DNA of 64,000 bases from Myxococcales bacterium (GTDB lineage Bacteria > Myxococcota_A > Polyangia > GCA-2747355): positions 5,316 through 69,315 of the forward strand of contig JAGQIK010000352.1 of assembly GCA_020431405.1 (NCBI GenBank). Reading direction: 5' to 3'. The translations under genes were made by a program, and so were the position numbers. Numbering within the stretch: position 1 is the first letter of the stretch; the number at the start of each line of letters is the position of its first letter. A model generated the notes under the pieces. That model was not told where the DNA came from. It worked only from the letters and a program-made list of their open reading frames with translations, and ran no database searches. Below are positions 1-64,000 of this stretch, piece after piece.

Positions 1-190
1 TCAGCTTCGAGACGGCGCCCCAGCGCGAGGGCCGTCGCTGCGTCTTGGCGCGATGGAGCAGCAGGTTGAGCTCGGCGGCGCGGGTGACGTTGTTGCGGAC
101 GGTGCCGCGAAACCCGTTGGGCGCGGCCGCGACGACAAACGGTGCCTGCAGCGCGATGGCGGCCGCGGCGACGAGGAGTGCCTTTTTCAT
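1..190 (-). CDS. secreted hypothetical protein, partial (C-terminus runs off the window start)
   Basis: ATG at 188-190 on minus strand opens MKKALLVAAAAIALQAPFVVAAAPNGF..., a typical signal peptide; frame stays open to position 1 without stop; absent from ORF track because truncated. Confidence 0.4.
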   Translation of the reverse strand, partial: MKKALLVAAAAIALQAPFVVAAAPNGFRGTVRNNVTRAAELNLLLHRAKTQRRPSRWGAVSKL

Positions 191-284
191 GAAGGCACTC
201 GCAGCAAGTTCCGTGCGCGAGAGGGGGCTTTGTTTTTCGCGCACTTGGGCGCGCGCGAAGTGGCCGATTTTGCGAGACCGTTCG

Positions 285-1286
285 CTATTTGGCCGGCAGC
301 TGCTCCCAGATCAGGCGCCGCAGCTCGTGGTGTCCGCGCGGGTTGGGGTGGATGCAGTCGTTGGCGAACCACAGCGTCGGATCCGACGCGTTGTAGTGTT
401 TGGCGGCCGTGTCGTCGTAGTGAAAGCCGTGGCCGAGGAACGCGCCGTGCACGTCGAGCTGATAGAGGTTGGCGTTGGCGCGCGCGAGGTTGCCGAGCTC
501 TTTGTTGAAGCGGTCGAGGTTGTCGGACATGGCCTGGTTGCCGAGCGTCTTGAGCAGGATGCAGCTGCCCGAGACCTGTTTGTCCGACGGGATGTTGCCT
601 TCGGAATCGCTCGGGTCGTAGACGGTGAACCACACGATCACGACCTTGCCGCCGTACTTGGCCTTGTCGGCGAAGTGGTCGAGCACCGCCTGGAAGTTCG
701 TTTTGACCTGCTCTGCGATGTTGCGGGTGGCGTCGGAGTTGAAGAGCGCTGGGAGGTTGGCCTGCAGGTCGTTGCCGCCGATGGAGACGACGACGAACGT
801 GTCGCCGCTCGGGTTGCTCGGCACCTGCGCGAGCTGTCCGGGAAGGTCTTTGCTCTGCGCGCCGCCCTTGGCGTGATCGGCGATCTGGATGCCGGCAAAG
901 CGCGTCGAGAGATCCTTGCCCGCGTACTCGGGATAGGCAGTGTCGTTGTTCTTGAAGAGCAGCGGCGCGTAGCCTTGCCCCTTGGGCGCGCCCGAGCCGG
1001 CGGCGATGGAGTCGCCGAGGTTGACGAACAGCGTCGGCGTGCCTACCGGCAGCCCGTTGGTGTTCTGCGGTGCGTCGAGACCGGGGGCGGCATCGCCGGC
1101 GTCTGCGCCGCCGCCCTGGTCGGTCGTGGCGCCTGCTTCGGCGCCGGGCGTGCTGCCGTCGGCCGACGGGGCGGGGGTGCTGTCGCTGCAGGCGCAGAGC
1201 GATAGCATCGCCAACGCCGCCAGCAGCGCACGGAGCGTGTGCCTAAGCGAATAGTGGTGCGTCTTCATGCGCGCAGTGTAGCGCAC
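285..1286 (-). CDS. SGNH/GDSL-family hydrolase lipoprotein
   Basis: Lipobox ...AMLSLCACSD; GDSL block FVNLGDSIAAGSG near N-terminus and SIGGNDL block; first codon is GTG at 1286, alternative ATG at 1268 (MKTHHYS...). Confidence 0.65.
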   Translation of the reverse strand: MRYTARMKTHHYSLRHTLRALLAALAMLSLCACSDSTPAPSADGSTPGAEAGATTDQGGGADAGDAAPGLDAPQNTNGLPVGTPTLFVNLGDSIAAGSGAPKGQGYAPLLFKNNDTAYPEYAGKDLSTRFAGIQIADHAKGGAQSKDLPGQLAQVPSNPSGDTFVVVSIGGNDLQANLPALFNSDATRNIAEQVKTNFQAVLDHFADKAKYGGKVVIVWFTVYDPSDSEGNIPSDKQVSGSCILLKTLGNQAMSDNLDRFNKELGNLARANANLYQLDVHGAFLGHGFHYDDTAAKHYNASDPTLWFANDCIHPNPRGHHELRRLIWEQLPAK

Positions 1287-1294
1287 GCGGCTGG

Positions 1295-1894
1295 CTAGCG
1301 CGGCGGAGGACGCCTGTTGCGGCGCGTCGACTTACCGCGGTCTCGAGACGGCTGATCGAAGGGCAGCTCGAGCTGCACGGGGTCGAGCGTCGACTTGACG
1401 GTCGCTTGTTTGTCTTTGCGCAGCGAGCGCGCGCGCTTCTGCATCGCCGGCCGGCCGACGTTATCGAACCACGTCTTGACGCCGGCCTGATCGGTCACGA
1501 CCGAGACGGCCGTGATGCCGAAGCCCACCGACAGCGGCGGGCCGCCGCCCGAGCCCATCATCATCGACGAGCCGCGCACCTGCAGCCCGACGGGCTTGCC
1601 GGCGGCCAGTCGGCGCGCGGCCGCCTTCTCGCTGAACATCGGCAGCGTCACGAGCTTGCCGCGGAAGCGAAACAGCGGGCGGCGCAGCTCCACGCGCACG
1701 TTCTTGTGCTCCGAGTAGCGGCGGATCTCGTTGCCGCGCTCGCGCGTCCAGCGCTTCGATGACGTCACGCGGTGGCGCAGTGTGGTGGAGAGCGGCGTCT
1801 TGTCGCCGTTGCCGGCGTGCGCGATGTGCGGCGAGCCGAGCGTGAACGCCAGCGCGCAGGCGCCGACGAGCGCGCGCGTGTATGTGCTTGCCAT
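1295..1894 (-). CDS. secreted hypothetical protein
   Basis: Internal ATG (cat 1892-1894) preceded by GGAGGTG RBS gives MASTYTRALVGACALAFTLGSPHIAHA signal peptide; the 277-aa track ORF is an upstream in-frame extension. Confidence 0.5.
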   Translation of the reverse strand: MASTYTRALVGACALAFTLGSPHIAHAGNGDKTPLSTTLRHRVTSSKRWTRERGNEIRRYSEHKNVRVELRRPLFRFRGKLVTLPMFSEKAAARRLAAGKPVGLQVRGSSMMMGSGGGPPLSVGFGITAVSVVTDQAGVKTWFDNVGRPAMQKRARSLRKDKQATVKSTLDPVQLELPFDQPSRDRGKSTRRNRRPPPR

Positions 1895-2040
1895 GCGTGG
1901 CACCTCCTGCCTGCCGACCACACGAAGCAACGCACATACCAGGCGCAACGGGGCGAGATCACGTGCTGGAGGCAACGCCGCGGTGGCTGGGCTAGCCGCT
2001 GCAGCTGCCGAAGCGCGGAGGATCGGCGTAAGATCGCAGC

Positions 2041-2760
2041 ATGCGCCACTGGTCGTTGTTGCTGTCTGTGCTGGTCCTCGCGCTCGCCGCCTGTGGGTCG
2101 CGCACGCGTGCGGTCGGCGGCGACGCACGCGCGAGCGACGCGCGCGCCAGCGACGCCCCGGGTGCCGACGGCCCGCAGCCAGCGGGCTGCACGAACAACA
2201 CGCAGTGCGCGAGCACGCACTACTGCAAGCTCGACGGCGCCTGCGGCGCGCAGGGCCGCTGCGAGGCGCGGCCCATCACCTGCCCGAGTATTGCGGCGCC
2301 GGTGTGCGGCTGCGACGGCAAGACGCACGGCAACGCGTGCACAGCGGCCGGCGCGGGGGTCAGCGTGCGGCGCGACGGGCGCTGCGAGGTCGCCGGCTGT
2401 GACGCCGTCAAGTGCGGCGTGCTCGACGACTGCTGCACCTGCAGCGCGCTCGACTTTCTCAACAGCAAGGCGCCGCCGCCTTGTCCGGCGCCGTGTTTTC
2501 AGACGGTGTGCGCGGCGCGCGGCATCAAGCCGACGGCCTACTGTCTCGCGGGCAAGTGCCTGCTCGCCGACAGCAAGCCATGCCGCGGCGACGATGACTG
2601 CTTCGCCATCGACGACTGCTGCACATGCATGGCCTGGCCGAGGGATCTGAAGCCGCCGCTGTGCGATCTCACCTGCGCGCAGAGCAGCTGCTCGGCGCTC
2701 GGCCTGAGCGGCGCCAAACCGGCCTGCATCGAGGGCAGCTGCCGTCTTTCGCTGCCTTGA
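2041..2760 (+). CDS. Cys-rich lipoprotein with Kazal-type inhibitor domain
   Basis: Signal/lipobox MRHWSLLLSVLVLALAACGS; Kazal signature CPSIAAPVCGCDGKTHGNACTAAGAGVSVRRDGRCE; repeated DDCCTC motifs. Confidence 0.6.
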   Translation: MRHWSLLLSVLVLALAACGSRTRAVGGDARASDARASDAPGADGPQPAGCTNNTQCASTHYCKLDGACGAQGRCEARPITCPSIAAPVCGCDGKTHGNACTAAGAGVSVRRDGRCEVAGCDAVKCGVLDDCCTCSALDFLNSKAPPPCPAPCFQTVCAARGIKPTAYCLAGKCLLADSKPCRGDDDCFAIDDCCTCMAWPRDLKPPLCDLTCAQSSCSALGLSGAKPACIEGSCRLSLP

Positions 2761-2839
2761 TGGCGTGCAATTTCGGGTGCTTGAGGCGCAGTGGGATTTT
2801 TTCCGTCCACTTCGCGCGGTAGCGCCCACGAAGAAAAAG

Positions 2840-5011
2840 ATGCCCCGGTGTCGACGACAGCGTGGTGTGCGCGCGGCCTTCGGGGCGGCACTGACGCTCG
2901 CAGCAATGCTCGCCAGCGGGTGCAAGCTCGACCGCCCCAGCGCCACATCCGCCGAGCAGAAGCCGTGTCTGGCCTGCCACGAGGCGGATCGCGCGCGCGC
3001 CAAGTTCCCCGATCACCTCGCGACGGGCTATCCGACCAACTGCGAGCAGTGCCACTCGCAGAAGGAATGGAAGCCGGCCGCGTTCGACCACAGCGGCTTA
3101 CCGCTGGTCGGCGGCCACTCCAAGACCGACTGCGCCAGCTGCCACAGCAAAGAGCCGGTGCCCACCAAGTGCGTTGGCTGTCACGCCGAAGATCAGAAGC
3201 GCGGCCCCGGTCACACCGCGGCCGGTTTTAACACCGAGTGCCAGAGCTGCCACACGGTCATCGCGTGGAAGCCCGCCACCGACGTCGATCACAGCAAGTT
3301 CCCGTTCGAGGGCGGACACGCCAACGTGGCCTGCATCTCGTGTCACCCCGATCCGAGCCAGCCGTCCAAGCCCATCGGCACCACCTGCGTCGCCTGCCAC
3401 GAAAAGGACCGCAGCACGCCGAAGAGCCCCGACCATCTCAAGACGGGTTTCCCGACGACCTGCGAGAGCTGCCACACGATCCAGACCTGGAAGTCGGCCA
3501 CCTTCCCGCACTCCAAGCTGGCGCTGGTGGGCAAGCACCGCACGACGGCGTGCGCGAGCTGCCACACCGATCCGTCCAAGCCCGAGACAGCCAAGGGCAC
3601 GACGTGCGCCGAGTGTCACGCCGGCGACCGCCCCCAGGGCGCCACGGCTGATCGCCCCGATCACTTCGACGCGGCGCTGCCGCCCTGCCAGTACTGCCAC
3701 ACGGCCTTCGGCTGGAAGCCGGCGGCCAAGGACCACAGCAAGTTCCCGCTCACCGGCCAGCACGGCGGCGTGGCGTGCAGCACCTGCCACACCGATCCGA
3801 GCAAGCCGGACGTGCCCATCGCCAAGACCTGCGTTGGCTGCCACGAGGCCGATCGCTCGAAGCCGACGTTCCCCGATCACCGCGCCGTCGGCTTCTCCAC
3901 CGACTGCGACAGCTGCCACTCGACCAACGGCTGGAAGCCGGCGACGTTCGATCACGGACTCAAGTTCCCGCTCACCGGCGGCCACTCGGGCGTGACCTGC
4001 GCCAAGTGCCACGCCACCGAGCCGGTGCCCAAGACCTGCGTCGGCTGCCACCAGAACGACATCCCGAGCGGCGCCACCGCCTCGCGTCCCGATCACACGG
4101 CGTCAGGCTTCTCGACCGCGTGCAGCGACTGCCACGGCACGGGCGGCTGGAAGCCGGCGTCGTTCAACCACACCAAGTTCCCGCTGACGCAAGCGCACGC
4201 CGGCCCGGTCTGCACCGACTGCCACACCGATCCGCAAAACCCGTCGGTGCCGACGGGCACCACCTGCGAGCAGTGCCACCTCGGCGATCGTCCGCCGGCA
4301 GGCACCAACCCCGATCATCTCGTCGGCGGCTTCCCGACCACCTGCGAGAGCTGCCACACGCCTACGGTGTGGAAGGGCGCGACGTTCGATCACTCGGTCT
4401 ATCTGCCGCTGACCGGCAAGCACAGCATCGTGACCTGCACGCAGTGTCACAACACGACGCCGATGCCGACCAAGTGCGAGGGCTGCCACACGCCGCCGGC
4501 GACCAACCACACGGCGACGACCAACTGCGACAACTGCCACAGCGTCAACGGCTGGAAGCCGGCCGTCGTCGACCACAGCAAGTTCCCGCTGACGGGCAAG
4601 CACGCCAGCACCGCGTGCACGCAGTGCCACACCAACCCGAGTCAGCCTAGCGTGCCGACCGCGACGACGTGCGTGGGCTGCCACAACAGCGATCGCAGCA
4701 CGCCGACGATCCCGAACCATCTCGCCAATGGCTTCCCGACCGATTGCGCGCAGTGCCACAGCACCAACGGCTGGACGCCGGCGAGCTTCACGCACACCTT
4801 CCCGATCACGTCGGGCAAGCACAAGAACAAGCCCTGCAACAACTGCCACCTCGACCCCAACAACCTCAAGACCTACTCGTGTCTGGGGACCTGCCACGAG
4901 CACTCGCTGAGCAAGATGGACGACAAGCACAAGGGGCGCAGCGGCTACATCTCCGGCGACTTCATGCACTGCACCAACTCGGGCTGTCATCCCAACGGCA
5001 GGACGCCGTAG
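2840..5011 (+). CDS. multiheme c-type cytochrome lipoprotein (about 27 CXXCH plus 2 variant haem motifs, paired-CXXCH repeat architecture)
   Basis: ATG 2840 gives MPRCRRQRGVRAAFGAALTLAAMLASGC lipoprotein signal; about 50-aa repeat units each carrying two CXXCH (CLACH, CEQCH, CASCH, CVGCH ... CNNCH) and DHSKFPLTG spacers; upstream 25 codons of the track ORF are not coding. Confidence 0.8.
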   Translation: MPRCRRQRGVRAAFGAALTLAAMLASGCKLDRPSATSAEQKPCLACHEADRARAKFPDHLATGYPTNCEQCHSQKEWKPAAFDHSGLPLVGGHSKTDCASCHSKEPVPTKCVGCHAEDQKRGPGHTAAGFNTECQSCHTVIAWKPATDVDHSKFPFEGGHANVACISCHPDPSQPSKPIGTTCVACHEKDRSTPKSPDHLKTGFPTTCESCHTIQTWKSATFPHSKLALVGKHRTTACASCHTDPSKPETAKGTTCAECHAGDRPQGATADRPDHFDAALPPCQYCHTAFGWKPAAKDHSKFPLTGQHGGVACSTCHTDPSKPDVPIAKTCVGCHEADRSKPTFPDHRAVGFSTDCDSCHSTNGWKPATFDHGLKFPLTGGHSGVTCAKCHATEPVPKTCVGCHQNDIPSGATASRPDHTASGFSTACSDCHGTGGWKPASFNHTKFPLTQAHAGPVCTDCHTDPQNPSVPTGTTCEQCHLGDRPPAGTNPDHLVGGFPTTCESCHTPTVWKGATFDHSVYLPLTGKHSIVTCTQCHNTTPMPTKCEGCHTPPATNHTATTNCDNCHSVNGWKPAVVDHSKFPLTGKHASTACTQCHTNPSQPSVPTATTCVGCHNSDRSTPTIPNHLANGFPTDCAQCHSTNGWTPASFTHTFPITSGKHKNKPCNNCHLDPNNLKTYSCLGTCHEHSLSKMDDKHKGRSGYISGDFMHCTNSGCHPNGRTP

Positions 5012-5056
5012 CGCGCGCGTCAGTGCCTCGCGATGCCGCGGCGGGGCCGGGGCTCC

Positions 5057-5923
5057 CTAGTTTCTACAGCACAGCACGCCGCCGTTAGCCGCGGCGGTCT
5101 TGCGCACGGCGCTCGCCTCGCTGGTGTCGCCGCTGCCGCAGGCCCAGGTCGCGGGCAGCTGGCTGCACAGGTCGTGCGAGAAGCGATCGAGCACGCCGCA
5201 GGTGGTGGCGTCTGGCGCGGCGCCGACGGTGCCGCAGCCGAAGATATCGTTTTCGCCCTCGCCGCACATGGCGCCGCCTGGGCCGCTCTGCCGCACGACG
5301 AAGAACACCTGCGCGCCGGCAGCGAAGGCGGCGCCCGCGCAGCCGTTGCCGCCGCTGCGTGTTTTCACTTCGCTGGCGTCTTCGCAGACGTGCCAGCCGA
5401 CCTGGCAGAGATCGGCGACGTTGCAGTCTTTGCCGCTCGGATTCTGGCTGGCGTTGCCCGCCGCGCGGCCGCAAGCCGGCGCGCGCGTGTCGACGAGCCC
5501 CGGCAGCGACCAGCCGCCCGCGCAGGCGGCGATGTCGGGATAGCTCGCGGTCGCGCCGAAGCCTTCGCGCGTGCCGTCGGCGCAGCCGTTGTCATTGCGG
5601 CAGCGCCCGTCGGCGCCGCACTCGAAGGAGACGCAGTCGGCGGCCTGCGCGCAGCTGCCGCCCAGCGGGCAGGTCGGACAGAGCGCGCCGCCGCAGTCGA
5701 CGTCGGTCTCGTCGCCGTCGCGCCGCCCGTTGGCGCACGAGGGCGGGCCCGAGGGGAGCGTCGGCGTGGCGCTGCCGTCGGCGCTCGCGCCGCCGTCGCC
5801 GCTTTGTGCTGCGGCGTCGGCGCTCGGCGCGCCGGCTTCGTCGAACAGATAGTCGACGCTGCCGCTGCAGCCAGCGCAGGCGAAGGCGAAGACAAGCGCG
5901 GCGAAGGGGAGCGCTGCGCTCAC
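5057..5923 (-). CDS. Cys-rich secreted protein, translationally coupled to upstream DUF1552 gene
   Basis: GTG start at 5921-5923 overlaps TGA stop of upstream gene (GTGA); signal VSAALPFAALVFAFACAGCSGS; many Cys pairs (CGGALCPTCPLGGSC, CQVGWHVCED); the 40-aa N-terminal extension in track is rejected. Confidence 0.55.
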   Translation of the reverse strand: MSAALPFAALVFAFACAGCSGSVDYLFDEAGAPSADAAAQSGDGGASADGSATPTLPSGPPSCANGRRDGDETDVDCGGALCPTCPLGGSCAQAADCVSFECGADGRCRNDNGCADGTREGFGATASYPDIAACAGGWSLPGLVDTRAPACGRAAGNASQNPSGKDCNVADLCQVGWHVCEDASEVKTRSGGNGCAGAAFAAGAQVFFVVRQSGPGGAMCGEGENDIFGCGTVGAAPDATTCGVLDRFSHDLCSQLPATWACGSGDTSEASAVRKTAAANGGVLCCRN

Positions 5924-7251
5924 GTCAGGATGCCGGAGGCCTTGCCGCTGCTGGCGTAGGCGCCCGCACCGAACTTGGTCTTCTGCACGCCGTAGAGCTT
6001 GAGCAGGTCGAGGTGCAGGTCGGCGAGGTTGCGGCACTGATTCTTGTCGCTGACCTTGGCCGCGTCGACGCCGTAGATCTCCTGGCCGAGCTTCAGCTCG
6101 CCCGAGACGTTCTCGCTGGCGACCAGCAGCGGGATGTTGGCCGGCGAGTGCGAGCGACCGTCGGACATGTTGCTGCCGAGCAGCACGACGGTCTCCGAGA
6201 GCAGGCCGGCGGCCTTCATGCGCGTCAGCAGGTCAGCCCACAAGCCGACCTGGATCTGATTGATGCGGATCAGGCGCGACCAGTTGTTGTGCGCCGAGTC
6301 GTGCTGCTCGCCGGCGACCGTGCTCGTCGGCTGGTTGGGCCCGATGCCGTCGTTGTACATGATCGTCGCGGCGCGCGTGAGGTCGCACTGCATAGCGGCG
6401 ACGATGATCTTGTGCATGGTGCGAAAGTTGCGGACGTAGCTTTCGCCGGCGGTCTCGGCGGGGGGCTTCTGGCAGTTGGTCGCGAGCGCGGCGTTGGCCA
6501 GCTCGCCTTCGACCTCGCGGATGCTCGCGGCGTAGGCCTCGAGCCGCTGTTTGTCAGACGCGGCGAGGCGCGCTTTGTGGCGCTTGTACTGGTCGAGCAC
6601 GCCGTCGAGGATGCTCTGCCGGCGTTTGATCAGGTACGCCGCCTGTTGGTTGGAGACGTTGTCGCCGCTGCCGAAGACGCGCGTGTAGAGCTGCATCGGG
6701 CTGAGGATGTTGGAGATCGGCGTCGTGTCGTCACGCCAGGCGATGGAGTTGACGTAGTTGATCGAGCCGGTCTTGTCGTGGGCTGCGTCCCAGTTGGGCA
6801 CCTGGTTGTAGCCGACGTGCAGCGAGCGAATGCGCGCGTTGGGCGCGGTGTCGGCGATGTATTGGTCGAGGGTCTTGGCGCACTTCTGATAGTTGGGGTC
6901 TGCGCTCGGGTTGGACGCAGAGGTTGTGCCGACGGGCGACGACGAGAGAAACGCCGCCGTGCCGGCCCAGTGCACGTCGAAGTTAGCGACCGCGCGATAG
7001 CCGCGCAGCACGCTGACGTTGCCCTTGAGGCCGGCGTCGGCGATGGGCTTGAGCGCGCCGCCGAGCTGACCCGAGTAGCCCCAGTCACCGTTGTTGCCAT
7101 CGGGCATCGGCGCGCCGCTGCCGAAGAAGCAGCCGATGAAGCGCTTCTTCAGCGGCGCGGCGGCGTGCGCGGCGCGCTCGAGCGACGACTCGAGCGTGGG
7201 CAGCGCGATGCACACGCCGAGGCCTTTGAGCAGGGTACGTCTCGAGATCAT
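5920..7251 (-). CDS. DUF1552 family protein with Tat signal
   Basis: MISRRTLLKGLGVCIALP twin-arginine signal typical of DUF1552; about 440 aa; ATGA overlap with upstream DUF1592-family gene. Confidence 0.7.
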   Translation of the reverse strand: MISRRTLLKGLGVCIALPTLESSLERAAHAAAPLKKRFIGCFFGSGAPMPDGNNGDWGYSGQLGGALKPIADAGLKGNVSVLRGYRAVANFDVHWAGTAAFLSSSPVGTTSASNPSADPNYQKCAKTLDQYIADTAPNARIRSLHVGYNQVPNWDAAHDKTGSINYVNSIAWRDDTTPISNILSPMQLYTRVFGSGDNVSNQQAAYLIKRRQSILDGVLDQYKRHKARLAASDKQRLEAYAASIREVEGELANAALATNCQKPPAETAGESYVRNFRTMHKIIVAAMQCDLTRAATIMYNDGIGPNQPTSTVAGEQHDSAHNNWSRLIRINQIQVGLWADLLTRMKAAGLLSETVVLLGSNMSDGRSHSPANIPLLVASENVSGELKLGQEIYGVDAAKVSDKNQCRNLADLHLDLLKLYGVQKTKFGAGAYASSGKASGILT

Positions 7252-8993
7252 CTACTCGCTCCGTGGTCGACCTGGGTGAACGCCTTGCTGACCACGAGGC
7301 GCAGCACCATCTCGCGCAGCGTCGGCGCCTTTCCGTCATCGGCGAACGTCAAGTACTCGAGCAGCGGGCCGTCGATGTGCGTGTCCACCAGACGGCGCGT
7401 GGCGTAGATCGTCAGCTTCTGCGCGGCGCAGCTCTGAAACTCGGGCAGCGCGGCGAGCATGCTGTTGAGCTCGGCGAACGTCTTGAAGGGCTTTCCGAGC
7501 AGCTCGCTGTCGGTCTCTACCGGCAGGCCGGTGTCGGCGTACGCGCGGCGCAAGCGGCCGAACATGTCGAAGCCCTCGAGGCCGAGCCCGATCGGATCCA
7601 TGTACTGGTGGCAGCCGTAGCAGACGCTGCCCGAGTTGCGATGGCTGTTGGCGCGCTCCTTGACGGTCGCCGTCGGTGGGATGCTCTGCTGCACCTTCTG
7701 GATTTGCTCGAACAGTGACGCGTCAGGCAGCGGCACGACCTTGCAGAGGATGCGATCCTGCACCAGGCGCCCGCGATGGATCGGGTTGGTTCGCAGCTTC
7801 GACGCGCTGAGCGTGAGCCAGCTGCCCTGCTGCAGGATGCCGCCACGCTCGTCGGTGGCGACGCGCGTCAGCTCGTCGCCGAAGCTGCCCGCCAGGCTGT
7901 AGTGCGCGCCGAGGCGCTTGTTGATGTAGGCGAAGCCAGGACGCAGGATCGCCGTCACGGGTAGGTCGTTGACGAGCACGTCGTGCAGCGTGCGCCAGCT
8001 CTCTTCGTACATGTCGTGCTCGATGGAGCCGGGCTTGCTGCTGCCGAGCTGGCGAAAGTCGAACCACTGCCCCATGAAGCTCTTGATGAACGTCTCCGAG
8101 TTGGCGTCGATGAGCCGCTCGGCCTGCGCGCGCAGCACCTTGGGGTCGGCGAGCGAGCCGTCCTCGGCGTGCGACCACAGCTCGTCGTCAGGAAGCGACG
8201 CGCTGAACATCAGCGCCAGGCGGCTGGCCAGCTCGTAGCTGTCGAGATCGCGCACGCCGGCGAACTCGGGCGCGGGCGGCGCTTCGATGCGGTGAAGCAG
8301 CTGCGGTGCGAGCAGCAGCGTGCCGAGCGCGACGCGCATGGCGTCGACGAAGATCTCGGCGGGCTGCTGCAGATTCTGTCGGGCGAGCGCGAGCGCGCGG
8401 TCGTAGCTGGCCTGGAGCGCCGCGCGCTCGTCGGCGTCGAGCGGGCGGCCGTAGGCGCGTTTGGCAAGCGGCTCGAGGATCGACGCGGCGCAGCTCGCGT
8501 ACGCGAGCTCGGCTTCGCTTTGCGCCTTGCAGGTGAGCAGCGTGGCCTGCGCCGGCGCGGCGAGCACGAGGTCGAGGATCTTCTCGACCGTGTCGAGGCG
8601 ATCACGGATCGCTTTGGTGTCGAGGTCGGTCCACGGCACGGCGTCGAAGCCGGAAAACTGGGTGGTCGCCGTCCAAGCAAGCTGCAGATCGGGCGAGAGC
8701 TGCTGGCCGAGCACGGTCGACACCACGCGCAGGTACTCGTGGTTGGAGAGGTTGCGCACCATCGGTGGGCCCGCGGTGATGCGCGAGCGCAGCGTGGGCA
8801 GATCCGCCGCCGGCGGCTGGTTGGGCGCAGGCTGGTTGGGCGTGACGGGGTTGTTGTTGGCGGGGTCGCCGATGTCGCCCGATCCGCAGGCGACGAGGAG
8901 CGCGACGAGGGCGAGCAACGCGACCAGGCGCGCGTGGGGGCTGCTGCTGCGGCGGCGGGGCATTCGCGCCCACCAGAGCAACGGCCGTACCAC
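7248..8993 (-). CDS. DUF1592/DUF1588/DUF1585-family protein (planctomycete-type, partner of DUF1552), putative haem-binding CXXCH
   Basis: N-terminal lipoprotein-like signal (LALLALVALLVACGSGD); conserved GSVCYGCHQYMDPIGLGLEGFDMFGRLR block characteristic of DUF1588; alternative start at M11. Confidence 0.6.
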   Translation of the reverse strand: MVRPLLWWARMPRRRSSSPHARLVALLALVALLVACGSGDIGDPANNNPVTPNQPAPNQPPAADLPTLRSRITAGPPMVRNLSNHEYLRVVSTVLGQQLSPDLQLAWTATTQFSGFDAVPWTDLDTKAIRDRLDTVEKILDLVLAAPAQATLLTCKAQSEAELAYASCAASILEPLAKRAYGRPLDADERAALQASYDRALALARQNLQQPAEIFVDAMRVALGTLLLAPQLLHRIEAPPAPEFAGVRDLDSYELASRLALMFSASLPDDELWSHAEDGSLADPKVLRAQAERLIDANSETFIKSFMGQWFDFRQLGSSKPGSIEHDMYEESWRTLHDVLVNDLPVTAILRPGFAYINKRLGAHYSLAGSFGDELTRVATDERGGILQQGSWLTLSASKLRTNPIHRGRLVQDRILCKVVPLPDASLFEQIQKVQQSIPPTATVKERANSHRNSGSVCYGCHQYMDPIGLGLEGFDMFGRLRRAYADTGLPVETDSELLGKPFKTFAELNSMLAALPEFQSCAAQKLTIYATRRLVDTHIDGPLLEYLTFADDGKAPTLREMVLRLVVSKAFTQVDHGASR

Positions 8994-9199
8994 GCAGCAA
9001 CTGCTGTGATCATTGCGGATCTCACCGCGCTCGGTGGGGAAGTTGCCCCGTCGCTGCGGACGACTGTGCGCACGTGGCGCCTGCGCAACCGGGGGCCACT
9101 TTTCGGTGCGGTGGCGCTGCCAGCTGCCACCTGGCGCGACCGAGATCGCAATGTTTCCAGATGCTTGAGTTTGGCCTGCACGTTGCTCTAGAACGCACC

Positions 9200-10534
9200 A
9201 TGACCCGCTCGTTGGCGCTGATCACCTGCCTGCTGCTCAGCTTTGCTGGGGTCAGTCGTGCCGCACCCGTCACAGCGCGGGCTCGCCGCCTCGCGCGCGC
9301 CGTGATGCGCGACAACGCCACGCTGCTGTCGCGCAACCGCGCTGGCTTCGCTGCCAAGGCGGAGTTGCTCGCCAGCTCGCCCTTCATCTACTACCGCGCC
9401 GCCGCCGGCCGCTTCTATGCGTACCTGCAACGCGGCATTCACCGCACGGCGCGCTACCGCGCCCTCACCAAGGTGCTCATCAACGGCGACCCGCACATCA
9501 ACGGCAACACGGGTCCGCTGCGCGGCAAGCGCTGGGGCATGATCGACCAAGACGAGGCCGGCCACCCGGCGCCGTTCACGGTCGACCCGATGCGCTGGGC
9601 CGCCGGCGTCTTCCTCGCCGCCGCCGAGCACGGGCTCAGCGCTCGCGACGCGCGCGCGATGGTCGAGACATTCCTCGAAGCCTACGTCGACGGCCTTCGC
9701 CGCTACCCCAAGCGCAGCAAGCTGGACAAGCCCATCGCCGACCTGGTGAAGGGGTCGCGGCGCGCCAAGCGCCGCTCGCTGATCGAGGACAAGCTCCAAC
9801 GCACGGGCGCGTTCAAGACCGACGCGGGCACCAAGCGCATCGAGGGCGGCGAGCGCGCCGAGCTTGTCGACGCCACGCGCCGCTTCATCGCGCAGCTGCC
9901 GGCCAAGCAGCGCCGCAAGCTCGAGCGCTACGAGATCTCCGACATCGTCGACCGCGTGGGTCGCGGCGGCGGAAGCCGTGGCCTGCGCCGCGTGCGTGTC
10001 TCGCTGGTGCTCCGCGCGACGCGCGGCCAGCGCGATCGGCGCGGCAAGGCGCTGATCATCGAGCTCAAGGAGCAGCCGCCGTCGCCCGCGCGCGTCTTTG
10101 GTGCCTCGCCCGTCGCCGAAGACGACGCCGAGCGCGTCATCGCGATGCGCCGCCGGCAGGGCGCGCACGGCAAGCTCGACGGCTTCGTCAAACATCGCGG
10201 CGTGAGCTTCAGCGTCGTCGAGAAGCGCGCCGGCGAGGTCGAGCTCGAGGCGAGCCGCATCACCGACAAAGACTTCCGCGTAGCGCTGGCCAAGGCCGAC
10301 GGCGCCGGGATGGCCTACGCACACGCACGCTCGGGTATCAACGCATCGGCGTCCAAGACCGCCAAGGCGATCCTCGCCGACATCGACGGCGCGAGCAGCT
10401 TCGGTGGCAAGCAGGCCTTTGTCAGCGAGCTCGTGCGGCGAGCCCAGCGCGCCGCGCGCGTGATGACCGCACAGCACGAGACCTACGTCGGCGGCGCCCT
10501 CGACATGATCCGACAGCAGCTAGGCTCGCAATAG
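9200..10534 (+). CDS. DUF2252-like secreted protein
   Basis: ATG 9200 gives MTRSLALITCLLLSFAGVSRA signal; SPFIYYRAAAGRFY and INGDPHINGNTG blocks resemble DUF2252 (SPFaFfRG / GDaHlsNFG); the 42 upstream codons in the track are rejected. Confidence 0.55.
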   Translation: MTRSLALITCLLLSFAGVSRAAPVTARARRLARAVMRDNATLLSRNRAGFAAKAELLASSPFIYYRAAAGRFYAYLQRGIHRTARYRALTKVLINGDPHINGNTGPLRGKRWGMIDQDEAGHPAPFTVDPMRWAAGVFLAAAEHGLSARDARAMVETFLEAYVDGLRRYPKRSKLDKPIADLVKGSRRAKRRSLIEDKLQRTGAFKTDAGTKRIEGGERAELVDATRRFIAQLPAKQRRKLERYEISDIVDRVGRGGGSRGLRRVRVSLVLRATRGQRDRRGKALIIELKEQPPSPARVFGASPVAEDDAERVIAMRRRQGAHGKLDGFVKHRGVSFSVVEKRAGEVELEASRITDKDFRVALAKADGAGMAYAHARSGINASASKTAKAILADIDGASSFGGKQAFVSELVRRAQRAARVMTAQHETYVGGALDMIRQQLGSQ

Positions 10535-10553
10535 CCTGCGCTATAGTGGCGGG

Positions 10554-12482
10554 GTGATTTTCAGATCTGTGCTCGTCCCCGTGATGCTCGCGGCGCTCCT
10601 CGCGTGCGGCTGCAGCAGCGACGCCAACAACAACAACAACACGCCCGCCACGTTCGAAGAGGCCTGCGCCCAGGTGCCTGGTTGCCAGACGCCCGAGAAC
10701 GCCGTCGACGGCCCATCGGTGGCGATCTGGCAGGTGATGCTGCAGCGCGACGCGAGCGGCGCTGCCAGCGTGGGAGAGGTGCGCGAGGTCGACGTGCCGA
10801 GCGGCACCGGCGTTCCGCAGGGGCCGCTGTGGGGCGCCTATCGACTCGTAGCCTACGATGCGGCGGGAAAGGTGCTCGACGCGCAGGCGATCCGTTTCCC
10901 CGAGCGGCTGGTCGTCGAGACCGTCGACGGCACGTCGGAGGAGACCGACTTCACCAACAAGGCCTCGTCGGCGCTGGGCTACCTCGAAGTCGACGCCAGC
11001 GTGGCCAAGATCGCGATCACCGACGCCGACGGCAACCAGCTCGACGCGCGCGACGCACCCGCCCCCGGCGAGCGCCGCAGCGCCTCGCTCGCGGGCGTGC
11101 GGCGAAGCGCCGTGTTGCAGGCCACGGCGCGCACGCCTTGCTCGCACGTGCTGCTGCTCGAGCAGAGTGACACGGCGCTCTTCACTGACGCGATCGTCAA
11201 CGAGGGCTACAAGCTCGCGCCGTTGCCGCTGTCGGCCCAGGCGGTGATCCAGGCGGCGCTCGGCCGGCTGACGCCGCTGGCGTGCGCCGCCGTCGGGCGC
11301 ATCGCCTTCGTCGCGTCGGACACGACGACCACCGGCGCGTGGGTCAACGGTCGCTTCGGCGACATGATGATCATCAACGCCAACTTCGACGTCGAAGGCC
11401 ACACGTTCGACGACGCCGGTCTGACCAACGCCGTGACGCGCAGCATCCTCGAGGGGTCGGTGGTGCACGAGGCGGGACACAACGTCTGGCGTCTTCTCAA
11501 CATGGAGGGTGCAAACAATGTCGCCTTCGCCGACGGCTGGTGGACCGAGCGCCAGCGCGGCCCAGCGCGCGCGGCGATCGCCCGCACGCGAATGCTGCGC
11601 GGCTTTGGCTACGAGTGGCGCCGCGTCCACGATTCGTTCGTCGCGCAGGGCTGGGCCAAGCCCTATGCAACGTATCCGCTCGCGCGCTTCAGCTCCGCCA
11701 CGCCGAGCGACGAAGACCTCGTGCGCCATGGGTTCATGTCGATCTACGGCAATCTCGACGACGCCGAAGACATCGCCGAGCTGATGCGCTGGCCGATCTT
11801 CGGCGCCGCCTCGCGCGCCGCCGGTCTGGCTGACGGTTGGGGGCTGCTCGAGACCGCAGACGTGGGCTGCGTGCAGATGGGCGCCCACGGCGACAAGAGC
11901 GTGCCGCAGAAGCTGGCCGTCATCTACACCAAGCTCGCCTTCATGCACGACCTGGGGTTGATCTCCGACCAGGCCTTCACGCGCTGCGCTGGCAGCAACA
12001 TCAGCATTCCGACGCCGGTCAACGGCTTCACCGTCTACGAGTCGGGCAGCGAGAAGCGGCGCTTCGATAAGAGCCCTTCGGCGATCATCGGCTCGCGCAG
12101 CGACAGCTACGTCTTCGTGATGACCGCCGAGGGTACGGCGAGCTTCGACAACGCCGACTACGCAGCCACGGTGCGGCTCGAGCTGCAGCTGCAGAGCTTC
12201 GGCTTGCTCGAGCAGCTGCTCGGCGCGCCCGACGTCAACCTGGTGGCCTGGCCGCGCGGGCTTTATCCGCTCGCCGCCGGATCACCCAACACGTTCTCGC
12301 TCGCGATGCCGGATCAGCCCTTCGGTGACTTTCAGTCGACCAAGGGCTGGGTGCTCGTCACAAACGCGACCAACGAGCTCATCGTCGGCTCGGTCTACCT
12401 CGAGCAGGCGTTCCGTCCGCGTGCAGGTGTGCCCCAGACGTTCGACCCGCCGCTGCAGTTCCGTTTTCGCATGAAGAAGTAG
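10554..12482 (+). CDS. lipoprotein with HEXXH zinc-metalloprotease motif
   Basis: GTG start; lipobox MLAALLACGCSS; Asn-run linker; SVVHEAGHNVW signature; no other recognisable domain. Confidence 0.55.
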   Translation: MIFRSVLVPVMLAALLACGCSSDANNNNNTPATFEEACAQVPGCQTPENAVDGPSVAIWQVMLQRDASGAASVGEVREVDVPSGTGVPQGPLWGAYRLVAYDAAGKVLDAQAIRFPERLVVETVDGTSEETDFTNKASSALGYLEVDASVAKIAITDADGNQLDARDAPAPGERRSASLAGVRRSAVLQATARTPCSHVLLLEQSDTALFTDAIVNEGYKLAPLPLSAQAVIQAALGRLTPLACAAVGRIAFVASDTTTTGAWVNGRFGDMMIINANFDVEGHTFDDAGLTNAVTRSILEGSVVHEAGHNVWRLLNMEGANNVAFADGWWTERQRGPARAAIARTRMLRGFGYEWRRVHDSFVAQGWAKPYATYPLARFSSATPSDEDLVRHGFMSIYGNLDDAEDIAELMRWPIFGAASRAAGLADGWGLLETADVGCVQMGAHGDKSVPQKLAVIYTKLAFMHDLGLISDQAFTRCAGSNISIPTPVNGFTVYESGSEKRRFDKSPSAIIGSRSDSYVFVMTAEGTASFDNADYAATVRLELQLQSFGLLEQLLGAPDVNLVAWPRGLYPLAAGSPNTFSLAMPDQPFGDFQSTKGWVLVTNATNELIVGSVYLEQAFRPRAGVPQTFDPPLQFRFRMKK

Positions 12483-12516
12483 CGGCCGTGCGCGTCAGAT
12501 CGGGCGGCTTGGCGGA

Positions 12517-14019
12517 CTAGCGGCGCGTCGCGCGGCGCACAGCTTTGAGCAGGCGGCGCTGCAGCTTCGAGCGCGGCACGTAGGCGGCGATCTTGAGCGC
12601 CAGCGCGCGCGACATCTCGTCCATGGCGTCGTCGGGGCCGACGACGACCACCGGCAGGCCAGAGAGCTTGCCGTCCGCGAGCAGCGGCGCCAGCGCGTCG
12701 AGGGCCACGCGCGGCTGTGCGCCGAGATCGACGACGATCGCCTTCTCGTCGTCGGGCGTGATCGCGGCCGGGCTGTCGGCGCGCACGACGCGATAGCCCG
12801 CGCGGCGCAAGTGCGTTGTCGGCGCGTCGGGGGCGCCGGCCGCGCCGTGGTCGACGGCGATGATCTTGCCTTCGGCAGGCTCGGGCTCGATGCGCGGAGC
12901 GCGCGGCGGTGCGTCGCCGAGCACGGCGGAGCGCTCGGCGCGTGTGGCGGCGTAGGTGCCGGTCTTGCGCCGGTGCTGGTCCGAGCTGCGGCCTTCGATC
13001 TGATCGAGCGCCTCGAGCAAGCGCGCCTTGAGGGCGCCCGCGCTGGCGGGCCGCGTCTCGCGGCGCTTGCGCAGCGCCCAGAGCGTGATCTCGTCGAGAG
13101 CGCCGTGCACGTCCGGCGCGGCTTCACTTGGCGGCGAGGGGTCGTCGAGCACGTGCTTGAAGATCAGCGCCTGAACGGTCGGGGCCTTGAACGGCAGGCC
13201 GCCGGTGAGCAGCTCGTAGAGGATCACGCCGAGGGCGTAGATATCGGTCTGCGGCCCGATCGGCTCGCCGGCGCACTGCTCCGGGGCCATGTAGGCGGGC
13301 GTGCCAAGCACGTCGCCTTCGCGCGTGAGCTTGACCGCGCTGTCGGCGATCTTGGCGATGCCGAAGTCGACGATCTTCACGCGCTTGTCGGGGTCGGCGA
13401 GCATCACGTTTTCGGGCTTGAGATCGCGGTGCACGACGCCGGCGGCGTGCGCGACGTCGAGCGCGTCGCAGATCTCGCCCACGATGCGCACCGTCTCGGC
13501 CAGCGGCAGGCGCTTGTCGGGCGAGCTCTTGACCAGCGACTCGAGCGACTGACCCGATAGATACTGCATCGCGATGTAGCTCTGGTCGTTCCACTGGCCG
13601 TAGTCGTAGATCGCGACGATGCCGGGGTGCTCGAGCTTGGAGAGCGCCAGCGCCTCGCGCTCGAAGCGCAGCAGCCGATCACGGCTGTCGACGAGGTGGC
13701 GGTGCACGAACTTGATCGCCACGTCGCGTGCGAGGCCGATCTGCTCGGCGCGATAGACCAAGCCCATCGCGCCTTCGCCGAGGAACGAGCGGATACGGAA
13801 GCGCTTGTTGATCAGCTGTCCGATCAGCGCGTCGGTGCTGGCCGGCTCGGTGGTGGCGCTGCCGAGCCCACCCGTGCCGGCGTTGCCGCCGACGTTGGCG
13901 CCTTGAGCGAGCGTCTCGCCGGTGGACGGTGCCTGCGTTCGCTCGGGCGGCGGCAGGGTCACGCCGCAGCTGGGACAGTTGCCGTCGACGAGGTCGCGGC
14001 CGCAGCGCATGCAGATCAT
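12517..14019 (-). CDS. Ser/Thr protein kinase with N-terminal zinc ribbon and C-terminal receiver-like domain
   Basis: ATG 14017-14019 preceded by GAGAGGAAG RBS and overlapping cyclase TGA stop (ATGA); MICMRCGRDLVDGNCPSCG ribbon; kinase motifs HRDLKPEN, DFG, TPAYMAPE; C-terminal IIAVD...AIVVDLG...PVVVVG...LKIAAYVP pattern resembles a REC fold. Confidence 0.8.
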   Translation of the reverse strand: MICMRCGRDLVDGNCPSCGVTLPPPERTQAPSTGETLAQGANVGGNAGTGGLGSATTEPASTDALIGQLINKRFRIRSFLGEGAMGLVYRAEQIGLARDVAIKFVHRHLVDSRDRLLRFEREALALSKLEHPGIVAIYDYGQWNDQSYIAMQYLSGQSLESLVKSSPDKRLPLAETVRIVGEICDALDVAHAAGVVHRDLKPENVMLADPDKRVKIVDFGIAKIADSAVKLTREGDVLGTPAYMAPEQCAGEPIGPQTDIYALGVILYELLTGGLPFKAPTVQALIFKHVLDDPSPPSEAAPDVHGALDEITLWALRKRRETRPASAGALKARLLEALDQIEGRSSDQHRRKTGTYAATRAERSAVLGDAPPRAPRIEPEPAEGKIIAVDHGAAGAPDAPTTHLRRAGYRVVRADSPAAITPDDEKAIVVDLGAQPRVALDALAPLLADGKLSGLPVVVVGPDDAMDEMSRALALKIAAYVPRSKLQRRLLKAVRRATRR

Positions 14020-15753
14020 GCTTCCTCTCGCAGCTCGAAGATGCGCACCTGCTCCTTGCGCCCGGTGATATCGCGGGCGCCGAGGTCGACGACATCGAAG
14101 TCTTCGCCGAGCTCTTCGCGGGTGGCTTCGCTGATCAGGATCTGTCCCGGCTTGGCGAGCATCTCGAGGCGCGCCGCGATGTTTACCGTGTCGCCGATGG
14201 CCGTGTACTCCATGCGCTTTTCCGAGCCGAGGTTGCCGACGATCGCCGTCCCGGTGCTGATGCCGATACCGAGCTGGAGCTCGCGTCCGAACTCGTCGGC
14301 CCACTTGGCGTTGCCCGTCTCGAGCCACTCGATCATCTCGAGTGCCGCCAGCGCGGCGCGCTCGGCGTCGTCGTCGCGTGGCTCGGGCGCGCCAAAGACG
14401 GCCATCACGCAGTCGCCGATGAACTTGTCGACCATGCCGCCGTGGTTGAAGACAATGCCGGTGAGAAACGTGAACATCTCGTTGAGCAGCCGCCCGCACG
14501 ACGTCTTCGGGCGCGTGCCGCTCGGCGAGCGGCGTGAACGCCACCACGTCGGCGAACAGCACGGTGACCTTGGCGCGTTTTCCGCCGAGCTCGATCGACT
14601 GGCGCTCGTCGACGATCGCCTCGACCAGCGCGTCGCTGAGGTAGCGGCTCATGTTGGCGCGCACGCGCGCCTCGGCGACCAGCCGGTCGCGCGACTCTTC
14701 GAGGCTGCCGGCCATGCTGTTGAAGGAGCGCGCCAGCGCGCCGACCTCGTCGGAGGCGCGCGGCGTGACGCGCGCGGAGAAGTCACCGGACTCGACCAGA
14801 GCCGCGGCACGCGCGATGTCGGTGACCGGCTTGCCGATGCGCCGTCCGAGCAGCAGCCCGACGACCAGCGCGAGCAGCGCCACGACGCCCCCGGCGATCG
14901 CGGCGTAGCGCCAAGCAGCGCGCTCGGCGAGGTAGACCCAGGTGTTGCTCTGCTGCACGACGACGCCCCACTGCACGGCGGGCAGCGCCAGCAGGATCGT
15001 CAGCCGCCGCGCCGAGCCCTTGCCAAGATCGGCGGCGCGCGCGGTGGGGCGCGTCAAGCGCTGGTCGCTCTGGCGCAGCCACGCCATCAGCTCCTTGCTC
15101 GGCTTCGCCGCGCCCCCTCGCGCCAACACGCGCTGTTGGCGATCGACGACGTACAGACCACCACCGGCCTCCTTCTCGAGCCGTCGCTGCGCCGCCTCGC
15201 TGACGGCGTCGATCAGCGGCTTCATCGACACGCGGCTGCGCAAGAAGCCATACACGCGACCTTGCGCCGTCTTGATAGCGATGGTGTGCAAGAGATATGG
15301 CCGTGGTCCCTCGGGATGCTCTTCGATCAGCGGATCGCCCGCCTGCGCGGCGAGCTTGGTGCGAAGCGGCGCCGGCAGCGCGGTCGCGGCCTTCTTCTTG
15401 GCGCTCGAAGCGCCGGCCTGCAGCGCGAGCGCGAGCTCGCCGTCGGGGCTGAAGACCTCGACACGATCGAGCAGATGGGTGCCGCGCAGCCTGCTGCGCA
15501 CCATCGCGACGCGCTGCTCCTGGGTCAGCGAGGTCTCCGTCAACGCGGCGCTGATATCGCCGATGGTGTTGCGAACGCGGCTGAGAAACACGTCGACCTT
15601 CACGCGCACGCTCTCGGCCGTGGCGGTGCGCAGCACGCGAGCCGAGGCGGCCATGTTGTCGGCGTGCTCGTTGGCGAGCACGTAGGCCAGGCCGCCGACG
15701 CTGAGCAGCGAGACGCCGAGCAGCGCGAGCGCGATCTTGATCCACAGCTTCAC
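14016..15753 (-). pseudogene. membrane HAMP-domain adenylate/guanylate cyclase interrupted by a 1-nt insertion frameshift (or sequencing error) in the catalytic domain
   Basis: GTG start 15753; two TM segments flanking an about 240-aa periplasmic region, HAMP, then VTVLFADVVAFTPLAERHAPEDVV in frame A; the catalytic domain continues in frame B (LLNEMFTFLTGIVFNHGGMVDKFIGDCVMAVFGAP...ISTGTAIVGNLGS..YTAIGDTVNIAARLE) to TGA 14016; the frames join at a GGG run (plus-strand CCC 14493-14495), and removing one G restores EDVVRRLLNEMF. Confidence 0.6.
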
Positions 15754-15772
15754 CGCGTCACCGCTTCACGTT

Positions 15773-18007
15773 TCACCGTTTCGCGCCGGCGGTCTTGATC
15801 ACGACGAACCGCACGCGGCGGTTGGCCGCGCGGCCTGCGGCGCTCTTGTTGCTCTTGACCGGCTTGGTCGGACCGAAGCCGACGGCGACCAGCCGGTGCG
15901 CGGCGATGCCGTTCTTGACGAGCACGCGCTTGACCTGCTCGGCGCGCCGCTGCGAGAGGTCGACGTTGAGCTCCTTGTCGCCTTGCGAGTCGGTGTGCCC
16001 CTCGATGCGCAGCTTGCGCACCTGCCAGTTGGCCTTGAGCACGCGTGCGACCTGACTGAGCAGGCTCATCGAGCGCGGCGAGATCGTGTCACGCCCGCTG
16101 GCGAAGTAGACCTTCTCGCTGATCGAGACCTCGCCCTTGACGAGCTTGGCCTTGCCCACGCCCTCGTCGGGGCAGCCGTCGTCATCCTTGATGCCGTTGA
16201 CCGTCTCGGGCTGCAGCGGACACTTGTCCACCGCGTCGGGGATGCCGTCGTGGTCGTTGTCCGGATCAGGACAGCCGTCTTTGTCTTGGAAGCCATCGTG
16301 ATCCTCGGGCTCGTAGGGGCACTTGTCCTGCGGGTTGGGCACGCCGTCGACATCGGGGTCGAGGTCGCCGCGGCTCGCTGCTGCGATGCTGTCCGGCGCG
16401 GCCGGCTTGGCGTAGCGATAGCGCTGGCGCGGGCGCTGCGGGGGCGCCTTGCCCTCGCGCACCAGCTTGGCGTAGGCCTTGGCGGCCTTCTCATTGTAGC
16501 GGATCAAGACCTGCGTGCGACCGAGCTTGCCGCCGAGCCAGTAGACGTGGCAGGCGAGCATCGAGGCGGCGGCTTGCGGCGGCGCGTGCAGCGTGGCGCG
16601 GTAGGTGCCGGCCCCGAGCGCCTTGATCGGCAGCGCGCCGTCGCCGCAGTTGACGGTCAAGCCCGGCACGAACGTCGCCTTGCCGTTGTCGAGGCTCGCG
16701 ACCACGGTGACGTAGGTCTTGCCGCCGCCGTCGATGACGCGGTCGCGGATCGCGAAGCTGGCCTTGATGCCGATCACGTGCAGCGTGACGAACTTCGCCG
16801 GGAAGCCCTGACCCATCACGCCGACGCGCACGCGCCCGCGGCCTTTGACCAGCACCGGCTTGGCGCTGAAGGTCGAGCCCACCGAGACGGTGAAGCCGTC
16901 GGCGGCGATCCAGGCGGCGCCGACCACCTGGATGCGGCCGCGCTTGTCGCGCAGCAGGCGCCGGCTGCTGCGCAGCGTGACCACGCGCAGCATCAGCGAT
17001 TGCGACGAGCGGCTCGAAAGACCGCTGTCGTCGACGGCCTGTACGCGCGCCCAGTAGGTGCCCGGCTTGAGCCGCTCGGCACGAAAGCGCTTGATGCCAG
17101 CGCCCATGGTGACCTCGGCGAGGGGCGCGCGAAGCTGCTTGTTGTTGGCGAGCACGAAGTGGTAGCGCTTCGCACCCGACACCGCGCCCCAGCTCGCCTC
17201 GAAGCGCGCCAGCTCGCCGGGCAGCACCACTTTCATCGCCCGCGTGCCACCGGCCCAGCGCGGCGCGCCGAGCAGGCGACGGGGCTTGGGTGGGCGCTGG
17301 CCGCGCGCCACGGTGACGCCGTGGTTGGTCGGCACCTTCACCGTGCGACCGCGCGCGGCGACCATCGCGTAGCCGTCGAACACCGAGATCGACGAGCGCT
17401 TGCGCTTGTCGACCGCGATCTGCGTGTCGCGCGAGCGCAGCTCGACGGTGGCCGCGGGTGTCTTGACCGTCAGCTTGGCGCGCTTGTCGAGCGCGGCCAG
17501 GCCGCCGCGCACGACACCCTGCTCGAGGCGCACCTCGCGCTGTTTGGAGACGCGCAGGTGGCTGCGCCGCGCGCTGCCGAAGATCACGAGCAGCGCGCGC
17601 TCGCGCAGGCGCAGCTTGGAGCGATCGATGAACGCGATCTCGGCCGAGGCACCATTGCCGGTGTTGACCTTGTAGAGGCGCCACAGCGATTGGTTGCGGC
17701 GCGCGCGCTGCCAGTACGGCGCGCGCGGCCCCTTGGCTTTGACGTTGTTGTGCAGCCACGCCACCTTGCCGGGCGCTGGCGCGGCGTCGAGCAGCAGCTG
17801 GGTGCCTGGCTGGAGCAGGTGCGGCGGCGGTCCGAGCTTGTTGTGCTTGTGGATGACGGTGTAGCGCTTGCCCTCGCCGATGAAACGCTCGGCGATGTTC
17901 CAACACGTGTCTCCGCGCTGGACGATGTACTTCTGCAGCTTGCGGGCGTGGGCGCTCGTGCTCGTCAGCACGGCCATCAGCAGTGTAAGTGCTCGAATCA
18001 GCGGCAT
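15773..18007 (-). CDS. LysM / FecR-like / thrombospondin type-3 repeat / OmpA-domain outer-membrane protein
   Basis: Signal peptide; LysM block YIVQRGDTCWNIAERF; TSP3 Asp-rich repeats DKDGCPDPDNDHDGIPDAVDKCP; C-terminal OmpA/MotB peptidoglycan-binding block (LRIEGHTDSQGDKELNVDLSQRRAEQVKRVL...NRRVRFVV). Confidence 0.8.
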   Translation of the reverse strand: MPLIRALTLLMAVLTSTSAHARKLQKYIVQRGDTCWNIAERFIGEGKRYTVIHKHNKLGPPPHLLQPGTQLLLDAAPAPGKVAWLHNNVKAKGPRAPYWQRARRNQSLWRLYKVNTGNGASAEIAFIDRSKLRLRERALLVIFGSARRSHLRVSKQREVRLEQGVVRGGLAALDKRAKLTVKTPAATVELRSRDTQIAVDKRKRSSISVFDGYAMVAARGRTVKVPTNHGVTVARGQRPPKPRRLLGAPRWAGGTRAMKVVLPGELARFEASWGAVSGAKRYHFVLANNKQLRAPLAEVTMGAGIKRFRAERLKPGTYWARVQAVDDSGLSSRSSQSLMLRVVTLRSSRRLLRDKRGRIQVVGAAWIAADGFTVSVGSTFSAKPVLVKGRGRVRVGVMGQGFPAKFVTLHVIGIKASFAIRDRVIDGGGKTYVTVVASLDNGKATFVPGLTVNCGDGALPIKALGAGTYRATLHAPPQAAASMLACHVYWLGGKLGRTQVLIRYNEKAAKAYAKLVREGKAPPQRPRQRYRYAKPAAPDSIAAASRGDLDPDVDGVPNPQDKCPYEPEDHDGFQDKDGCPDPDNDHDGIPDAVDKCPLQPETVNGIKDDDGCPDEGVGKAKLVKGEVSISEKVYFASGRDTISPRSMSLLSQVARVLKANWQVRKLRIEGHTDSQGDKELNVDLSQRRAEQVKRVLVKNGIAAHRLVAVGFGPTKPVKSNKSAAGRAANRRVRFVVIKTAGAKR

Positions 18008-18087
18008 CAGGTGCTCCGCTGAGCACTATCTCGCGGGCGGGGTATCTCTGGCAACGACGCGCTGAACTGCCGTGCCGCGCCCGGCAG

Positions 18088-19380
18088 CTAGCAGCTGCCG
18101 TCGGTCAGGCAGCGGCGCATCACGCCGGCGGGATCGCCGCCGACGATGATCAGCCCGTTGCCGCCCACAACGCGCACGCTGTTGTAGAAGCCCTTGTCGG
18201 GCGGCGTGCGTTTCCAGACCTCCTTGAGGTCGCTCATGGTCAGCTTGACGATCACCGGCTGGACCTTGGACATGTCGTCGGTCCAGCCCTGTCCGCCCAC
18301 CGCGTAGATATGCGTGCCGTCGGTGGCGATGCCAACAAAGCCGTCCTTGGTGCCCGGCTGATCGAGCACGTAGGAGGTCGCCTTTGCCGTGCGCAGATCG
18401 ATGCGCACCACCACGCCGCGCAGGTCGTTGGGGTCTTCGTAGGAAAAGCCTGCGACGTAGGCGTCGTTGCCCACCACCAGCATGCCGCGCACCTCCGTGT
18501 TGCGCGAGACGCCGTTCTCGGCGTCGGTGAAGATCACGCTGTTGTCGCGCTCGAAGTCGCAGGGCGGCGCGTCGCAGCGCGCGGCGCTGTCGAAGGTCAC
18601 GGCGAAGGCCTCGTGCAGCGTGGCGGGGGCGGGCGCGGGGATGCGACCGCCGACATACATTTTGCCGTTGGCGGCAAACAGCCGCCGGCCCGCGCCGCCG
18701 AACGGCGAGAAGCCGCACGGTGGGCCGCAGGTCGCTTGCGTGGTGGGCAGCTTGACGATCCAGGTGTTGGGACCGTTGGCGTTGCCCGTGACCCACAGCG
18801 AGCCGTCGAGCGCTTCGATATCCCAGACCTCGTCGGCGCCGCTGCTGCCCGTCAGTCGCGTGGTCCAGTCGACGGCGAGCGTCGAGGGGTCGACCTGCGC
18901 CACGAAGCCGTCGCGCGGGTCGCCGCCCTCGCGCGGCACCATGTTGCCGGCGACGTAGAGCTTGCCGCCGCTGGCGGTGATGCCCGTGCCGACGGCCGAC
19001 GTGGCGCCCGGTACCTCGAAGTCGCGGCTCGCGCGCAGCGTGCCGCACGGATCGATAGCGGCGACCGACGCGCGCGCGCCGACCTTCGAGGCGACGAAGA
19101 TCGTGCCGCTGCTGTCGATGTGCAGGTCCTTGACCGATGCTGCGAGCGAAAGACGCCAGGTGGTCGGACAGCCGCTGGCAGGCGTCGCGTCTGCGCCGGC
19201 GCCGCTGTCGGCCGAGGCGCCCGAGTCGAAGCTTGGCGTGCCCATGTCGGCGCTCGACGCGCGCGAGTCCGCCCCGCTCGCGCTCGGGTCACCGCCGAGA
19301 GACGGTTCGAGGCCACCTGCGCAAGCCACGAGGTTTAGAACCAGCCAACATGCCGACGTGATGGCCTGGACGTGGGTCAT
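18088..19380 (-). CDS. lipoprotein, probable beta-propeller-like repeat protein
   Basis: GAAGGGGGG RBS before ATG 19378-19380; lipobox LVLNLVACAGG; Ser/Asp-rich linker then repeated ..LYVAG../..MYVGG../..AYVAG../..IYAVGG.. strands. Confidence 0.55.
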   Translation of the reverse strand: MTHVQAITSACWLVLNLVACAGGLEPSLGGDPSASGADSRASSADMGTPSFDSGASADSGAGADATPASGCPTTWRLSLAASVKDLHIDSSGTIFVASKVGARASVAAIDPCGTLRASRDFEVPGATSAVGTGITASGGKLYVAGNMVPREGGDPRDGFVAQVDPSTLAVDWTTRLTGSSGADEVWDIEALDGSLWVTGNANGPNTWIVKLPTTQATCGPPCGFSPFGGAGRRLFAANGKMYVGGRIPAPAPATLHEAFAVTFDSAARCDAPPCDFERDNSVIFTDAENGVSRNTEVRGMLVVGNDAYVAGFSYEDPNDLRGVVVRIDLRTAKATSYVLDQPGTKDGFVGIATDGTHIYAVGGQGWTDDMSKVQPVIVKLTMSDLKEVWKRTPPDKGFYNSVRVVGGNGLIIVGGDPAGVMRRCLTDGSC

Positions 19381-19571
19381 GTGCCGCCCCCCTTCGGTTG
19401 TGCTCGATCGCGGTGCGATGTGTAGAGCAGGGACCGTGCCGGCGCCGAGGAGGCGGCATTTCGGCGGCTTGGCGGGGCGGCAGGTGGCGAAACGAGGGGC
19501 GTGCAGACCGCAGCGTTACGTCGAGGTGGCAGCGGTGGCTAGGGTGCGCCGCGTGCTGCGCCAGAGCCGCG

Positions 19572-20546
19572 CTAGCCGAGCGGGGACTGTCCGGCCACGA
19601 CCAGAATCCAGCGCAGCGCGAGGCCGCCGACGAGCAGCAGCACGGGCGCGACGAGCGCGGCCCTGCGCCGGCGCAGCACCTCGATGCTCTCCAGCGCCAG
19701 CGGCACCACCAGGCCGGCGACGACGACCAGCGCCCAGAAGATCGCCGTGAAGCGGCCGCCAAGAAACAGCGCCGCAGCGCGCTGGCCAGCCTGCGCGCCG
19801 CTGACCAGCCCGACGAAAAGCAGCGCCAGCAGCGCCAGCTCGACGCCGATCGCGATCATGTCCCAGTTGCGCAGCAGCGCGTGCTCGCGATGGGTCAGTG
19901 GCAGCAGCATCGTCAGCGCCGCGCCGGTAGAGAAGCCGGAGACGAGAAAAAGGGGGCCCAGCAGCGACGAGCTCCACAGCGCGCGCGCCCCGAGGGCGCC
20001 GAGCAGCACGCCGGTGTAGGCGCCGAGCGCGACGCCAAGCGCGATGTTGGCCCACGTCAACGTGCGCTGGCGCTGCTGGGCCCAGCTGTGTAGGCCTTCG
20101 AGGATGCGGCGCAGCGCGCCGATACGCAGCTTCGCTGCGAGCCAATCACGCTCGCTCTCGGTCGTCTGTGACAGCCCGAAGAGCAGCGTGGCCGGGTAGA
20201 TCGCCAGCAGGATCCAGGCGCCCCACGACATCGGCGAGCTCAGCTGAAACGTCGTGTAGAAGCGCAGCACGTGGCGCTTGAGGTCGAGGTCGAGCAGCAG
20301 CGCGAACATGCCGAGCCACAGCGCGGCCGGCGCGGCGAGGATCATCAGCCGTCCCCAGGGCGAGCGCTGCGACGTCTCACTCGCGTCGGCGCCGCCGTCG
20401 GCGAAGCGGCGCGCCAGCAGCGCCGAGACGATCATCACGCCCGCGGCGAGGCCGCCGAGAAACAGATAGACGGGGATCTCCCAGTGCCACACGGGCTGGC
20501 CCAGCGCGCTCAGTGGGTTGTGATGCACGCGTACGATCTCGTTCAT
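19572..20546 (-). CDS. NrfD/PsrC-family polysulfide-reductase-type integral membrane anchor
   Basis: MNEIVRVHHNPLSALGQPVWHWEIPVYLFLGGLAAG typical NrfD/PsrC N-terminus; about 8 predicted TM segments; last gene of the arsR-psrAB-yeeE-psrC operon. Confidence 0.7.
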   Translation of the reverse strand: MNEIVRVHHNPLSALGQPVWHWEIPVYLFLGGLAAGVMIVSALLARRFADGGADASETSQRSPWGRLMILAAPAALWLGMFALLLDLDLKRHVLRFYTTFQLSSPMSWGAWILLAIYPATLLFGLSQTTESERDWLAAKLRIGALRRILEGLHSWAQQRQRTLTWANIALGVALGAYTGVLLGALGARALWSSSLLGPLFLVSGFSTGAALTMLLPLTHREHALLRNWDMIAIGVELALLALLFVGLVSGAQAGQRAAALFLGGRFTAIFWALVVVAGLVVPLALESIEVLRRRRAALVAPVLLLVGGLALRWILVVAGQSPLG

Positions 20547-20547
20547 G

Positions 20548-21765
20548 TCAGCACCCTCCGCCCTTCTTCTTTTTGCGCTTGGGCGCGTAGCCTTTGATGC
20601 TCGCCGGCGGCGGCGGCGCGGCCTTGCGGCCTGTCATCGCCGCCACCAGCGCGCTGCGAAAAGTCCACTCCGCGCGCGCCGCGGCGTCTGCGCCGGCAGC
20701 CAGCGCGGCCGGTTTGGTCAGCGCGTAGGCCTTCCAGCCGGCAAACCCGCCGCGCAGGCGCAGCACCTTTCCCGGATAGCGCGTCACTGCCGGCGGCAGC
20801 ACGGCCAGATCGCCGGCGCCGACGAGCACCAGATCGCGCTTGCCGGCGGCGTAGGCCAAGCCCAGCGCGCCGAGCTTCGTCTCGGGCACGCACTCGGCGC
20901 CCGGCACGCGGCGTTTGGCGCACGCCGCGGCGTCGCGCAGGTCGAGCACGCGCAGCGTCCACGGCCGGTCGAGCACGCGGCGCGCCAGCTCGGCTTGCGT
21001 GATGCTGCCGAGCCTGGCCGGCGCGGCCTTGGGGCGCTCCGGGGCGGCGAGCGCGACGAGCCCGAGCACGGCGAAGCCGCCGATGCCGCCGAAGATCAGT
21101 CGCCGCGGCCGAGGCGCCCAGTCGACCTCGAGCGCACGGCTCTGGCCGTCGTCGACGACGCCGCCTTCGCGCCGCCGCCGCGCGAGCACGTGCTCGAGCT
21201 TCTCGGCGCCGATGAACATGCCCACCGCCATCAACGCCACCAGCAGCGCCAGCACCGGCGCCGGGATCGAAAACACGTCGTAGAGGAAGAGGTGCCCCAG
21301 CTCGCTCGACTTGTAGAAGTCGCCCACCAGCGGCCACGCCTCGGCGAAGAGCACCGAGCCGATCACCACGCCGCCGATGGTGAACATGCCGTCGATGCTG
21401 CCCGACGCGGCGGCCACCACCGAGGTGCCCGGGCAGTAGCCCGAGATGATGAAGCCCACACCGAGCAGAAAGCCGCCCAGCGCCATCGGCCAGAGCCAAG
21501 TGAAGCTCGCCGTCTGCTCGGCGAGCGGCCTGAGGTCGATCACGCCGGCGCCGTGCGCGATCATCACGCCCAGCATCGCCGTCACGATCGCCGAGAACAT
21601 CACCTTGAAGACGCGCATGTCGGAGCCGTAGAACTGCGCCGCCAGCTTGTCGGCACGGCCGAAGCCCGCGCGCTCGAGCACGAAGCCGAAGCCAAAGCCG
21701 AGCAGCAGCGCCACCAGCAGGCCGAGCTCGCGATGCTCGGCGAGAAACGTTGCTATCGCGCTCAT
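20548..21765 (-). CDS. YeeE/YedE-family sulfur-transport membrane protein (second half-transporter) fused to C-terminal rhodanese-like domain
   Basis: ATG 21763-21765 overlaps upstream TGA (ATGA); ISGYCPGTS motif (YeeE/YedE signature Cys loop); C-terminal LRVLDLRD...DLVLVGAGD...LRGGFAGWK rhodanese-fold pattern lacking the catalytic Cys; 62 upstream codons of the track ORF rejected. Confidence 0.65.
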   Translation of the reverse strand: MSAIATFLAEHRELGLLVALLLGFGFGFVLERAGFGRADKLAAQFYGSDMRVFKVMFSAIVTAMLGVMIAHGAGVIDLRPLAEQTASFTWLWPMALGGFLLGVGFIISGYCPGTSVVAAASGSIDGMFTIGGVVIGSVLFAEAWPLVGDFYKSSELGHLFLYDVFSIPAPVLALLVALMAVGMFIGAEKLEHVLARRRREGGVVDDGQSRALEVDWAPRPRRLIFGGIGGFAVLGLVALAAPERPKAAPARLGSITQAELARRVLDRPWTLRVLDLRDAAACAKRRVPGAECVPETKLGALGLAYAAGKRDLVLVGAGDLAVLPPAVTRYPGKVLRLRGGFAGWKAYALTKPAALAAGADAAARAEWTFRSALVAAMTGRKAAPPPPASIKGYAPKRKKKKGGGC

Positions 21766-22298
21766 CGCCACTGCCTCCTGACGAAGTACGCCATGGCGTA
21801 GCCGCCGGCGAAGACCGCCAGCATGAAGACCCACGAGCCGGCCGACAGCATCGCGCCGCCCGAAAGGGCCTGCCCCGACGTGCAGCCGCGCGCCAGACGC
21901 GCAGCGATGCCCATCACGATGCCGCCGCCCAGCGCCGCAGCGAGCCGCCACGGCACGGAGATGTTCGGCCCACGGACGATCTTCTTCTTCAGCCGTCCCG
22001 CGCTGTAGGCGGCGACGAGGGCGCCGAGCAGCACGCCGAGCACCTCGAAGACGAGCCAGTTGTCGAGCGGGTGGTGCCCGCCCGCCGAGAGCGTCGCCAT
22101 GTGCGGGTTGCTCGCGACGTGCGCCGGCGCCAGCGCCGACAGCGCCGTCACGCCCACGCGGTTGGCCGCGCCCGACGCGCCCAGCCCGTGCGCCGCGACG
22201 AGCAGGGAGGCGAGCAGCACCAGCCCCAGCGCGACGCCGGCGACGTACGGGTTCCAGAAGCGTTCGGCGCGAGCGGTTGTTTCAGCTTGCTCTGGCAT
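21762..22298 (-). CDS. YeeE/YedE-family sulfur-transport membrane protein (first half-transporter)
   Basis: AGGAGGAAAG RBS 8 nt upstream of ATG 22296-22298; ARGCTSG signature Cys loop; 4-5 TM segments. Confidence 0.7.
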   Translation of the reverse strand: MPEQAETTARAERFWNPYVAGVALGLVLLASLLVAAHGLGASGAANRVGVTALSALAPAHVASNPHMATLSAGGHHPLDNWLVFEVLGVLLGALVAAYSAGRLKKKIVRGPNISVPWRLAAALGGGIVMGIAARLARGCTSGQALSGGAMLSAGSWVFMLAVFAGGYAMAYFVRRQWR

Positions 22299-22311
22299 CA
22301 CCGCTTTCCTC

Positions 22312-22872
22312 CTAGGACAAGAAGAACAGGTGCGGCTCGGTGCCCTGCTCCGGTTTGAGGGTTTCGTGCTGGCGGCGCGCCAGCAGCTTGGCCAGCGAGC
22401 TCTCGGGGTCGCCGAGATCGCCGAAGACGAGAGACTCCGTCGGGCAAACCTCGACGCACGCCGGGTCTTTGCCCTTGGCCACGCGATGCATACAGAAGGT
22501 GCACTTGTCGACGTAGCCTTCGGGCCGCACGAAGCGCGCGCCGTAGGGACACGCCGCGATGCACGCCTTGCAGCCGGTGCACTTGTCGGGGTCGACCTGC
22601 ACCGCGCCGCCTTCGCTGTAGAAGCTGGCGCCCGTCGGGCAGTTGCTCACGCACGGCGCGTCGGCGCAGTGCATGCAGCGCGACGAGACGATGCGCTGCT
22701 TGAGGTCGGGGAAGGCGCCGCGGATCTCGATCTCGACCCAGCAGCGGAAGCCGCCCTCGGGCACGTCGTTTTCGGCTTTGCAGGCGAGCACGCACGCGTT
22801 GCAGCCAACACACTTGCGCATATCCATCGCCATCGCGTAGCGCTTCTTGCGTTTGCGGAGGATGGCGCTCAT
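22312..22872 (-). CDS. 4Fe-4S ferredoxin-type electron-transfer subunit (PsrB/PhsB/DmsB family)
   Basis: Four Cys clusters (CVGCNACVLAC, CMHCADAPCVSNCP, CTGCKACIAACP, CTFCMHRVAKG..CVEVCP); ATGA overlap with catalytic-subunit stop. Confidence 0.85.
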   Translation of the reverse strand: MSAILRKRKKRYAMAMDMRKCVGCNACVLACKAENDVPEGGFRCWVEIEIRGAFPDLKQRIVSSRCMHCADAPCVSNCPTGASFYSEGGAVQVDPDKCTGCKACIAACPYGARFVRPEGYVDKCTFCMHRVAKGKDPACVEVCPTESLVFGDLGDPESSLAKLLARRQHETLKPEQGTEPHLFFLS

Positions 22873-25106
22873 GACCGCACCTCCGCCTTGGCGATGCGAA
22901 CGAAGTTGACGTTCATCCCGGTGCCGCCCATCAACGGGTCGACCTTGACGCGCGTCACCAGGTCGCTGTCGCAGGCGCCGCGCCCGCGCGCGAAGCGCAG
23001 GCCGCGCGCGCTATGGCCAAAGCCGTGCACCATGTAGACGCAGTCGCCGCGTATTCGCTCGGTGACGCGCGCCTTGATCGGCGTCGACTTGATGCCGTCC
23101 TGATTGACGAGCACGACTTTGTCGCCCGTGCGCAGCGGCGGGTCTTCGAACCCTGGCAGCGCGCGCGCCGCGGCGCGGTTGATCCAGACCTCGTTCTCGC
23201 TCATCAGCTCGCCGAGCTGACGGTTGTTCGTCGTGCGGCCGAAGGTGTGCATCGGCGCGCGCCCGGTGAGCAGGCGGAACATCCCTTGCGGCGGCTCTTC
23301 GGGTGACGAGGGCTCGGGCATCGGGTGGAAGCCGAGCTTGGCGAGCTGGTCGCTATAGAGCTCGACCTTCTTGCTCGGCGTGTCGAAGCTCGGCGCCGGC
23401 AGGCCGTCATCACGACACGCCGGCACGCGCTTGCCGAGCACCACGCCGTCGCGCGCCAGCGCGGCGAAGTCGATCTTGGCCGCGGCGGCGCGCCGGCGCA
23501 CCACGTCCTCGCTGCTCTGGTAGTTGAACTGCGCGCCGAGCCCGAGGCGCTCGCCGAGCTGCTTGGCGATCCACCAGCCAGGCTTGCTTTCGTACATCGG
23601 CGGCACCACCTGCTGGCGCAGCGCGACGTAGGGCTCCTTGTAGGCCGGCACGTGCAGGTCGTCGGTGCGCTCGAGGTAGGTCGCCTCGGGCAGCACCACA
23701 TCAGCCCAGCCGACGATCTCGGCCGGCAGCACGTCGATGGCGACGAGCAGGTCGAGCTTCTCGATCGCCGCGCGCGTGTGGCGCGGATCGGGCAGCGCCT
23801 GCATCAGGTTGGTGCCGTAGACCATCCAGCCTTTGATCGGATAGGGCTTCGCCGTGACCGTCGCGTCGCACAGCCCGGAGGCGAGCGCCGCGCCGGCGAG
23901 CGGATGTTTGCCCGGCAGGCGGTCGGCGCGCGGGCGATGCGGCTTGCGCGCGGACTTGGGGTACTTGTCGCCCGGCACCTCCATCGACGTGGGCAGCAAG
24001 TAGCCGCCGCGGCGACCCCACGAGCCGAGCAGCGCCGAGAGGATCGCGACCGCGCGGCTTCTCTGCGCGTCGTCGCCGTACCAGGTGGCGCGCCGTCCGG
24101 GATGCACCAGCGAGGCCGGCCGCTGCGAGGCGATGAAGCGCCCCGACTCGCGGATTAGCTGCGGCGCGATGCCGGTGAGCGGGTAGGCCCACTCGGGCGT
24201 CTTGTCTGCGACGTGCGCTTTGAGCTTGTCGAAGCCGACCGTGTGCTTGGCGACGAAGTCAGCGTCGTAGCGCTGCTCGCTGATGATGACGTTCATCCAG
24301 GCGAGCAGCAGCGCGATGTCGGTGCCCGGTTTGATCGGCAGCCAGTACTTGGCCTTGCCCGCGGCGATGGAAAAGCGCGGGTCGACCACCACCAGATCGG
24401 CGCCGCGCTCGATGGCGCGCGCCATGTCCTGCACCTGGGTGTTGTGCGTGTTCTCGCCGAGGTGCGAGCCGATCAGCGTCAGGCAGCGCGTGTTCTCGAT
24501 GTCCACGGGCTCGGGCGAGCCGACGCCTTGGCCGTAGGTCAGCTCGAAGCCGACCTCGCGCGGACCGCGACACTGCGCGTAGGACGGCGCCGCGATGTTG
24601 GGCGAGCCGAAGCTCTTGAAGAGCCGCTTGAACCACGAGCCGCCGAAGCCGTGATAGAAGAGCGCCAGCGCCTCGGGGCCGTGTGCCTTGCGGATGCGCT
24701 CCATGCCTTCGGCGACGCGGTTGAGCGCGGCGTCCCAGGAGACCGGCTCGAAGCGTTGCTCGCCGCGTTTCGAGACGCGCACCAGCGGCTTCTGCAGTCG
24801 GTCGGGATCGTAGAGCAGGCCCGTGCCGCCGGTGCCGCGCGGACACAGACGCCCGCGCGAGAGCGGATGCTTGGGGTTGCCGACGATCTTGGTCACGCGA
24901 CCGTTCTTGACGTGCGCCAGGACGCCGCACTTCCAGAAGCAGAGCTCGCAGAAGGTCGGCACGACGTTGTCGCCGTCTGTGTCGGGTGTGATCCCCGCGC
25001 TCGCCGTCGCGCCCCACCAATCCGAGACGAGACCGCTCGCCAGAGCGGCCGCGCCAAAGCTACCCGCGGTGATCTTGATGAACTGCCTGCGATCGATGGA
25101 GGACAT
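22869..25106 (-). CDS. molybdopterin (Mo-bisPGD) oxidoreductase catalytic subunit, PsrA/PhsA/TtrA/ArrA clade, Tat-exported
   Basis: Tat signal SIDRRQFIKITAGSFGAAALASG; N-terminal FeS motif CELCFWKCGV...(27)..CPRG; 745 aa; followed by FeS and NrfD subunits. Confidence 0.85.
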   Translation of the reverse strand: MSSIDRRQFIKITAGSFGAAALASGLVSDWWGATASAGITPDTDGDNVVPTFCELCFWKCGVLAHVKNGRVTKIVGNPKHPLSRGRLCPRGTGGTGLLYDPDRLQKPLVRVSKRGEQRFEPVSWDAALNRVAEGMERIRKAHGPEALALFYHGFGGSWFKRLFKSFGSPNIAAPSYAQCRGPREVGFELTYGQGVGSPEPVDIENTRCLTLIGSHLGENTHNTQVQDMARAIERGADLVVVDPRFSIAAGKAKYWLPIKPGTDIALLLAWMNVIISEQRYDADFVAKHTVGFDKLKAHVADKTPEWAYPLTGIAPQLIRESGRFIASQRPASLVHPGRRATWYGDDAQRSRAVAILSALLGSWGRRGGYLLPTSMEVPGDKYPKSARKPHRPRADRLPGKHPLAGAALASGLCDATVTAKPYPIKGWMVYGTNLMQALPDPRHTRAAIEKLDLLVAIDVLPAEIVGWADVVLPEATYLERTDDLHVPAYKEPYVALRQQVVPPMYESKPGWWIAKQLGERLGLGAQFNYQSSEDVVRRRAAAAKIDFAALARDGVVLGKRVPACRDDGLPAPSFDTPSKKVELYSDQLAKLGFHPMPEPSSPEEPPQGMFRLLTGRAPMHTFGRTTNNRQLGELMSENEVWINRAAARALPGFEDPPLRTGDKVVLVNQDGIKSTPIKARVTERIRGDCVYMVHGFGHSARGLRFARGRGACDSDLVTRVKVDPLMGGTGMNVNFVRIAKAEVRS

Positions 25107-25133
25107 ATCTAGAACCTTTCGGGAGTGCGCGCG

Positions 25134-25499
25134 CTAGAGGCGGCAGCCGGCCATGCACCCGACGAGCTCGATCAATCGAGGCTCGTCGATGCGGTACAGC
25201 CCGCGGCCGCCTGTGCGGTCGACGGCGACCAGTCGCTGGGTGCGCAACACGCGTAGCTGCTGCGAGACGATCGCCTGGTTGGCGTCGAGCGCTTCGGCCA
25301 GCGCGTTGACGTGTCGCGGCGCCTGCGCGAGCAGGGCGACGATGCTGATGCGCAGCGGGTGCGCGAGCGCCTTGAGGATCTCGGCGACATGCTCGGCGCG
25401 CGCGCGATCGTCTGCGATCGATGGGTGGGGAGGGTCCGACGACGACGGGGTTTCCGAGGCGGATGTGACGTCGGTGTGAATAACTCGCGATGTAGCCAT
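25134..25499 (-). CDS. ArsR/SmtB-family HTH transcriptional regulator with C-terminal CxxxC
   Basis: GAAGGGA RBS before ATG 25497-25499; HTH block ILKALAHPLRISIVALL...LAEALDANQAIVSQQLRVL; C-terminal GCMAGC Cys pair; 27 bp upstream of psrA-like gene on same strand. Confidence 0.75.
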   Translation of the reverse strand: MATSRVIHTDVTSASETPSSSDPPHPSIADDRARAEHVAEILKALAHPLRISIVALLAQAPRHVNALAEALDANQAIVSQQLRVLRTQRLVAVDRTGGRGLYRIDEPRLIELVGCMAGCRL

Positions 25500-25718
25500 A
25501 ACGCTATATCCCTTCGTCGCGATAAGGCTAGGCAGGGACTGTGCCACTCTGCGAGTGCGAGTAATTTCAGCTATATGGCGGACAGATTGGGATGACAGGC
25601 CGCAGAAGGTGGATCGCTGCGTCCCGACTGGACTGTCAGCTTGGCAGGCTGCGGGTCAGATCGGCGCGATTTCGGCGCGGGGGCGGGAGAGGGTGTGCCA
25701 GCCCAGGGCTGACGGACG

Positions 25719-26636
25719 CTACTCGGCGTTGATGCCGGTCTTGAGGATCTGCCAGCGCATGCCGAGCGCCTGGCTGTTCTGCGGCGACTTGTCGCCGCTG
25801 CGGATCTTGCGGTAGTCCACCGGCGCGACGGCGGTGGTGACGCCGCCGAGGAAGCTGTGATCGGCGATCAGCGAGCCCGGCTGAATCGCCGTGTGCACGT
25901 TCTCGGTCTTGTTCGCCACGGGGTAGTCGGTGGCGCTGGCGATGTCGACGTTGCCGTAGACGATCTCGATCTTGCTGTCCTGCAGCGTCGAGCCGATCTT
26001 GATGCCCGAGATGGGCTCGGTGTGTCCGTACTTCACGCCGCTGCCGTCGCGCGGGATGTGCACCTTCATGCGCGCGTCGCCAGGGCTGAGCTTGAGCAGG
26101 TCTTGCGGCGAGCGCACGTTCTTGACGAGCAGCGCGGGCGACATGTTGTCGATGACGTGCAGGGCGCCGGTCTTCTGGCGCAGAAAACGGATGAACTCTT
26201 CAGGCGAGCGGAAGTCGGCGCTGTCGATCCAGCGCGCGCGCCAACGCGAGCGACCGTCCTCGGTGACGCGCACGTAGACCTTGAAGGGGACGCGCAGGCC
26301 TTGGTTCTTGGCGAAGGTGTGCAGGTTGATCAACGCGAGGTCGGCGCAGTCGGCGACGAGCCCGTCGCGCACGGCGCCCTTGAGGAAGCGCGCCGAGTGC
26401 TCGGCGAACGCTTGCTGCACGAGCTTGACCTTGGCCTTGTCGTTGAACCAGTTGGCGCCACCCGTGGTGAGCGCCCACGGGTGCGACTGCTGCACCTGGC
26501 GGATGCGCTGCGTGCGGCTCAGCTCTTGTGACGTATAGGCCTTCTTGCCGGCGAAGTCTCCGGCGTGGGCGGTGCTCGCCAGCGTGGAGGCGGCGAGGAT
26601 GGCGGTGAGGATGGATATTCTTCGTCGTGATCTCAT
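25719..26636 (-). CDS. secreted hypothetical protein
   Basis: Signal peptide MRSRRRISILTAILAASTLASTAHA; no recognised motif. Confidence 0.55.
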   Translation of the reverse strand: MRSRRRISILTAILAASTLASTAHAGDFAGKKAYTSQELSRTQRIRQVQQSHPWALTTGGANWFNDKAKVKLVQQAFAEHSARFLKGAVRDGLVADCADLALINLHTFAKNQGLRVPFKVYVRVTEDGRSRWRARWIDSADFRSPEEFIRFLRQKTGALHVIDNMSPALLVKNVRSPQDLLKLSPGDARMKVHIPRDGSGVKYGHTEPISGIKIGSTLQDSKIEIVYGNVDIASATDYPVANKTENVHTAIQPGSLIADHSFLGGVTTAVAPVDYRKIRSGDKSPQNSQALGMRWQILKTGINAE

Positions 26637-26791
26637 CGTTGGTTCCCGGCTTGGTGGCGAGCCATGCGGGTTGCAACGGGTGTGCCGCGGCGCGAGTCAC
26701 TGTGGTTTCGGCGCCCTAGGGCGGTCGTCGGGTTGCCCGGAAGCAACTATGGCCAGTGGTTTGTCTAGATTCCGAGGCGGCGTTCGGCCGC

Positions 26792-27877
26792 TCAGGGTGC
26801 GCTGATCGCGCCGTTAGCGGCGATTCGCGGGGCGCGCGCGCCGAAGTCGAGGCGCGATAGGCGGCGCAGCGTGCGCAGCACACGGGCGCTGCGATCGAGG
26901 CGCGGCCCGCCCGGCACGCGCTGACGCACCGGCCGCACGCGCCCGCGCACGAAGCGGCCGTCCTTGCCGAGCGCGACCTCGAGGATCATCGTCCGTCCCA
27001 GCACGCCGCGCACGTTGATGCCGCCGTAGCTGGCGAACGTGCCCAGCGAGTAGGCCACCAGCCGCCCCTTGTAGATCTCGAGGCCGCGCAGCACGTGCGG
27101 CCCGTGGCCGACGACGAGGTCGGCGCCGGCGTCGATCACGGCGTGCGCGAAGGCGCGCACTGCGCCCCGCGACTCGCCGAAGAAGATCTCTTCGCGTCGG
27201 GGCACGCGCTGCGCACGGCGACCTTCGGCGCCGCCGTGAAACGAGACCATCACCAAGTCGGCCTCGCGCGCGGCTTTGCCGATCAGCGCGCGCGCGGCGT
27301 CGAGGTCGCGCAGATCGTTGAGGCCCTTGTAGGTGGCGAAGGCGATCACGGCGAGGCGCACGCCGCGCACCGTCACGTGTGCGACGCTGCCGGTGGGGCC
27401 GCTGTAGCGGACGCCGAGCGCGTGCAGCGTCTTGATGGTGGCGTGGCGGCCGGCGAGGCCGAAGTCGTCGATGTGGTTGTTGGCGAGGCTGAGCACGTCG
27501 AAGCCCGCGGCGGCGAGCAGCTTGCCGTAGCGCGCCGGCATGCGAAACGCCCAGCACGTCTTGCCGCCAGGGCGGCCGTGGTTGCGCTCGAGAATGCCGC
27601 CCGGCGTGCAGCGCGGCTGTTGGCCGCCGTCGAAGAGCGGACCTTCGAGGTTGCCGAACGCGACGTCGGCGGCGCGCAGGATGGGCGCCACTGCTGCGAG
27701 CAGGCGCCGCCCGTCGCGCGGCGGCAGGCGCGCGCGCGGAAAGGTCGAGCCGAGCATCAGATCGCCGACGGCGGCGATGACGAGCGGCCTCTGCTGCTCA
27801 GCAGGCGCGGCGCGCGTGCTCGTGGCGCACGGCGCGAGTGCCGCGACGACGACGATGACGATGACGCGCACGCGCAC
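26792..27877 (-). CDS. CapA-family (poly-gamma-glutamate synthesis-type metallophosphatase) secreted protein
   Basis: GTG start; signal; CapA blocks AAVGDLMLG, GNLEGP, SLANNHIDDFG, VVGHGPHV; 8 nt after upstream lipoprotein stop. Confidence 0.7.
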   Translation of the reverse strand: MRVRVIVIVVVAALAPCATSTRAAPAEQQRPLVIAAVGDLMLGSTFPRARLPPRDGRRLLAAVAPILRAADVAFGNLEGPLFDGGQQPRCTPGGILERNHGRPGGKTCWAFRMPARYGKLLAAAGFDVLSLANNHIDDFGLAGRHATIKTLHALGVRYSGPTGSVAHVTVRGVRLAVIAFATYKGLNDLRDLDAARALIGKAAREADLVMVSFHGGAEGRRAQRVPRREEIFFGESRGAVRAFAHAVIDAGADLVVGHGPHVLRGLEIYKGRLVAYSLGTFASYGGINVRGVLGRTMILEVALGKDGRFVRGRVRPVRQRVPGGPRLDRSARVLRTLRRLSRLDFGARAPRIAANGAISAP

Positions 27878-27885
27878 GCGCGCGA

Positions 27886-28356
27886 CTAGCGCATCTGACG
27901 CGCGTGCAGGACCTTGCCGCCGCTCTCGGTGCTGACGTGACCGGTAAAGCGTGTCGCCGAGTCCGCGATCAGCTTCGCGTCGCGCACGACGCGCACCGTG
28001 CCGTGCACGATGCAGTTGCTGAGCACGACCCTGGCGTCACGCTCGGCGTACAAGCCGCCGCGCACTTCGCAGTTGCTGAGCACGAGCTTGCAGTCGGACT
28101 TGGCCACCACCGCGCCGTACACGACGATGTGGCTGTGAGCCATCTTCTGATCGTCGTCGCAGATCAGGTTCGGTACCATCGCGCGTCCGCTGACGCTCGG
28201 CGCGCCCGGCGGCGGCGCTGGCGCGTTGGGCGGCGGCGCGGGCTGCTCCTGCGCGGCGCGCTGGTTTTCGGGCGGTGGCCCGTAGCCGCCGTAGTATGGC
28301 GAGCAGGCGGCGACGGAGAGCACGAGCAACGCGGCGGCGGCGAGCGTGATCTTCAT
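27886..28356 (-). CDS. lipoprotein, hypothetical
   Basis: AGGA RBS before ATG 28354-28356 giving MKITLAAAALLVLSVAACS lipobox; Pro-rich linker; 30 upstream codons in track rejected. Confidence 0.5.
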   Translation of the reverse strand: MKITLAAAALLVLSVAACSPYYGGYGPPPENQRAAQEQPAPPPNAPAPPPGAPSVSGRAMVPNLICDDDQKMAHSHIVVYGAVVAKSDCKLVLSNCEVRGGLYAERDARVVLSNCIVHGTVRVVRDAKLIADSATRFTGHVSTESGGKVLHARQMR

Positions 28357-28393
28357 GGGCTGAATCCTAGCAGCGTCGCACGCGCGCAGCCCG

Positions 28394-29605
28394 CTAAAGA
28401 CCCGTCGATCGCACCGGGTACTTCTTCGCTGTGCGCCAGGGCACACCCTTGGGCCACCAGCGTGCGATCGGCGGCGGCGACGACGGCTCCACGCTCTCGC
28501 CCGCGCGCGGCGTGACCAGCGTGACGGCTGCGCGCTTGGCCGCGGCGATGGTGCGCTCGATGGGCTCGACCCAGCTGTGCAGCGCGAGGTTGAACGTGCC
28601 CCAGTGCACGGGCAGCAGCACGTGGCCGCGCACGTCGCGATGCGCTTGCACGGCCTGCTCGGGGCCGAGGTGCACGTCGGGCCAGAGCTGATCGTAAGCG
28701 CCGACCTCGATCATCGTGATGTCGAAGGGGCCGAGGCGGCGCCCGATCTCGCTGAAGCGCTTGAACATCGCCGTGTCGCCGCTGTAGTACGCACGGTGCT
28801 TGGGGCCGAGCATCGCCCAGCCCGACCACAGGGTCTTGTCCTTGTCGGTGAGCCAGCGGCCAGAGAAGTGGCGCGCCGGCGTCGAGACGAGCGTGATGCC
28901 TTTGACCTTCGTGCGCTGCCACCAGTCGAGCTCGGTGATGCGCTCCGCGGCGATGTCCCAGTAGCGCAGGTGCGAGCCGACACCCAGCGGCACGATGAAG
29001 CGCAGCCCTTTGCGTTTGGCGAGCTCGATGATGGTCGGATGGTCGAGGTGGTCGTAGTGATCGTGCGAGATGACCACGGCGTCGACGCGCTCGAGCTTCG
29101 CCAGCGCGATCGGCGGCTGGTGAAAGCGCTGGGGCCCAAGCCAAGTGAACGGAGAGGTGCGCTTGCCCCACACCGGATCGAGCAGCAGGCGCACCCCGTC
29201 GATCTCGACAAACAGCGTCGAGTGGCCGAACCAGCTCACGCGAAGCCCACTGGGCGGCGCGCTGGCGAAGTCGGCGCGCGCGCGTTTTCGGACCGGCGGC
29301 GGTTGCTCGGGCTCACCGTGCTCGACGCCGGTGACCCAGCGCTTGAGCATCGTCCAGTAGCTGCCGCGCACCTCGGGCAGCGCGTTGAAGAAGCGCCCCT
29401 CGCGAAAGTGCTTCGAGCGCGAGATGCGCGTCAGGTGTTGGCCGTGCGGCGCTTTGCCGGCGGGCACGCGCGCGTCGATGGCGAGCGCGCCGAGCAGCAC
29501 CACGATCGCGCCGAAGAGGTAGCCCACGCGCCGCAGCCAGCGGCGCGCCCGCGAACGCTTGGCACTGCGCGTACCGGCACTGCGCGTACCGTCACTGCGC
29601 GTCAT
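28394..29605 (-). CDS. MBL-fold metallo-hydrolase (NAPE-PLD-like) with N-terminal membrane anchor
   Basis: ISHDHYDHLD zinc-binding motif; TM segment VGYLFGAIVVLLGALAI; N-terminal TRSDGTRSAGTRSA encoded by a 15-nt tandem repeat. Confidence 0.75.
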   Translation of the reverse strand: MTRSDGTRSAGTRSAKRSRARRWLRRVGYLFGAIVVLLGALAIDARVPAGKAPHGQHLTRISRSKHFREGRFFNALPEVRGSYWTMLKRWVTGVEHGEPEQPPPVRKRARADFASAPPSGLRVSWFGHSTLFVEIDGVRLLLDPVWGKRTSPFTWLGPQRFHQPPIALAKLERVDAVVISHDHYDHLDHPTIIELAKRKGLRFIVPLGVGSHLRYWDIAAERITELDWWQRTKVKGITLVSTPARHFSGRWLTDKDKTLWSGWAMLGPKHRAYYSGDTAMFKRFSEIGRRLGPFDITMIEVGAYDQLWPDVHLGPEQAVQAHRDVRGHVLLPVHWGTFNLALHSWVEPIERTIAAAKRAAVTLVTPRAGESVEPSSPPPIARWWPKGVPWRTAKKYPVRSTGL

Positions 29606-29621
29606 GCGCGGGAGATGCTCA

Positions 29622-30050
29622 CTAAGGGCAGGTCCCCTGAGCGCCGTTGCCGGCGATACACGCTAGCCCGCTCGGGCAGCCCGCGTTCTCGCAGCAGTAC
29701 ACAGGCGGCGTCGCCGGTGTGCACACGCTGTTGATGCAGTCGGAGCCCTGCGTGCAGCCGCAGGCGTTGATACAGGTGGTGAGCGCGAGGTCGCGTGTCG
29801 TGTCGGGAGCGCTGACCCCGTCCACCGTCGCATCGACGACCGCTGTGTCGGTGGCTGCGTCAACGGTTACGCCGTCGCCTACGCCCATGTCGCTCGAAGA
29901 GTCGACGTCCGAGTCAACGTTCTTGCCGGGCTTCGTGGAGGGCAAGTTGCCGAGCGATCCAGGGATGCGCGGCGGGGAGCTCGAGTTGCTGCAGGCCGCG
30001 ATCGCCAGGCCGATCAAGGCCAGCGCGACAAAGGAGGTAAGCGTACGCAT
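29622..30050 (-). CDS. small Cys-rich lipoprotein
   Basis: Lipobox ALIGLAIAACSNSS; Asp/Val-rich linker; C-terminal 10-Cys module CINACGCTQGSDCINSVCTP...CCENAGCPSGLACIAG. Confidence 0.55.
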   Translation of the reverse strand: MRTLTSFVALALIGLAIAACSNSSSPPRIPGSLGNLPSTKPGKNVDSDVDSSSDMGVGDGVTVDAATDTAVVDATVDGVSAPDTTRDLALTTCINACGCTQGSDCINSVCTPATPPVYCCENAGCPSGLACIAGNGAQGTCP

Positions 30051-30130
30051 GACATCAGCAGTCTATCGCAATTCGACTGGATATTCCCTTCGGCGGCGAG
30101 ATCACGGAGCGCCCACCGTATTATTGCGGC

Positions 30131-30688
30131 ATGGCAAACGACTGGCTGAGAGATGTTGGCGAGGCCTTCGAGCGCATCGGTCGCGGCGCCAAGGCCGTCG
30201 CTGATGACGTACGCAAGGTGGTTGGTATCGGCGTTGGGACGATCAAGCTCGAGCTGCAGCAGCTCGACTACACGCCGGGTGACGTGATCCTCGGCGAGCT
30301 GCGCTTGCAGCTCAGCGAGCCGACCGACGCCAAGCGCGTGGTGGTGGCGCTCGTCGGCACCCGCGACAAGACGACCTACGACAAGGTGGACGGTCGCCGC
30401 ATCCCGCGCACCCACACCGAGACCGTCTACGAGCTCGAGCGCGAGGTCGGCGGCGAGGCGCGTTACCTCGACGAGGTGCTGCCCTTCGAGCTCGTCGTGC
30501 CGAGCGACGCCACGGCACCGCGCCCCGAGATCACCTCCGACGGCTGGGTCGGCGACGTGGCGCGCATCGTCACGTCTGTGGCGAGCGCCGTGCGCAAGCC
30601 GATCCAGTGGCGCGTCGTCGCCTTCGTCGACATCCCGTGGCGCCGCAACGTCAAGGCGCGCGTCGACATCGGTGTCGTCGAGCGCTGA
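30131..30688 (+). CDS. hypothetical protein
   Basis: 185-aa ORF with plausible amino-acid composition, no motif recognised. Confidence 0.4.
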   Translation: MANDWLRDVGEAFERIGRGAKAVADDVRKVVGIGVGTIKLELQQLDYTPGDVILGELRLQLSEPTDAKRVVVALVGTRDKTTYDKVDGRRIPRTHTETVYELEREVGGEARYLDEVLPFELVVPSDATAPRPEITSDGWVGDVARIVTSVASAVRKPIQWRVVAFVDIPWRRNVKARVDIGVVER

Positions 30689-30857
30689 GCGCACCCCCCC
30701 ACCTGAAGCCCCCCCCCGCCACAGATTTCTGAGGGCTGATCCCTATCAGCTCGCAGCACAAGTCGGCACACGACCACGTCCTTTCAAGGAGATACAATCG
30801 GCGCAGGCATTGCACGTGCGAGGCGTGGTTTTTCGCCGGCACGTCAAAGGGGTTTTC

Positions 30858-32396
30858 ATGCGTTCGAGCAGCAGCTCAACTCACAAGGGTCTATTCATCG
30901 CGGGCATCGCAGCGCTGACCATCGCGCTGCCAGCCCGCCCGGCCGACGCCTTCTGTGGCTTCTATGTCGGCGGCGCCGGCGCGGACATGTTCGCGGATGC
31001 GACCCAGGTCGTGATGATGCGGCAGGGCACGACCACCGTCTTGACCATGCAGAACCGATACGATGGGCCGCTGTCGAGCTTCGCCATGATCGTGCCCATC
31101 CCCGAGGTGCTGCAGAAGGAGCAGGTCAAGACGCTCGAACCGGAGATCTTCAAGAAGGTCGACACGCTGACCTCCCCGCGCCTGGTCGAGTACTGGGAGC
31201 AGGACCCTTGCCGGCCGCCCATCGAGGACGACGCGCGCAACTTCGCGCCCAGCGCCCCGGGCAGCACGCAGAACTCGGGCGGCGGCGTCACGGTCGAGGC
31301 CAAGTTCGCAGTCGGCGAGTACGAGATCGTCGTGCTCTCCACCAACGAGTCGACGGCCCTCGAGAACTGGCTCAAGGCCAACAACTACGCCATCCCCGCG
31401 GGGGCCTCGAGCTACCTCGCACCTTACGTCCAGGGCGGCAGCTACTTCTTCGCCGCCAAGGTCGACGTCAAGAAGGTCAAGTTCGTCGACGGGCGCGCCG
31501 TGCTCAGCCCGCTGCGCTTTCACTACGACTCGAAGGACTTCAAGCTGCCCGTGCGCCTCGGCATGATCAACTCGCAGGGCAAGCAGGACCTCATCGTCTA
31601 CCTGCTCGGAGAGAACCAGCGCTACGAGCTGCAGAACTACCCCAACATCACCATCCCCACCAACATCGAGGTCGCCAACGAGGTGCGCGACGACTTCGGC
31701 GCCTTCTACCGCAAGCTCTTCGCCGAGACCGTGCGCCAGAATCCCAAGGCGGCAGTCACCGAGTACTCGTGGGCCTCGAGCAGCTGCGACCCGTGCCCCG
31801 GCCCCGTACGCCTGACGGCGAGCGACGTGGCGACGCTCGGCGCCGACGTGATCGAGCAGCAGTCCGGCACCCAGCCCGGCTCCTCGTGGCGCAACTGGGT
31901 CATCACGCGCATCCACATGCGCTACAGCAAGGACGAGGTCGGCGAGGACCTGGTGTTCCGCAAGGCGCCGCCGATCGTTGGCGGGCGCGAGATCAAGGTC
32001 AACGGCAAGCTCGAGAAGGGCTCGTCGCCGTCGCAGAGCAACAACTTCCAGGCGCGCTATATCATCCGCCACCGCTGGACCGGGACCATCGGCTGCTTCA
32101 CGCCGCAGTACGGCACCTGGGGCGGCGATCCCAAGAACGCCGGCAGCGGGCCTTCGGTCAGCTCGGCGTTGAGCCCCAACTCCACCGGCGCCAGCGTCGG
32201 CAACGATCCGGCGGCTGGACCAGCGCTCGAGAACCTCGTGCGCGAAGAGGTCACCGAGCTCAAGATCAAGCCGCTGCTCTCGAGCGGCGGCTGCTCCATC
32301 GGCGGCAATGACGCGCTGATCATCCCCACGCTGGCGCTCGTGGTGGGGCTCGTCGTGTTCGGCAGCGTCCGACGTCGCCGTCGCCAGCGCCGCTAG
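30858..32396 (+). CDS. secreted conserved hypothetical protein with MYXO-CTERM-like C-terminal sorting tail
   Basis: AAAGGGG RBS before ATG 30858; signal MRSSSSSTHKGLFIAGIAALTIALPARPADA; C-terminus SSGGCSIGGNDALIIPTLALVVGLVVFGSVRRRRRQRR (Cys + TM + Arg cluster); 62 upstream codons in track rejected. Confidence 0.65.
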   Translation: MRSSSSSTHKGLFIAGIAALTIALPARPADAFCGFYVGGAGADMFADATQVVMMRQGTTTVLTMQNRYDGPLSSFAMIVPIPEVLQKEQVKTLEPEIFKKVDTLTSPRLVEYWEQDPCRPPIEDDARNFAPSAPGSTQNSGGGVTVEAKFAVGEYEIVVLSTNESTALENWLKANNYAIPAGASSYLAPYVQGGSYFFAAKVDVKKVKFVDGRAVLSPLRFHYDSKDFKLPVRLGMINSQGKQDLIVYLLGENQRYELQNYPNITIPTNIEVANEVRDDFGAFYRKLFAETVRQNPKAAVTEYSWASSSCDPCPGPVRLTASDVATLGADVIEQQSGTQPGSSWRNWVITRIHMRYSKDEVGEDLVFRKAPPIVGGREIKVNGKLEKGSSPSQSNNFQARYIIRHRWTGTIGCFTPQYGTWGGDPKNAGSGPSVSSALSPNSTGASVGNDPAAGPALENLVREEVTELKIKPLLSSGGCSIGGNDALIIPTLALVVGLVVFGSVRRRRRQRR

Positions 32397-32404
32397 GTCC
32401 GCGC

Positions 32405-34579
32405 ATGAAAAGGCGGTGGGGGTCGCTGGCAGCGTTGGCGGCGCTCGCGCTGCTGCTTTCGCTGCCGGCCTGCGAGGAGCGGGGCTCGAAGTCGGCGCGG
32501 GCGGCCAAGCGCGTACGGGCTGGCAGCGCAGGCGGCACGCAAGCGATAGCGAAGTCATCGGCGCCGCCCGTCGCGCGGCGCGCCGTGACGCCGCGCGCGC
32601 CAGCGCGTTTCGGTCCAGCGCTCACCCGGCTGCAAGGCGCTTACGACCGCAAGGTTCATAGCGAGACGAAGGTCTGCGCGCCGTGCCACGCGCAGATCTA
32701 CGCTCAGTGGCGCGAGAGCGTGCACGCCTTCGCCTCGCTGAGCAATCCGTACTACCGCACGGCCTTCGACGCCTTCGTCAAGAGCCCGGCCGGCAGCAAG
32801 CGCAACTTCTGCGGCGGCTGCCACGATCCCGCGCTGATGCTGAGCGGCAAGATGGCCGCCGCCGACTTCAGCTCGGACAAAGTGGCCGATGATCGCCTCG
32901 CGCACGTCGGCGTGACGTGCATGACTTGCCATGGCATCGCCAAGGCGAGCACAGACGGTAACGCCAGTTACACGCTCGACACCAGCGCCGTTCCGATCCC
33001 GAAGAAGGGCGACAAGGCGTCGTTGAAGGCGCACCTGGCGCGCGTCGGCGGCAAGGCGCTGCGCATGCCGTCGCTGTGCGCGTCCTGTCACGTCGGCTTT
33101 CTCTCCAAACGCAGCGGGCACGCCGCCAGCGTCACCGGGCTCGACGAGCACGGCAACTGGCGCCGCTCGGGCTACGCAGGCAACAAGCTGACGCGTCTCG
33201 ATCGCGTCGAGGCCAAGACCTGCGTCGGCTGCCACATGAAGAAGGTCAAGGGGCTCGCCTCGCATCGCTTCGCCGGCGGCCACTCGGCGCTCGCGGCGGC
33301 CATCGGCTCGGCCGAGCAGCTCGCCGCCGTGCGCGCGATGGTCAAGTCCGCCGCGCGCGTCAACGTGGCGAGCTACCGCCTGCAAAAGCGCAAAGGCAAG
33401 ATGCCGGCTCGGCTTTGGATCGACGTCGTGATCTACAACAGCGGCACGGGTCATCGCTTCCCCGGCGGCGCGCTCGACCTGCGCGACACCTGGCTCAAGC
33501 TCGAGCTGCTCGACGCCAAGGGCAAACGGATCGCCAGCGCGGGCACGCGCTACGAGCGCGACACCGCCGATACGACGGCGCTGCTGCTCAAGGCCAGCGT
33601 GGCCACGGTTGGCGGAAAGATCGTCGAAGGGCATCAGGTGGGCAGCTTCCGCGCGCCGGTGGCCGACCGTTCGATCGCGCCGCGCGACGCGCTGGTCGTG
33701 CGCTATCGCCACGACGTCGCAGCCGGCGCCAAGGCGCTCGTCTTCCCGCTGCGCGTGCGCGCGCGCCTGCGCCATCGCCGCCTCGCCAAGGTCGCCTACG
33801 ACGCCGCCTGCGCGCAGTCCAAGACGCCGCGAGGCAAGCGCTTCCGGCGCGCCACCAAGAAGCACCTGGGCTTCGATGTCGACGCCTGCGCAGCGCAGCC
33901 GGTGATCGAGGTCGCGCGCGCCGAGGCGACGCTCGTCGCCGGCAAGCAGCGCGTCAGCGCGCGCTGGGACGTCAACTACCAGCACGGGCTCGGCCTATTG
34001 CATCAGGTCTCCGAGGCCACCGACGAGGCGCGCGCCGCGTTCGAGCACGCGTTGACGCTGACGCCCGACAAGGCACTGCGCGCGCGAGCGATGTGGGGCC
34101 TCGGCTCGGTCTCGGCGCGCCAGAACCGCACCGACGAGGCGCTGCGCTGGTTCGCCAAGGCGCAAGCGCTGGTCGGGGCGCAGCCGGCGCTCGACTTCGC
34201 GCGCGCGCGCGCCGAGCAGCGGCGCTTCCACCATCGCGCCGCGCTCGGCCACTACGAGCGCGCCGCCAACAAGAGCCACGACGAGCGCGTTTGGCGCGGC
34301 CTCGGCACCTGCGCCGGGACCGTCTTCGACGCCAACCGCAGCCTCGGCGCCGCACACCGCGGCCTCGCGCTCGAGCCGCGCGACCCGGATCTTCTGCGCC
34401 TGCAGCTGCTCGCGCTGCGTCGGCTCGGCGCGCCCGCCGCGCAGATCGCCGCCGCCGCCAGCGCCTTCGACAGCCACAAGCGCGATGAAGCGTTCGGTGC
34501 AATCCGCGACCGCTGCCTCAAGGACCAGGCGCGCTGCCGGCGCGAGCGTCAGCCGATCCCGATCATCACCCTGCGCTAG
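32405..34579 (+). CDS. multihaem c-type cytochrome (5 CXXCH) lipoprotein with C-terminal TPR-like region
   Basis: Lipobox LALLLSLPACEE; CAPCH, CGGCH, CMTCH, CASCH, CVGCH; C-terminal helical repeat region (ALTLTPDKALRARAMWGLGSV...). Confidence 0.7.
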   Translation: MKRRWGSLAALAALALLLSLPACEERGSKSARAAKRVRAGSAGGTQAIAKSSAPPVARRAVTPRAPARFGPALTRLQGAYDRKVHSETKVCAPCHAQIYAQWRESVHAFASLSNPYYRTAFDAFVKSPAGSKRNFCGGCHDPALMLSGKMAAADFSSDKVADDRLAHVGVTCMTCHGIAKASTDGNASYTLDTSAVPIPKKGDKASLKAHLARVGGKALRMPSLCASCHVGFLSKRSGHAASVTGLDEHGNWRRSGYAGNKLTRLDRVEAKTCVGCHMKKVKGLASHRFAGGHSALAAAIGSAEQLAAVRAMVKSAARVNVASYRLQKRKGKMPARLWIDVVIYNSGTGHRFPGGALDLRDTWLKLELLDAKGKRIASAGTRYERDTADTTALLLKASVATVGGKIVEGHQVGSFRAPVADRSIAPRDALVVRYRHDVAAGAKALVFPLRVRARLRHRRLAKVAYDAACAQSKTPRGKRFRRATKKHLGFDVDACAAQPVIEVARAEATLVAGKQRVSARWDVNYQHGLGLLHQVSEATDEARAAFEHALTLTPDKALRARAMWGLGSVSARQNRTDEALRWFAKAQALVGAQPALDFARARAEQRRFHHRAALGHYERAANKSHDERVWRGLGTCAGTVFDANRSLGAAHRGLALEPRDPDLLRLQLLALRRLGAPAAQIAAAASAFDSHKRDEAFGAIRDRCLKDQARCRRERQPIPIITLR

Positions 34580-35763
34580 AGCGCGCAGCCTTGCTCGACG
34601 CAAACGCCGCTACGGATCTGCGCGTTGCCCGCGCCCGGAGCGCACCAGCTCGGATAGAGCGGCGGCAGCGACGACGACAGCGGCGACGTGCCGGTGGCGA
34701 GCCAGTACGGGTGGCGCAGCACGAAGTCCCACAGCGGCGCGAACGCCGTCATGCCGGGCGCGGGGGCGGCGAAGGGCGGCACCGAGTGGTCGCAGTTGTG
34801 CACGCACTCGAGGATGAAGTGTCCGTCGGCGGCGAGCGCCTTCTCGAGGTTTTTCGAGGCGCCGTCGAAGTCGGTCAGCACGCAAGTGTCCTTGGGCCCG
34901 CCCCACAGCACGAGCGCCGGCAGCGCCCGCTGTGCCTTGGTCCACGGCAGCAGCAGGTTGTTGAGCACGCCGTTGCCTGGACCGGCGACGCCGCCCGAGG
35001 CCGAGATGAACGACGAGAGGTAGAAGCTGCGCACGCTGGCGAGCTGCGCCACGTAGAGCGCGCCGGCGCTGACGCCGAAGCCGGCGACGCACTCGCGGTT
35101 GATGGCGAACTGCTTCGATACGCAGGCGAGCATGTCGTCGAAGAACGTGTGCTCCTCGTCGCGGCGCGCCTGGTTGGCCGAGTCGACGGTGATCGGCCAC
35201 GGCAGGTCGCGCAGCCCGAGCAGCTTGAGGTCGCCCTTGGCCTCGGGGATCACGGCGATGAAGCGCTGCTGGTCGGCGGCGTTTTGTACCTCGACGCGCG
35301 TGAGCATCTTGTCGGCGCTGCCGCCGAGCCAGTGCCACATGAAGATCAGCGGGAAGCGCTCGCCTGGCTGCGGGTTGTTGGGCAGCACGAGGATCAGCTC
35401 GCGCTGCGCGCCCGACGAGACGAGGGTGTTGCGGCCGGCGACGAGCGCGGGGCAGGTGCCGCCGCCGTAGGTCGGCGGGGGCGGCGCGGTGGTGGCGCCG
35501 CTGGGTGGCGGCGAGGCGCACATGGTGACGAGGATGTTGCTGTCGGGGCTCGCGTCGGCGCGCGTGCCGTCAGCGGTCGCGTCGCGTGCGTCGCCTGCAG
35601 CGTCGCGCGTGCTGTCCGGTGCGGGCTGGGTGTCGCGCTGCCCGTCGGCGGCGGCCGCGTCGCGCGCGGCGTCGTGTTGGCTGTCGGCGCTCGAGGCGCC
35701 GCTGTCCGCGCAGCCAACGAGCGCGAGTAAGGAGACGGCGAAGGCGGCTCGCGACAACAGCAT
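34576..35763 (-). CDS. alpha/beta-hydrolase (esterase / PHB-depolymerase-like) lipoprotein
   Basis: Lipobox VSLLALVGCADSG; GFGVSAGA (GxSxG nucleophile elbow); stop overlaps the convergent cytochrome stop (CTAG). Confidence 0.6.
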   Translation of the reverse strand: MLLSRAAFAVSLLALVGCADSGASSADSQHDAARDAAAADGQRDTQPAPDSTRDAAGDARDATADGTRADASPDSNILVTMCASPPPSGATTAPPPPTYGGGTCPALVAGRNTLVSSGAQRELILVLPNNPQPGERFPLIFMWHWLGGSADKMLTRVEVQNAADQQRFIAVIPEAKGDLKLLGLRDLPWPITVDSANQARRDEEHTFFDDMLACVSKQFAINRECVAGFGVSAGALYVAQLASVRSFYLSSFISASGGVAGPGNGVLNNLLLPWTKAQRALPALVLWGGPKDTCVLTDFDGASKNLEKALAADGHFILECVHNCDHSVPPFAAPAPGMTAFAPLWDFVLRHPYWLATGTSPLSSSLPPLYPSWCAPGAGNAQIRSGVCVEQGCAL

Positions 35764-35772
35764 CTCTCGATG

Positions 35773-37113
35773 CTATCGCATGCCTATCGCGCTAGCCATG
35801 CGAAGCTCGCGCAGCGCCTCGGCCATCATCGCGTCCACGGCGCCGTCGTAGGCGCTTTCAGGGCGCTGGCGCCGGTGCATCGTGCCCAGCGACGTGTTCC
35901 ACGTGACGAGGCTCTTACCCTGCGGGTTGCGCAGCGAGTTGAACAGCGAGTCGCCGATGAGGTTCATGTCCTCGGGGTCGAGCAGGTTCAGCGCTGGCGC
36001 GCGGCGGCTGCCAAAGCGCTCGTCGAGCCAGCGGCCGACACGATAGAGCCGGTAGCTCGGCACGTAGGGCATCAGGTGATGGGCTGCGTGATGCTCGGTG
36101 AAGGCGTTGCCGAGCACTTCGACGACGCGGCTGAAGTGAATGTCGGAGATGTTGAGCGCCATCAGCTCCACCGCCGGGTTCTCCTGCTCCGGGTAGAGCT
36201 GGTAGGGCGAAAGATGCGTCATGAAGACGGCGAAGAAGAAGGCCATCGCGATCCACAGCGCGGCGATCCAGAACAGCGCCAGGAACGGCGAGACGCCGTA
36301 GAGCGCGAGGGGCAGACAGATCGAGCGCAGCGCCGAGAGCCACGTCTTGGGGCGGCGCCAGTCGCGGTTGCGGAACGCGACCTCGCCGGCGAAGAACACC
36401 ACGATGGGCAAGCCCATCAGCAGCAGGCTCAACAGGTAGAACGCCTGCCGCACGCGGCTGGGGCTTTTGCCCATGGCTTTGGCCGTCGCGTACCACGCCG
36501 CGAGCGGCGAGAGCAGCACGCGCTCGGCGATGCGGCGCGGCAAGCTCTTCGAGCTGTCGCTCTTGACCGACGGCAGCTTGGGGTACTTGGGGTCGTGCTC
36601 GAGCGACTGGCTGTTGCGGTGATGCTCCATGTGCGACTTGTGAAAGCTGTCGTAGTCGAGCAGCACGGCGGGTGCGAGCGCGCCGCCGATGATGCGGTTG
36701 GCGCGCTTGGACGGTACGAACGAGGCGTGTACGCAGTCGTGCACGATCGACAGCACGCCGTACAGCGACACGCCGACGAGCGGCAGCAGCAGCAGCGCGA
36801 GCACGCCGTAGCCGGCGGCGTGAAGGTGAAAGGCTGCGATCATCGGGATCACGATCGCGGCGAGGGTGCGCGTCAGCGTCCACACGCCGCCCCACGTGCT
36901 GGCCACGATCTCGCTGCGCTGCTCGCGCGCGAACGAGCGCACTTCGCTGCGCAGCTCGCGCCGTACTTCGGCGGTGGCGTCGGCGTCCTCGAGCGTGCTC
37001 TGGAACCACTCGAGGTAGGCATCGGCGCTGGCTTGGCGGTTATCGTGGTCGCGGAGCGAGCTCTGCGTCGCGTCGGTCGTCGTCGTCGTCGTCGTCTTTC
37101 TTGTCGTGGCCAT
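35773..37113 (-). CDS. membrane fatty-acid desaturase
   Basis: GGAGGA RBS before ATG 37111-37113; three His boxes HDCVH, HKSHMEHH, HHAAHH; multiple TM segments; Thr-run (TTTTTT) at N-terminus; 43 upstream codons rejected. Confidence 0.85.
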   Translation of the reverse strand: MATTRKTTTTTTTDATQSSLRDHDNRQASADAYLEWFQSTLEDADATAEVRRELRSEVRSFAREQRSEIVASTWGGVWTLTRTLAAIVIPMIAAFHLHAAGYGVLALLLLPLVGVSLYGVLSIVHDCVHASFVPSKRANRIIGGALAPAVLLDYDSFHKSHMEHHRNSQSLEHDPKYPKLPSVKSDSSKSLPRRIAERVLLSPLAAWYATAKAMGKSPSRVRQAFYLLSLLLMGLPIVVFFAGEVAFRNRDWRRPKTWLSALRSICLPLALYGVSPFLALFWIAALWIAMAFFFAVFMTHLSPYQLYPEQENPAVELMALNISDIHFSRVVEVLGNAFTEHHAAHHLMPYVPSYRLYRVGRWLDERFGSRRAPALNLLDPEDMNLIGDSLFNSLRNPQGKSLVTWNTSLGTMHRRQRPESAYDGAVDAMMAEALRELRMASAIGMR

Positions 37114-37276
37114 ATCGCTATCCTCCGCGGCCCCTCGGCCGTCTTCGTTACGGCCACACGCCAGTACACGCGGCGTGCCAGTACACAAGCGGGCGAAATG
37201 AAACGCGCGCGGCGAGACGACGAAGGCGGCGCCTCCTCGCATGTCGGGACTTCCGGAGATGTCAGCAGGGAAGCTG

Positions 37277-38074
37277 CTACTGGCAGCCGAGCAGCTCGTT
37301 GAGGCAGGCGTTGACGACGCAGTTCTGGCACTGATTGGAGGCGGGGATCACGCAGTCGCTCTGGCACTGGTTGGCGATGGCGCCGGTGATGCACGTGTTC
37401 ATCACGCTGAACTGCTGGCGCGCCACCGCCGAGCCGCGCGAGATGCAGCCGCCGATGCAGAGCTGGTCGACGGGGGGGCACTTGTCGATGCAGTCGAGGA
37501 TCTCGCCGCAGGTCAGCGGCGCGCCGAGGTCGGCGCTGCCCATGTCGCCGCCGCCGTCGCCACCCGCGCCGCCGTCGACGAGCACGCCGCCGTCGGGCGC
37601 GGCGATGGTGCCGTAGCAGATGCCGACCTCGCTGGCGCAGGCGGTCTGAACGCAGCCGTCGCACTGCGCGGGCGTGCCGCTCTGGCAGGGTGTGGCACAG
37701 GCGCCGACCAGCGCGCCGTTGATGCAGGCCGCCATGGTGTTGAAGCGCGCGAGGCCGACGGGCGTTCCCGAAGCGAGACAGCCTTGCAGGCACGCGGTGT
37801 CGGCGGGCGAGCAGCTCTGCAGACAGCCCGCGATCTTGGCGCAGTCGGTGAGCGGCGCCGCATCGGGCAGCGGTCCGAAGTCGGCGCGCGCGTCAACGGC
37901 CGGTGCGTCGTCTGCGGAGTCGGGCGTCGCGTCGAGGCCGCTGTCGACGCCGGGTGCGTCGCCCGCGGCGTCGCGCGTGTCAACCGCCGCGTCGAGCCGC
38001 GCGTCGCCTGGCGCCGATGCGTCACCGCAGGCTGCGACCACGAGCAGGATGCCGAGCGGAATGGCGAGCTTCAT
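37277..38074 (-). CDS. Cys-rich lipoprotein
   Basis: Lipobox ILLVVAACGDAS; Asp/Ala-rich linker; two duplicated about 75-aa Cys modules (CAKIAGCLQSCSP..CLQGC.. / CGEILDCIDKCPP..CIGGC..). Confidence 0.6.
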   Translation of the reverse strand: MKLAIPLGILLVVAACGDASAPGDARLDAAVDTRDAAGDAPGVDSGLDATPDSADDAPAVDARADFGPLPDAAPLTDCAKIAGCLQSCSPADTACLQGCLASGTPVGLARFNTMAACINGALVGACATPCQSGTPAQCDGCVQTACASEVGICYGTIAAPDGGVLVDGGAGGDGGGDMGSADLGAPLTCGEILDCIDKCPPVDQLCIGGCISRGSAVARQQFSVMNTCITGAIANQCQSDCVIPASNQCQNCVVNACLNELLGCQ

Positions 38075-38083
38075 CGGTTGATG

Positions 38084-39169
38084 CTACCTGAGCTTGTGCG
38101 CGATGCGGCCGCTGATCAGCGTGCCGAGCACGCGCGCGCGGCTGAGCTCTTTGCGCAGGCGCAGCGGCAGCGACAGCTGCTCGGGCAGCGAGAGCCACAG
38201 CCGCAGCAGGTGCCGCTTGCGCTCGCTGGCCGGCGCGTCCTCGTAGCCCGTTCGCGCGTGCACGATGGTGTGGTTGGACAGCAACTGGATGTCGCCCGCC
38301 GCGAAGTCCATCTCGAGCGCCGCGCCAGGGGCGTTCATCGCCTCGTCGTAGAAGTCGATCACCGCCTGCGCGCGCTGGTCGATCGGCGGCGCACCGGCGA
38401 GGCGCGCGACGGAGCGGAAATAGCCGATGTGCCAGAACGTGCGCAGCTCGTCGGCGGCGTGCGCGCAGGGCACGATCGGGATGTAGGGCACGCCGCCTTC
38501 GCCCTTGGTGTCCATCAGGAAGGGCTGGTAGAGGCGTTCGACGAGATCGGGGCGCTCGGCGAGCAGCGTGTTGTAGGCGGTGACCGAGCTGGCGATGCGG
38601 CTGCGCCCGCCGCTGGCAGCCGTCTCGAGACACAGCAGGCCGACCACGTCGGCGAGGTCGCAGTGGAAGTCGATGTGCTCGCGCGTGCGGTACTGCCGCA
38701 CGGTGCCGTCGGGCGGCGCGCCGGTGTCGCGTACGTGGCCGAGCAGCTCGCCGGCGGGGTTCTGCGCGCCGGGGATACCGAGGTGAAGGCCGAAGCACCA
38801 GAAGAAGAGCTCGGCGTCTTGCTCGCTCATGCGATCGACGGGGACGCCGCTGACGAGCTGAAAGCCGAGGCCGTGGCGGATGGCGCGGCGATAGCGATCG
38901 ATTTTGCGCGCGAGCGTCGGCAGCGGAAAGTCGCGCTCGCGCAGCTCGCCGGTGGGGCGGCCGAGCGCGCGCGCGTGCCGCACGGCGGCGAGGATTTCGT
39001 CGGCCTCGGCCTCGTCGAGCACGTCGCGATAGCGCGTCGCATCGCCGAGCTCGTCGCCGCGCCAGGCCGCCTCGCAGCGCAGCGGCTGCCGGCGTACGCG
39101 CTCGTGCGGTCGCGCGAAGTAGTGCAGCGACTGCGCGATCTGAGAGCGGTAGCGAGGCAGCGCGATCAT
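38084..39169 (-). CDS. TauD/TfdA-family Fe(II)/2-oxoglutarate-dependent dioxygenase
   Basis: HIDFHCD (HxD) and distal IVHARTG His; about 360 aa; 10-bp gaps to neighbours on the same strand. Confidence 0.65.
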   Translation of the reverse strand: MIALPRYRSQIAQSLHYFARPHERVRRQPLRCEAAWRGDELGDATRYRDVLDEAEADEILAAVRHARALGRPTGELRERDFPLPTLARKIDRYRRAIRHGLGFQLVSGVPVDRMSEQDAELFFWCFGLHLGIPGAQNPAGELLGHVRDTGAPPDGTVRQYRTREHIDFHCDLADVVGLLCLETAASGGRSRIASSVTAYNTLLAERPDLVERLYQPFLMDTKGEGGVPYIPIVPCAHAADELRTFWHIGYFRSVARLAGAPPIDQRAQAVIDFYDEAMNAPGAALEMDFAAGDIQLLSNHTIVHARTGYEDAPASERKRHLLRLWLSLPEQLSLPLRLRKELSRARVLGTLISGRIAHKLR

Positions 39170-39181
39170 CGCGTGGGAATG

Positions 39182-39952
39182 CTAGCGCGGCTTGCCGACG
39201 GGCAACAGCAGCAGCGGGGTGTGCGCGTCGGTAAGCGACAGCAGGCGTCTGAGGCCCGGCTCGTCGAAGGCGCCCACCGGCGTGGCCGAAAGCCCCAGCG
39301 CGGTCGCCATCAGGCAGACGTTCTGCGCCGCGTGGCCGACCTCGATGTGCACGTACTGTTTGGCGCGTGCGCCGTACTTCGCCGCCGTGCGCGCGTAGAG
39401 GCCCGTGACGACGAGCGCGGCGGGCGCGAGCTCGATCCAGCGCTGTTTGACGGCGAGCGTGGCGAGGCGTGCGCGCTGGTCACCGCGCGCCACGCGCTGC
39501 AAGGTGTGCCGCTCTGGGTCATAGCGATACGCGCCGGCCGGCAGCTTGGACACGTGGCCGGCGACGACGTGGAAGGTCAGCGGGTAGAGCGCGCCTGCCG
39601 AAGGCGCGGTGTGCAGCGGCCGGCGCCCCGGAGCGCGGTGCGTGATGCCCTGCGCTGCCCACAGCAGCCGCGCGAGCGCCTCGAGCGAGAGCGGCGTCTT
39701 GTCGTAGCGCCGCCGCGAGCGGCGCCGCTGCAGTAGGTCGGTGAGCACGTCGCGCGCGTTGCTGGAGCTCGGCGCTGTGGGCGTGACGGCGGGCAGCGAG
39801 ATGAGGCGCGGCTTAGAGGCCGCCGTGGTGGGCGGCGTGCGCGTCGGCTTCGGCTCCGCCTCGCCGCGGCAACTGCTCGCGAGCAGGATCACTGACAGCG
39901 TCAGGCTGCTCCACGTCAGTCTGCTCCTCGTCAGTCTGCTCCTCTGGCTCAT
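39182..39952 (-). CDS. SagB-type dehydrogenase / nitroreductase-family lipoprotein
   Basis: AGGAGG RBS before ATG 39950-39952; lipobox LSVILLASSCRGE; YDKTPLSLEALARLLWAAQGIT and PSAGALYP blocks typical of SagB-type nitroreductase fold; 75 upstream codons rejected. Confidence 0.65.
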   Translation of the reverse strand: MSQRSRLTRSRLTWSSLTLSVILLASSCRGEAEPKPTRTPPTTAASKPRLISLPAVTPTAPSSSNARDVLTDLLQRRRSRRRYDKTPLSLEALARLLWAAQGITHRAPGRRPLHTAPSAGALYPLTFHVVAGHVSKLPAGAYRYDPERHTLQRVARGDQRARLATLAVKQRWIELAPAALVVTGLYARTAAKYGARAKQYVHIEVGHAAQNVCLMATALGLSATPVGAFDEPGLRRLLSLTDAHTPLLLLPVGKPR

Positions 39953-40301
39953 CGTCTCGCGCCTCCTGTGCCGCGTTCGACGTCGTATCTGGCGGCAGCG
40001 CGACCGCACGCACGTCAGCCTGGCGTGATCCATCGGGCACCGATTTGACCCGTGTGTCATCGCGACCCGCGCGCCGCTGACGCAGCCGCCGACGCGCGCG
40101 GGCCAGCTGTCGTCGCGCGCGACGCAGCAGCCGCCGCGCCCAGGGAAACTCCGTCGCCAGAAACGCCAACGATGCAACGATCACGAGCGTCCCCGGCCCG
40201 GGGAGCACCAGCATGGCGGCGCCTGCCAGCAGGCCGAGGCCACCTACGACCACGACCAGCACGCGGCGAAGACGCCGACGATATGGTCTGCCGAGCGTCA
40301 C
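39813..40301 (-). CDS. PGPGW-family small transmembrane protein (C-terminal extent uncertain)
   Basis: LVVVVGGLGLLAGAAMLVLPGPGTLVIVASLAFLATEFPW matches the PGPGW motif family; low-complexity tail overlaps the sagB-like start by 140 nt, so true stop or frame of tail doubtful. Confidence 0.45.
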   Translation of the reverse strand: MTLGRPYRRRLRRVLVVVVGGLGLLAGAAMLVLPGPGTLVIVASLAFLATEFPWARRLLRRARRQLARARRRLRQRRAGRDDTRVKSVPDGSRQADVRAVALPPDTTSNAAQEARDDEPEEQTDEEQTDVEQPDAVSDPAREQLPRRGGAEADAHAAHHGGL

Positions 40302-40372
40302 GCCCGTAGGTTGTGCAACGCATAGGCCATGCTGGAGGGAGCGTGACGAGCGCGAAGTAATCCATGCTGCTC

Positions 40373-41257
40373 CTAGCGCGCGGGGCAGCGCCGGTAGCGC
40401 AGGCGCCGCACGCTGTAGCGCTGCAGGCAGCCCTTGACGCCAAACACCCAGGGCAGCGTCGATCCGCCGCTGCCGGTCGCGCTCGCCGGCGACGCGCTCG
40501 CCGGCGACGCGCTCGCGCCCGCTTTGCGCAGGCAGCGCCAGGCGGCCAGCGTCTTGTCGCGGCCAGGCCCGCGCGAGTAGCCGAAGGTGCTGCGCACGCG
40601 CGTCTGCTCGCAGACGAGCGTCAGGGCGCGCGTCGGCTTGCCGCAGGGCACCTGACGATCGACGAGCTGGGTTTGGGTGCGGCGTCGGCGGCCGCGCCAG
40701 CGTTTGCAGCGGTGCGCCTTGAGCTGCAGCGAGAGCAAGAGTCGCCCGCCGGCGCGCCTGTGCGTGCCGGTCCAGACGGTCGTCCAGCGCAGCCGCTCGC
40801 GCGAGTAGTCGCCGAAGCTCAGGGTCGAGCTGACGCGCTCGCCGCTGTCACGCACCGTGGCGCGCCCGCGCCCGCGCGCGTGCAGGGTCAGCTTGACGGT
40901 GCTGTTGTCGCTGTCGTCGCTGGCGAAGTCGTGCCCGCGGCCGTGGCGATTCTCGTGCGCTCGCACGCGGGCCTCCAGCACGCGCGGCGGTCGCGCCGAG
41001 GCGCTGCTTGTCGACAGCGTCAGCATGGCGAGCAACCCGGCGATGGATTCGCCGCGGACGACAGCTCCGCGGCCGGCGAATCGGCGCATGACGCGATCAG
41101 ACACCGCGCGACCGGCCGCCGTCAAACCCGCTGCACTTGTTGCGAGTCTGTGCGAGCCTGCGGGTATGTCGATGCTCGAAAAGGGAGCCAAGGCTCCAGA
41201 CTTCACGCTTCCCGCGCACGATGGCAGCACCGTCGCGCTCGCCGATCTCGCCGGCAA
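40373..41257 (-). CDS. hypothetical secreted protein (weak)
   Basis: Internal signal-like AGLLAMLTLSTSSASA; Arg-rich; contains 15-nt tandem repeat encoding ASPASASPAS; could be spurious. Confidence 0.3.
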   Translation of the reverse strand: MPARSASATVLPSCAGSVKSGALAPFSSIDIPAGSHRLATSAAGLTAAGRAVSDRVMRRFAGRGAVVRGESIAGLLAMLTLSTSSASARPPRVLEARVRAHENRHGRGHDFASDDSDNSTVKLTLHARGRGRATVRDSGERVSSTLSFGDYSRERLRWTTVWTGTHRRAGGRLLLSLQLKAHRCKRWRGRRRRTQTQLVDRQVPCGKPTRALTLVCEQTRVRSTFGYSRGPGRDKTLAAWRCLRKAGASASPASASPASATGSGGSTLPWVFGVKGCLQRYSVRRLRYRRCPAR

Positions 41258-41639
41258 GCACGTCGTGATCTGGTTCTACCCGGTGGCCGACACCCCTGGC
41301 TGAACGGTCGAGGGCCAAGGATTCCGTGATCGAATCCAAGCGTTCGTAGACCGCAACACCGTCGTGCTCGGCGTCAGCTTCGACAGCGTCGAAGCCAATC
41401 GCGCCTTCGCCGAGAAGTACTGCTTTACCTACCGCCTGCTAAGCGACACGACGAAGGCGATGTGCGTCGCATACGGCGCGGCCGGCGCGCCGCCGCACAA
41501 GTACGCGCAGCGCGTCTCGTACCTGCTCGGCCCCGACGGCACCGTGCTCGAGGCCTACCCCAACGTTTCGCCCGCCACCCACGCTGCTCAGGTGCTCGAG
41601 CATCTCGACGCACATCGAGCGGGCGGCGGCGCCAGCTAG
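41166..41639 (+). CDS. bcp: Bcp/PrxQ-type 1-Cys peroxiredoxin with in-frame TGA (41301-41303) at the peroxidatic-Cys position: candidate selenoprotein
   Basis: Continuous frame through the TGA: ...HVVIWFYPVADTPG-U-TVEGQGFRDRIQAFVDRNTVVLGVSFDSVEANRAFAEKYCFTYRLLSDT... aligns with the Bcp active site YFYPKAMTPGCTVQACGLRD; track splits it into 40857..41303 and 41364..41639. Confidence 0.6.
41319..41337 (+). other. SECIS-like hairpin 15 nt downstream of the in-frame TGA
   Basis: GGAUUC-CGUGAUC-GAAUCC perfect 6-bp stem with 7-nt GU-containing loop. Confidence 0.3.
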
Positions 41640-41902
41640 CGCATCTGGCTGCCCTTGCTGCCGCGCCGGTTGTAGCCGACGGCGATCTGCTGGCGCTTGT
41701 CGGCCTCTTGCTGGCAGCTCACGCACAGCCGCACGCCGGGCACGGCGCGCCGGCGCGCCTCGGGGATCGCTTCGCCGCAGTCGGCGCACTCGCTCAGGCC
41801 AGGGCCGCGCGGCAGGCGGCTTCGGATCTGCCCCACCGCGTCGTCGATGCTGGCATCGATCTGCTCTTGAACCGCCCCATCTCTGGTGAACCCACTCGCC
41901 AT
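41636..41902 (-). CDS. TraR/DksA-family C4-type zinc-finger protein
   Basis: AGGAGA RBS before ATG 41900-41902; CADCGEAIPEARRRAVPGVRLCVSCQQ zinc finger; 88 aa; the 415-aa track ORF is an upstream extension; stop overlaps convergent bcp stop (CTAG). Confidence 0.7.
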   Translation of the reverse strand: MASGFTRDGAVQEQIDASIDDAVGQIRSRLPRGPGLSECADCGEAIPEARRRAVPGVRLCVSCQQEADKRQQIAVGYNRRGSKGSQMR

Positions 41903-41959
41903 GCTTGATCTCCTAGCGCAGGTCGCCGTCTCGAGCAACGCGTAGCGCCCACATCCTCG

Positions 41960-42472
41960 ATGGCGGACAATAGCGACGTCGTGAGAGTTGCCATCCGCAC
42001 CGATAGCGTCGTCGACGGCACGCTGGCGATGGTCGTTGGCATCGTGATGCTCGGCGGTCTCGCCACGCGCATTCCGTCGCTTCAAACCACCGCCGACTTC
42101 CTCAAGCTCGGCGGCTTTTCGCTGCTCGCGTTGGTCATCATCGGCTGGGGCTTCTACCGGCTGCGCCTCGGGCTCAATCGCGCCATCATCGAGATCGTGG
42201 GCGACCGCTTTCGCGTCACCCACTCGGTGCGCGTGCGCGAACCGTGGCAGAACTGCGATGTCGCGCTCTCGAACGTCTCGCACCTGACCCAGCGGCGCCA
42301 CGAGGTTACGACCGGGCGCGGCGAGAAGAAGGTCATCTTCGAGGTCTACGTGACCATGCGCGACGGCGTGCACGTGCTGCTGGCGCGCAGCAAGAGCGAC
42401 GCGAAGATCGAGCACACCGCGACCCTCGTGGCCGACGGCTTGGGTGTCGATGTCCAGCGCCCGACCCGCTGA
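41960..42472 (+). CDS. hypothetical membrane protein (2 TM)
   Basis: Two hydrophobic helices (LAMVVGIVMLGGLA, FSLLALVIIGWGFY). Confidence 0.45.
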   Translation: MADNSDVVRVAIRTDSVVDGTLAMVVGIVMLGGLATRIPSLQTTADFLKLGGFSLLALVIIGWGFYRLRLGLNRAIIEIVGDRFRVTHSVRVREPWQNCDVALSNVSHLTQRRHEVTTGRGEKKVIFEVYVTMRDGVHVLLARSKSDAKIEHTATLVADGLGVDVQRPTR

Positions 42473-42481
42473 GGGCGGTGT

Positions 42482-42850
42482 ATGATAGACGTCATGGCAC
42501 ACGACGATAACAACCGCGGTCTGGTCCGCTGCCCGGCGTGCGGCACCCACCGCCGCCGCGATGACACCGAGCACTGTCGCCACTGCGACGAGGCGCCAGC
42601 GCCCAAGCGTCGCGGCCGAGGCCGCAGCGCCCTGATCGCCGCCGCGTTGCTCGGTCTGAGCGCCTTCCCGGCGGCGTGCGGCGACAGCAGCAGCAAGCCG
42701 GACATCGGCGCGGCGCCCGCCTACGGCATTCCGCCGATAGAAGCGGGCATCGAAGCGGGCAGGCCCGACGCCACGCCCGACAGTGGCGCGGACCAGCAGC
42801 TGCCCGCGCCAGCCTATGGCATCCCACCCGTCGACGCGGGGACCGACTGA
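42482..42850 (+). CDS. small zinc-ribbon membrane protein
   Basis: CPACGTH...CRHC ribbon followed by TM LIAAALLGLSAFPAACG and duplicated APAYGIPP(I/V)(E/D)AG tail. Confidence 0.4.
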   Translation: MIDVMAHDDNNRGLVRCPACGTHRRRDDTEHCRHCDEAPAPKRRGRGRSALIAAALLGLSAFPAACGDSSSKPDIGAAPAYGIPPIEAGIEAGRPDATPDSGADQQLPAPAYGIPPVDAGTD

Positions 42851-43179
42851 TCGCTGCGCGCAGCGCTCGGAGCTGGCGAGCATCTTCTGGCCGTCGAGCG
42901 GTGACCAGCAGGCGCGACAGAGCCTGAGGCAACGTCTCTCGGCGCATGTCTCTCGGCGCGGCGGCGCGCGCTGGGCGACGAGGGGCGCGACGTGCTGCGC
43001 GTCGACGCCGAGGAGATCGCGCTCGACGGCGGCCGTGTCGACATCGACATCGACCGGCTCGACAACAGCGAGGGGCTCGAGGCGTTGGTGGAGGCGATCC
43101 CGGCGGCCAAGCCGATGGTCGACGCCCTTGGCTAGCAGCTATTGGCTAGTAGCTCGCGGCTAGCGCTTGCCCGGGGCTA

Positions 43180-43560
43180 TCAGCCGCAGCCGCCGCCGAC
43201 GCAGCTGGTCTTGCACTTGGCGCCGGCTGCGCACTGCTGCTGGCAGTGACCGCCCGCGCAGCTCTGCTTGCAGCGCGCGCCGTTGCCGCACTTCTGCTGG
43301 CAGTATCCGCCGGCGCAGCTGGTCTTGCAGCGCGAGCCGTTGCCGCAGGTCTGCTGGCAGCGACCGCCCGCGCAGGAGAGCTTGCAGCGGCCGCCGGGCG
43401 GGCAGACCTGCTGGCAGCCGCCCTTGGCGCAGTGGCCGCGGTAGTTCTTCAGCGCCGTCGGCTCGCTGGCCGCGTTGACCGTGGCGGGCGAGCTCGAGAT
43501 CAACAGCGCGGCGAGCGCCAGCGCCGAGAGGGCGCAGAGCGTCTTGGTGAGCAGATTCAT
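43180..43560 (-). CDS. small secreted cysteine-rich tandem-repeat protein
   Basis: Signal MNLLTKTLCALSALALAALLISSSPATVNA; about eight tandem 8-9 aa repeats (GGRCQQTCGNGSRCKTSCAGG / YCQQKCGNGARCKQSCAGG / HCQQQCAAGAKCKTSCVGGGC). Confidence 0.65.
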   Translation of the reverse strand: MNLLTKTLCALSALALAALLISSSPATVNAASEPTALKNYRGHCAKGGCQQVCPPGGRCKLSCAGGRCQQTCGNGSRCKTSCAGGYCQQKCGNGARCKQSCAGGHCQQQCAAGAKCKTSCVGGGCG

Positions 43561-43580
43561 CGGGGCCTCCCTCGCGGCGA

Positions 43581-43892
43581 CTAGGCGTGGTCTCCGTCGT
43601 CGCCTTGCGTCTCGGCACCGGCGAGCTGCGCGAGCTCGTCGATGGTCTTCTTGATGACGATCCGGTCGGCGATTCCGACCACGTCACCGGTGGCGATGAC
43701 CACGTCTTGACTGCCGAAGAGCGGCTTCTTGACGTGGATCAGGTCGAGCGCGTCGCGACTCAAGCGCACCGAAAGGCCTTTGACCTTCCAGCTCGCGATA
43801 TCGATGACCCAGTCTTTGAGCTGTCCGAGGTCGTGTCCGCTCTCGGTGGTCACGTCTTTGCCCAGAAGCTCGCTGGCTTTGCGGTCGCTCAT
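43581..43892 (-). CDS. PRC-barrel domain protein
   Basis: AAGGACGAGG RBS before ATG 43890-43892 (MSDRKAS...); LLGKDVTTESGHDLGQLKDWVIDIASWKVKGLSV PRC-barrel-like core; upstream 32 codons of track ORF rejected. Confidence 0.55.
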   Translation of the reverse strand: MSDRKASELLGKDVTTESGHDLGQLKDWVIDIASWKVKGLSVRLSRDALDLIHVKKPLFGSQDVVIATGDVVGIADRIVIKKTIDELAQLAGAETQGDDGDHA

Positions 43893-43977
43893 CGCCTCGT
43901 CCTTGGTTGCGGCGGCATTATCCATCGCGCGACGTGCTTGACCACGACATTTTGGTTGTGCGCTAGGATCGTCGCTG

Positions 43978-44634
43978 GTGAACGACACCGAGTTATCGCG
44001 CTCGCTCGCGAGCCGCGGCTACGCCGTTCGAGAGGGCTTCGTCGACGAGGCCCACATCGCCGCGCTCGCCGCCGAGGCGCGCGAGCTCTACCGCGAGGGC
44101 CGCTTTCGGCGCGCCGGCATCGGCGCCTCGCGCAAGCTCGCGCGCGACATCCGCGGCGACGAGATCTGGTGGATCGACATCCCGACCGCCGAGCAGGCGC
44201 GCTACCTGGCTCGGCTCGCAGAGCTCGCCAGCGAGGTCAATCGCGCGCTGCTGCTCGGATTGATCTCGGTGGAGTGTCATCTCGCGCGTTATGCGGCGGG
44301 GCTCGGCTACGACCGCCATCGCGATCGCCAGCAGGGCGACGACGCGCGCGTGCTCAGCTGCACGCTCTATCTCAACGACGACTGGCAGCCCGAGGACGGC
44401 GGGCAGCTGCGCCTGCACCCGCCCGGCGAGCCGGCGCTGGACGTGCTTCCGCGCGCCGGCACCATGGCGTGCTTTCTCAGCGACGAGCTCGAGCACGAGG
44501 TGCTGCCGGCGCGCAGGGCGCGCTGGAGCCTCACCTCGTGGCTGCGCCGCCGCAGCCATGATCCGCTCGACGCGCGCGGCATCCCGCTGGTCTTTCCCGA
44601 GGCAGACAGCAGCCGGCGGCGGCCGCGTCGCTGA
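43978..44634 (+). CDS. 2OG-Fe(II) oxygenase (prolyl-4-hydroxylase-like)
   Basis: HRDRQ (HxD) ... LSDELEHEVLP distal His; LYLNDDW and RLHPPGE jelly-roll blocks. Confidence 0.65.
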   Translation: MNDTELSRSLASRGYAVREGFVDEAHIAALAAEARELYREGRFRRAGIGASRKLARDIRGDEIWWIDIPTAEQARYLARLAELASEVNRALLLGLISVECHLARYAAGLGYDRHRDRQQGDDARVLSCTLYLNDDWQPEDGGQLRLHPPGEPALDVLPRAGTMACFLSDELEHEVLPARRARWSLTSWLRRRSHDPLDARGIPLVFPEADSSRRRPRR

Positions 44635-44713
44635 TCCGGCGTGGATCCAGCGTGGATCCGCTGTGCGTTGCGCTGCGCCGCGCGCGCGGCTACTGTCCGC
44701 CGCGAGATAACTC

Positions 44714-45520
44714 GTGAGCTCCAAGCCCACCGACCCACCAGGCGCCGCGCCGGCGCCGTCAACGCCGCCATCGAAGGACGACGAGCTGCGTCGCTTGCAG
44801 GAGGCGCTGCGCGAGGCTCAGCGCAAGGCGAGCGACTCGCGCGCCCTGCTCGAGCACGCGGGTCAGCGCCTCAGCGAAAACGTCCAGACCATCGTTGACG
44901 AGCAGAGCGAGCTGGCGCGGCTGCGCGTGGCGCTGGTCAACAGCGAGCTGCGCCTGGCCGAGCTCGAAGCGCGCGCGGCGCGTGGCGTGGTCGCACCAGC
45001 GCCCGCGGCGCCCGTCGAGCGCGCCAGCGTCGCCGAGGAGGCGTCGCGCGCTGACGAAGCGCACGAGCACGCGGCGGCGCTCGCGCGGCTCGAGGCGGAT
45101 CTGCAAGCCAGCGAGGTGCGCGCGCGCCGTGCCGAGCGGCGCCAGCGCGAGCTCGAGGCGGCCCTCGAGTCCAACGGCCAACGTGACGCGCTGGCAGAGC
45201 GCCGTCAGCGCGAGCTCGAAGCTGCGCTCGAGGCGAGCGATCGGCGCGCGGCGCAATCCGAGCAGCAGCAGGGCGCCCTCGAGGCGGCGCTCGAGTCGAG
45301 CCAGGCGCGCGCCGAGCGCTGGCAGCAGCTGCAGCGCACCCTCGAGTCAGACCTCGAAAAGGCACGCGCGCGCAACGAGACGCTCGAGGTCGAGCTGTCT
45401 CGCAAGCGCGTCGAGCTGCACGCGCTCGAGTCGCGACTCGAAGAGGCCTCGCGCACGCGCTCGCAAAAGGCCGTGCGCTGGCTGCAGGACCGCCTCGAGC
45501 GCCTGCGTAGCCGCCGCTAG
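44714..45520 (+). CDS. coiled-coil protein with internal repeats
   Basis: GTG start; Pro/Ala-rich N-terminus then heptad-like repeats including duplicated RRQRELEAALE(S/A). Confidence 0.5.
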   Translation: MSSKPTDPPGAAPAPSTPPSKDDELRRLQEALREAQRKASDSRALLEHAGQRLSENVQTIVDEQSELARLRVALVNSELRLAELEARAARGVVAPAPAAPVERASVAEEASRADEAHEHAAALARLEADLQASEVRARRAERRQRELEAALESNGQRDALAERRQRELEAALEASDRRAAQSEQQQGALEAALESSQARAERWQQLQRTLESDLEKARARNETLEVELSRKRVELHALESRLEEASRTRSQKAVRWLQDRLERLRSRR

Positions 45521-45596
45521 CCACCGGCCCGAGCGCATCGCTGAGACTGACAGCGGTCATAGCGGCACATGGTGCGGCGGCGCCAGACTGCGGGCC

Positions 45597-46646
45597 GTGC
45601 GCGCGCTCGTCACCGGTGCCAACGGGCACATCGGCTGTCACGTCACCCGCGCCGCCGTCGTGCGCGGCTGGCAGCCGGTGGCGTTCGTGCGCGAGACGTC
45701 GGACCATCGCGGCCTTTCGGATCTCGACGTCGAGGTGCGCACCGGCGACCTGCTCGATCGCGCCAGCCTCGAGCGCGCCATGGAGGGCGTCGAGCTGGTG
45801 CTGCATGTCGGCGCCGCGCACCGCAACTGCGCCGCCGACCGCGACGCGATCCGTCTGCCGGCGGTGGAGGGCACGCGCAACGTGATCGAGGCCGCGCGCG
45901 CGGCGGGCGTGCGCCGCGTTGTCTACACCAGCACCGCGGCAACCGTCGGCTTTGCCGCGAACCCCGACGCACCGCTCGACGAGCACGCACACCTCGACCA
46001 CGCCAAGTCGGCCTACACCGAGGCCAAGATCGCCGCCGAGGCGCTGGCGCAGCAGGCCGCGCGGCGCGGCGACGTCGAGATCGTCACGCTCAATCCGAGC
46101 ACGGTGCTCGGCCCGCGCGACTACCGCATCACGCCCGCGACGCGCGCCATCGTCGGCATCCTGCAGGGCGATCCGCTCTTTCTGCACATCTGCCCGACCC
46201 ACGTCGAGGACGTGGCCGAGGCGCACCTGCTCGCCGCCGAGCACGGCGAGCCCGGCGCGCGCTATCTCGTCACCGGTGACAACATCTCGCCCGCGGCGCT
46301 GTCGGCGCTGCTCGGCGTGCTGACGGGCAAGCGACCCTCGACCATCCGTCCGCCAGCGTTTCTGATCAAGCTGCTGGTGGGGCACGCCGAGCGCAAGGCC
46401 CTGCGCAAGGGCGAAGACAGCGCGGCCTCGCGCGACGCCATCGACGACCTCGCCGGAGGTCATCTCGTCTACGACTCGTCGCGCTCGCGCGAGGAGCTCG
46501 GCGCGACCTTCCGCTCGGCGGAAGCGACGATGCGCGACACCTTGCGCTGGCTGCTGTTCGTGCACGCGCTCAAGCCGCGCGTAGCCAGCCGCGTCGCCGC
46601 GACGCTCGGCACGTCGGCCGATCCCGACAGCAGCTGGATCAACTGA
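45597..46646 (+). CDS. NAD-dependent epimerase/dehydratase (extended SDR) family protein
   Basis: Probable GTG start giving (M)RALVTGANGHIGCHV Rossmann GxxGxxG; YxxxK in SAYTEAK; the N-terminal 230 aa of the 583-aa track ORF are antisense noise. Confidence 0.65.
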   Translation: MRALVTGANGHIGCHVTRAAVVRGWQPVAFVRETSDHRGLSDLDVEVRTGDLLDRASLERAMEGVELVLHVGAAHRNCAADRDAIRLPAVEGTRNVIEAARAAGVRRVVYTSTAATVGFAANPDAPLDEHAHLDHAKSAYTEAKIAAEALAQQAARRGDVEIVTLNPSTVLGPRDYRITPATRAIVGILQGDPLFLHICPTHVEDVAEAHLLAAEHGEPGARYLVTGDNISPAALSALLGVLTGKRPSTIRPPAFLIKLLVGHAERKALRKGEDSAASRDAIDDLAGGHLVYDSSRSREELGATFRSAEATMRDTLRWLLFVHALKPRVASRVAATLGTSADPDSSWIN

Positions 46647-46712
46647 CGACCAGCCTCTTGCTGCGCGGGTCCCAAGCGTCGAGACGAGCGGCGCGGCGCG
46701 GCGGTCCGTGGT

Positions 46713-47426
46713 ATGACCGCCGCCATGAGCAACACCGAGATCGTCTCCTATTCGCAGACCGATGGCATCGCGACGATCGCGATGGACGACGGCAAGGCAA
46801 ACGCGCTCTCCACCGAGATGGTGAAGCAGCTCGAGCAGGCGTTCGACCGCGCCGCCGCCGAGGCCAAGGGCGTGGTCGTCGTTGGCCGCGAAGGCAAGTT
46901 CTGCGCGGGCTTCGACCTGCGCGAGATGATGGCCGGGCCGGACTCGGCGCTGGCGCTGGTCAAGCGCGGCGGCGAGCTGCTGATGCGGATCTACGACTTC
47001 CCGATGCCGGTCGTGATCGCCTGCAGCGGCCACGCGATGGCCGGCGGCGCGCTGCTGGTAGCCACCGGCGACACGCGTCTCGGCGCGCAGGGGGCCTTCA
47101 AGATCGGCCTCAACGAGGTGCAGGTGAGCATGCCGGTGCCGATCCTGGCCCACGAGCTGGCGCGCGATCGGCTGCTGCCCACCGAGCTCTTCGCCTCGGT
47201 GGTGCAGGCCAAGATCTACGATCCGGACGGCGCCGCGCGCGCCGGCTGGCTCGACCGCGTCGTGGCTCCCGAGAAGCTGCTCGACGAGGCCAGGGCGGTC
47301 GCGCGCGAGCTGATGAAGCTGCCGGCGCGCGCCTACGCCATGAGCAAGCACAGCTTGCGGCGCGGCACGATCAAGCACATCCGCGACACGTTGGAGTCCA
47401 ACGTCGCCGAGCTGATGCCCAAGTAG
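46713..47426 (+). CDS. enoyl-CoA hydratase/isomerase (crotonase) family protein
   Basis: FCAGFDLRE oxyanion-hole block, VIACSGHAMAGGALL, about 237 aa. Confidence 0.8.
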   Translation: MTAAMSNTEIVSYSQTDGIATIAMDDGKANALSTEMVKQLEQAFDRAAAEAKGVVVVGREGKFCAGFDLREMMAGPDSALALVKRGGELLMRIYDFPMPVVIACSGHAMAGGALLVATGDTRLGAQGAFKIGLNEVQVSMPVPILAHELARDRLLPTELFASVVQAKIYDPDGAARAGWLDRVVAPEKLLDEARAVARELMKLPARAYAMSKHSLRRGTIKHIRDTLESNVAELMPK

Positions 47427-47439
47427 CGCAGAAAACGAG

Positions 47440-48636
47440 TCAGCGCAGGTCGGGGTGATGCTCGCGCGCCTTGGCGAGCTTGGCGTCGTCGATGTTGCCG
47501 CCGCTGACCACCAGCACGACCTTGCTGGGGCGCGCGAGCCCGGCGAGGTCACTCTGCGCGAGGCGATCGGCCAAGACGCGCTCTAGGCCGGCCAGCGGCA
47601 GCGCGCCGGCGCCTTCCACGCGCTGCCCGCTCAGGCCGAGCTGCAGCACAGCGCGCTCGACCTGCGACTCCGGCACGCTGACGACATAGTCGAGACGCGA
47701 GCGCAGCAGCCTGACCATCTTGTCGTTGGGACGCTTGGTGACCAGCGTGCCGTCGGCGATGGTCGGCGCGAAGGGAAGCTCTCCAAGCTTGGCTCCGGGC
47801 TTGTTGCGCAGCGTCAGCGCCATCGCGCCGTTGTTGTCCGACTGCACGCCGATCAACCGCGGGCGATTCTTCTGCCCGCGAAACCACGACGCGATACCGC
47901 CCATCAGGCCGCCGCCCCCGAGCGCGCCGAGCACCCAGTCGTGCTTGCCGAGCCGCAGCTGCGTGCCGATCTCGCGGCCGATGGTGCCCTGGCCCTCGAT
48001 CACGTCGCGGTCGGCGTAGCCGCTGATGAACGCCATGCCGTGGTCTTTGGCGTAGCGCTTGGCCAGCTCGACCGACTCGCCGTAGTCGGCGCCGGAGATC
48101 TTGACCTCGACGTTCTTGCCGATGCGGCGCGTGCGGTCGGCCTTCATCTTGGACGCGTTCTCGGGCATGAAGATCACCGCCGGCACGCCGCTCTTTTTGG
48201 CAGCGGTGGCCACACCTTGCGAGTGATTGCCCGTGCTCGCGCAGACCACACCGCAGACGCGCTGGTCGTTCGGCAAAGAGCGCACCTTGTTGGTGGCGCC
48301 GCGGATCTTGAACGAGCCGACCTCGGTCTGCGACTCGAGCTTGAGCCACACCTCGACGCCGTACTTCTTGCTCAGCGCTTCACTCTTGAGCAGCGGCGTG
48401 GGCAGGTTGTCGATGTGCGCGGCGATGCGGCGCGCGGCGCGGCGGATCCCGCGGCGCGTGGCGCGAATCTGGCCGCTGCGGAAGCGGCCCCTCTCGTGCC
48501 GGCTGACGTTGTGCTGGCGGACGTTGGGCTGCACCTTGTAGGTGCCGCGACCGCCGGCGCCGAGCGCCGCTGCGGGCGCCGACAGCAGCACCGCGAGCTG
48601 CAGCGCGACCAGCCGACATCGCCACGAACGAACCAT
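47440..48636 (-). CDS. PLP-dependent threonine/serine dehydratase (short TdcB/IlvA-type), N-terminal start uncertain
   Basis: PLP-Lys block EVGSFKIRGATNKV, ASTGNHSQGVA, GGGGLMGGIA, SGGNID match TdcB-like dehydratases; first about 70 aa of the ORF look non-native. Confidence 0.7.
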   Translation of the reverse strand: MVRSWRCRLVALQLAVLLSAPAAALGAGGRGTYKVQPNVRQHNVSRHERGRFRSGQIRATRRGIRRAARRIAAHIDNLPTPLLKSEALSKKYGVEVWLKLESQTEVGSFKIRGATNKVRSLPNDQRVCGVVCASTGNHSQGVATAAKKSGVPAVIFMPENASKMKADRTRRIGKNVEVKISGADYGESVELAKRYAKDHGMAFISGYADRDVIEGQGTIGREIGTQLRLGKHDWVLGALGGGGLMGGIASWFRGQKNRPRLIGVQSDNNGAMALTLRNKPGAKLGELPFAPTIADGTLVTKRPNDKMVRLLRSRLDYVVSVPESQVERAVLQLGLSGQRVEGAGALPLAGLERVLADRLAQSDLAGLARPSKVVLVVSGGNIDDAKLAKAREHHPDLR

Positions 48637-48789
48637 AGGTTCGTTCGATACAAGATTCAGACCAGCACCGCATCGCGAAGCGCCAGGGAAAAACGCGAGC
48701 TTGTGGTGCGAGCGTCCGCGACGCTCACCGACTTTCGGCGGACCATCGGCCGAGGCTCCGATAGGCGGCCATCTTGGTGCACGCCCTCT

Positions 48790-50124
48790 ATGGCCCTATA
48801 TTGCTTCGTCATGGCAACCGATGGCCTCATCGCGCGATGCCAACAATGCGGTGGCAACGTCGAGCTGCGTATCGCCGGCCCACCCATCACCTGCGGTTTC
48901 TGCGCGGCCGCCGGCCCGCTCGACGAGCGCACCACCAGTAGGCTCGAGCAGCTGCGCACCGACCTGGTGCGACACGGCGGCAGCGCGCAGCAACTTGCCG
49001 GCAAACAGCGCCTGCTCGCTAGGCGTCGAGGCAGCACCGCCCTGGTGGTGATGCTCGCGCTGTGGGCCATCGTCGGGGCGGCGCTGTGGTTCACGCCGGC
49101 GCCGCTGCCCGACGGGGTCGGCGTCGGAGCCGCGCTCTTCCACGGCGTCAGGCGACAGCCCGACACCATTGGAAACCCGATCATCATGCGCTGGTGGTTC
49201 GTCTTCGCCTGCGCTTGTGGCTTCAGCGTCAACTTGCTGTTGTGGTCGCTCTACCGGCGCCGAATCGCGCAGGTGGCGAGCACCGTGCTACCGCTGCCGC
49301 CGGCAGGCGATGGTCGCGCGCCGCGCTGTCGCTGCTGCGGCGCCGACCTGGCCGCAGAAGGCTCGGTGCGGCGCTGCGAGTACTGCGAAGCCGACCACAT
49401 CGTGATGGGCCAGCGCTACCAGCAGCATCAGGCCTCGCTCGACCGCGCGCTCGAGCAGCTTCGACGGCAGGTCAGCGCGTCACTGCAGCAGCGCGCCAGC
49501 GGCCTCGAGCGCTTCGGCGCCTTGAGCACCTTCTTGCCGCTATCGCTGGTGCTGTTGATGCCGGCTGCAGTCTTCGCCCCCGGCACGTATCCAGTGCTGT
49601 GGGCTTTTCCAGGGCTGGCGCTGATCGCCTCGCTGGTGATCATCGGCGTCGCAGCGGGCAGCGCCGTGCCAGCGCCGCGCACGTTGAGCGACGTACGTGC
49701 AGGTGACGCGATGATCGTGTCGGGCACGCGCTACGAAGTGCAGGCCACCTTTCGCGTCGCTGGTCAGGGGGAGCTGTCGCTGCTGCGCTCGGCTGACGGC
49801 GCGCTGCTCGGCGTGTGCGTCGAGCTCGACGCCGACGACACGTTCCAGGCGCGCACCTTCGCGGTCTCTGCAGGCGGCGACCCTTACACCGCGGCGCTCG
49901 GCAGCGTCGAGAGGCTGCCGCTCGACGCTGCGCCAAGCGGTTTGTTCGCCGGGCGCGATCAGATCGCGGCGCTAGCCACGATGGGCGCGGGAGGGCAGGT
50001 GCTGATGTCGATTTGTCTCTGGGCGGCACAGCCGGCGGCGGGTCAACCACCGGAGCTGACCCTCGAGCCCGCTTCGCGCGTCGACGAGTCAGGCCTGGTG
50101 CTGATCGCCCGCGAGCGAGCGTGA
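48790..50124 (+). CDS. hypothetical membrane protein with two CxxC pairs
   Basis: In-frame ATG 48790 (MALYCFVMATDGLIARCQQCGG...CGFCAAAG; later CRCCGADL...CEYCEADH); 3-4 TM segments; the 5' 283 codons of the 727-aa track ORF rejected. Confidence 0.45.
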   Translation: MALYCFVMATDGLIARCQQCGGNVELRIAGPPITCGFCAAAGPLDERTTSRLEQLRTDLVRHGGSAQQLAGKQRLLARRRGSTALVVMLALWAIVGAALWFTPAPLPDGVGVGAALFHGVRRQPDTIGNPIIMRWWFVFACACGFSVNLLLWSLYRRRIAQVASTVLPLPPAGDGRAPRCRCCGADLAAEGSVRRCEYCEADHIVMGQRYQQHQASLDRALEQLRRQVSASLQQRASGLERFGALSTFLPLSLVLLMPAAVFAPGTYPVLWAFPGLALIASLVIIGVAAGSAVPAPRTLSDVRAGDAMIVSGTRYEVQATFRVAGQGELSLLRSADGALLGVCVELDADDTFQARTFAVSAGGDPYTAALGSVERLPLDAAPSGLFAGRDQIAALATMGAGGQVLMSICLWAAQPAAGQPPELTLEPASRVDESGLVLIARERA

Positions 50125-50580
50125 GAGGGCGAAAAAGAAGTGGTCGCCTTCGCCGCGCTCGGCGTCGAGGCCGCCGAGCCCGAGACACAGCGAAGGGCCC
50201 AGCGGTGTGACCTCGTCGTAGAGCAGGTGGCGAAACGGCAGGCGCGAAGGTGTGTAGCGCAGCCTGACCACCGTCGAGACGTCGCGCCAGTGTGATGGGC
50301 CAATGTCGGCGACGAAGCGGCCGATGCGAAGGCGGGTGGGCCCGAAAAACCAGGAGCCCGCGTCGAAGTCGATGCCGAACGAGAAGAGCTTGAAGGCGAA
50401 CGCTTCGGACGCGCGCACCGACAGCCTGCGCGCGCCGCGGTTGGTCAGCCGCGCCAGCAAGAAGCCCTCGAAACACCCCGTAGGCAGCGAGATCAGCACG
50501 TTTTTGTGGGCGGCGGCGTAGCAGCGTTCGAGCTGCTCGAGGCTCATCAAGCGCAGATCGTCGAGGGCGGTCGTGTTCAC
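50089..50580 (-). CDS. hypothetical protein
   Basis: GTG start; divergent from tetR; no motif. Confidence 0.4.
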   Translation of the reverse strand: MNTTALDDLRLMSLEQLERCYAAAHKNVLISLPTGCFEGFLLARLTNRGARRLSVRASEAFAFKLFSFGIDFDAGSWFFGPTRLRIGRFVADIGPSHWRDVSTVVRLRYTPSRLPFRHLLYDEVTPLGPSLCLGLGGLDAERGEGDHFFFALSRSLAGDQHQA

Positions 50581-50602
50581 GGGTTGACCTTTTGCCCGGG
50601 TC

Positions 50603-50635
50603 TGTTAAACAGATGTTTAGAACAAGTGTTTAACA
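50603..50635. promoter_or_regulatory. TetR-type operator: perfect inverted repeat TGTTAAACA-N15-TGTTTAACA with third half-site TGTTTAGAACA between
   Basis: Located in 56-bp divergent intergenic region; right half-site ends 1 nt before tetR ATG 50637. Confidence 0.5.
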
Positions 50636-50636
50636 C

Positions 50637-51254
50637 ATGAGAACCGCCACCGCCAGCCCCTCCCCAGACACGTCCGCCGCAGGCGGCGTGCGTGATCAGA
50701 TCCTCGACGCCGCCAGCGCCGAGTTCGCCGAGCGCGGGCTCGGGGGGGCGTCGGTGCGCAAGATCGCGGCGCGCGCCGGCACCACGGCGGCGATGATCAA
50801 CTACTACTTCGGCGGCAAGCAGGCGCTCTACGACGAGGTCGTCGCGCGCGCGCAGTCGGAGCTCTTGATGGCGATTACCCTCGCGCTCGGCGAGCCCGGC
50901 GGCGAGGACGAGCTGGCGCCGCGGCTGGCGGGCGCCTACTTCGACTTCTTGTGCGACGAGCGCGACCTGCCGCGGCTGCTGCTGCGCGAGGTGCTCGATC
51001 GCGGCGAGGCGCTGCAGGGGCTCGCCCAGCGCTACCTCGCGCCGCTGCGCCAGCTGTTCGAGGAGCACTTTGGCGACAGCGACGCCGCGTTCGATGGTGC
51101 CGTGAGCATCTTCGGCGCGGTGGCTGCCTACTTCACCTACGCGCCGCTGCTCGCCACGCTGCGCGACGAAGATCCACTCGGCGCCGAAGCCCTCGCTCGG
51201 CGTCGCGCACACGTGATGGCGCTGGCCGCGTTGGTCGGCGAGCAGCTCGGATGA
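50637..51254 (+). CDS. TetR/AcrR-family transcriptional regulator
   Basis: HTH block ILDAASAEFAERGLGGASVRKIAARAGTTAAMINYYFGGKQALY; stop overlaps radical-SAM start (ATGA). Confidence 0.85.
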   Translation: MRTATASPSPDTSAAGGVRDQILDAASAEFAERGLGGASVRKIAARAGTTAAMINYYFGGKQALYDEVVARAQSELLMAITLALGEPGGEDELAPRLAGAYFDFLCDERDLPRLLLREVLDRGEALQGLAQRYLAPLRQLFEEHFGDSDAAFDGAVSIFGAVAAYFTYAPLLATLRDEDPLGAEALARRRAHVMALAALVGEQLG

Positions 51255-52306
51255 CTGCGATCACGTCGGAGGCCAAGACCATGTCGAGAGCAAACGCCTT
51301 GGAGATTCTGCGACTGGCGCTGCAAGCGCGCTTCGACTTCAAGCATCAGCTCTATCTGATCCACGCGGTCACGGCGCGCTGCAACGCGCGCTGCGGTTTC
51401 TGCGCCTGGAACCCCGAGTTCTACGAGGGGTCCGACGAGCTGACGACCGACGAGATCAAGACGCTCTATGCCGACGCTCGCGAAGCTGGCTTCGTCGCGC
51501 TGTCGCTGTGGGGCGGCGAGCCGCTGCTGCGCCCTGATATCGGAGAGCTGCTCGAATACGCGCACGGGCTTGGCTTCGTGACGCACATCGTGACCAACGG
51601 CGCTTTGCTCGAGCGCAAGCTCGACAGGGTCGTACCGCACCTCGACCGCATCAGCATCTCGCTCGATCACCCGTCGAGCCATCACGACACCCTGCGCGGC
51701 GTCAAAGGCCTCTACGGCAAGATCCTCAGCGCGACGCTGAAGATCCGTGCGCGCTACCCGCGCAAGAAGATCGTCTTCGTCTACACCATCCAGCGCGAAA
51801 ACGCCGATCCGAAAACCCTCGAGGAGATGGCGCAGCTGATGAAGCAGCTCGGCGTCTCGGGTGTCTTCAATGGGCTGCGCCTCGAAGCGGCCACCGACGA
51901 CACGACGATCGACCTCGACAAGTACAACCCCAGCACCGAGGCGCTCGCCGGCGCCTACGCCACGCTGCGCGACCTCAAGCGACGCGGCTATCCGATCGTC
52001 AACTCGTTCACGCACATCGACAAGATGATGGACCTGCCGATGCACTACCGCTGTCATTGGCCCAAGTACATGCTGCCCATCGAGGCCAACGGCGACGTGG
52101 TCGACTGCATGCACTGGGGGCAGCGACCGATCGCGAACCTGCGCAGCACGCCGCTGGCGCGCGTGCTCGAGCATCCGCGTCTGCGCGCGCTCGCTGGCGA
52201 CGCCGGCGAGGCCTGCCACAAGTGTCTCTCCGTACACCGCGTCGAGATCTCGGAGATCTGCCAGGGCAACTTCGAGCCGCTCGCTTCCTGGGCGCAGGTG
52301 CGCTAG
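51251..52306 (+). CDS. radical SAM protein with C-terminal auxiliary Cys cluster (possible SPASM/twitch-like)
   Basis: CNARCGFC (CxxxCxxC) cluster, GGEPLL, TNGALL blocks; C-terminal C..C(H)..C..C cysteines (CHWPKY...CMHWG...CHKCLSVH...CQG); 100 upstream codons of track ORF rejected. Confidence 0.75.
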   Translation: MTAITSEAKTMSRANALEILRLALQARFDFKHQLYLIHAVTARCNARCGFCAWNPEFYEGSDELTTDEIKTLYADAREAGFVALSLWGGEPLLRPDIGELLEYAHGLGFVTHIVTNGALLERKLDRVVPHLDRISISLDHPSSHHDTLRGVKGLYGKILSATLKIRARYPRKKIVFVYTIQRENADPKTLEEMAQLMKQLGVSGVFNGLRLEAATDDTTIDLDKYNPSTEALAGAYATLRDLKRRGYPIVNSFTHIDKMMDLPMHYRCHWPKYMLPIEANGDVVDCMHWGQRPIANLRSTPLARVLEHPRLRALAGDAGEACHKCLSVHRVEISEICQGNFEPLASWAQVR

Positions 52307-52474
52307 TCGATGCGTCAGGCGTTGCGCGGCCGCAACGGCGCGCGTCTCGAGCGCGTCACGCCCGATGTGCGACACCAGACCCCAGCGAATGACAGATTCC
52401 TGTGACCCACGCAGGCTAGAATGCCGAGATCTCGTGTTCGAGCCGTTGGTGCGGTGTTTGCTCTCGACGCGGAC

Positions 52475-53149
52475 ATGACCCACCGAATCGCTTCTCTGAT
52501 CTTGATGGCGGCGCTCCTCGGCGCCTGCGACACGCGAACGACGCCAAGCGCCAGCGACTCGACGAGCTCGGGCGACGGCGCGAGCAACGTCGACACGGCG
52601 CCCGGCATCGACGGCGGCAGCGCGCCCGATCTCGCGCCAGGGCCCGACCATGGATTGGTGGGGCTCTCCTGCGTGGTCGCCACGCGCACCGACGTGTGCT
52701 GTCCGGTGCCGCGCGCCGCTGCCATGCAGGACCTCGCCGTCGATCCGTGCCTGGTGCCCTATCCGGCCAAGTCGGGCGACGTCACCGCCGCCTGTCAGGC
52801 CAAACGCCCCGACTGCTCGCTGGTCGACTGCGCGCCCGCCGACGCGCCGTCGCGCGTGGCCAAGCCCGTCAACGGCAGCTGCGCCTTCGTCGACGAGTGC
52901 GCGACAGCGGCGGACTGCGCCGTGGCGCTCGACTTCGATCGCACCTGCTGCGTCTGCCCACAGGCGGTGCCGCGCGCGTTGTTGGCCCAGAAGCGCTGCC
53001 TGCAGGAGATCATCGGCAGCCAGTGGCCCAGCGCGCCGAGCGGCTGCGAGCAGCTCCCCTGCGGCGCCGCCTGCAAGTGCGCGCCGCCGCCGACCCTTCG
53101 CTGCGAGACCGACGGCGACGCGCTCGCACGCTGCGCCGCTGCGCCGTAG
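52475..53149 (+). CDS. Cys-rich lipoprotein
   Basis: MTHRIASLILMAALLGACD lipobox; 20+ Cys including CCPVP, CCVCPQ, CKCAPPPTLRCE. Confidence 0.55.
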   Translation: MTHRIASLILMAALLGACDTRTTPSASDSTSSGDGASNVDTAPGIDGGSAPDLAPGPDHGLVGLSCVVATRTDVCCPVPRAAAMQDLAVDPCLVPYPAKSGDVTAACQAKRPDCSLVDCAPADAPSRVAKPVNGSCAFVDECATAADCAVALDFDRTCCVCPQAVPRALLAQKRCLQEIIGSQWPSAPSGCEQLPCGAACKCAPPPTLRCETDGDALARCAAAP

Positions 53150-53201
53150 GTCTGCGCAGCCGAGGCAGCGACGTGTCCGCGCGCTGGTGTAAGGTAGCTG
53201 C

Positions 53202-54689
53202 ATGGGGGCAGCGCGCGGGGGCAGGCGTTGGCTGTGGGCCGTCGTCCTGATCGCATCGGCGATGGCAGCCGTGGTGGTGGTGTGGCTGCTGCGGCCAGCC
53301 AAGCTGAGCGGCCTGGTGCGAGCGCGCGCTTCGCACGCGCGCTCGAGCGTCGCGCGCATCGAGCGTGCCCTTGCCCACGACCGCACGCGAGTGCAGGGCG
53401 TGGCCAAGCATCGCTTCCTGGCCGCCGAGCCCGAGCTTGCCGAGGCTCGCGCGCTGCTCGACAAGCAGACCGCCGCGGCGACGCGCGCTCGCTCGCTCGG
53501 CGCGAGCATCGGCCGGCTGCTCGAGCGTGATCGCGCCGAAGACGGGCCCGAGATCGATATCGCCGCCAATCAGATCCGCGCCATCGCTGCTGGCGGCATC
53601 GGCCGCGCGCAGCGCATCAACGCGCTGGTGGTGCGGTTGTCGCAGCTGCTGCGCTACCGCGATCAGGCGCCCGCGCTGCGCAAGCAGGCCAGCGACGACG
53701 CCGCGGCCATCGCCGCGCAGCCGCCGCCCGCGCTGCTCGCGGCTGTGGGTGCGGTAAGGAAGAGGAACGCCGCCGCCGGCGAGCATCTCGAGGCGCGCTT
53801 TGCTGGCGCCGCCAAGGAGCACGCGCGGGCCAAGGCCATCGCCGCGCGCGTCGAGGCGGCGTGGGCAAAAAAGCCGGTGGCCTATGTCGCCGCAGGGCGC
53901 GCCGCCGACGCACTACACGCGCTGCGCCAGCAAGTCGACCAGCGCGCGGCGCGCGCGCGGCAGTCCATCGCCGACCTCGACCACGACGTCGATCGCATCC
54001 TCGTCGACATGCGTCCCAAGAGGCACTGCGACGGCAGCGTTTGTTCGAGCCATCAGCACAAGGTCACGGTGGTGCGAGACGGTCGCGTGGTGTCCTCGAG
54101 CTGGGTTGGCATCGAAGCGACGACGTATGACGCGCATCGGAGCTCGCTCGGGCTGGTGCTGTCGAGCAAGCCGCGCGGATACGTCGACGAGCAGGCCAAC
54201 CACGTGCCGCACCCGCCGGGCTACAACTACGTCGGCCGTACGGGCTACGGCGTGTGGCACGTGGCCAGCGCCGACCCTGTCGAGCGACCGACCAAGCCGC
54301 CCGAGCCGAAGAAGATGCCGGCCATCGCCGCCAAGCAGCGAGGCCCGACGACCGTCGCGGCGACCTGGATCTTCGCGCGCGGACGATCCTTCGAGCAGTT
54401 CTGCGGACCGAAGCGCGTTCGACAGGACGACTACCAGGCCTATCACGACGCCATCTACGAGAAGAAGCCGTACTTCGGCAACGGGCAGCGCAAGCGCTAC
54501 GGCACGGGCGGGTGGATCACGATGCCGTGCTTCAACAAGAGCGAGTACGCCGTGTTTCTCGCAGCGGTGGCTGCGCGCCGAGCCGCCGCGGCCGCGGCCG
54601 CCGCGCGCCGATATCGCGGCTATCGCCGCACGGGCCGCCGCCGCTCGGGATTCGGCTACCGCCGCAGCTACGGCGGTTACGGCAAGTAG
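53202..54689 (+). CDS. membrane-anchored hypothetical protein with Gly/Arg/Tyr-rich C-terminus
   Basis: AAGGTAG RBS; N-terminal TM WLWAVVLIASAMAAVVVVWLL; coiled-coil-like middle; tail RRYRGYRRTGRRRSGFGYRRSYGGYGK. Confidence 0.5.
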   Translation: MGAARGGRRWLWAVVLIASAMAAVVVVWLLRPAKLSGLVRARASHARSSVARIERALAHDRTRVQGVAKHRFLAAEPELAEARALLDKQTAAATRARSLGASIGRLLERDRAEDGPEIDIAANQIRAIAAGGIGRAQRINALVVRLSQLLRYRDQAPALRKQASDDAAAIAAQPPPALLAAVGAVRKRNAAAGEHLEARFAGAAKEHARAKAIAARVEAAWAKKPVAYVAAGRAADALHALRQQVDQRAARARQSIADLDHDVDRILVDMRPKRHCDGSVCSSHQHKVTVVRDGRVVSSSWVGIEATTYDAHRSSLGLVLSSKPRGYVDEQANHVPHPPGYNYVGRTGYGVWHVASADPVERPTKPPEPKKMPAIAAKQRGPTTVAATWIFARGRSFEQFCGPKRVRQDDYQAYHDAIYEKKPYFGNGQRKRYGTGGWITMPCFNKSEYAVFLAAVAARRAAAAAAAARRYRGYRRTGRRRSGFGYRRSYGGYGK

Positions 54690-54740
54690 CGCGAGTGGCG
54701 CCGGCGTCGAGCACGGCGCCGCGAGATCGCGCCGCGAATC

Positions 54741-56186
54741 CTACAGCGCGACCATCGCGGGGGCCGCGCGTCTCGCCTCGCCGAGCACCATCGGCACGCT
54801 GACGTCCGCGTCGAAGGCGAACAGTGCGGCGCGCGCACCGTGGCGCAGGTAGATCACGACGAAGCCGTCGGTGCGTACCACGAGCTCGTTGGTGACTGCC
54901 TCGTTGGTCGCTCTCAGCACGTGCAACAGGTGCAGCAGCGCCGTGCCGCCGCGCGTGGCGTCGTCGAGATGCGCGGCCGCGAGGGCAGCGAGCACGAGCT
55001 GCTGCTCGGCCTCGGGCGAGCCTTCGCCGAGTGCGATGATGCGCCCGCTCGGCGCGTCGCATACGGCGACCAGCGCACGCTCGCGCAGCTTGCGCGCCGC
55101 CGCCTGCAGTGCCGCTGGCGCTGGCGAGCGCTCGACGTGGTGGATCGGTCGCGGCAGGCTCTGCTCGGGCTGCGTCGTGCGCGACGTCTCGCACGCTTTG
55201 AGCGCGGCGTTGGCTAGCTGCGCGCGCGCTGCGACGCCAGCGCCGTAGGCCAGCGCGAGCCGCCGCGGGCTCGAGACCAACAGCAGCTCGTTGAAGCGAT
55301 CGCCGCAGCCGACCATCCGGGTCGCGCCTTCGTCGGGGATCGACGGCAGCTGCAGCAGCTGCGCGCCGTGGGCGAGCTTTCTGAGCAGGCCGATGGTGGC
55401 AGCGGGCACGCCGAGCGTGTCGAGCGGCAGCGGCGCCGCGGCGCGCGCCGGATCGCGCCACAGCAGCAAGCTCGTCGCGGCGACGTCACGGCTGAGCTCG
55501 AAAAAGCGCGACGCGGCGCAAGCGGGCGTGTCATCGAGAGCAGCGGCGACGGCCTGGCAGACGTCGAGCGTGCTGAAGCAGAGGCGCTGATCGTAGTCGG
55601 CGACCTTGCCGAACCAGTGTTCGGTCCAGCGGTGCACCTCCTTGCTCGCCGCCGTGTACATCTTCGCCTCGTCATCCATGTGCGCGTGAGCGACGGAGAC
55701 GAGCGACATGGTGCACAGCGTCAGCAGCGCGCGCCGCGCCAGGGGAAGGTCGCTCGCCAAGAGCTCGCCCACCGACCGCTTCTGGGCGACGGCTTCGCGT
55801 GCCGCGCGCTGGAGCGCGCGCGCCGCCTCGTCGTCGATCTCGGTGATGCGCGCGTGAAGCGAAGGCTGTCGCGGATCGTTGACGTAGCCCACGCGGCCGC
55901 CGCACATGACGAAGCCGCCGCGTTCAGCGCCCGGCTCGCCGAGCAGCAACAGCCCCGTCTCGGAGGTGCCTTCGGCGCGTTCGAGCAGCCGCACCACACG
56001 CTGCAAGATCTCGAAGCTCTCGTGTGCGTGTGTTTCGGTCGCGCCCGGCTCGCGGCGCGCGGGGCGCAGGTGCGTCAGCGTAGGACGATTGCGTATGCCC
56101 CGCCGTGGCGGGCCGTCGTCGAGCAGGGGCGCGTCGACTGGCGCGACACCGAGCAAGGTTTCGTTGCGGCGAGGATCTCGGTCCAT
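54741..56186 (-). CDS. hypothetical protein
   Basis: 481-aa ORF with protein-like composition, no motif recognised; start uncertain. Confidence 0.35.
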   Translation of the reverse strand: MDRDPRRNETLLGVAPVDAPLLDDGPPRRGIRNRPTLTHLRPARREPGATETHAHESFEILQRVVRLLERAEGTSETGLLLLGEPGAERGGFVMCGGRVGYVNDPRQPSLHARITEIDDEAARALQRAAREAVAQKRSVGELLASDLPLARRALLTLCTMSLVSVAHAHMDDEAKMYTAASKEVHRWTEHWFGKVADYDQRLCFSTLDVCQAVAAALDDTPACAASRFFELSRDVAATSLLLWRDPARAAAPLPLDTLGVPAATIGLLRKLAHGAQLLQLPSIPDEGATRMVGCGDRFNELLLVSSPRRLALAYGAGVAARAQLANAALKACETSRTTQPEQSLPRPIHHVERSPAPAALQAAARKLRERALVAVCDAPSGRIIALGEGSPEAEQQLVLAALAAAHLDDATRGGTALLHLLHVLRATNEAVTNELVVRTDGFVVIYLRHGARAALFAFDADVSVPMVLGEARRAAPAMVAL

Positions 56187-56359
56187 ACTGAGTGAAACGA
56201 CCGCGAGCGCGGATGATCAGCGTATCACGGGGAAGCAGGCAAAACGCGAGGGAAAGCGCCCAGTTCAGGGCCAAGCTGGCACTGTTCGTGATTTTTCTGT
56301 GCTTTGAGCTACAATTATTCTGACGGGCTATCCGCTCGCTGGATTAAAGGGTTTGGACC

Positions 56360-57259
56360 GTGCCGCCGTTGTCCATGGACAGGATGGTCAGCTATCAGCA
56401 GCGCATCGAGTACGGCGGCCTGACGTTCGAGGTCGCGACGCGGCCGATGTTCGACGCCGGCGACAGCTTCACCATCGAAGCGACCCTCCGTTTTGGCGAG
56501 CAGCTGGTGGCGGCGCGACGCGCGCAGGCCGCGCCGCCCGAGGAGCGTATTCGCGTTCACCACCTGGTCGCACACCATCACCGCTGGCTGGTGATGGACC
56601 TCGCCAGCGGGAGCTTCGACGAAGAGATCGCTGCCACGCCGGGCACCGGCGAGTTCAAGGCGGTCGGCGCGAAAGCCGACGAGCGCGTGTTTGTCGAGGA
56701 CGCACATCAGAGCGTCGACGCGGTGATGCGCGGTTTGCTCGCCGGCGAGTCGCCGCTCGACAGCGGTCCCGTGCGCGAGCAGATCGCGCTGTCAGGATCG
56801 CTCGAAGTGCTCGGCCCGGCGGACCTCGTGCAGTACTTCGGCGGCGCTGGGCGCGCCGGCACGCTGAAGCTCGACGCCGACAAGCGCCGCGGCTTCGTCG
56901 AGCTGCGCGGCGGTCACGTGGTGGGGGCCAGCACGCCGACCATCCCGCGGCTCGGTGTGCTGCTCGTCGACGAGGGCAAGCTCGACGAGGTGCAGCTCGA
57001 GCGTGTCGTGCGTGCGCAGCGCGACGCCGCGGCGCCGATCCGGCTCGGCGCTGCGCTCGTCGCTGCCGGCCTCGTCACCAGCGATGACGTCTCGTCCGCA
57101 CTGCGCCGGCAGTGGCAGCTCGCGCTCGCCGAGATGATCCAGTGGCAGCAGGGGAGCTTCGAGTTTCACCCGCGCGCCGCCGGCGAGCAGCGCCCCGAAG
57201 AGGTGGCTGTCGCGCTCGATACGCAGACGCTGCTGCTCGACGTGCTGACGAGCGACTAG
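56360..57259 (+). CDS. DUF4388-domain protein
   Basis: AAAGGG RBS, GTG start; LSGSLEVLGPADLVQYFGGAGRAGTLKLDAD...GFVELRGGHVVGA matches DUF4388 core. Confidence 0.55.
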   Translation: MPPLSMDRMVSYQQRIEYGGLTFEVATRPMFDAGDSFTIEATLRFGEQLVAARRAQAAPPEERIRVHHLVAHHHRWLVMDLASGSFDEEIAATPGTGEFKAVGAKADERVFVEDAHQSVDAVMRGLLAGESPLDSGPVREQIALSGSLEVLGPADLVQYFGGAGRAGTLKLDADKRRGFVELRGGHVVGASTPTIPRLGVLLVDEGKLDEVQLERVVRAQRDAAAPIRLGAALVAAGLVTSDDVSSALRRQWQLALAEMIQWQQGSFEFHPRAAGEQRPEEVAVALDTQTLLLDVLTSD

Positions 57260-57265
57260 CGCCCG

Positions 57266-58066
57266 CTACTTCGCCGCGGACGACGACTGCGCGGCGAGCG
57301 CGTTGTACTGCCGCGGGTCGACGCGTCCGCGATAGCTGTTGGAGGCGAGCCGCAGCCGGCCCGCGCGCAGCTCGAAGCGCAGCAGCGCGCGCCGCGATCC
57401 TGCGAAGCGCTCGGCGTCGAAGCGCCAGAAGCGTCCATCGCGCAGATAGAGCCGGTGCAGGCTGTTGCCGCAGAACGAGCGCGCCATCGTCTGCAGGTCG
57501 CGCCACCGACCGTGTGCGTCGCGCGCCTGCTGCACGATAGGCAGCGCGCTGTCGAGCGCGTCGAACGCGACGGTGTGGCCGCTGTTGTTGACCAACAGCA
57601 ATCGAAGCGTCTTACCGCGCACATCGGCGACGAGCTGCAGCGACTTCTGGTGTGCCACCAGCCGGCGCAGCACGCGGTCGGCGCCGCGCAGCGCTCGCGA
57701 GGGGTTGGTCGACCCGGCGAACCCGCCCAGCGCGCGCCGGTCGGTGATGTCCGAGCGCGCCAGCCAGTGTGCGGTCGTCGCGCGCACGCGTGTGACCCTC
57801 GCGAACCGCGCGTGGCCCGAGCGCGGCGCGAGGGCGGCGATAGGCGAGGCGGGCCAGCGGCGCGCGAAGCGAGCGAGCGGGCCGACGAGGTCCGACGCGG
57901 CGAGGGCGTCGACGGAGCGCCGCCGCTTGGCCGTCGGGCGCGCGCTGGCCACGCGTCTGACGGCAGGCGGCACGCGCGAGCCCGGAGGGGGCGCGGCGCC
58001 GGCGCGAGCGCTCGCGGCACCCAGCATCAAGACGAGCGCTGCGACCAGTCGACGGGATGCGACCAC
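57266..58066 (-). CDS. secreted hypothetical protein
   Basis: Signal MVASRRLVAALVLMLGAASARA; Arg-rich. Confidence 0.45.
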   Translation of the reverse strand: MVASRRLVAALVLMLGAASARAGAAPPPGSRVPPAVRRVASARPTAKRRRSVDALAASDLVGPLARFARRWPASPIAALAPRSGHARFARVTRVRATTAHWLARSDITDRRALGGFAGSTNPSRALRGADRVLRRLVAHQKSLQLVADVRGKTLRLLLVNNSGHTVAFDALDSALPIVQQARDAHGRWRDLQTMARSFCGNSLHRLYLRDGRFWRFDAERFAGSRRALLRFELRAGRLRLASNSYRGRVDPRQYNALAAQSSSAAK

Positions 58067-58239
58067 ACACCTCCTGCGTCTCCAGCGTAGCGCATTCGCA
58101 TGGCCGAGGGGCGAGACCCCAGCGCTGCGCCGAGTACGCCAACAGTCGTTTGCACTCGGCGCCTGCGCGCGACGCGATCACTGGCGTTATCGCTGGTACA
58201 CGGCTTGCTCCACCAGCGCGCGTGACCTTCACGCTGCCG

Positions 58240-59361
58240 ATGCTCGCCACCGCCGCCGCGTTGACCGCGACGCTCTGCGTCGGCTGCGGCGCCGATGGCT
58301 CGCCGCCCTTCACGTCGCCGCGCGCAGACCTCGGCGCATCCGGCGATGACGCGGGTACGCCGCGCACGAGCCGCGGCGATGGTGCGACGCCCGAAGGCGA
58401 CGCGGGCAGCTCGCAGCAGGTCACGCACCTCCAGCTCGCCGAGCATTACGCGCCCGTCTGGTACCAGGACACCGACAGCCGCAACTACAAGGCCGACTAC
58501 ATCACGCGCTATGACTTCGATGGCGATACGCGCTCGGACAACAACTGGAACAACCTCGACAGCAAGTCGGCCGACCTGCGCGCCGTGATCTACTACTCGG
58601 TGGTCGAGACCGAGTCGCACTACTTCGTGCTCTACACCGACTTTCATCCGCGCGACTGGGCCAAGAGCTGCAGCACGTACCTGATCCCCGGCTATCAGCC
58701 GTGCCACGAAAACGACATGGAAGGCGCGATGGTCGTGGTGCGCAAGGTCGACGGCGAACCCTTCGGCCGCTTCGAGGTGCTCTACACCGAGGCGCACAAC
58801 GCGCTTCACATCTACAGCAACGAGCCCTCGGTCGCGCGACGCAGCGGCCGGCTGGAGTCGGTCGAGGTCACCTTCGAGGACAAGACGCACCCCGAGCTGT
58901 ACGTCGAATCCAAGGGCCACGGCGTGTGCGCGTTGCTGCACGAGGCGAGCTCGCACTGCCAGCGCGGCGTCGCCGATCCGCGCGAGTTCGACGGGGGCGA
59001 CGGGCTGGTCTACCGCTACAAGGGACGCGCCGAGGCGCCCCGCTCGGGCAACGACCGCGACGTCGGCTACGCGCTGCGCCCGCTGGGGCCGCTGTGGAAG
59101 CGGCGCGCCGACATCTGCGACGGCGGCTGCACGTTCGATGGCGAGATGCGCTACGCCGGCATGACGCTAGGCCTCGCCTTCGACGGCGATGACCACGGCG
59201 ACGACAAGGCCAACCCGCCCTGGGCCTGGGACGACCCCGACGATGGTGCGGTCGCGCGCGGTGATTTCTTCTTCCGTCCCGCCGAGACGCTCGACAAGCA
59301 CATCAAGCTCGACGGCGTTATCTCGAAGACCTATCTGCACAACCCGTATCTGCAGCCGTAG
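58240..59361 (+). CDS. hypothetical lipoprotein (possibly Vps62/DUF946-like)
   Basis: ATG 58240 gives MLATAAALTATLCVGCGADGS lipobox; HYAPVWYQDTD and AVIYYSVVETESHYFVLYTDFHP blocks; 61 upstream codons rejected. Confidence 0.5.
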   Translation: MLATAAALTATLCVGCGADGSPPFTSPRADLGASGDDAGTPRTSRGDGATPEGDAGSSQQVTHLQLAEHYAPVWYQDTDSRNYKADYITRYDFDGDTRSDNNWNNLDSKSADLRAVIYYSVVETESHYFVLYTDFHPRDWAKSCSTYLIPGYQPCHENDMEGAMVVVRKVDGEPFGRFEVLYTEAHNALHIYSNEPSVARRSGRLESVEVTFEDKTHPELYVESKGHGVCALLHEASSHCQRGVADPREFDGGDGLVYRYKGRAEAPRSGNDRDVGYALRPLGPLWKRRADICDGGCTFDGEMRYAGMTLGLAFDGDDHGDDKANPPWAWDDPDDGAVARGDFFFRPAETLDKHIKLDGVISKTYLHNPYLQP

Positions 59362-59396
59362 CGTTTCGGCGGCGACACTTTGCCTCGTCGCCGCTG

Positions 59397-60608
59397 ATGG
59401 CGGACAATCAGCAGGTGCCCTCCCTGCGACGCCCGCGTTTGCTGCTGCTGGTCTTGCTCGCGCCGGCGCTGAGCGCCGCGGGCTGCGGTGGCGCGTCGAC
59501 ATCGCGCGACGGCGCCGCGGGCGACCAGCGCATCGCCGACGCGCTCAAGTTCGGCGACGCCAAGGGCGGCGAGTGTCAGGCGGCTGCCGAGTGCGACGAC
59601 CAGAACCCGTGCACGCTCGACACCTGCAACAATGGCCGCTGCGGGCACGCGCCCGACCCCGCGGCGACAAGCTGCAGCGATGGCAACAGCTGCACCAGCG
59701 GCGACCACTGTGTAAACGGCAGCTGCGTTGCCGGCTCGCCGATCGCCAACAACGATCCATGCGAGGGCGAGGTCGGCTATTGCGGGCCGACGGGCTGTCT
59801 GCAGTGCCAGCTCAGCTCGCACTGCGCCGACATGGACGGCAACCCGTGCACGGTGCCGGAGTGCGCGCAGGGCGGATTCTGCGCCGAGGTGCCGGGCAAC
59901 AACGGCGGCAGCTGCGACGACGGCGACGCGTGCACCGACAGCGACACGTGTCAGGCCGGAAGCTGCGCCGGCACGCCGAAGGACTGCTCGCTGCCGCCCG
60001 ACGCGTGTCACAGCGCGGGCACTTGCGTGGCCGCCACCGGCCAGTGCGACTACCCGATCCTCGGCGGTGGCCCGTGCGACGACAATGACTCGTGCACCAG
60101 CGGCGACTACTGCAATCAGCAGGGTCAGTGTGTCGGCGTCGCGCAGTCCGGCTGGCAGCGCAAGGTCAGCATCGACTACCAGCAGAACGATCCGGACAAC
60201 AACTGGGCGGCGCTGCAGACCGCCAGCTACACCGTCGACGGCAAGATCACCGACGTGCGCGTCACCGGCTCATCCGACGACGGCGGCTATTGCTACGCCT
60301 ACTGGGGCACCGGCCACATCGAGCGCTATCGCCACGTCGGCAGCGTCGGCTTCTACAACGTCAACGGCCAGCTCTACATCCCCATCGGCGGCGGCGGCGG
60401 GCTGTGCCCGACCAACCCGCCGTCGTTCGACAACAACGGCACCGTCAGGATCTGTCAGGGCAACGCCGACGCGGGCGCCTTCGCCTACGGCAACGGAACG
60501 CTCGGCAGCGGCTTGGCTGTGGGCACGCAGATCAACGTCAAAGCGCGCCACGTCATCGGCAGCGGCGCTGACGCGGTGCACTGCTATCTCGAAGTGCGCT
60601 GCCCCTAG
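59397..60608 (+). CDS. Cys-rich lipoprotein with Dictyostelium-type (CxDxNxCTxDxC) repeats
   Basis: Lipobox LLLLVLLAPALSAAGCGG; repeats CDDQNPCTLDTCNNGRCGH, CSDGNSCTSGDHCVNGSC, CDDGDACTDSDTCQAGSC, CDDNDSCTSGDYCNQQGQC; C-terminal beta-rich domain. Confidence 0.65.
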   Translation: MADNQQVPSLRRPRLLLLVLLAPALSAAGCGGASTSRDGAAGDQRIADALKFGDAKGGECQAAAECDDQNPCTLDTCNNGRCGHAPDPAATSCSDGNSCTSGDHCVNGSCVAGSPIANNDPCEGEVGYCGPTGCLQCQLSSHCADMDGNPCTVPECAQGGFCAEVPGNNGGSCDDGDACTDSDTCQAGSCAGTPKDCSLPPDACHSAGTCVAATGQCDYPILGGGPCDDNDSCTSGDYCNQQGQCVGVAQSGWQRKVSIDYQQNDPDNNWAALQTASYTVDGKITDVRVTGSSDDGGYCYAYWGTGHIERYRHVGSVGFYNVNGQLYIPIGGGGGLCPTNPPSFDNNGTVRICQGNADAGAFAYGNGTLGSGLAVGTQINVKARHVIGSGADAVHCYLEVRCP

Positions 60609-60641
60609 TACCTGGTAGGCGCTGGCGGTGATGGCCAAGCC

Positions 60642-61406
60642 GTGTTAGTCGGAGGCGTGGAAAAGACCTCCGCCGGGCCGCTGCGCGTGCTCTTTTCGGT
60701 CGGCTTCTGGACCGTCTTCGCGCTGATCTGCATCGCGTTTCTGTTCATCGCCGTGACGCTGTGGCTCGTCACGTTCCCCTTCGATCGGCAGCGCCGCATC
60801 AACCACTACTTCAGCTGCTTCTGGGGCCATGTTTTTGTCGTGCTCTTTCCGGGCTGGCGACTGCGCGTCAGCGGCCGCCGCAACATCGACCGGCGCCAGA
60901 GCTACGTGATGGTGGCCAATCACACCTCGCTCGGCGACATCCCGTTCCTCTTCTCCATCTACCGCCAGTTCAAGTGGGTTAGCAAAGCCTCGGTCTTCAA
61001 GACGCCGGTGCTCGGCTGGAACATGTGGCTTTGCCGCTACATCCCGTTGGTGCGAAGCAACGCCGCCAGCATCGCCGCCATGATGGAGACCTGCCGCGAG
61101 TGGCTGCGCGCCAAGATGTCCGTGATGATGTTTCCCGAAGGCACACGCTCGGTGGATGGACAGCTGCAGCCTTTCAAGCACGGCGCGTTCACGCTGGCGC
61201 ACGAGGTGGGCTGCGCGGTGGTGCCGATCGCGATCCACGGCGGACACGAAGTGATGCCCAAGCATCAGCAGACGCTCGCGCCGCGAGCCCGCATCCACGT
61301 CGAGATCCTCGAGCCGATGTTTCCCGCGGACTACGGAGACGTGCAGAGCTTCAGCGACGCGGTGCACGCACGCATCCGGCTGGCGCTCGGGCAGGTCGCG
61401 GCCTAG
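60642..61406 (+). CDS. 1-acyl-sn-glycerol-3-phosphate acyltransferase (PlsC/LPLAT family)
   Basis: N-terminal TM; ANHTSLGD (HX4D) and FPEGTRS acyltransferase motifs. Confidence 0.75.
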   Translation: MLVGGVEKTSAGPLRVLFSVGFWTVFALICIAFLFIAVTLWLVTFPFDRQRRINHYFSCFWGHVFVVLFPGWRLRVSGRRNIDRRQSYVMVANHTSLGDIPFLFSIYRQFKWVSKASVFKTPVLGWNMWLCRYIPLVRSNAASIAAMMETCREWLRAKMSVMMFPEGTRSVDGQLQPFKHGAFTLAHEVGCAVVPIAIHGGHEVMPKHQQTLAPRARIHVEILEPMFPADYGDVQSFSDAVHARIRLALGQVAA

Positions 61407-61409
61407 GCG

Positions 61410-62918
61410 CTAGTCGCGCAGCCAGCGGCGCTGGCGCGCGGGCTTTGTCGCTCGGCGTCTGGCGCGCTCAGATCCGTCGTGCGAGCCAAGCTGGCGTGGC
61501 AGCGAGCGGTTGCTGCGCTGATAGTCGTCAGCCAGCAGCGCGCGGACGTGTGTGCTGTCCTCGCCGCGCTGCGCTTCGAGGAAACGAACGAGCAGCACGG
61601 CGAGTCGGTCGAGGGCGATGCTGTGGGTCTGGCCGATCTGCGTGTGCAGCCAGCGGCTGAGCTCGAAGAAGGCCTCGAAGGGCGAGTCGCCGGCGCAGAG
61701 CAGCGGCAGCAGCGAGCGGAAGTTGCCGCTGTTGGCGACGAGGTCCCAGTAGCGAGCGAAGCGCTTGATCTGCTGCAGCTCGGCGAAGCTGACGTCGGCG
61801 GTGGCGAGCACCTCGTAGGGCGGCGCCGACGAGTAGATCATGCCGAAGGCCTCGTCGTGGCGCGCGATGGGGGCGCCGTTGAGGCGCTTGAGCACGCCGA
61901 CCTGGATCTCGGCGGGCCCCAGCGCGAAGAGCTGATCGAAGCCGCGCCCGAAGGAGGCGAGGCTCTCGCCCGGCAGGCCCGCGATGAGGTCGGTGTGCAG
62001 GTAGACGCCGCGCTCGCGCAGAAAGCTGATGTTGTCGACGAGCCGTTCGCGCGACTGGCGGCGCGAGATGCGGCGGTTGACCTCGTCGTCCATCGACTGC
62101 ACGCCGACCTCGAACTGCAGCGAGCCGGCGGGGAACTGCGCGATCTCGTCGCGCAGCGGCTGCGGCAGGCGATCGGGGACGAGCTCGAAGTGAAGCAGCA
62201 CGTCGCCGGCGCTGGCGAGGCGCTCGCGAAAGAAACGCAGGATCCGCACCGCGCTGTCGATGGCGAGATTGAAGGTGCGATCGACGAACTTGAAGTGGCG
62301 CGCGCCGCGGTCGAGCAGGCGCTGCATGGCGGCGAGAAACGCCGTCTCGTCGAAGGCGCGCACGCCCTTGTCGAGCGCCGAGAGGCAGAATTCGCAGCGA
62401 AACGGGCAGCCGCGCGAGGCCTCGACGTAGATCACACGGTGCGCGATGTCGTCATCGTCGTACAGATCGTAGGGCAGCGCGAGCGTGGCGAGGTCGGGCG
62501 GCGCGGCGTCGATGATGTGCGCAGAGGGCCGCTCGCCCGCGACGAGGGCGGCGGCGAGCTCGGCGAAGGCGACGTCACCCTCGCCACGGATCACGTAGTC
62601 GGCGACGGAGGCGATGGGCTGGCGTTCGGTCTCGTGGCTGACCTCGGGGCCGCCGACGACGATCTGCACGTCGGGGGCGACGGCCGCGAGGGTGCGCGCG
62701 ACGGCGAGCGTCTGCTCGACGTTCCAGATGTAGCAGCCGAGCGCGACGACCTCGGGCGCATCGGCGAGGATGCGCTCGACGACATCCGATGGGCGTTCGT
62801 GGATCGTCAGCTCGAGCAGCCTCGCGCGCGGCCGCAGCGCGCCGAGGTTCGCCAGCAGGTAGCGCATGCCGAGCGAGGCGTGGATGTAACGCGCGTTGAG
62901 TGCGACGAGCGTGATCAC
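61410..62918 (-). CDS. B12-binding domain radical SAM protein (class B, DUF4080-type)
   Basis: N-terminal cobalamin-binding Rossmann-like region (VVALGCYIWN...VVGGPEVS), SRGCPFRCEFC radical-SAM cluster. Confidence 0.75.
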   Translation of the reverse strand: MITLVALNARYIHASLGMRYLLANLGALRPRARLLELTIHERPSDVVERILADAPEVVALGCYIWNVEQTLAVARTLAAVAPDVQIVVGGPEVSHETERQPIASVADYVIRGEGDVAFAELAAALVAGERPSAHIIDAAPPDLATLALPYDLYDDDDIAHRVIYVEASRGCPFRCEFCLSALDKGVRAFDETAFLAAMQRLLDRGARHFKFVDRTFNLAIDSAVRILRFFRERLASAGDVLLHFELVPDRLPQPLRDEIAQFPAGSLQFEVGVQSMDDEVNRRISRRQSRERLVDNISFLRERGVYLHTDLIAGLPGESLASFGRGFDQLFALGPAEIQVGVLKRLNGAPIARHDEAFGMIYSSAPPYEVLATADVSFAELQQIKRFARYWDLVANSGNFRSLLPLLCAGDSPFEAFFELSRWLHTQIGQTHSIALDRLAVLLVRFLEAQRGEDSTHVRALLADDYQRSNRSLPRQLGSHDGSERARRRATKPARQRRWLRD

Positions 62919-62972
62919 GCGTGGGAAGATACTATACTGATGGTCTTACGCCTCTTACTGCGAAGGATGTCC

Positions 62973-64000
62973 ATGAGCCGAGCTGTTTGGATCGCGGCGC
63001 TGTGTTTGACTGTCTGCGCTTGCTCGGATGATGGGGGCAGCGCTGTCGCCGACGCGAGCGACGGCGCGGCGCGCGACGGGCGCAGCGGCGATGGCGCTCT
63101 GCCGAGCGGCGATGGCGCCACCGACGTGCGGGTGCCTACCGCTGACGGGCGCACGGGCGACGGTCAGGTTGGCGGCGATGGCAGCACGCCGCAGCCTGAC
63201 AGCAGCGCGGCCGACAGCATCGCGGCCGACGGCAGCGGCGACGCACCCGCGCCGCAGTCAGACGGCGCCAACCCGCAGCCCGATGCGGGCGCGTCGCTGT
63301 CGGCGCTCGATGACGACTTCAACAATGCGCAGACCATGTCGTCGTGGATCAACCTCTACCCGGCGCGGTTGACGACGCTCGACATCGGCTCGAGCGCCGC
63401 CGGCCGGCTGACCATGGTGCCCGTCGCGCAGACCAACAACGCGTGGTACTCCGACAGCCGCGGGCCGCTGCTCTACAAGCTCGTCACGGGCAACTTCGTC
63501 GTCGAAGCCAGCGTGCGCATCGGGCGCACGAGCAATCCGGCGCTGCCGCCCACCGGGCAGTTCAACGCGGCCGGCTTCGTGATCCGCGATCCCGCCAGCA
63601 GCAACCCCGGCGGCGAACGCTGGGTGATGTACAACATCGGCTACCAGGACAGCGCCGTCGCGCGCGAGACCAAGACCACGCGCGCCGCCTCGGGCAGCTC
63701 GCTGTCGACGCTCTACCTCAACAACACGCCGTCCGCCTCGACGAGCGCGATACTGCGCGTCTGTCGCGTGGGCAATACGTTCCACTTCTTTCATCGACAC
63801 GGAAGCGCGAGCAGCTTCACCGCCGAGCCCTACGCGGCGAGCACGCGCATCAGCGGAAACGGCGCCGCTCAGGTCACACCAGGCACCACGCTCGGCTCGC
63901 CGATCCAGTTCACGCGTACTGACATGCCGGCCACGCTGCAGGTGGGCCTGATGACCGGCACCTGGGCTGCCCCGCACGACGCGCGCGGCGAGTTCGACTG
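62973..64000 (+). CDS. lipoprotein, partial (runs off window end), possibly ConA-like lectin/glucanase fold
   Basis: AAGGA RBS before ATG 62973; lipobox WIAALCLTVCACSDDG; Asp/Gly-rich linker; open frame to 64000 with no stop; not in ORF track because it lacks a stop. Confidence 0.55.
   Translation, partial: MSRAVWIAALCLTVCACSDDGGSAVADASDGAARDGRSGDGALPSGDGATDVRVPTADGRTGDGQVGGDGSTPQPDSSAADSIAADGSGDAPAPQSDGANPQPDAGASLSALDDDFNNAQTMSSWINLYPARLTTLDIGSSAAGRLTMVPVAQTNNAWYSDSRGPLLYKLVTGNFVVEASVRIGRTSNPALPPTGQFNAAGFVIRDPASSNPGGERWVMYNIGYQDSAVARETKTTRAASGSSLSTLYLNNTPSASTSAILRVCRVGNTFHFFHRHGSASSFTAEPYAASTRISGNGAAQVTPGTTLGSPIQFTRTDMPATLQVGLMTGTWAAPHDARGEFD

Follow-up and report, generated by a model that had tools for sequence, protein, structure and literature searches.

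The window (the whole 64-kb stretch of DNA that was analysed) carries on its forward strand the gene for a multihaem c-type cytochrome of very large size, which is built of tandem repeats and has a lipoprotein signal (Table 1). The initial annotation had described the gene in these terms, and translation of the ORF bore out both this description and the length of 723 amino acids. The protein is represented at NCBI by MCA9668648.1, named 'Myxococcales bacterium' and belonging to a Myxococcota metagenome-assembled genome (MAG), in agreement with the earlier impression of a Myxococcota-like genome. This record carries the label 'hypothetical protein', is identical to residues 23–723 and is truncated at its start. 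It begins at Met23 (position 2906), a start that would remove the signal peptide and is probably a miscall; the public entry could be amended to read c7-type multihaem lipoprotein cytochrome. As computed from the sequence, the mature protein has 696 amino acids and a mass of approximately 74 kDa as apoprotein, or approximately 92 kDa with 29 haems. The gene is native, its GC3 of 0.89 being similar to that of the neighbouring genes.

Because no sigma-70 consensus promoter was found in the intergenic region upstream of the start codon, we can only infer that the cytochrome is transcribed from there. The gene on the 3' side (5057–6037) is convergent. The N-terminus of the precursor, MPRCRRQRGVRAAFGAALTLAAMLASG followed by Cys28, is a lipoprotein-type signal peptide in which the segment LAAMLASG-C28 comes after a positively charged n-region and a hydrophobic core. 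In the orthologue alignment Cys28 is invariant, and in each orthologue it closes a hydrophobic, signal-peptide-like N-terminal stretch. The lipobox proposed earlier therefore stands, and lipidation of the protein is predicted.

Table 1. Features of the cytochrome locus (positions in the window).
Feature	Position	Strand	Remarks
Intergenic 5' region, comparatively A+T-rich	2761..2839	+	Between upstream Kazal-like lipoprotein gene and cytochrome start codon; sequence read
Multihaem cytochrome precursor CDS	2840..5011	+	723 aa; translation of ORF
Predicted lipoprotein signal peptide and lipobox Cys28	2840..2923	+	Residues 1-27; Cys28 codon 2921-2923; +2 residue Lys29
Triple-haem unit 1	2957..3160	+	Residues 40-107
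Triple-haem unit 2	3161..3376	+	Residues 108-179
Triple-haem unit 3	3377..3595	+	Residues 180-252
Triple-haem unit 4	3596..3820	+	Residues 253-327
Triple-haem unit 5	3821..4027	+	Residues 328-396
Triple-haem unit 6	4028..4255	+	Residues 397-472
Triple-haem unit 7	4256..4465	+	Residues 473-542
Triple-haem unit 8	4466..4660	+	Residues 543-607; stretch between first two haems shortened
Triple-haem unit 9	4661..4876	+	Residues 608-679
C-terminal di-haem cap	4877..5008	+	Residues 680-723; CLGTCH 4880-4897 (CX3CH), CTNSGCH 4970-4990 (CX4CH)
Weak terminator-like hairpin	5043..5056	+	Just 3' of stop codon; consensus match only

Haem motifs and repeat architecture

The ORF contains exactly 27 CXXCH motifs together with the C-terminal variants CLGTCH (residues 681–686) and CTNSGCH (residues 711–717), the same count as in the initial annotation; a six-frame scan of the window found 34 CXXCH motifs, 27 of which fall inside this ORF. 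The repeat itself had been read as a paired-haem unit of about 50 amino acids, and this reading has to be replaced. The motifs are arranged in nine copies of a triple-haem unit of 65–76 (about 72) amino acids, with motif-to-motif spacings of 25, 30 and then 13 or 18 residues, and the Pfam model Paired_CXXCH_1 (PF09699/TIGR01905) reached just 11.1 bits (E = 0.34) against a cut-off of 20.6 bits. Pairwise identity among the nine units is 41–64%, and there is a haem for about every 25 residues of the protein. In addition to its haem motifs, each unit contains exactly three His residues, all of them invariant, whereas only three Met residues occur outside the signal peptide and none is conserved inside the units; the sequence has no CXXCK motif. 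Because of the three additional invariant His residues in every unit, all haems of the cytochrome are probably bis-His ligated and non-catalytic.

The variant motifs CLGTCH and CTNSGCH form a conserved di-haem cap, which brings the total to about 29 haems. Most relatives also have the cap, with two CXXCH motifs in it. In an alignment of four orthologues with 51–54% identity, all 29 motifs and the 27 distal His residues are invariant, as are H688, M693 and H697 of the cap.

At the DNA level the copies of the repeat are 60–78% identical, exact repeats in the CDS reach 21 nt at most and Tandem Repeats Finder reported no array within it. The repeated DNA words quoted in the initial annotation are present in the gene, at 3740, 3962 and 4580 rather than at 3741, 3961 and 4591; the proneness to assembly collapse that was read from them does not agree with the data. 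The gene does come from a MAG, and repeat number does evolve in this family, as a relative with 63% identity (P0002) has 13 units through duplication of a 296-amino-acid block, so that collapsed or expanded repeats in a short-read assembly might have produced a count of 27 motifs differing from that of the real gene. However, three orthologues from independent metagenomes (P0024, P0057 and P0058; 51–54% identity, 700–703 amino acids compared with 723 here) are colinear with the protein over all nine units and the cap. Furthermore, the best identity between units within the protein (51–59%) is no higher than that between units of different orthologues, which argues against recent homogenisation. 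As the DNA repeats are old and three orthologues share nine units and the cap, collapse is very unlikely, and an artefactual repeat number is an explanation to which we attach almost no weight. Assignment of single units to positional counterparts across the orthologues was abandoned, each unit being about equally similar (45–60%) to all others.

Family assignment

The Pfam family Cytochrome_C7 (PF14522) matched the protein in 8 stretches with 124.1 bits (E = 2e-36; cut-off 24.8 bits), and Cytochrom_c3_2 and Cytochrom_CIII also exceeded their cut-offs. Two NCBIfam models stayed below theirs: nanowire_3heme (TIGR04257; 15 bits, E = 0.021, cut-off 40 bits) and NF045713, which describes HmcA, the c3 polymer of sulfate reducers (26.8 bits, cut-off 400 bits). 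The MtrC/MtrF domain II/IV family (PF22113) was absent from the Pfam matches at E <= 1. A profile built from the unit matched all four domains of Geobacter sulfurreducens GSU1996 (3OV0) in one consistent register (E = 1.6e-6), and matched 3OUQ and 1RWJ as well; the nine tandem triple-haem modules are on this evidence homologous to c7-type domains. The c7 fold is predicted from sequence profiles: with a pLDDT of 71 over the full length and of 79 over the C-terminal segment, the AlphaFold models were of moderate confidence, and neither the full-length nor the C-terminal model gave a significant Foldseek match in the PDB. Searching the PDB directly by sequence returned no match either.

More than 5000 relatives were found, with 3932 cluster representatives matching at 50% clustering; relatives number in the thousands in MAGs, and single relatives carry up to 94 CXXCH motifs. 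The cytochrome is thus an ordinary member of a known, widespread and uncharacterised family and not a new kind of system. To our knowledge no member of this family has been studied experimentally, and we know of no very large repetitive multihaem cytochrome that has been characterised outside Geobacter.

Gene neighbourhood

Loci of relatives were searched for with the four-orthologue alignment as query. In 73 of the 84 related loci a member of an Fe-S flavoprotein/membrane-protein family is encoded close to the cytochrome, without exception on the same strand, and in 63 of these 73 the gap is no more than 300 nt. An ORF with two WX3HX13H motifs, corresponding to the PCC3/PCC4 membrane protein, occurs in 67 of the 84. 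The typical partners are PCC3-like, namely a five-helix di-haem-b inner-membrane protein and a membrane-anchored 2x[4Fe-4S]/FAD-NAD(P) flavoprotein; a beta-barrel-like protein is often present too. The useful lead here is that relatives are nearly always in an operon with the di-haem-b membrane protein and the Fe-S flavoprotein, which hints at how electrons may enter. The closest orthologues differ in gene context: at one orthologue locus (L005) the flavoprotein, a 559-amino-acid signal-peptide protein and the cytochrome are adjacent in that order, and at two others (L001 and L002) the cytochrome gene is isolated from conduit partners. The Kazal-like lipoprotein encoded upstream in the window was considered as a conserved partner, but the orthologue loci lack it and the idea was rejected.

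None of the membrane protein, flavoprotein and beta-barrel-like partner families was found in the 64-kb window, which covers 2.8 kb upstream of the gene. No ORF of more than 100 amino acids in the window has the two WX3HX13H motifs, and tblastn of the window with the porin-like families of the related loci gave no match. There is no second large multihaem cytochrome adjacent to the gene, the nearest other cytochrome being a 5-haem protein 27 kb away, and no type II secretion gene next to it. A Psr-like molybdoenzyme operon lies 15 kb from the cytochrome gene. The Pfam scan found no cytochrome c maturation genes among the window ORFs that it covered, a result that applies to the window and says nothing of the genome.

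Discussion

We propose that the protein is probably a lipid-anchored, non-catalytic c-type cytochrome with about 29 low-spin bis-His haems, acting as an electron wire or capacitor; a role of this sort in the cell envelope is the most likely one. The nine c7-type modules and the di-haem cap would place closely spaced haems in a continuous chain, which scaled from GSU1996 (12 haems in 12 nm) would make a rod approximately 25–30 nm long. Electrons may then hop along this chain across the periplasm, or be stored there as on a capacitor.

Another possibility, and the one favoured by the initial annotation, is that export places the protein on the outside of the outer membrane, where it would act as a terminal reductase or a conduit for minerals or metals in extracellular electron transfer. 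It shares a lipoprotein signal with MtrC/OmcA-type surface cytochromes, porin-cytochrome-like clusters house some of its relatives, and in P0024, P0057 and P0002 the residue at +2 is Thr, Ser or Gln and not Lys. However, the Lys found at +2 in the present protein is the inner-membrane retention signature of Myxococcus xanthus lipoproteins (PMC3222651), which suggests anchoring in the inner membrane rather than display at the cell surface. Beside the gene there is neither a porin nor a type II secretion gene nor another cytochrome, the window as a whole contains no porin or conduit partner, and the MtrC/MtrF-domain family is missing from the Pfam table of the protein. The Ser/Thr-Pro-Ser/Thr hematite-binding motif was rejected as a signature, as it is not enriched (2 observed, 2.7 expected). 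We therefore regard a surface location as unlikely for this protein, while extracellular electron transfer or metal reduction is a plausible function for the family.

The isolation of the gene from conduit partners in the window, as at L001 and L002, could be explained if the protein were an independent electron store or redox buffer in the periplasm, with no crossing of the outer membrane, that gives respiratory flexibility, for example on switching between oxic and anoxic conditions. A capacitor role has been proposed for GSU1996 (PMC10138318), and inner-membrane anchoring would fit the Lys at +2. In most relatives, though, the gene sits in a tight operon together with one for a transmembrane electron-input module and often one for a beta-barrel-like protein, and the three genes are still adjacent at L005; a free-standing store is in our view improbable. 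That the protein is a catalytic multihaem enzyme in the manner of the nitrite, hydroxylamine, sulfite or tetrathionate reductases or oxidases, and not a wire, is barely credible: multihaem enzymes do exist and the molybdoenzyme operon is not distant, but every haem motif has its matching invariant distal His, there is neither a CXXCK motif nor any hint in the sequence of an open coordination site, the repetitive build differs from known active-site domains, and profile matches to catalytic families are weak (the closest is the nitrite reductase chain 8bcx, with 22 bits and E = 0.0018; other enzyme chains have E >= 0.01, and HmcA is far below its cut-off).

A wider and more speculative proposal, which we put forward as doubtful, concerns the cap-bearing cytochromes as a group. 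With their partner protein they could constitute an uncharacterised NAD(P)H-linked envelope electron conduit, distinct from the Mtr and the Geobacter Pcc systems, in which the 29-haem lipoprotein would be a wire spanning the periplasm. Cap-bearing cytochromes occur in MAGs labelled Myxococcales, Acidobacteriaceae, Gemmatimonadales, Saprospiraceae and Melioribacteraceae, among others, and in several Myxococcota relatives the partner is a single NOX-like fusion of a di-haem-b membrane domain, two [4Fe-4S] clusters and an FAD/NAD(P) domain. If this proposal were true, Polyangia-type myxobacteria would gain a capacity for extracellular electron transfer.

For the window itself the finding is an ordinary one. 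Very large repetitive multihaem cytochromes are now known from many uncultured bacteria of soil, sediment and wastewater, and the present gene adds to them a cleanly resolved case of nine modules carrying about 29 haems, with an architecture that is conserved across Polyangia-like genomes.

Comparison with known cytochromes

MtrC, OmcA and UndA of Shewanella are outer-membrane lipoproteins with 10–11 haems arranged as a staggered cross and with beta-barrel domains. The present protein has the lipoprotein signal, the multihaem character and the bis-His ligation in common with them, the last as predicted here, and UndA was the second-best match of the unit profile (E = 2.3e-5); it differs in having neither the Mtrc-MtrF_II-IV_dom family nor an mtrAB-like neighbour. 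Cytochrome c7 (the PpcA family) and tetrahaem cytochrome c3 are single modules of 70–118 amino acids in which all haems are bis-His. This ligation would be shared, whereas here nine modules are joined in one chain; the match of the unit profile to c3 was marginal (E about 0.01) and no match was labelled PpcA or c7. In c7, as in the PpcA sequence, two of the distal His residues precede the first haem of the module and one follows it, and the layout in the present units is the opposite, with one before and two after.

The cytochromes of PCC3 gene clusters are highly repetitive, with 20–85 haem motifs, and the PCC3 and PCC4 clusters encode a five-helix inner-membrane protein with two WX3HX13H motifs (He et al., 2017, PMC5566968). 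Relatives of the present cytochrome, including those in Sideroxydans and Gallionellaceae MAGs, similarly adjoin a two-WX3HX13H ORF and a TPR/beta-barrel-like protein, although the proteobacterial PCC3 cytochromes are only 29–34% identical to it and lack its C-terminal cap.

The nearest solved relative, and the best profile match among solved structures, is the Geobacter dodecahaem cytochrome GSU1996. Together with GSU0592 (12 haems) and GSU2210 (27 haems) it is a polymer of c7-type triple-haem domains, and it has been described as a 12-nm haem wire or capacitor (PMC10138318). The present cytochrome resembles this type in its tandem c7-type triple-haem modules, its short linkers, its approximately 25 residues per haem and its proposed role as wire or capacitor, and its 27 CXXCH motifs match the haem count of GSU2210. 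GSU1996 has one His-Met haem in every domain (PMC10138318), whereas each unit here has three His residues and no conserved Met. The cytochrome described here is further set apart from the GSU1996 type by its predicted lipid anchor, its score below the nanowire_3heme cut-off and its conserved di-haem cap.

Triple-haem units and a di-haem cap

The cytochrome lies in a single long plus-strand frame (2765-5011) and, translated from the ATG at 2840, comprises 723 aa; its third-position G+C of 0.89 is similar to that of neighbouring genes and so the ORF looks native and coding. The deposited version (NCBI MCA9668648.1, 'hypothetical protein', Myxococcales bacterium) starts at Met23 (2906), without the signal peptide and lipobox context. 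From 2840 the N-terminus is MPRCRRQRGVRAAFGAALTLAAMLASG-C28, with a basic n-region, a hydrophobic core and a terminal lipobox-type Cys. All four of the relatives P0002, P0024, P0057 and P0058 have a hydrophobic N-terminal stretch closing in Cys, and in an alignment with the last three Cys28 never varies. Because of these orthologue N-termini and the invariant Cys28, the 2840 start and a predicted lipoprotein are the better call. The initial annotation was right to read the gene as a large lipoprotein multihaem cytochrome. Its motif counts also agree with ours: exactly 27 CXXCH motifs, together with a CX3CH (CLGTCH, residues 681-686) and a CX4CH (CTNSGCH, residues 711-717). This concentration is not explained by chance, as the entire 64-kb window, translated in all six frames, has a total of just 34 CXXCH motifs, of which this one ORF supplies 27.

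The repeat was originally described as paired-haem. Spacings between consecutive CXXCH motifs instead follow a repeating order of 25, 30 and either 13 or 18 residues, and cutting at each third motif gives nine well-aligning units of 65-76 aa (pairwise identity 41-64%), a triple-haem module; the Pfam model Paired_CXXCH_1 scored 11.1 bits, below its cut-off of 20.6 bits. The unit consensus, TC.GCH..DR.....PDH...GF.T.C..CH....WKPA.FDHSKFPLTG.H....C..CH, leads into a linker that is either short (EPVP) or long (DPS.P..P). Since each unit contains exactly three His outside CXXCH (27 in total) and the mature protein only three Met, the simplest reading is that all haems are bis-His. The last 44 residues form a cap (680-723) resembling a degenerate first two-thirds of the unit (CLGTCH, ..MDDKH.., CTNSGCH). 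In the three orthologues its first motif is likewise CX3CH and its last is plain CXXCH, with H688, M693 and H697 invariant in the alignment, and the wider family consensus carries two CXXCH motifs here; a regular expression for the cap matched 89 of 265 relatives, and it matched at 17 related loci. As the cap motifs are kept across orthologues and the wider family, the haem count is likely to be 29. At 696 aa, the mature apoprotein has a mass of ~74 kDa, rising to ~92 kDa with haems.

Repeat number

Assembly collapse across the repeats had been raised as a concern. However, unit copies are 60-78% identical at the DNA level, the longest exact repeat within the coding sequence is 21 nt, and the orthologues P0024, P0057 and P0058, from other metagenomes, are colinear across the nine units and the cap, all of which argues against it. 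Tandem Repeats Finder reported no array of the unit. These orthologues (51-54% identity, 700-703 aa) each carry 28 CXXCH and one CX3CH, with all haem motifs and distal His invariant. The best unit-unit identity within the cytochrome (51-59%) is no higher than between orthologues, indicating no recent gene conversion. Over evolutionary time the repeat number does shift, as P0002 (1010 aa, 63% identity, 13 units) has a tandemly duplicated 296-aa four-unit block with copies 69% identical. One haem motif in P0002 has decayed to CVDCN.

Genomic context

All ORFs of 84 related loci were clustered for the neighbour analysis. One family was found near the cytochrome in 73 of these, always on the same strand and in 63 with a gap of <=300 nt; it is membrane-anchored and combines an FAD/NAD(P) domain of the Pyr_redox_3/Pyr_redox_2 type with a pair of 4Fe-4S motifs. 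Through fusion proteins this flavoprotein cluster also takes in a ~300-aa membrane protein with two WX3HX13H motifs, and an ORF with this pair is present in 67/84 loci, usually ending directly before the cytochrome gene. The pair is the signature of the inner-membrane protein of PCC3/PCC4 porin-cytochrome clusters, read by He et al. as di-haem-b and ferric-reductase-like (PMC5566968). In several Myxococcota relatives, the membrane domain and flavoprotein are fused into one NOX-like protein of 750-980 aa adjoining multihaem cytochrome genes. A TPR/beta-barrel-like protein (~715 aa) occurs alongside the cytochrome in 32 loci, the majority of them proteobacterial. At L005, the locus of P0024, the order is flavoprotein, 559-aa signal-peptide protein, cytochrome. 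Weak homologues of the 559-aa protein occur at L011, L014 and L026, and none in the window; the protein may be a beta-barrel, in which case L005 would be a porin-cytochrome-like trio. The flavoprotein lies 6.4 kb upstream of the cytochrome at L001 (P0057), and the L002 contig (P0058) begins at the cytochrome gene.

None of these partner families was found within the 64-kb window, which holds only 2.8 kb upstream of the cytochrome. Beyond the convergent downstream gene are DUF1552 and DUF1592 genes, plus unrelated functions. The window contains several Cys-rich secreted or lipoprotein-like ORFs of 25-35 Cys each; in orthologue loci they are not conserved beside the cytochrome. A second c-type cytochrome (724 aa, lipoprotein-like N-terminus, five CXXCH) matches Cytochrome_C554 and has C-terminal TPR repeats. 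A Psr/Phs-like operon (19572-25106, minus strand) suggests anaerobic sulfur-compound respiration.

Features of the window and of related loci
Feature	Locus	Coordinates	Strand	Remark
Multihaem cytochrome	window	2840-5011	+	
Cys-rich Kazal-like lipoprotein	window	2041-2760	+	directly upstream of cytochrome; marginal Kazal_1 match
Next gene downstream, Cys-rich	window	5057-6037	-	convergent
Cys-rich ORF	window	37277-38074	-	
Cys-rich ORF	window	59397-60608	+	
DUF1552 + DUF1592/DUF1588/DUF1585 gene pair	window	5920-8993	-	second protein has a single CXXCH
1078-aa HAMP + Ser/Thr kinase protein	window	12517-15753	-	adjoins LysM-FecR-OmpA protein (15773-18007, minus strand)
NrfD membrane subunit	window	19572-20546	-	Psr/Phs-like operon
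YeeE/YedE-type sulphur-transport protein	window	20548-21951	-	Psr/Phs-like operon
4Fe-4S subunit	window	22312-22872	-	Psr/Phs-like operon
TAT-signal molybdopterin subunit	window	22869-25106	-	Psr/Phs-like operon
Second c-type cytochrome	window	32405-34579	+	
559-aa signal-peptide protein	L005	581-2257	+	between flavoprotein and orthologous 29-haem cytochrome
NOX-like fusion	L011	10401-12740		
NOX-like fusion	L014	10893-13232		
NOX-like fusion	L016	3017-5368		
NOX-like fusion	L037, L056, L065, L066, L074, L077, L082			

Location and proposed function

A cell-surface location had been proposed for the cytochrome, which we find unsupported. The residue at +2 after the lipobox Cys is Lys, which in Myxococcus xanthus marks inner-membrane lipoproteins (8 of 12 carry it), and the MXAN1176 signal peptide keeps mCherry in the inner membrane of that species (PMC3222651). 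By analogy, anchoring to the periplasmic face of the inner membrane is at least as likely as the cell surface because of this Lys; the signal is not conserved, as position +2 is Thr, Ser, Gln or Lys among the orthologues. No enrichment of the hematite-binding tripeptide motif was found in the cytochrome.

The evidence best supports a non-catalytic role as an electron wire or store, in which some 29 bis-His haems would be arranged as a chain tethered to the membrane through the lipid anchor. GSU1996, the Geobacter sulfurreducens dodecahaem, is described as carrying 12 haems in 12 nm (PMC10138318); by our proportional scaling the chain here would be ~25-30 nm long, about the width of the periplasm by our comparison. 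The relatives suggest that electrons could pass from an NAD(P)H-linked Fe-S flavoprotein to a di-haem-b membrane protein and then to the cytochrome, and might leave to an outer-membrane partner.

Comparison with known cytochromes

Of 8000 candidates scored in a word-indexed search, >5000 were relatives at E <= 1e-5, and an exhaustive search gave 3932 representatives clustered at 50%, 604 of them at E <= 1e-30. The family maximum is 94 CXXCH in 2321 aa, ~25 residues per haem. All 80 listed loci are MAGs (one-genome-per-species data), with labels including Myxococcota/Kofleriaceae, Acidobacteriaceae, Gemmatimonadales, Saprospiraceae, Melioribacteraceae, Sideroxydans/Gallionellaceae, Steroidobacterales and Chloroflexia. 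We know of no characterised member of this very large family. The cytochrome matched Pfam Cytochrome_C7 (124 bits, E = 2e-36, eight stretches) and, less strongly, Cytochrom_c3_2 and Cytochrom_CIII; the NCBIfam models nanowire_3heme (15 bits vs 40) and HmcA (26.8 bits vs 400) stayed below threshold. Earlier surveys have described cytochromes with tens to >100 haem motifs and suggested electron transfer or a capacitor (PMC5566968; PMC11495043; bioRxiv 10.1101/2024.01.05.574438).

A direct search of PDB sequences with the cytochrome gave no match. A nine-unit profile matched GSU1996 (3OV0; E = 1.6e-6) over all four c7-type domains in one register, unit haems 2, 3 and next-1 corresponding to haems 1, 2 and 3 of each domain; lesser matches were UndA (2.3e-5), 1RWJ (0.009) and cytochrome c3 (~0.01). 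In this register the protein has nine c7-type modules, the last of them ending with CX3CH, flanked by a single haem at either end. AlphaFold models were of moderate confidence, both at full length (pLDDT 71, pTM 0.29) and for the C-terminal 181 aa (pLDDT 79, pTM 0.61). GSU1996 has one His-Met haem per domain (PMC10138318), whereas none is predicted in the cytochrome described here, and the distal His residues of the two fall at different places along the module. The cytochrome is one more of the c7-type repeat 'nanowire-like' cytochromes, a kind already known.

What the first reader, a model, noticed from the sequence alone, without database searches (positions are those of the whole stretch)
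5057..8993. Fully translationally coupled DUF1592-family / DUF1552 / Cys-rich trio placed tail-to-tail with a 27-haem cytochrome
Three minus-strand genes overlap at ATGA (7248-7251) and GTGA (5920-5923). The first is a lipoprotein-like DUF1592/1588/1585-family protein carrying a single CYGCH haem-type motif. The second is a Tat-signal DUF1552 protein. The third is a Cys-rich secreted protein. DUF1552 and DUF1592-family proteins are a conserved but functionally uncharacterised pair, best known from Planctomycetes. Here they gain a third coupled partner and sit convergent to a giant multihaem cytochrome. This hints at a periplasmic or extracellular redox module rather than a random arrangement.
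Basis: partly seen in the sequence, partly recalled or inferred. Interest (0 to 1): 0.6.

Follow-up and report, generated by a model that had tools for sequence, protein, structure and literature searches.

The report
Conserved three-gene envelope operon; cytochrome neighbour incidental
Three tightly packed genes for exported proteins form a real operon that is conserved in one group of soil myxobacteria, but its function is unknown and the giant multihaem cytochrome next door looks like a chance neighbour.

Summary
Gene A (7248-8993, minus) matches PSD5, PSD4, PSCyt3 and PSD2 above Pfam's cut-offs and has one CYGCH. Gene B (5920-7251) is DUF1552 (E=1e-49) with an SRRTLLK Tat-like leader. Gene C (5057-5923) is a real coding gene with 24 Cys. 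The ATGA and GTGA overlaps exist, and the convergent cytochrome has 27 CxxCH.

A-B-C recurs in the same order, with gaps of -4 to +10 nt, in 11 of 12 testable loci where B is at least 65% identical. All the named ones are Labilithrix-like Myxococcota. C is absent from all 34 testable loci with more distant pairs. Some of those carry a different secreted third gene: ankyrin repeat, beta-helix, RCC1 or a TonB receptor.

No trio locus holds a multihaem cytochrome or any other gene that flanks the trio in the window. The three closest cytochrome homologues have no A, B or C nearby.

B models as a sulfatase or alkaline-phosphatase fold without the formylglycine motif. It has an invariant histidine cluster instead. 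C combines a knottin-like module with a 175-residue Cys-rich domain that is absent from Pfam, NCBIfam and PDB.

Best reading: a self-contained envelope module, with a haem lipoprotein plus a Tat metalloenzyme as the core and a clade-specific binding subunit. Function is unproven.

The parts
7248..8993 (-). Gene A: lipoprotein with PSD5(DUF1595)-PSD4(DUF1592)-PSCyt3(DUF1588)-PSD2(DUF1585) domains. Longest ORF shown; the likely start is ATG 8963.
   Evidence: Pfam hits above the gathering score. Lipobox LLVAC here, and lipoboxes in the orthologues whose N-termini were included. GC3 is 0.88.
7608..7622 (-). CYGCH haem-c attachment motif of gene A (residues 458-462 of the 581-aa ORF).
   Evidence: Only CxxCH in the protein. 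C, C and H are invariant in 14 aligned homologues down to 22% identity, together with H441 (invariant) and M455 (12 of 14).
5920..7251 (-). Gene B: Tat-leader DUF1552 (HXXSHH family) protein with a sulfatase / alkaline-phosphatase-superfamily fold.
   Evidence: Pfam 1.2e-49. AlphaFold model pLDDT 86.5. Foldseek against PDB gives sulfatases, LtaP and alkaline phosphatase at E about 1e-5, TM 0.3-0.44. A profile hits an S1_19 sulfatase at E=0.047.
7225..7245 (-). Twin-arginine motif SRRTLLK of gene B.
   Evidence: R4 and R5 are invariant in 45 homologues. The Pfam TAT_signal match is sub-threshold.
5057..5923 (-). Gene C: Cys-rich lipoprotein-like protein (288 aa, 24 Cys), the clade-specific third gene.
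   Evidence: GC3 is 0.90. More than 850 homologues. The lipobox Cys is conserved. It lies directly downstream of B in 11 of 12 close relatives.
5594..5743 (-). Gene C residues 61-110: 8-Cys module (SC.NG..DGDETD.DCGG..C..C..G..C....DC.S..C....C), knottin-like.
   Evidence: Conserved in all trio-linked C proteins. The only PDB Foldseek hits are cystine-knot toxins, and they are weak (E 3.6-5.2). The same module forms 14-31-copy arrays in other proteins. No Pfam model matches it.
5060..5587 (-). Gene C residues 113-288: 14-Cys alpha/beta domain (GC.DG.REGF ... GWHVC ... RQSG ... NDLFGCG ... GGVLCC).
   Evidence: pLDDT 93-98. No Pfam, NCBIfam or PDB sequence hit. No Foldseek hit in PDB or BFVD. 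Widespread in Myxococcota and fused to many extracellular modules.
7248..7251 (-). ATGA overlap of the A stop and the B start, with GGAG 9 nt upstream.
   Evidence: Read from the sequence.
5920..5923 (-). GTGA overlap of the B stop and the C start.
   Evidence: Read from the sequence. The equivalent junctions in relatives are -4 to +10 nt.
5043..5056 (+). Short GC-rich hairpin in the 45-bp gap between the convergent stops of the cytochrome gene and gene C. A weak terminator-like site that marks the operon end.
   Evidence: Consensus scan found 1 site against 2.7 expected in shuffles, so it is not significant on its own.

Best explanation
Shown:
- A, B and C form a self-contained three-gene operon. 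All three products leave the cytoplasm: A and C carry lipoprotein signal peptides and B carries a twin-arginine leader.
- A-B is the ancient, widely distributed core.
- C is a clade-specific addition, found in Labilithrix-like Myxococcota. It occupies a third position that other lineages leave empty or fill with unrelated secreted repeat or binding proteins: ankyrin, beta-helix, RCC1 or a TonB receptor.
- The 27-haem cytochrome is an unrelated convergent neighbour.

Inferred mechanism:
- B is the catalytic subunit. It has a sulfatase-fold scaffold that has lost the formylglycine nucleophile motif. It carries an invariant His-rich site instead (H94 at the nucleophile position, H317, H321, H368, with D364 nearly invariant). 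I predict this is a metal centre loaded before Tat export.
- A holds one covalently bound haem c (invariant CxxCH, with H441 or M455 as the candidate sixth ligand). It passes electrons to or from B's metal site, or gates substrate access. On this reading the pair is an envelope oxidoreductase rather than a plain esterase.
- C is fully disulfide-bonded (22 non-lipobox Cys, so 11 possible disulfides). It acts as a membrane-tethered binding or targeting subunit that gives the core its clade-specific ligand or location.
For: Operon and conservation:
- Same order and gaps of -4 to +10 nt in at least 12 distinct loci, while the flanks differ.
- C is present in 11/12, 0/5 and 0/29 testable loci for B identity classes >=65%, 45-64% and <45%. 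A is upstream in 8/8, 3/3 and 24/26.

Variable third gene:
- A secreted ankyrin-repeat protein in 5 loci, a beta-helix lipoprotein in 2, an RCC1 Cys-rich lipoprotein in 1 and a TonB receptor in 1. No tightly linked third ORF in 15 of 46.

Export signals.

B's fold and residues:
- Foldseek hits to sulfatases, LtaP and alkaline phosphatase, and a weak S1_19 profile hit.
- Invariant H94, H317, H321, H368; D364 nearly invariant.
- The sulfatase C-x-P-x-R...LTG region reads (D/V)-H-...-L-(T/S).

A's haem motif is invariant.

C's domain is fused elsewhere to lectin, EGF, TSP3, FG-GAP, Kelch, RCC1, OmpA, TIG and FGE domains. That is typical of an extracellular binding module.

A related PSD-type domain (DUF1587) sits in Cellvibrio Cbp2D beside a c-type cytochrome domain. 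The paper studied that cytochrome domain as a possible LPMO electron donor (PMC8981238).

Cytochrome not linked.
Against: - No experiment exists for any member of the A or B families.
- All characterised alkaline-phosphatase-superfamily enzymes are hydrolases, transferases or mutases, not redox enzymes.
- The fold match is weak (TM no higher than 0.44).
- The metal site is inferred from conservation alone. I could not inspect the model's coordinates.
- No complex prediction was possible, so physical contact between A, B and C is untested.
- One locus (L134) has no C. Its B is 67% identical, but only B's last 90 residues are on the contig.
- C's domain mostly occurs without A-B (about 70 loci). 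Its role here may be generic.
Confidence: 0.5

Rival explanations
1. The trio works together with the convergent 27-haem cytochrome as a periplasmic or extracellular electron-transfer module.
For: The genes end tail-to-tail 45 bp apart. A has a haem motif. The window holds other redox genes: a molybdopterin oxidoreductase, NrfD and a c554-like cytochrome, all 10-27 kb away.
Against: None of at least 12 trio loci has an ORF with 3 or more CxxCH, or a homologue of the cytochrome, within 6-10 kb. The three closest cytochrome homologues lack A, B and C nearby. The genes are convergent, so they cannot share a transcript. The gene downstream of the trio differs between relatives: an RRM protein, cyanophycin/Mur-ligase genes, or others.
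Confidence: 0.06
2. A-B is a purely hydrolytic system, a divergent sulfatase- or phosphatase-like esterase. A is a substrate-binding lipoprotein whose haem is structural or sensory. C is simply a co-transcribed surface protein with its own job.
For: B's only structural relatives are hydrolases and transferases of the alkaline-phosphatase superfamily. Tat export also occurs in phosphatases such as PhoD and PhoX (established knowledge). The Verrucomicrobia paper reports PSCyt genes near sulfatase genes, and PSCyt proteins fused to carbohydrate-binding modules. C's domain is usually independent of A-B.
Against: B lacks the C/S-x-P-x-R nucleophile motif and the acidic residues at the end of strand 1 that bind the metal in sulfatases. 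The CxxCH is invariant across A homologues down to 22% identity, which argues for a functional haem. Tight linkage of C is maintained at 53-66% identity while the flanks turn over.
Confidence: 0.25
3. C is the client rather than a subunit. A-B matures, modifies or processes the Cys-rich lipoprotein, for example by oxidative folding or a post-translational modification. The variable third genes in other lineages would then be alternative clients.
For: The third position is always a secreted protein of varying fold. C has 22 non-lipobox Cys that need correct pairing.
Against: 15 of 46 pairs have no tightly linked third ORF. Ankyrin and beta-helix third genes have few Cys (2-18). Hundreds of C-domain proteins exist without an adjacent A-B.
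Confidence: 0.1

Closest known systems
PSCyt3/PSD-domain protein + DUF1552 (HXXSHH) gene pair of Planctomycetota and Verrucomicrobiota (domains first defined in Rhodopirellula baltica; pairing noted in PMC5615132)
   Same: Same Pfam domains in A (PSD5-PSD4-PSCyt3-PSD2) and in B (DUF1552). Same A-then-B order. Conserved CxxCH and twin-arginine leader.
   Different: This is a Myxococcota sub-clade. The HXXSHH motif is degenerate here (H-D-S-A-H-N). A is a lipoprotein. A clade-specific Cys-rich third gene is coupled to the pair. Function is unknown in both.
Type I (formylglycine) sulfatases, family S1, and the wider alkaline-phosphatase superfamily
   Same: B's predicted core fold. There is weak profile similarity over the segment carrying H317/H321 and D364/H368. 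A helix-N-terminal motif resembles ...SRAALLTG.
   Different: No C/S-x-P-x-R formylglycine motif; an invariant His is in its place. No acidic pair after strand 1. TM-scores are only 0.3-0.44. B is obligately paired with a haem protein.
DUF1501 + PSCyt1/PSCyt2/PSD1 (DUF1549/DUF1553) pair of Planctomycetota
   Same: From my own knowledge and PMC5615132: a second pairing of a planctomycete cytochrome-type multidomain protein with an unknown-family protein. The logic looks analogous.
   Different: Different Pfam families. I did not test it here.
Cellvibrio japonicus Cbp2D (extracellular multidomain protein with the X183 c-type cytochrome domain and a DUF1587 domain; PMC8981238)
   Same: A PSD-type domain occurs with a c-type haem domain in a secreted protein that was studied as a possible extracellular electron donor.
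   Different: DUF1587 was not detected in gene A. Cbp2D has carbohydrate-binding modules and no DUF1552 partner is described. This is an analogy only.

Membership tests
PSCyt3/PSD (DUF1588-DUF1592-DUF1595-DUF1585) proteins | Pfam domain matches above the gathering score | tested here: met
   PSCyt3 89.6 bits (cut-off 27), PSD4 84.8 (23.3), PSD5 37.4 (34.2), PSD2 33.7 (25.8).
PSCyt3/PSD (DUF1588-DUF1592-DUF1595-DUF1585) proteins | CxxCH haem-attachment motif in the PSCyt3 region | tested here: met
   CYGCH at residue 458. The column is invariant in 14 aligned homologues, and a CxxCH is present at this position in two further paralogues. Actual haem binding was not tested.
   No hit at E<=0.01. 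It is not required for the architecture seen in relatives.
DUF1552 (HXXSHH) | Pfam PF07586 match | tested here: met
   E=1.2e-49, 170 bits, covering 305 of 307 profile positions.
DUF1552 (HXXSHH) | The name-giving H-x-x-S-H-H motif | tested here: not met
   The window has H317-D-S-A-H321-N. Only the first and fifth positions (both His) are kept. Distant members read HHEMSHH or HHSLSHY.
DUF1552 (HXXSHH) | Twin-arginine leader | tested here: met
   SRRTLLK. R4 and R5 are invariant in 45 sequences. The Pfam TAT_signal match is sub-threshold. Tat-dependence is not testable here.
DUF1552 / PSCyt3 conserved pair | The A-type gene lies immediately upstream of B on the same strand | tested here: met
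   35 of 37 testable loci across all identity classes.
Type I sulfatase (S1) | Alkaline-phosphatase-superfamily alpha/beta core | tested here: met
   36 PDB chains at E<=1e-3, all sulfatases, LtaP, alkaline phosphatases or related proteins, but TM is only 0.3-0.44.
Type I sulfatase (S1) | C/S-x-P-x-R formylglycine motif | tested here: not met
   The equivalent segment is F-D-V-H94-W-A-G-T-A-A-F-L-S-S. His is invariant and there is no Cys/Ser-x-Pro-x-Arg.
Multihaem-cytochrome electron-transfer gene cluster | Recurrent co-location of the cytochrome gene with the partner genes across genomes | tested here: not met
   None of at least 12 trio loci and none of 3 cytochrome-homologue loci show co-location.
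Any catalogued family for gene C | A sequence or fold match to a described family | tested here: not met

The most novel reading that the evidence does not exclude
The DUF1592-family/DUF1552 pair is the invariant core of a modular envelope machine, and its third gene is a swappable specificity subunit. In Labilithrix-like Myxococcota that subunit is built from two uncatalogued Cys-rich modules. One of them is a 175-residue domain with a confidently predicted fold that has no solved relative. It is used in hundreds to thousands of myxobacterial surface proteins. If so, the ankyrin, beta-helix, RCC1 and Cys-rich third genes would point to what the long-unexplained planctomycete-type cytochrome pairs act on.
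Probability: 0.2. Interest if true: 0.55.

Novelty: new variant of a known kind. Interest (0 to 1): 0.33.

Why it matters
The PSCyt/PSD plus DUF1552 pair is present in many copies in Planctomycetota, Verrucomicrobiota and Myxococcota genomes, and it has had no function since its description. Three results here give concrete handles for experiments:
- The core is a haem lipoprotein plus a Tat-exported, sulfatase-fold protein with a His-rich site.
- Different lineages bolt different secreted binding proteins onto it.
- The multihaem cytochrome link is spurious, so effort should not go there.

The Cys-rich C-terminal domain of gene C is also a candidate new domain family for the databases.

Tried and rejected
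- Link to the cytochrome: searched all trio loci for multihaem ORFs and for homologues of the window's flanking genes. None were found. The reverse test on cytochrome homologues also found none.
- A conserved neighbour that might explain C's domain: all-against-all clustering of ORFs around about 80 C-domain loci gave only Ser/Thr kinases, which are expected by chance in Myxococcota, and the A-B pair in the trio clade.
- Sequence or profile matches of A, B or C to solved structures: only a marginal sulfatase hit for B.
- A Sox-like analogy (cytochrome + hydrolase + Cys-carrier protein): rejected. C's non-lipobox Cys number 22, which is even, and they sit in a compact confident model, so a free carrier thiol is unlikely.
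- The FGE-sulfatase fusion of C's domain (P0199) was tempting, given B's sulfatase fold. It is one architecture among many, and B has no formylglycine motif.
- Exact-match lookup of B found no contig, although P0121 and P0324 later showed that the source is an NCBI Myxococcales MAG contig of 77,184 bp.
- No paralogue of A, B or C exists elsewhere in the window.


Full report
**Observation**

The window is about 70% GC. At that GC content, third-position GC separates real genes from spurious ORFs.

- The three minus-strand ORFs are real. Third-position GC is 0.88 for A, 0.93 for B and 0.90 for C.
- The junctions read as ...AGA TGA overlapping agATGAtc (7248-7251) and ...ACG TGA overlapping acGTGAgc (5920-5923).
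- Gene A matches PSCyt3/DUF1588, PSD4/DUF1592, PSD5/DUF1595 and PSD2/DUF1585, all above Pfam's gathering scores. It carries one CYGCH.
- A's likely start is ATG 8963, which gives a lipoprotein signal ending LLVAC.
- Gene B matches DUF1552 over nearly the whole model (E=1.2e-49). It begins MISRRTLLK.
- Gene C has 24 Cys in 288 residues and no Pfam, NCBIfam or PDB match.
- The convergent gene 2765-5011 has exactly 27 CxxCH in c7/c3-type repeats.
- The window derives from an NCBI Myxococcales MAG. P0121 and P0324 are 100% identical to B and to the cytochrome, and both sit on a 77,184-bp contig.

**Is the trio more than chance?**

Gene C has more than 850 homologues. I fetched 80 genome loci around C-family members and 55 metagenome loci around B-family members. 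I also fetched several contigs by exact protein lookup.

After removing duplicates, the counts by B identity class are as follows.

| B identity to the window | A directly upstream | C directly downstream |
|---|---|---|
| 65% or more | 8 of 8 | 11 of 12 |
| 45-64% | 3 of 3 | 0 of 5 |
| below 45% | 24 of 26 | 0 of 29 |

- In the trio loci the order is always A, B, C. The junction gaps run from -4 to +10 nt.
- In those loci A is 58-63% identical, B 67-73% and C 53-66% identical to the window proteins.
- The flanks differ from locus to locus.
- The named genomes are Labilithrix sp. MAGs, Myxococcales bacterium 68-20 and Polyangiaceae MAGs.

So the trio is a conserved, mobile three-gene unit in one Myxococcota clade, and C is a late addition to an old pair.

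**The cytochrome**

- No trio locus contains an ORF with three or more CxxCH within the fetched 6-10 kb on either side.
- No trio locus contains a homologue of the window cytochrome, or of the GDSL lipase, Kazal-like, DUF2252 or 642-aa genes that flank the trio here.
- Downstream of C the relatives have an RRM protein, or cyanophycin-synthetase and Mur-ligase genes.
- In the reverse test, the three closest cytochrome homologues of comparable repeat type (63%, 53% and 49% identity) have no A, B or C nearby.

The two genes are convergent and 45 bp apart. I conclude the juxtaposition is incidental.

**What the proteins are**

*Gene B.* An AlphaFold model (pLDDT 86.5) matches sulfatases, lipoteichoic-acid synthase LtaP and alkaline phosphatases in the PDB. 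The best E-values are about 1e-5, but TM-scores are only 0.3-0.44. A profile of 45 homologues gives a marginal hit to an S1_19 sulfatase over the segment that carries H317/H321 and D364/H368.

- The invariant residues are R4, R5, G46, H94, Q130, F193, S213, D216, E248, H317, H321, H368 and G428. D364 is nearly invariant.
- H94 sits at the N-terminus of the helix where sulfatases carry C/S-x-P-x-R. Distant members read G-D-H-A-R-S-A-A-T-W-L-T-G there, which recalls the sulfatase ...SRAALLTG motif. The formylglycine motif itself is absent.
- The family's HXXSHH motif is reduced to H-D-S-A-H-N in this clade.

B is therefore a sulfatase-fold protein that is not a canonical sulfatase. I infer a His-rich metal site loaded before Tat export.

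*Gene A.* The orthologues whose N-termini were included have lipoboxes. They have two invariant Cys pairs (C145 with C158, C407 with C512) and an invariant C448-x-x-C451-H452. H441 is invariant and M455 is present in 12 of 14. No solved relative was found.

*Gene C.* The model is very confident for residues 110-288 (pLDDT 93-98).

- Residues 61-110 form an 8-Cys module. Its only PDB matches are cystine-knot toxins, and they are weak.
- The same module forms arrays of 14-31 copies in other proteins and has no Pfam model.
- Residues 113-288 form a 14-Cys alpha/beta domain with no match in Pfam, NCBIfam, PDB sequences, PDB folds (Foldseek) or BFVD.
- A profile finds 589 cluster representatives at E<=1e-30 and 4289 at E<=1e-3. 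The larger figure includes proteins that match only the N-module.
- The C-terminal domain is fused elsewhere to C-type lectin, EGF, TSP3, MopE, FG-GAP, Kelch, RCC1, Lcl_C, TIG, Ig-like, OmpA and FGE-sulfatase domains.
- About 70 stand-alone copies have no conserved neighbour.

This is the behaviour of a promiscuous extracellular binding or structural module.

**The third position is variable**

Among 46 unique B loci with room downstream, 15 have no tightly linked same-strand third ORF. Where there is one, and it is not C, I found:

- a secreted ankyrin-repeat protein of about 500-570 aa in five loci (B 25-28% identical, gaps -4 to +19);
- a beta-helix lipoprotein in two loci;
- a 1002-aa RCC1-repeat lipoprotein with 58 Cys in one locus;
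- a TonB-dependent receptor in one locus.

The common theme is a secreted protein built for binding.

**Mechanism**

- Shown: co-linear and tightly spaced genes, export signals on all three, an invariant haem motif in A, a sulfatase-like fold and invariant His cluster in B, and clade-specific interchangeable third genes.
- Inferred: A and B form an envelope enzyme in which A's haem exchanges electrons with a metal centre in B, or controls access to it. C is a lipid-anchored, disulfide-locked adaptor that supplies ligand or location specificity.
- Thin outside support for a redox role: a PSD-type domain sits beside a c-type cytochrome domain in Cellvibrio Cbp2D. That paper studied the cytochrome domain as a possible electron donor to lytic polysaccharide monooxygenases (PMC8981238).
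- Against a redox role: every characterised alkaline-phosphatase-superfamily enzyme is non-redox.

I give the combined model 0.5. The structural claims (operon, conserved trio, incidental cytochrome) are much firmer than the chemistry.

**Comparison with what is known**

The pair itself is already described as a conserved pair of unknown function. [quoted passage not shown] Literature searches for the DUF numbers returned no functional study.

The new elements are:

- the Myxococcota trio with the Cys-rich lipoprotein;
- the general pattern of a swappable third gene;
- the fold assignment and motif analysis of B;
- the uncatalogued domains of C.

**Verdict**

This is a new variant of a known but uncharacterised kind, of modest interest.

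Noticed in passing
L131:1869-3383, L133:7314-8840, L139:1496-3088, L141:6849-8390, L143 (third ORF after B): In distant DUF1592-family/DUF1552 pairs (B 25-28% identical), the gene tightly following DUF1552 (gap -4 to +19 nt) is a secreted protein of about 500-570 aa. In four of the loci it is made almost entirely of ankyrin repeats (Pfam). The L143 protein clusters with these by BLAST only. This looks like a second recurrent trio type.
   Followed up: partly
L087:9349-10749, L096:1528-3741, L136:532-3540, L140:7268-9757: Other third genes after the pair: homologous beta-helix lipoproteins (L087, L096), a 1002-aa RCC1-repeat lipoprotein with 58 Cys (L136) and a TonB-dependent receptor (L140).
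   Followed up: partly
L086:1078-14713: One Myxococcota contig carries three DUF1592-family/DUF1552 pairs within 14 kb. An ECF sigma factor and a FecR-like anti-sigma gene lie between the second and third pair, which hints at surface-signal regulation of the pairs.
   Followed up: no
window 5060-5587 (gene C residues 113-288) and P0190-P0323: The 14-Cys domain is an uncatalogued family: 589 cluster representatives at E<=1e-30. It is often at the extreme C-terminus of very large proteins (up to about 3000 aa), sometimes in tandem, and is fused to many adhesion-type domains.
   Followed up: partly
window 5594-5743 (gene C residues 61-110); P0194, P0195, P0227: The 8-Cys DGDETD.DCGG module forms arrays of 14-31 copies in proteins of 947-3082 aa that have no Pfam annotation for the repeat.
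   Followed up: no
window 19572-25133 (-): A polysulfide/thiosulfate-reductase-like cluster: NrfD membrane subunit (19572-20546), sulphur-transport protein (20548-21951) and a molybdopterin oxidoreductase catalytic subunit with an Fe4S4 domain (22869-25133). A probable small subunit ORF lies at 22312-23010.
   Followed up: no
window 2041-2760 (+): A 239-aa ORF with a borderline Kazal-type inhibitor domain match (E=2.6e-4) ends 5 bp before the longest cytochrome ORF. It may be co-transcribed with the cytochrome gene. NCBI calls the cytochrome as 701 aa, so its true start is probably downstream of 2765.
   Followed up: no
window 30288-34579 (+): A DUF2330 protein (702 aa) is followed by a 755-aa protein with a cytochrome c554-like region and TPR repeats.
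   Followed up: no
window 9074-12482 (+): Divergent from gene A lie a DUF2252 protein (486 aa) and a 642-aa protein with no Pfam match. Neither is conserved beside the trio in relatives.
   Followed up: yes
window 12517-18007 (-): A 1078-aa HAMP plus Ser/Thr-kinase protein lies next to a 744-aa LysM-FecR-OmpA protein. OmpA-type homologues of the latter lie within 1-5 kb of stand-alone C-domain genes in L039, L044, L046 and L051. This may be chance.
   Followed up: no

Follow-up and report, generated by a model that had tools for sequence, protein, structure and literature searches.

The minus strand of the window, i.e. the complete 64-kb stretch of DNA analyzed here, encodes with high confidence a conserved myxobacterial three-gene unit (12517-18007) consisting of a LysM-FecR-OmpA protein, a HAMP adenylate cyclase, and a Ser/Thr kinase. 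In the deposited sequence, the cyclase gene is interrupted by a 4-bp tandem duplication, and reading through this site leads to a false fusion of cyclase and kinase. Taken as a whole, the explanation that combines a conserved three-gene unit, a 4-bp duplication, a false fusion, a very recent allele, and a function of the intact system deduced from its domains is regarded as rather probable. The gene module is of more interest than the frameshift itself.

The cyclase reading frame starts with a GTG at position 15753 on the minus strand, and its 5' part (frame A, 14498..15753), defined by the ORF and its translation, a HAMP match, and GC3, reads to ERHAPEDVV. Frame A encodes a first transmembrane helix, a periplasmic sensor region of about 250 aa, a second transmembrane helix, a HAMP domain, and the start of the catalytic domain. 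The sensor region is dCache-like in the cyclase orthologs, which carry precomputed dCache_1 matches. The HAMP domain (PF00672; residues 301-353, nt 14695-14853, minus strand; 53.7 bits against a cut-off of 25) is placed directly after the hydrophobic stretch 283-303. The last portion of frame A covers the initial strand and helix of the catalytic domain, including the first metal Asp (FADVVAFT). The remainder of this domain is encoded in frame B (14016..14489, minus strand; last residues ELREEA, followed by TGA), as indicated by a Pfam match across the junction. This match to Guanylate_cyc (PF00211) covers residues 394-569 of the frame-repaired protein without a break (110.4 bits, E=1.1e-31), and its cut-off of 21.9 bits is passed only once the frame is repaired. 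Frame B contributes Lys442, Asp446, Thr516, Asn523, and Arg527 (repaired numbering), and these residues as well as D402 are all present and invariant in an alignment of nine sequences. According to the family motifs, D402 and D446 are involved in metal binding, K442 in substrate binding, and N523 and R527 in transition-state stabilization. The motif EYTAIGDTVNIAARLE puts Thr516 at the position of the Asp in YDIWG. The gene thus encodes, with high confidence, a receptor-type HAMP adenylate cyclase of class III with two transmembrane helices; its putative Lys/Thr substrate pair would make it one of the IIIb type.

Coding of the PF00211 domain in a single frame is broken by the change at 14490-14497, with D402 in one frame and the other catalytic residues in another. 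GC3 stays at 0.9 or above in frame A until about 14540, beyond which it is 0.86-0.92 in frame B, and a six-frame Viterbi scan placed the frame switch at 14490/14491. An earlier reading of the sequence only, without database searches, had claimed that, from the GGG at 14493-14495 onward, the catalytic domain resumes in a different frame, and GC3, Viterbi scan, and Pfam agree with this site. The same reading described the lesion as a one-base homopolymer frameshift. This has to be revised because, relative to every relative examined, the lesion is an exact tandem duplication, GCGG GCGG (14490..14497, minus strand; CCGCCCGC on the plus strand), identified by codon and protein comparison. Relatives have a single GCGG at this position, and the net effect of the duplication is a gain of four bases, equivalent to a +1 frame change. 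The ortholog comparison called for by the earlier reading found intact cyclases in eight relatives (576-594 aa, 42-63% identical), which have VV-R-LLNE with one Arg at the site. At the DNA level, the three loci L001, L003, and L004 read GTC GTG CGG CTG CTC AAC, compared with GT[GCGG][GCGG]CTG in the window, and L004 equals the window for 15 nt on either side of the insertion, as counted on the printed codons. The sequence EDVVRRLLNEMF, which results from deletion of one G and had been taken as a match to the cyclase consensus, deviates from this consensus because it carries one extra Arg. The one-base deletion model was rejected accordingly; it leaves an Arg that is absent from 8/8 relatives, whereas, with one GCGG taken out, the window agrees with these relatives in protein as well as in DNA reading.

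The ancestral state was assigned by parsimony, with one 4-bp event set against a 3-bp plus a 1-bp event, as even the nearest relatives share only about 60% identity. A search of species-representative genomes found no relative closer than 42% identity, and thus no sister strain from which to take the ancestral state. Duplicated 4-mers are common in this GC-rich window, with 4.5 such 8-mers per kb. The GCGG repeat by itself is no evidence, the argument being carried by the comparison with relatives.

The 4-bp duplication (GCGG to GCGGGCGG) interrupts the cyclase within catalytic helix alpha-1. With the first metal-binding Asp on one side of the break and the remaining catalytic residues on the other, the deposited sequence cannot yield an active cyclase. 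A test for pseudogene decay showed no excess of changes downstream of the break, where a single one of the 78 columns invariant among the relatives differs (L to M). Two origins come into question, a very recent mutation (or allele) and a rare error of assembly, and the lack of decay fits a real mutation and an assembly or consensus error equally well. Most likely, the break is a loss-of-function allele of very recent origin, which is fixed or simply the variant chosen by the assembler, in a gene of which the rest is intact. A less probable but serious alternative is that the gene is intact in the organism and that the additional GCGG crept in when the metagenome-assembled genome (MAG) was assembled or polished. 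This would agree with a gene that is otherwise perfect and has kept its catalytic residues, with a site that is a very GC-rich short repeat, and with the fact that the MAG sequence is known from a single contig without an independent assembly on record. The change is a 4-base tandem duplication rather than a change in homopolymer length, which argues against such an artefact; duplications of this kind are not the usual error signature of short-read or long-read platforms. A homopolymer-type sequencing error is therefore a poorer explanation than first assumed. In addition, an indel-prone assembly should break more frames, and the six-frame scan revealed no other in-gene frame switch in the 64 kb. 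Exact look-ups of the 1078-aa product retrieved no gene on record, its cluster consisting of one member from one contig, and neither allele (GAAGACGTCGTGCGG N{0,4} CTGCTCAACGAGATGTTCAC) was found in a scan of metagenomes.

The 1078-aa ORF, which is deposited at NCBI as MCA9668654.1 and annotated as 'protein kinase', results from read-through of frame A into the kinase gene. Translation initiated at the cyclase GTG would pass through 158 Arg-rich codons out of frame and then continue into the kinase, the shifted frame being free of stops and coinciding with the kinase frame. The suspicion that this ORF is a false fusion of the two genes was thus borne out, and MCA9668654.1 is an annotation artefact and not a designed fusion. 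The alternative that the frameshift is a selected, possibly reversible fusion of sensor, HAMP domain, linker, and kinase, by which the output is rewired from cAMP to phosphorylation, is highly improbable. The DNA does encode a membrane-anchored fusion, as the open frame is that of the kinase, and tandem duplications can revert. However, in this genome a stretch of 158 out-of-frame codons would remain open by chance in 41-43% of cases, coincidence with the kinase frame is a further 1-in-3 chance, and the linker is an Arg-rich out-of-frame sequence. Furthermore, no relative is fused, the sole 1078-aa match being the window's own protein (P0241), and two copies of a 4-mer are not a typical phase-variation tract. 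It is just as doubtful that the GCGG duplication acts as a reversible slipped-strand switch kept in the population, which would alternate between a cAMP sensor with a separate kinase and the membrane-anchored sensor-HAMP-kinase fusion of 1078 aa; if it did, one envelope sensor would swap its output from a second messenger to protein phosphorylation. Under the preferred reading as an artefact of annotation, MCA9668654.1 needs correction, being a chimera in which a disrupted adenylate cyclase is joined to a 500-aa kinase, with 158 out-of-frame residues in the middle. False fusions of this kind pollute surveys of domain architectures.

Programmed +1 ribosomal frameshifting or transcriptional slippage, either of which would restore a full-length cyclase with one extra residue, had been ranked least likely in the sequence-only reading. 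This ranking is retained, and the probability is close to negligible. The intact downstream frame is the only support, and a +1 shift at CGG-G would yield VVRRLLNE. Every relative examined is coded in one frame, so there is nothing conserved to program, and the product would hold the extra residue in catalytic helix alpha-1. The G run is just three bases long, which is too short for transcriptional slippage. The +1 frameshift of prfB resembles the present case in that a +1 shift is needed to restore the frame, but the site in the window has no in-frame stop, no evident hungry codon, no upstream Shine-Dalgarno-like stimulator as in prfB, and no conserved frameshift in relatives.

The Ser/Thr kinase gene (500 aa; 12517..14019, minus strand) was delimited by its Pkinase match, invariant motifs, and orthologs. 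Its cytoplasmic product consists of a CxxC-x8-CxxC motif, a low-complexity linker, a Hanks kinase domain, a second linker, and a conserved receiver-like tail. The kinase domain (PF00069; aa 76-330, nt 13030-13794, minus strand) scores 166.6 bits against a cut-off of 31.7, and the motifs VAIK, HRDLKPEN, DFG, and APE are invariant in the ortholog alignment (K103, H197-N204, D218-G220, and P246-E247), in agreement with the canonical Ser/Thr kinase domain noticed earlier. Identity to the four full-length orthologs (P0121-P0124) amounts to 55-59% in the alignment and 56-62% by BLASTP. A zinc ribbon, which had also been proposed, is seen at the level of the motif: the Cys4 motif C3-x2-C6-x8-C15-x2-C18 is present (residues 3-18, nt 13966-14013, minus strand; motif only) and common to P0121, but it is missing from the other three orthologs (P0122-P0124), and the Pfam DZR score of 13.6 bits lies below the cut-off of 27.3. 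The proposed coupling of the two genes is visible in the sequence. The cyclase TGA overlaps the kinase ATG in an ATGA (14016-14019), and the Shine-Dalgarno-like GAGAGGAAG (14021-14029; entire signal 14016..14029, minus strand) falls inside the last cyclase codons. The overlap is ATGA in L001 and GTGA in L003, and, according to our count from the distances, the kinase frame is as expected for a 4-nt overlap in about 43 of 55 adjacent kinases. By translational coupling, the kinase would be made in fixed proportion to the cyclase.

The C-terminal tail of the kinase (aa 385-500; 12520..12867, minus strand) is predicted to be an atypical or pseudo-receiver domain, based on AlphaFold2, Foldseek, profile comparisons, and residue statistics. 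The structure prediction suggested by the earlier reading returned a receiver fold with the Asp present; the AlphaFold2 model (pLDDT 84.1, pTM 0.76) is a (beta-alpha)5 fold with the order b1-a1-b2-b3-a3-b4-a4-b5-a5. Among the best 50 PDB matches listed by Foldseek, 48 are receiver or receiver-like regulatory domains and two are the pseudo-receiver AmiR (E about 1e-5 to 5e-4). A profile of the tail family reaches proteins confirmed as Response_reg with E 1e-5 to 1e-12 and PDB 3eq2 with E=9.5e-5. In contrast, the tail alone gave no Response_reg (PF00072) match in Pfam even at E<=1, and an hhalign comparison of the tail profile with E. coli CheY was weak (probability 34%, E=4.4e-4) with residues in register. 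Asp431 (VVDL) is located at the phospho-acceptor position at the end of model strand E65-71 (beta-3); it is invariant in eight close relatives, and an Asp is found in 51/61 members of the wider family. The Thr/Ser position is occupied by Gly in 61/61 family members, with Gly461-Pro462 in the window, and the Lys position by E, R, A, S, G, or H, with Pro482-Arg483 in place of Lys-Pro. In true receivers aligned by the same profile (n=140), T/S is found in 102 and Lys in 60. After beta-1, the window has Asp-His at the acidic pair, and the family has mostly a single Glu, a second acidic residue being rare. The receiver-like tail proposed in the sequence-only reading thus stands with respect to fold and phospho-acceptor Asp, but not as a functional receiver. 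Judged from its domains, the tail would serve as a regulatory or dimerization module rather than a canonical phospho-Asp switch. Of the Pfam-annotated genes adjoining the unit in L001, L003, and L004, none was found to encode a histidine kinase.

The first gene of the unit (15773..18007, minus strand) encodes the 744-aa envelope protein MCA9668655.1, for which all Pfam matches lie above the gathering cut-offs (OmpA 81.6 vs 27.2, FecR 39.9 vs 24, and LysM 27.3 vs 20.9 bits). In L001, L003, and L004, too, the LysM-FecR-OmpA gene immediately precedes the cyclase; the order there is OmpA protein, cyclase, and kinase, and the cyclase is intact in 3/3. A kinase is encoded directly downstream of the cyclase in 55 of the 84 Myxococcota loci gathered with the cyclase alignment. 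The earlier description as an unusual signaling unit can consequently not be maintained; cyclase followed by kinase is the common arrangement in this family. Paraliomyxa miuraensis is a cultivated relative. In the window, the two ORFs adjoining the unit have no Pfam match, and Rfam and tRNA scans of the 64 kb gave no matches. The LysM/FecR/OmpA protein, the cyclase, and the kinase form a module that is conserved across Myxococcota and made of known parts. Receptor-type HAMP cyclases of Myxococcota are habitually followed by a Ser/Thr kinase, usually with a 4-nt stop/start overlap, and accompanied by a LysM/FecR envelope protein, and one kinase subfamily carries a receiver-fold domain unannotated by Pfam with the signature VVDL...PVVVVGP...YVP. 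In the intact system, a periplasmic or envelope signal would, according to the domains, act on the sensor domain, pass the HAMP domain, and alter cAMP synthesis. It is the conserved gene order that suggests a functional link between cAMP, kinase, and FecR/OmpA protein, and the module points to a putative, uncharacterized envelope-sensing pathway joining cAMP and Ser/Thr phosphorylation. No description of the module emerged from literature searches covering myxobacterial pairings of cyclases with kinases or of kinases with receivers, pseudo-receivers in kinases, and the domain architectures of kinases.

HAMP domains relay signals from periplasmic receptors with two transmembrane helices (Tsr/Tar chimeras) to a IIIb-type cyclase (PMC4821796). 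The class IIIb HAMP cyclase Rv3645 of M. tuberculosis shares with the window cyclase a membrane anchor, a HAMP domain, and a class III catalytic domain with two metal Asp, an Asn/Arg transition-state pair, and presumably also the Lys/Thr substrate pair. It differs in having six transmembrane helices; the window cyclase has two, together with a periplasmic region (about 250 aa) that resembles dCache in the orthologs, and is in addition frameshifted and linked to a kinase by translational coupling. Among myxobacteria, CyaA and CyaB of M. xanthus are class III cyclases of the membrane receptor type, as cited in PMC7643160, and share this type with the window cyclase. CyaA and CyaB are not known to be coupled to a kinase or a FecR/OmpA protein.

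Hanks kinases such as PknB and Stk1 have, like the window kinase, a complete core with all catalytic motifs. The NCBIfam model PknB_PASTA_kin (NF033483) matches the kinase domain only (306.8 bits vs cut-off 450), and in contrast to PknB/Stk1 the window kinase has neither a transmembrane helix nor PASTA repeats; in their place, it carries a Cys4 motif at the N-terminus and a receiver-like domain at the C-terminus. This tail shares the (beta-alpha)5 fold and the Asp ending beta-3 with CheY-like receivers, especially the atypical or pseudo-receivers GlnR and AmiR (1qo0), with the best TM-scores obtained for the actinobacterial GlnR regulatory domains 4o1h/4o1i (0.63-0.65 query-normalized, 0.73-0.78 target-normalized). 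Compared with CheY-like receivers, it lacks a Response_reg match and the beta-5 Lys, and has Gly-Pro for Thr/Ser, and its family mostly keeps just one acidic residue, Glu or Asp, of the pair that follows beta-1. The TOMM kinase/cyclase fusion (TIGR03903) is matched by both window proteins, with scores of 68.3 and 168.6 bits that are far below the cut-off of 705.75; in contrast to this fusion, kinase and cyclase of the window are encoded by two genes and their order is reversed, and a TOMM context was not seen. The fusion shows that kinase and class III cyclase are a recurrent pairing; all parts of the unit are of known kinds, and pairings of cyclases and kinases are already known.

A HAMP adenylate cyclase gene on the minus strand is split by a frame change within its catalytic domain. 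Its first-frame ORF starts at GTG 15753. The encoded protein has a signal-anchor helix, about 250 further residues, and another hydrophobic helix, followed by HAMP and by the beginning of a class III cyclase domain up to ...VTVLFADVVAFTPLAERHAPEDVV. The rest of the cyclase (LLNEMFTFLTGIVFNHGGMVDKFIGDCVMAVFG...) is carried by a second frame that ends at TGA 14016-14018 on the same strand. Third-position GC is at least 0.9 in the first frame to about 14540 and then 0.86-0.92 in the second frame, and in a six-frame Viterbi scan that uses codon-position GC and stop codons, the switch falls at 14490/14491. Once the frame is repaired, Pfam finds HAMP at 53.7 bits in the protein, together with one Guanylate_cyc match that spans the junction (residues 394-569, E=1.1e-31). 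The split, which had been proposed from the sequence alone, is therefore real in the deposited DNA and located where it had been placed, because the GC change, the Viterbi switch, and the continuous domain after repair all point to it.

The sequence-only reading explained the break by a single surplus G within GGG. This is contradicted by intact relatives from a search of 5.8 billion proteins, of which eight (P0001-P0007 and the cyclase of locus L004; 576-594 aa, 42-63% identity to the repaired protein) were used. All eight have a single arginine at the site, in the context ...PE(D/E)(V/I)V-R-LLNE..., and the DNA of three fetched relative loci reads GTC/ATC GTG CGG CTG CTC AAC GAG with one GCGG. 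One of these, the Polyangia locus L004, is identical to the window over 15 nt on either side of the insertion, as counted on the printed codons. The window has GTC GT[GCGG][GCGG]CTG CTC AAC; the extra bases are thus four and form an exact tandem duplication at 14490-14497 (as-deposited allele of this region, GCGGGCGG). The one-base repair was rejected; it leads to VVRRLLNE, with an additional residue in helix alpha-1 that is absent from the relatives. A single 4-bp duplication accounts for the site more parsimoniously than two insertions, one of 3 bp and then one of 1 bp. Octamers consisting of a repeated 4-mer are frequent in the window (4.5 per kb, 70% GC), and the inference of a duplication therefore rests on the relatives and not on the repeat.

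Programmed frameshifting, in which a +1 shift would restore the cyclase frame, had already been ranked as the least likely explanation. It is highly improbable, as the site has neither a stop or stall codon nor a Shine-Dalgarno-like element ahead of it, the run of G is just three long, and the examined relatives all lack a frameshift that could be conserved. At the kinase start, ATG overlaps the TGA of the cyclase (ATGA), so that the kinase frame equals the frame of the cyclase N-terminus after the net +1 change. The 1078-aa ORF is, as suspected earlier, a false fusion that reads through 158 out-of-frame codons (AAAQRDVHVSHRH...RAARGS), arginine-rich and without a stop, into the kinase. With 0.0056 stops per codon in the -1 frame of this genome, such a stretch has a 41-43% chance of staying open, which makes the fusion an unremarkable accident. 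The NCBI entry MCA9668654.1, 'protein kinase', is a misannotation of this read-through.

The cyclase gene is without any sign of decay. Asp402 and Asp446 (metal), Lys442, Thr516, Asn523, and Arg527, which are invariant in the family alignment, are all kept. Of the 78 columns after the break that do not vary among the eight relatives, one is changed in the window (L425M), and the same leave-one-out test on the relatives gives 0-5 differences. Hence the break is very recent if it is biological at all. An assembly artefact is a possible but less likely explanation. The window protein is the only member of its product clusters and is known from one 77,184-bp contig of the NCBI MAG 'Myxococcales bacterium'; exact look-ups of the 1078-aa product found no further copy, and neither allele, with one or two GCGG, was matched in a metagenome scan. 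Against an artefact, the frame scan finds no other within-gene frame change in coding periodicity across the 64 kb, all other switches falling at a stop codon and gene boundary, which speaks against a generally indel-prone assembly. Furthermore, a 4-bp tandem duplication is unlike the typical homopolymer error. For these two reasons, the break is probably a real allele.

The genes flanking the unit, at 10554-12482 on the plus strand (642 aa) and 18088-19515 on the minus strand (475 aa), both have strong coding periodicity and no Pfam match at E<=0.01. A Viterbi scan on GC3 and stop codons called five stretches of 0.7-1 kb each as non-coding (1882-2906, 24978-25719, 29553-30240, 41063-42006, and 42470-43182) and the window around them as densely coding. 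They may contain genes whose composition is atypical or may be truly intergenic. Neither tRNA genes nor Rfam families at gathering threshold were found in the 64 kb.

It had been suggested that the cyclase coupled to a kinase with a REC-like module would be an unusual signalling unit, a view that the loci across Myxococcota do not support. An identical order of a gene for a LysM-FecR-OmpA protein, the cyclase, and the kinase is found in L001 (GCA_002754915.1), L003 (JGI), and L004 (Polyangia MAG), with 4-nt overlaps at both junctions in L001 and L003. In the window, the OmpA-family gene ends 19 nt ahead of the cyclase GTG (15754-15772), where L001 and L003 overlap by 4 nt. With 80 further loci with cyclase relatives from Myxococcota species genomes (L005-L084), 84 loci were compared, including Polyangia, Nannocystaceae, Sandaracinaceae, Kofleriaceae, Bradymonadia, and the isolate Paraliomyxa miuraensis. 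On the same strand, the cyclase is directly followed by a kinase in 55 of the 84. As counted from intergene distances, about 43 of these 55 kinases have the frame that a 4-nt NTGA stop/start overlap would give, compared to one third by chance. Thus, the coupling is the usual condition of a module that is widespread in myxobacteria. A homolog of the LysM/FecR part of the OmpA protein nearly always lies close by, in many cases just 3' of the kinase. In the closest relatives the position of the FecR-type gene is upstream; more distant ones, such as Paraliomyxa miuraensis SMH-27-4 (L019), have it downstream of the kinase. The Sorangium and Minicystis loci are without a kinase directly downstream and have kinase and FecR-type matches upstream on the opposite strand. 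HAMP cyclase, Ser/Thr kinase, and LysM/FecR-domain protein make up a module that is conserved across Myxococcota.

The kinase gene (12517-14019, minus strand) encodes 500 aa and matches Pkinase at 166.6 bits; its catalytic motifs are all invariant. An N-terminal CxxC-x8-CxxC motif, with a sub-threshold Pfam DZR match, is common to the window kinase and one full-length ortholog (P0121) and missing in three others (P0122-P0124). The ATG shares bases with the cyclase TGA, as noted before, and a Shine-Dalgarno-like GAGAGGAAG (14021-14029, minus strand) lies within the last cyclase codons. The conserved end of the cyclase, ELRE(E/D)A, encodes GAGGA just 5' of the kinase start in the window (14016-14035), L001, L003, and L004; the protein end and the ribosome-binding site of the kinase appear to constrain each other.

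The last approximately 115 residues of the kinase (385-500, window 12520-12867, minus strand) are conserved in eight kinases and have no Pfam match. Their AlphaFold2 model from an 8-sequence alignment is confident (pLDDT 84.1, pTM 0.76) and has (beta-alpha)5 order. Among the best 50 Foldseek matches listed from the PDB (E-values about 1e-5 to 5e-4), 48 are receiver or receiver-like regulatory domains and two the pseudo-receiver AmiR; the top TM-scores are to atypical GlnR regulatory domains. A tail profile finds about 60 proteins at E<1e-10 among 1.84 billion representatives, and all 11 checked by Pfam consist of a kinase and an unannotated tail. At E-values of 1e-5 to 1e-12 the profile reaches proteins confirmed as Response_reg by Pfam, and the PDB response regulator 3eq2 matches at 9.5e-5 with its Asp in register. 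The REC-like fold suggested earlier is borne out, and an Asp is present, Asp431 at the end of beta-3 (Asp in 51 of 61 family members), whereas the switch residues are gone. The Thr/Ser position is Gly in 61/61, with Pro next, the Lys position varies without ever being Lys, and the acidic pair after beta-1 appears reduced. In contrast, true receivers aligned with the same profile have T/S and K. No histidine kinase was found among the Pfam-annotated neighbours of the unit in L001, L003, and L004. The tail is best read as an atypical or pseudo-receiver that may serve regulation or dimerisation. About 60 representative Ser/Thr kinases (P0242-P0297) share this receiver-fold domain without Pfam annotation, with the signature VVDL ... 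PVVVVGP ... YVP, which retains Asp, has Gly-Pro for Thr/Ser, and lacks Lys. Across loci, the tail is clear in the seven closest to the window and weak in five others, with a partial match in Paraliomyxa (hhalign probability 76%).

The repaired cyclase consists of a TM helix, a periplasmic domain, a second TM helix, HAMP, and the catalytic domain. Precomputed dCache_1 matches exist for its orthologs; Pfam gives no dCache_1 match in the sensor region of the window protein itself. At the 93 columns of the sensor half (residues 1-330, window 14760-15753) that do not vary among the eight relatives, the window protein has 15 unique substitutions, e.g., P18S, G193E, H212R, Y239R, and V277E, compared to one at 78 columns in the catalytic half; most relatives have 0-1 in the same test. 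These may represent a lineage-specific change of the sensor. The Lys442/Thr516 pair suggests an adenylate cyclase of the IIIb type. Rv3645-like HAMP cyclases belong to the IIIb group, for which coupling of 2-TM periplasmic receptors to cyclase output through HAMP has been demonstrated (PMC4821796). CyaA and CyaB of Myxococcus xanthus are receptor-type cyclases and known osmosensors (cited in PMC7643160). The event is ordinary in kind, a disrupted gene or an assembly flaw that gives rise to a false fusion annotation inside a conserved, uncharacterised signalling operon of known parts.
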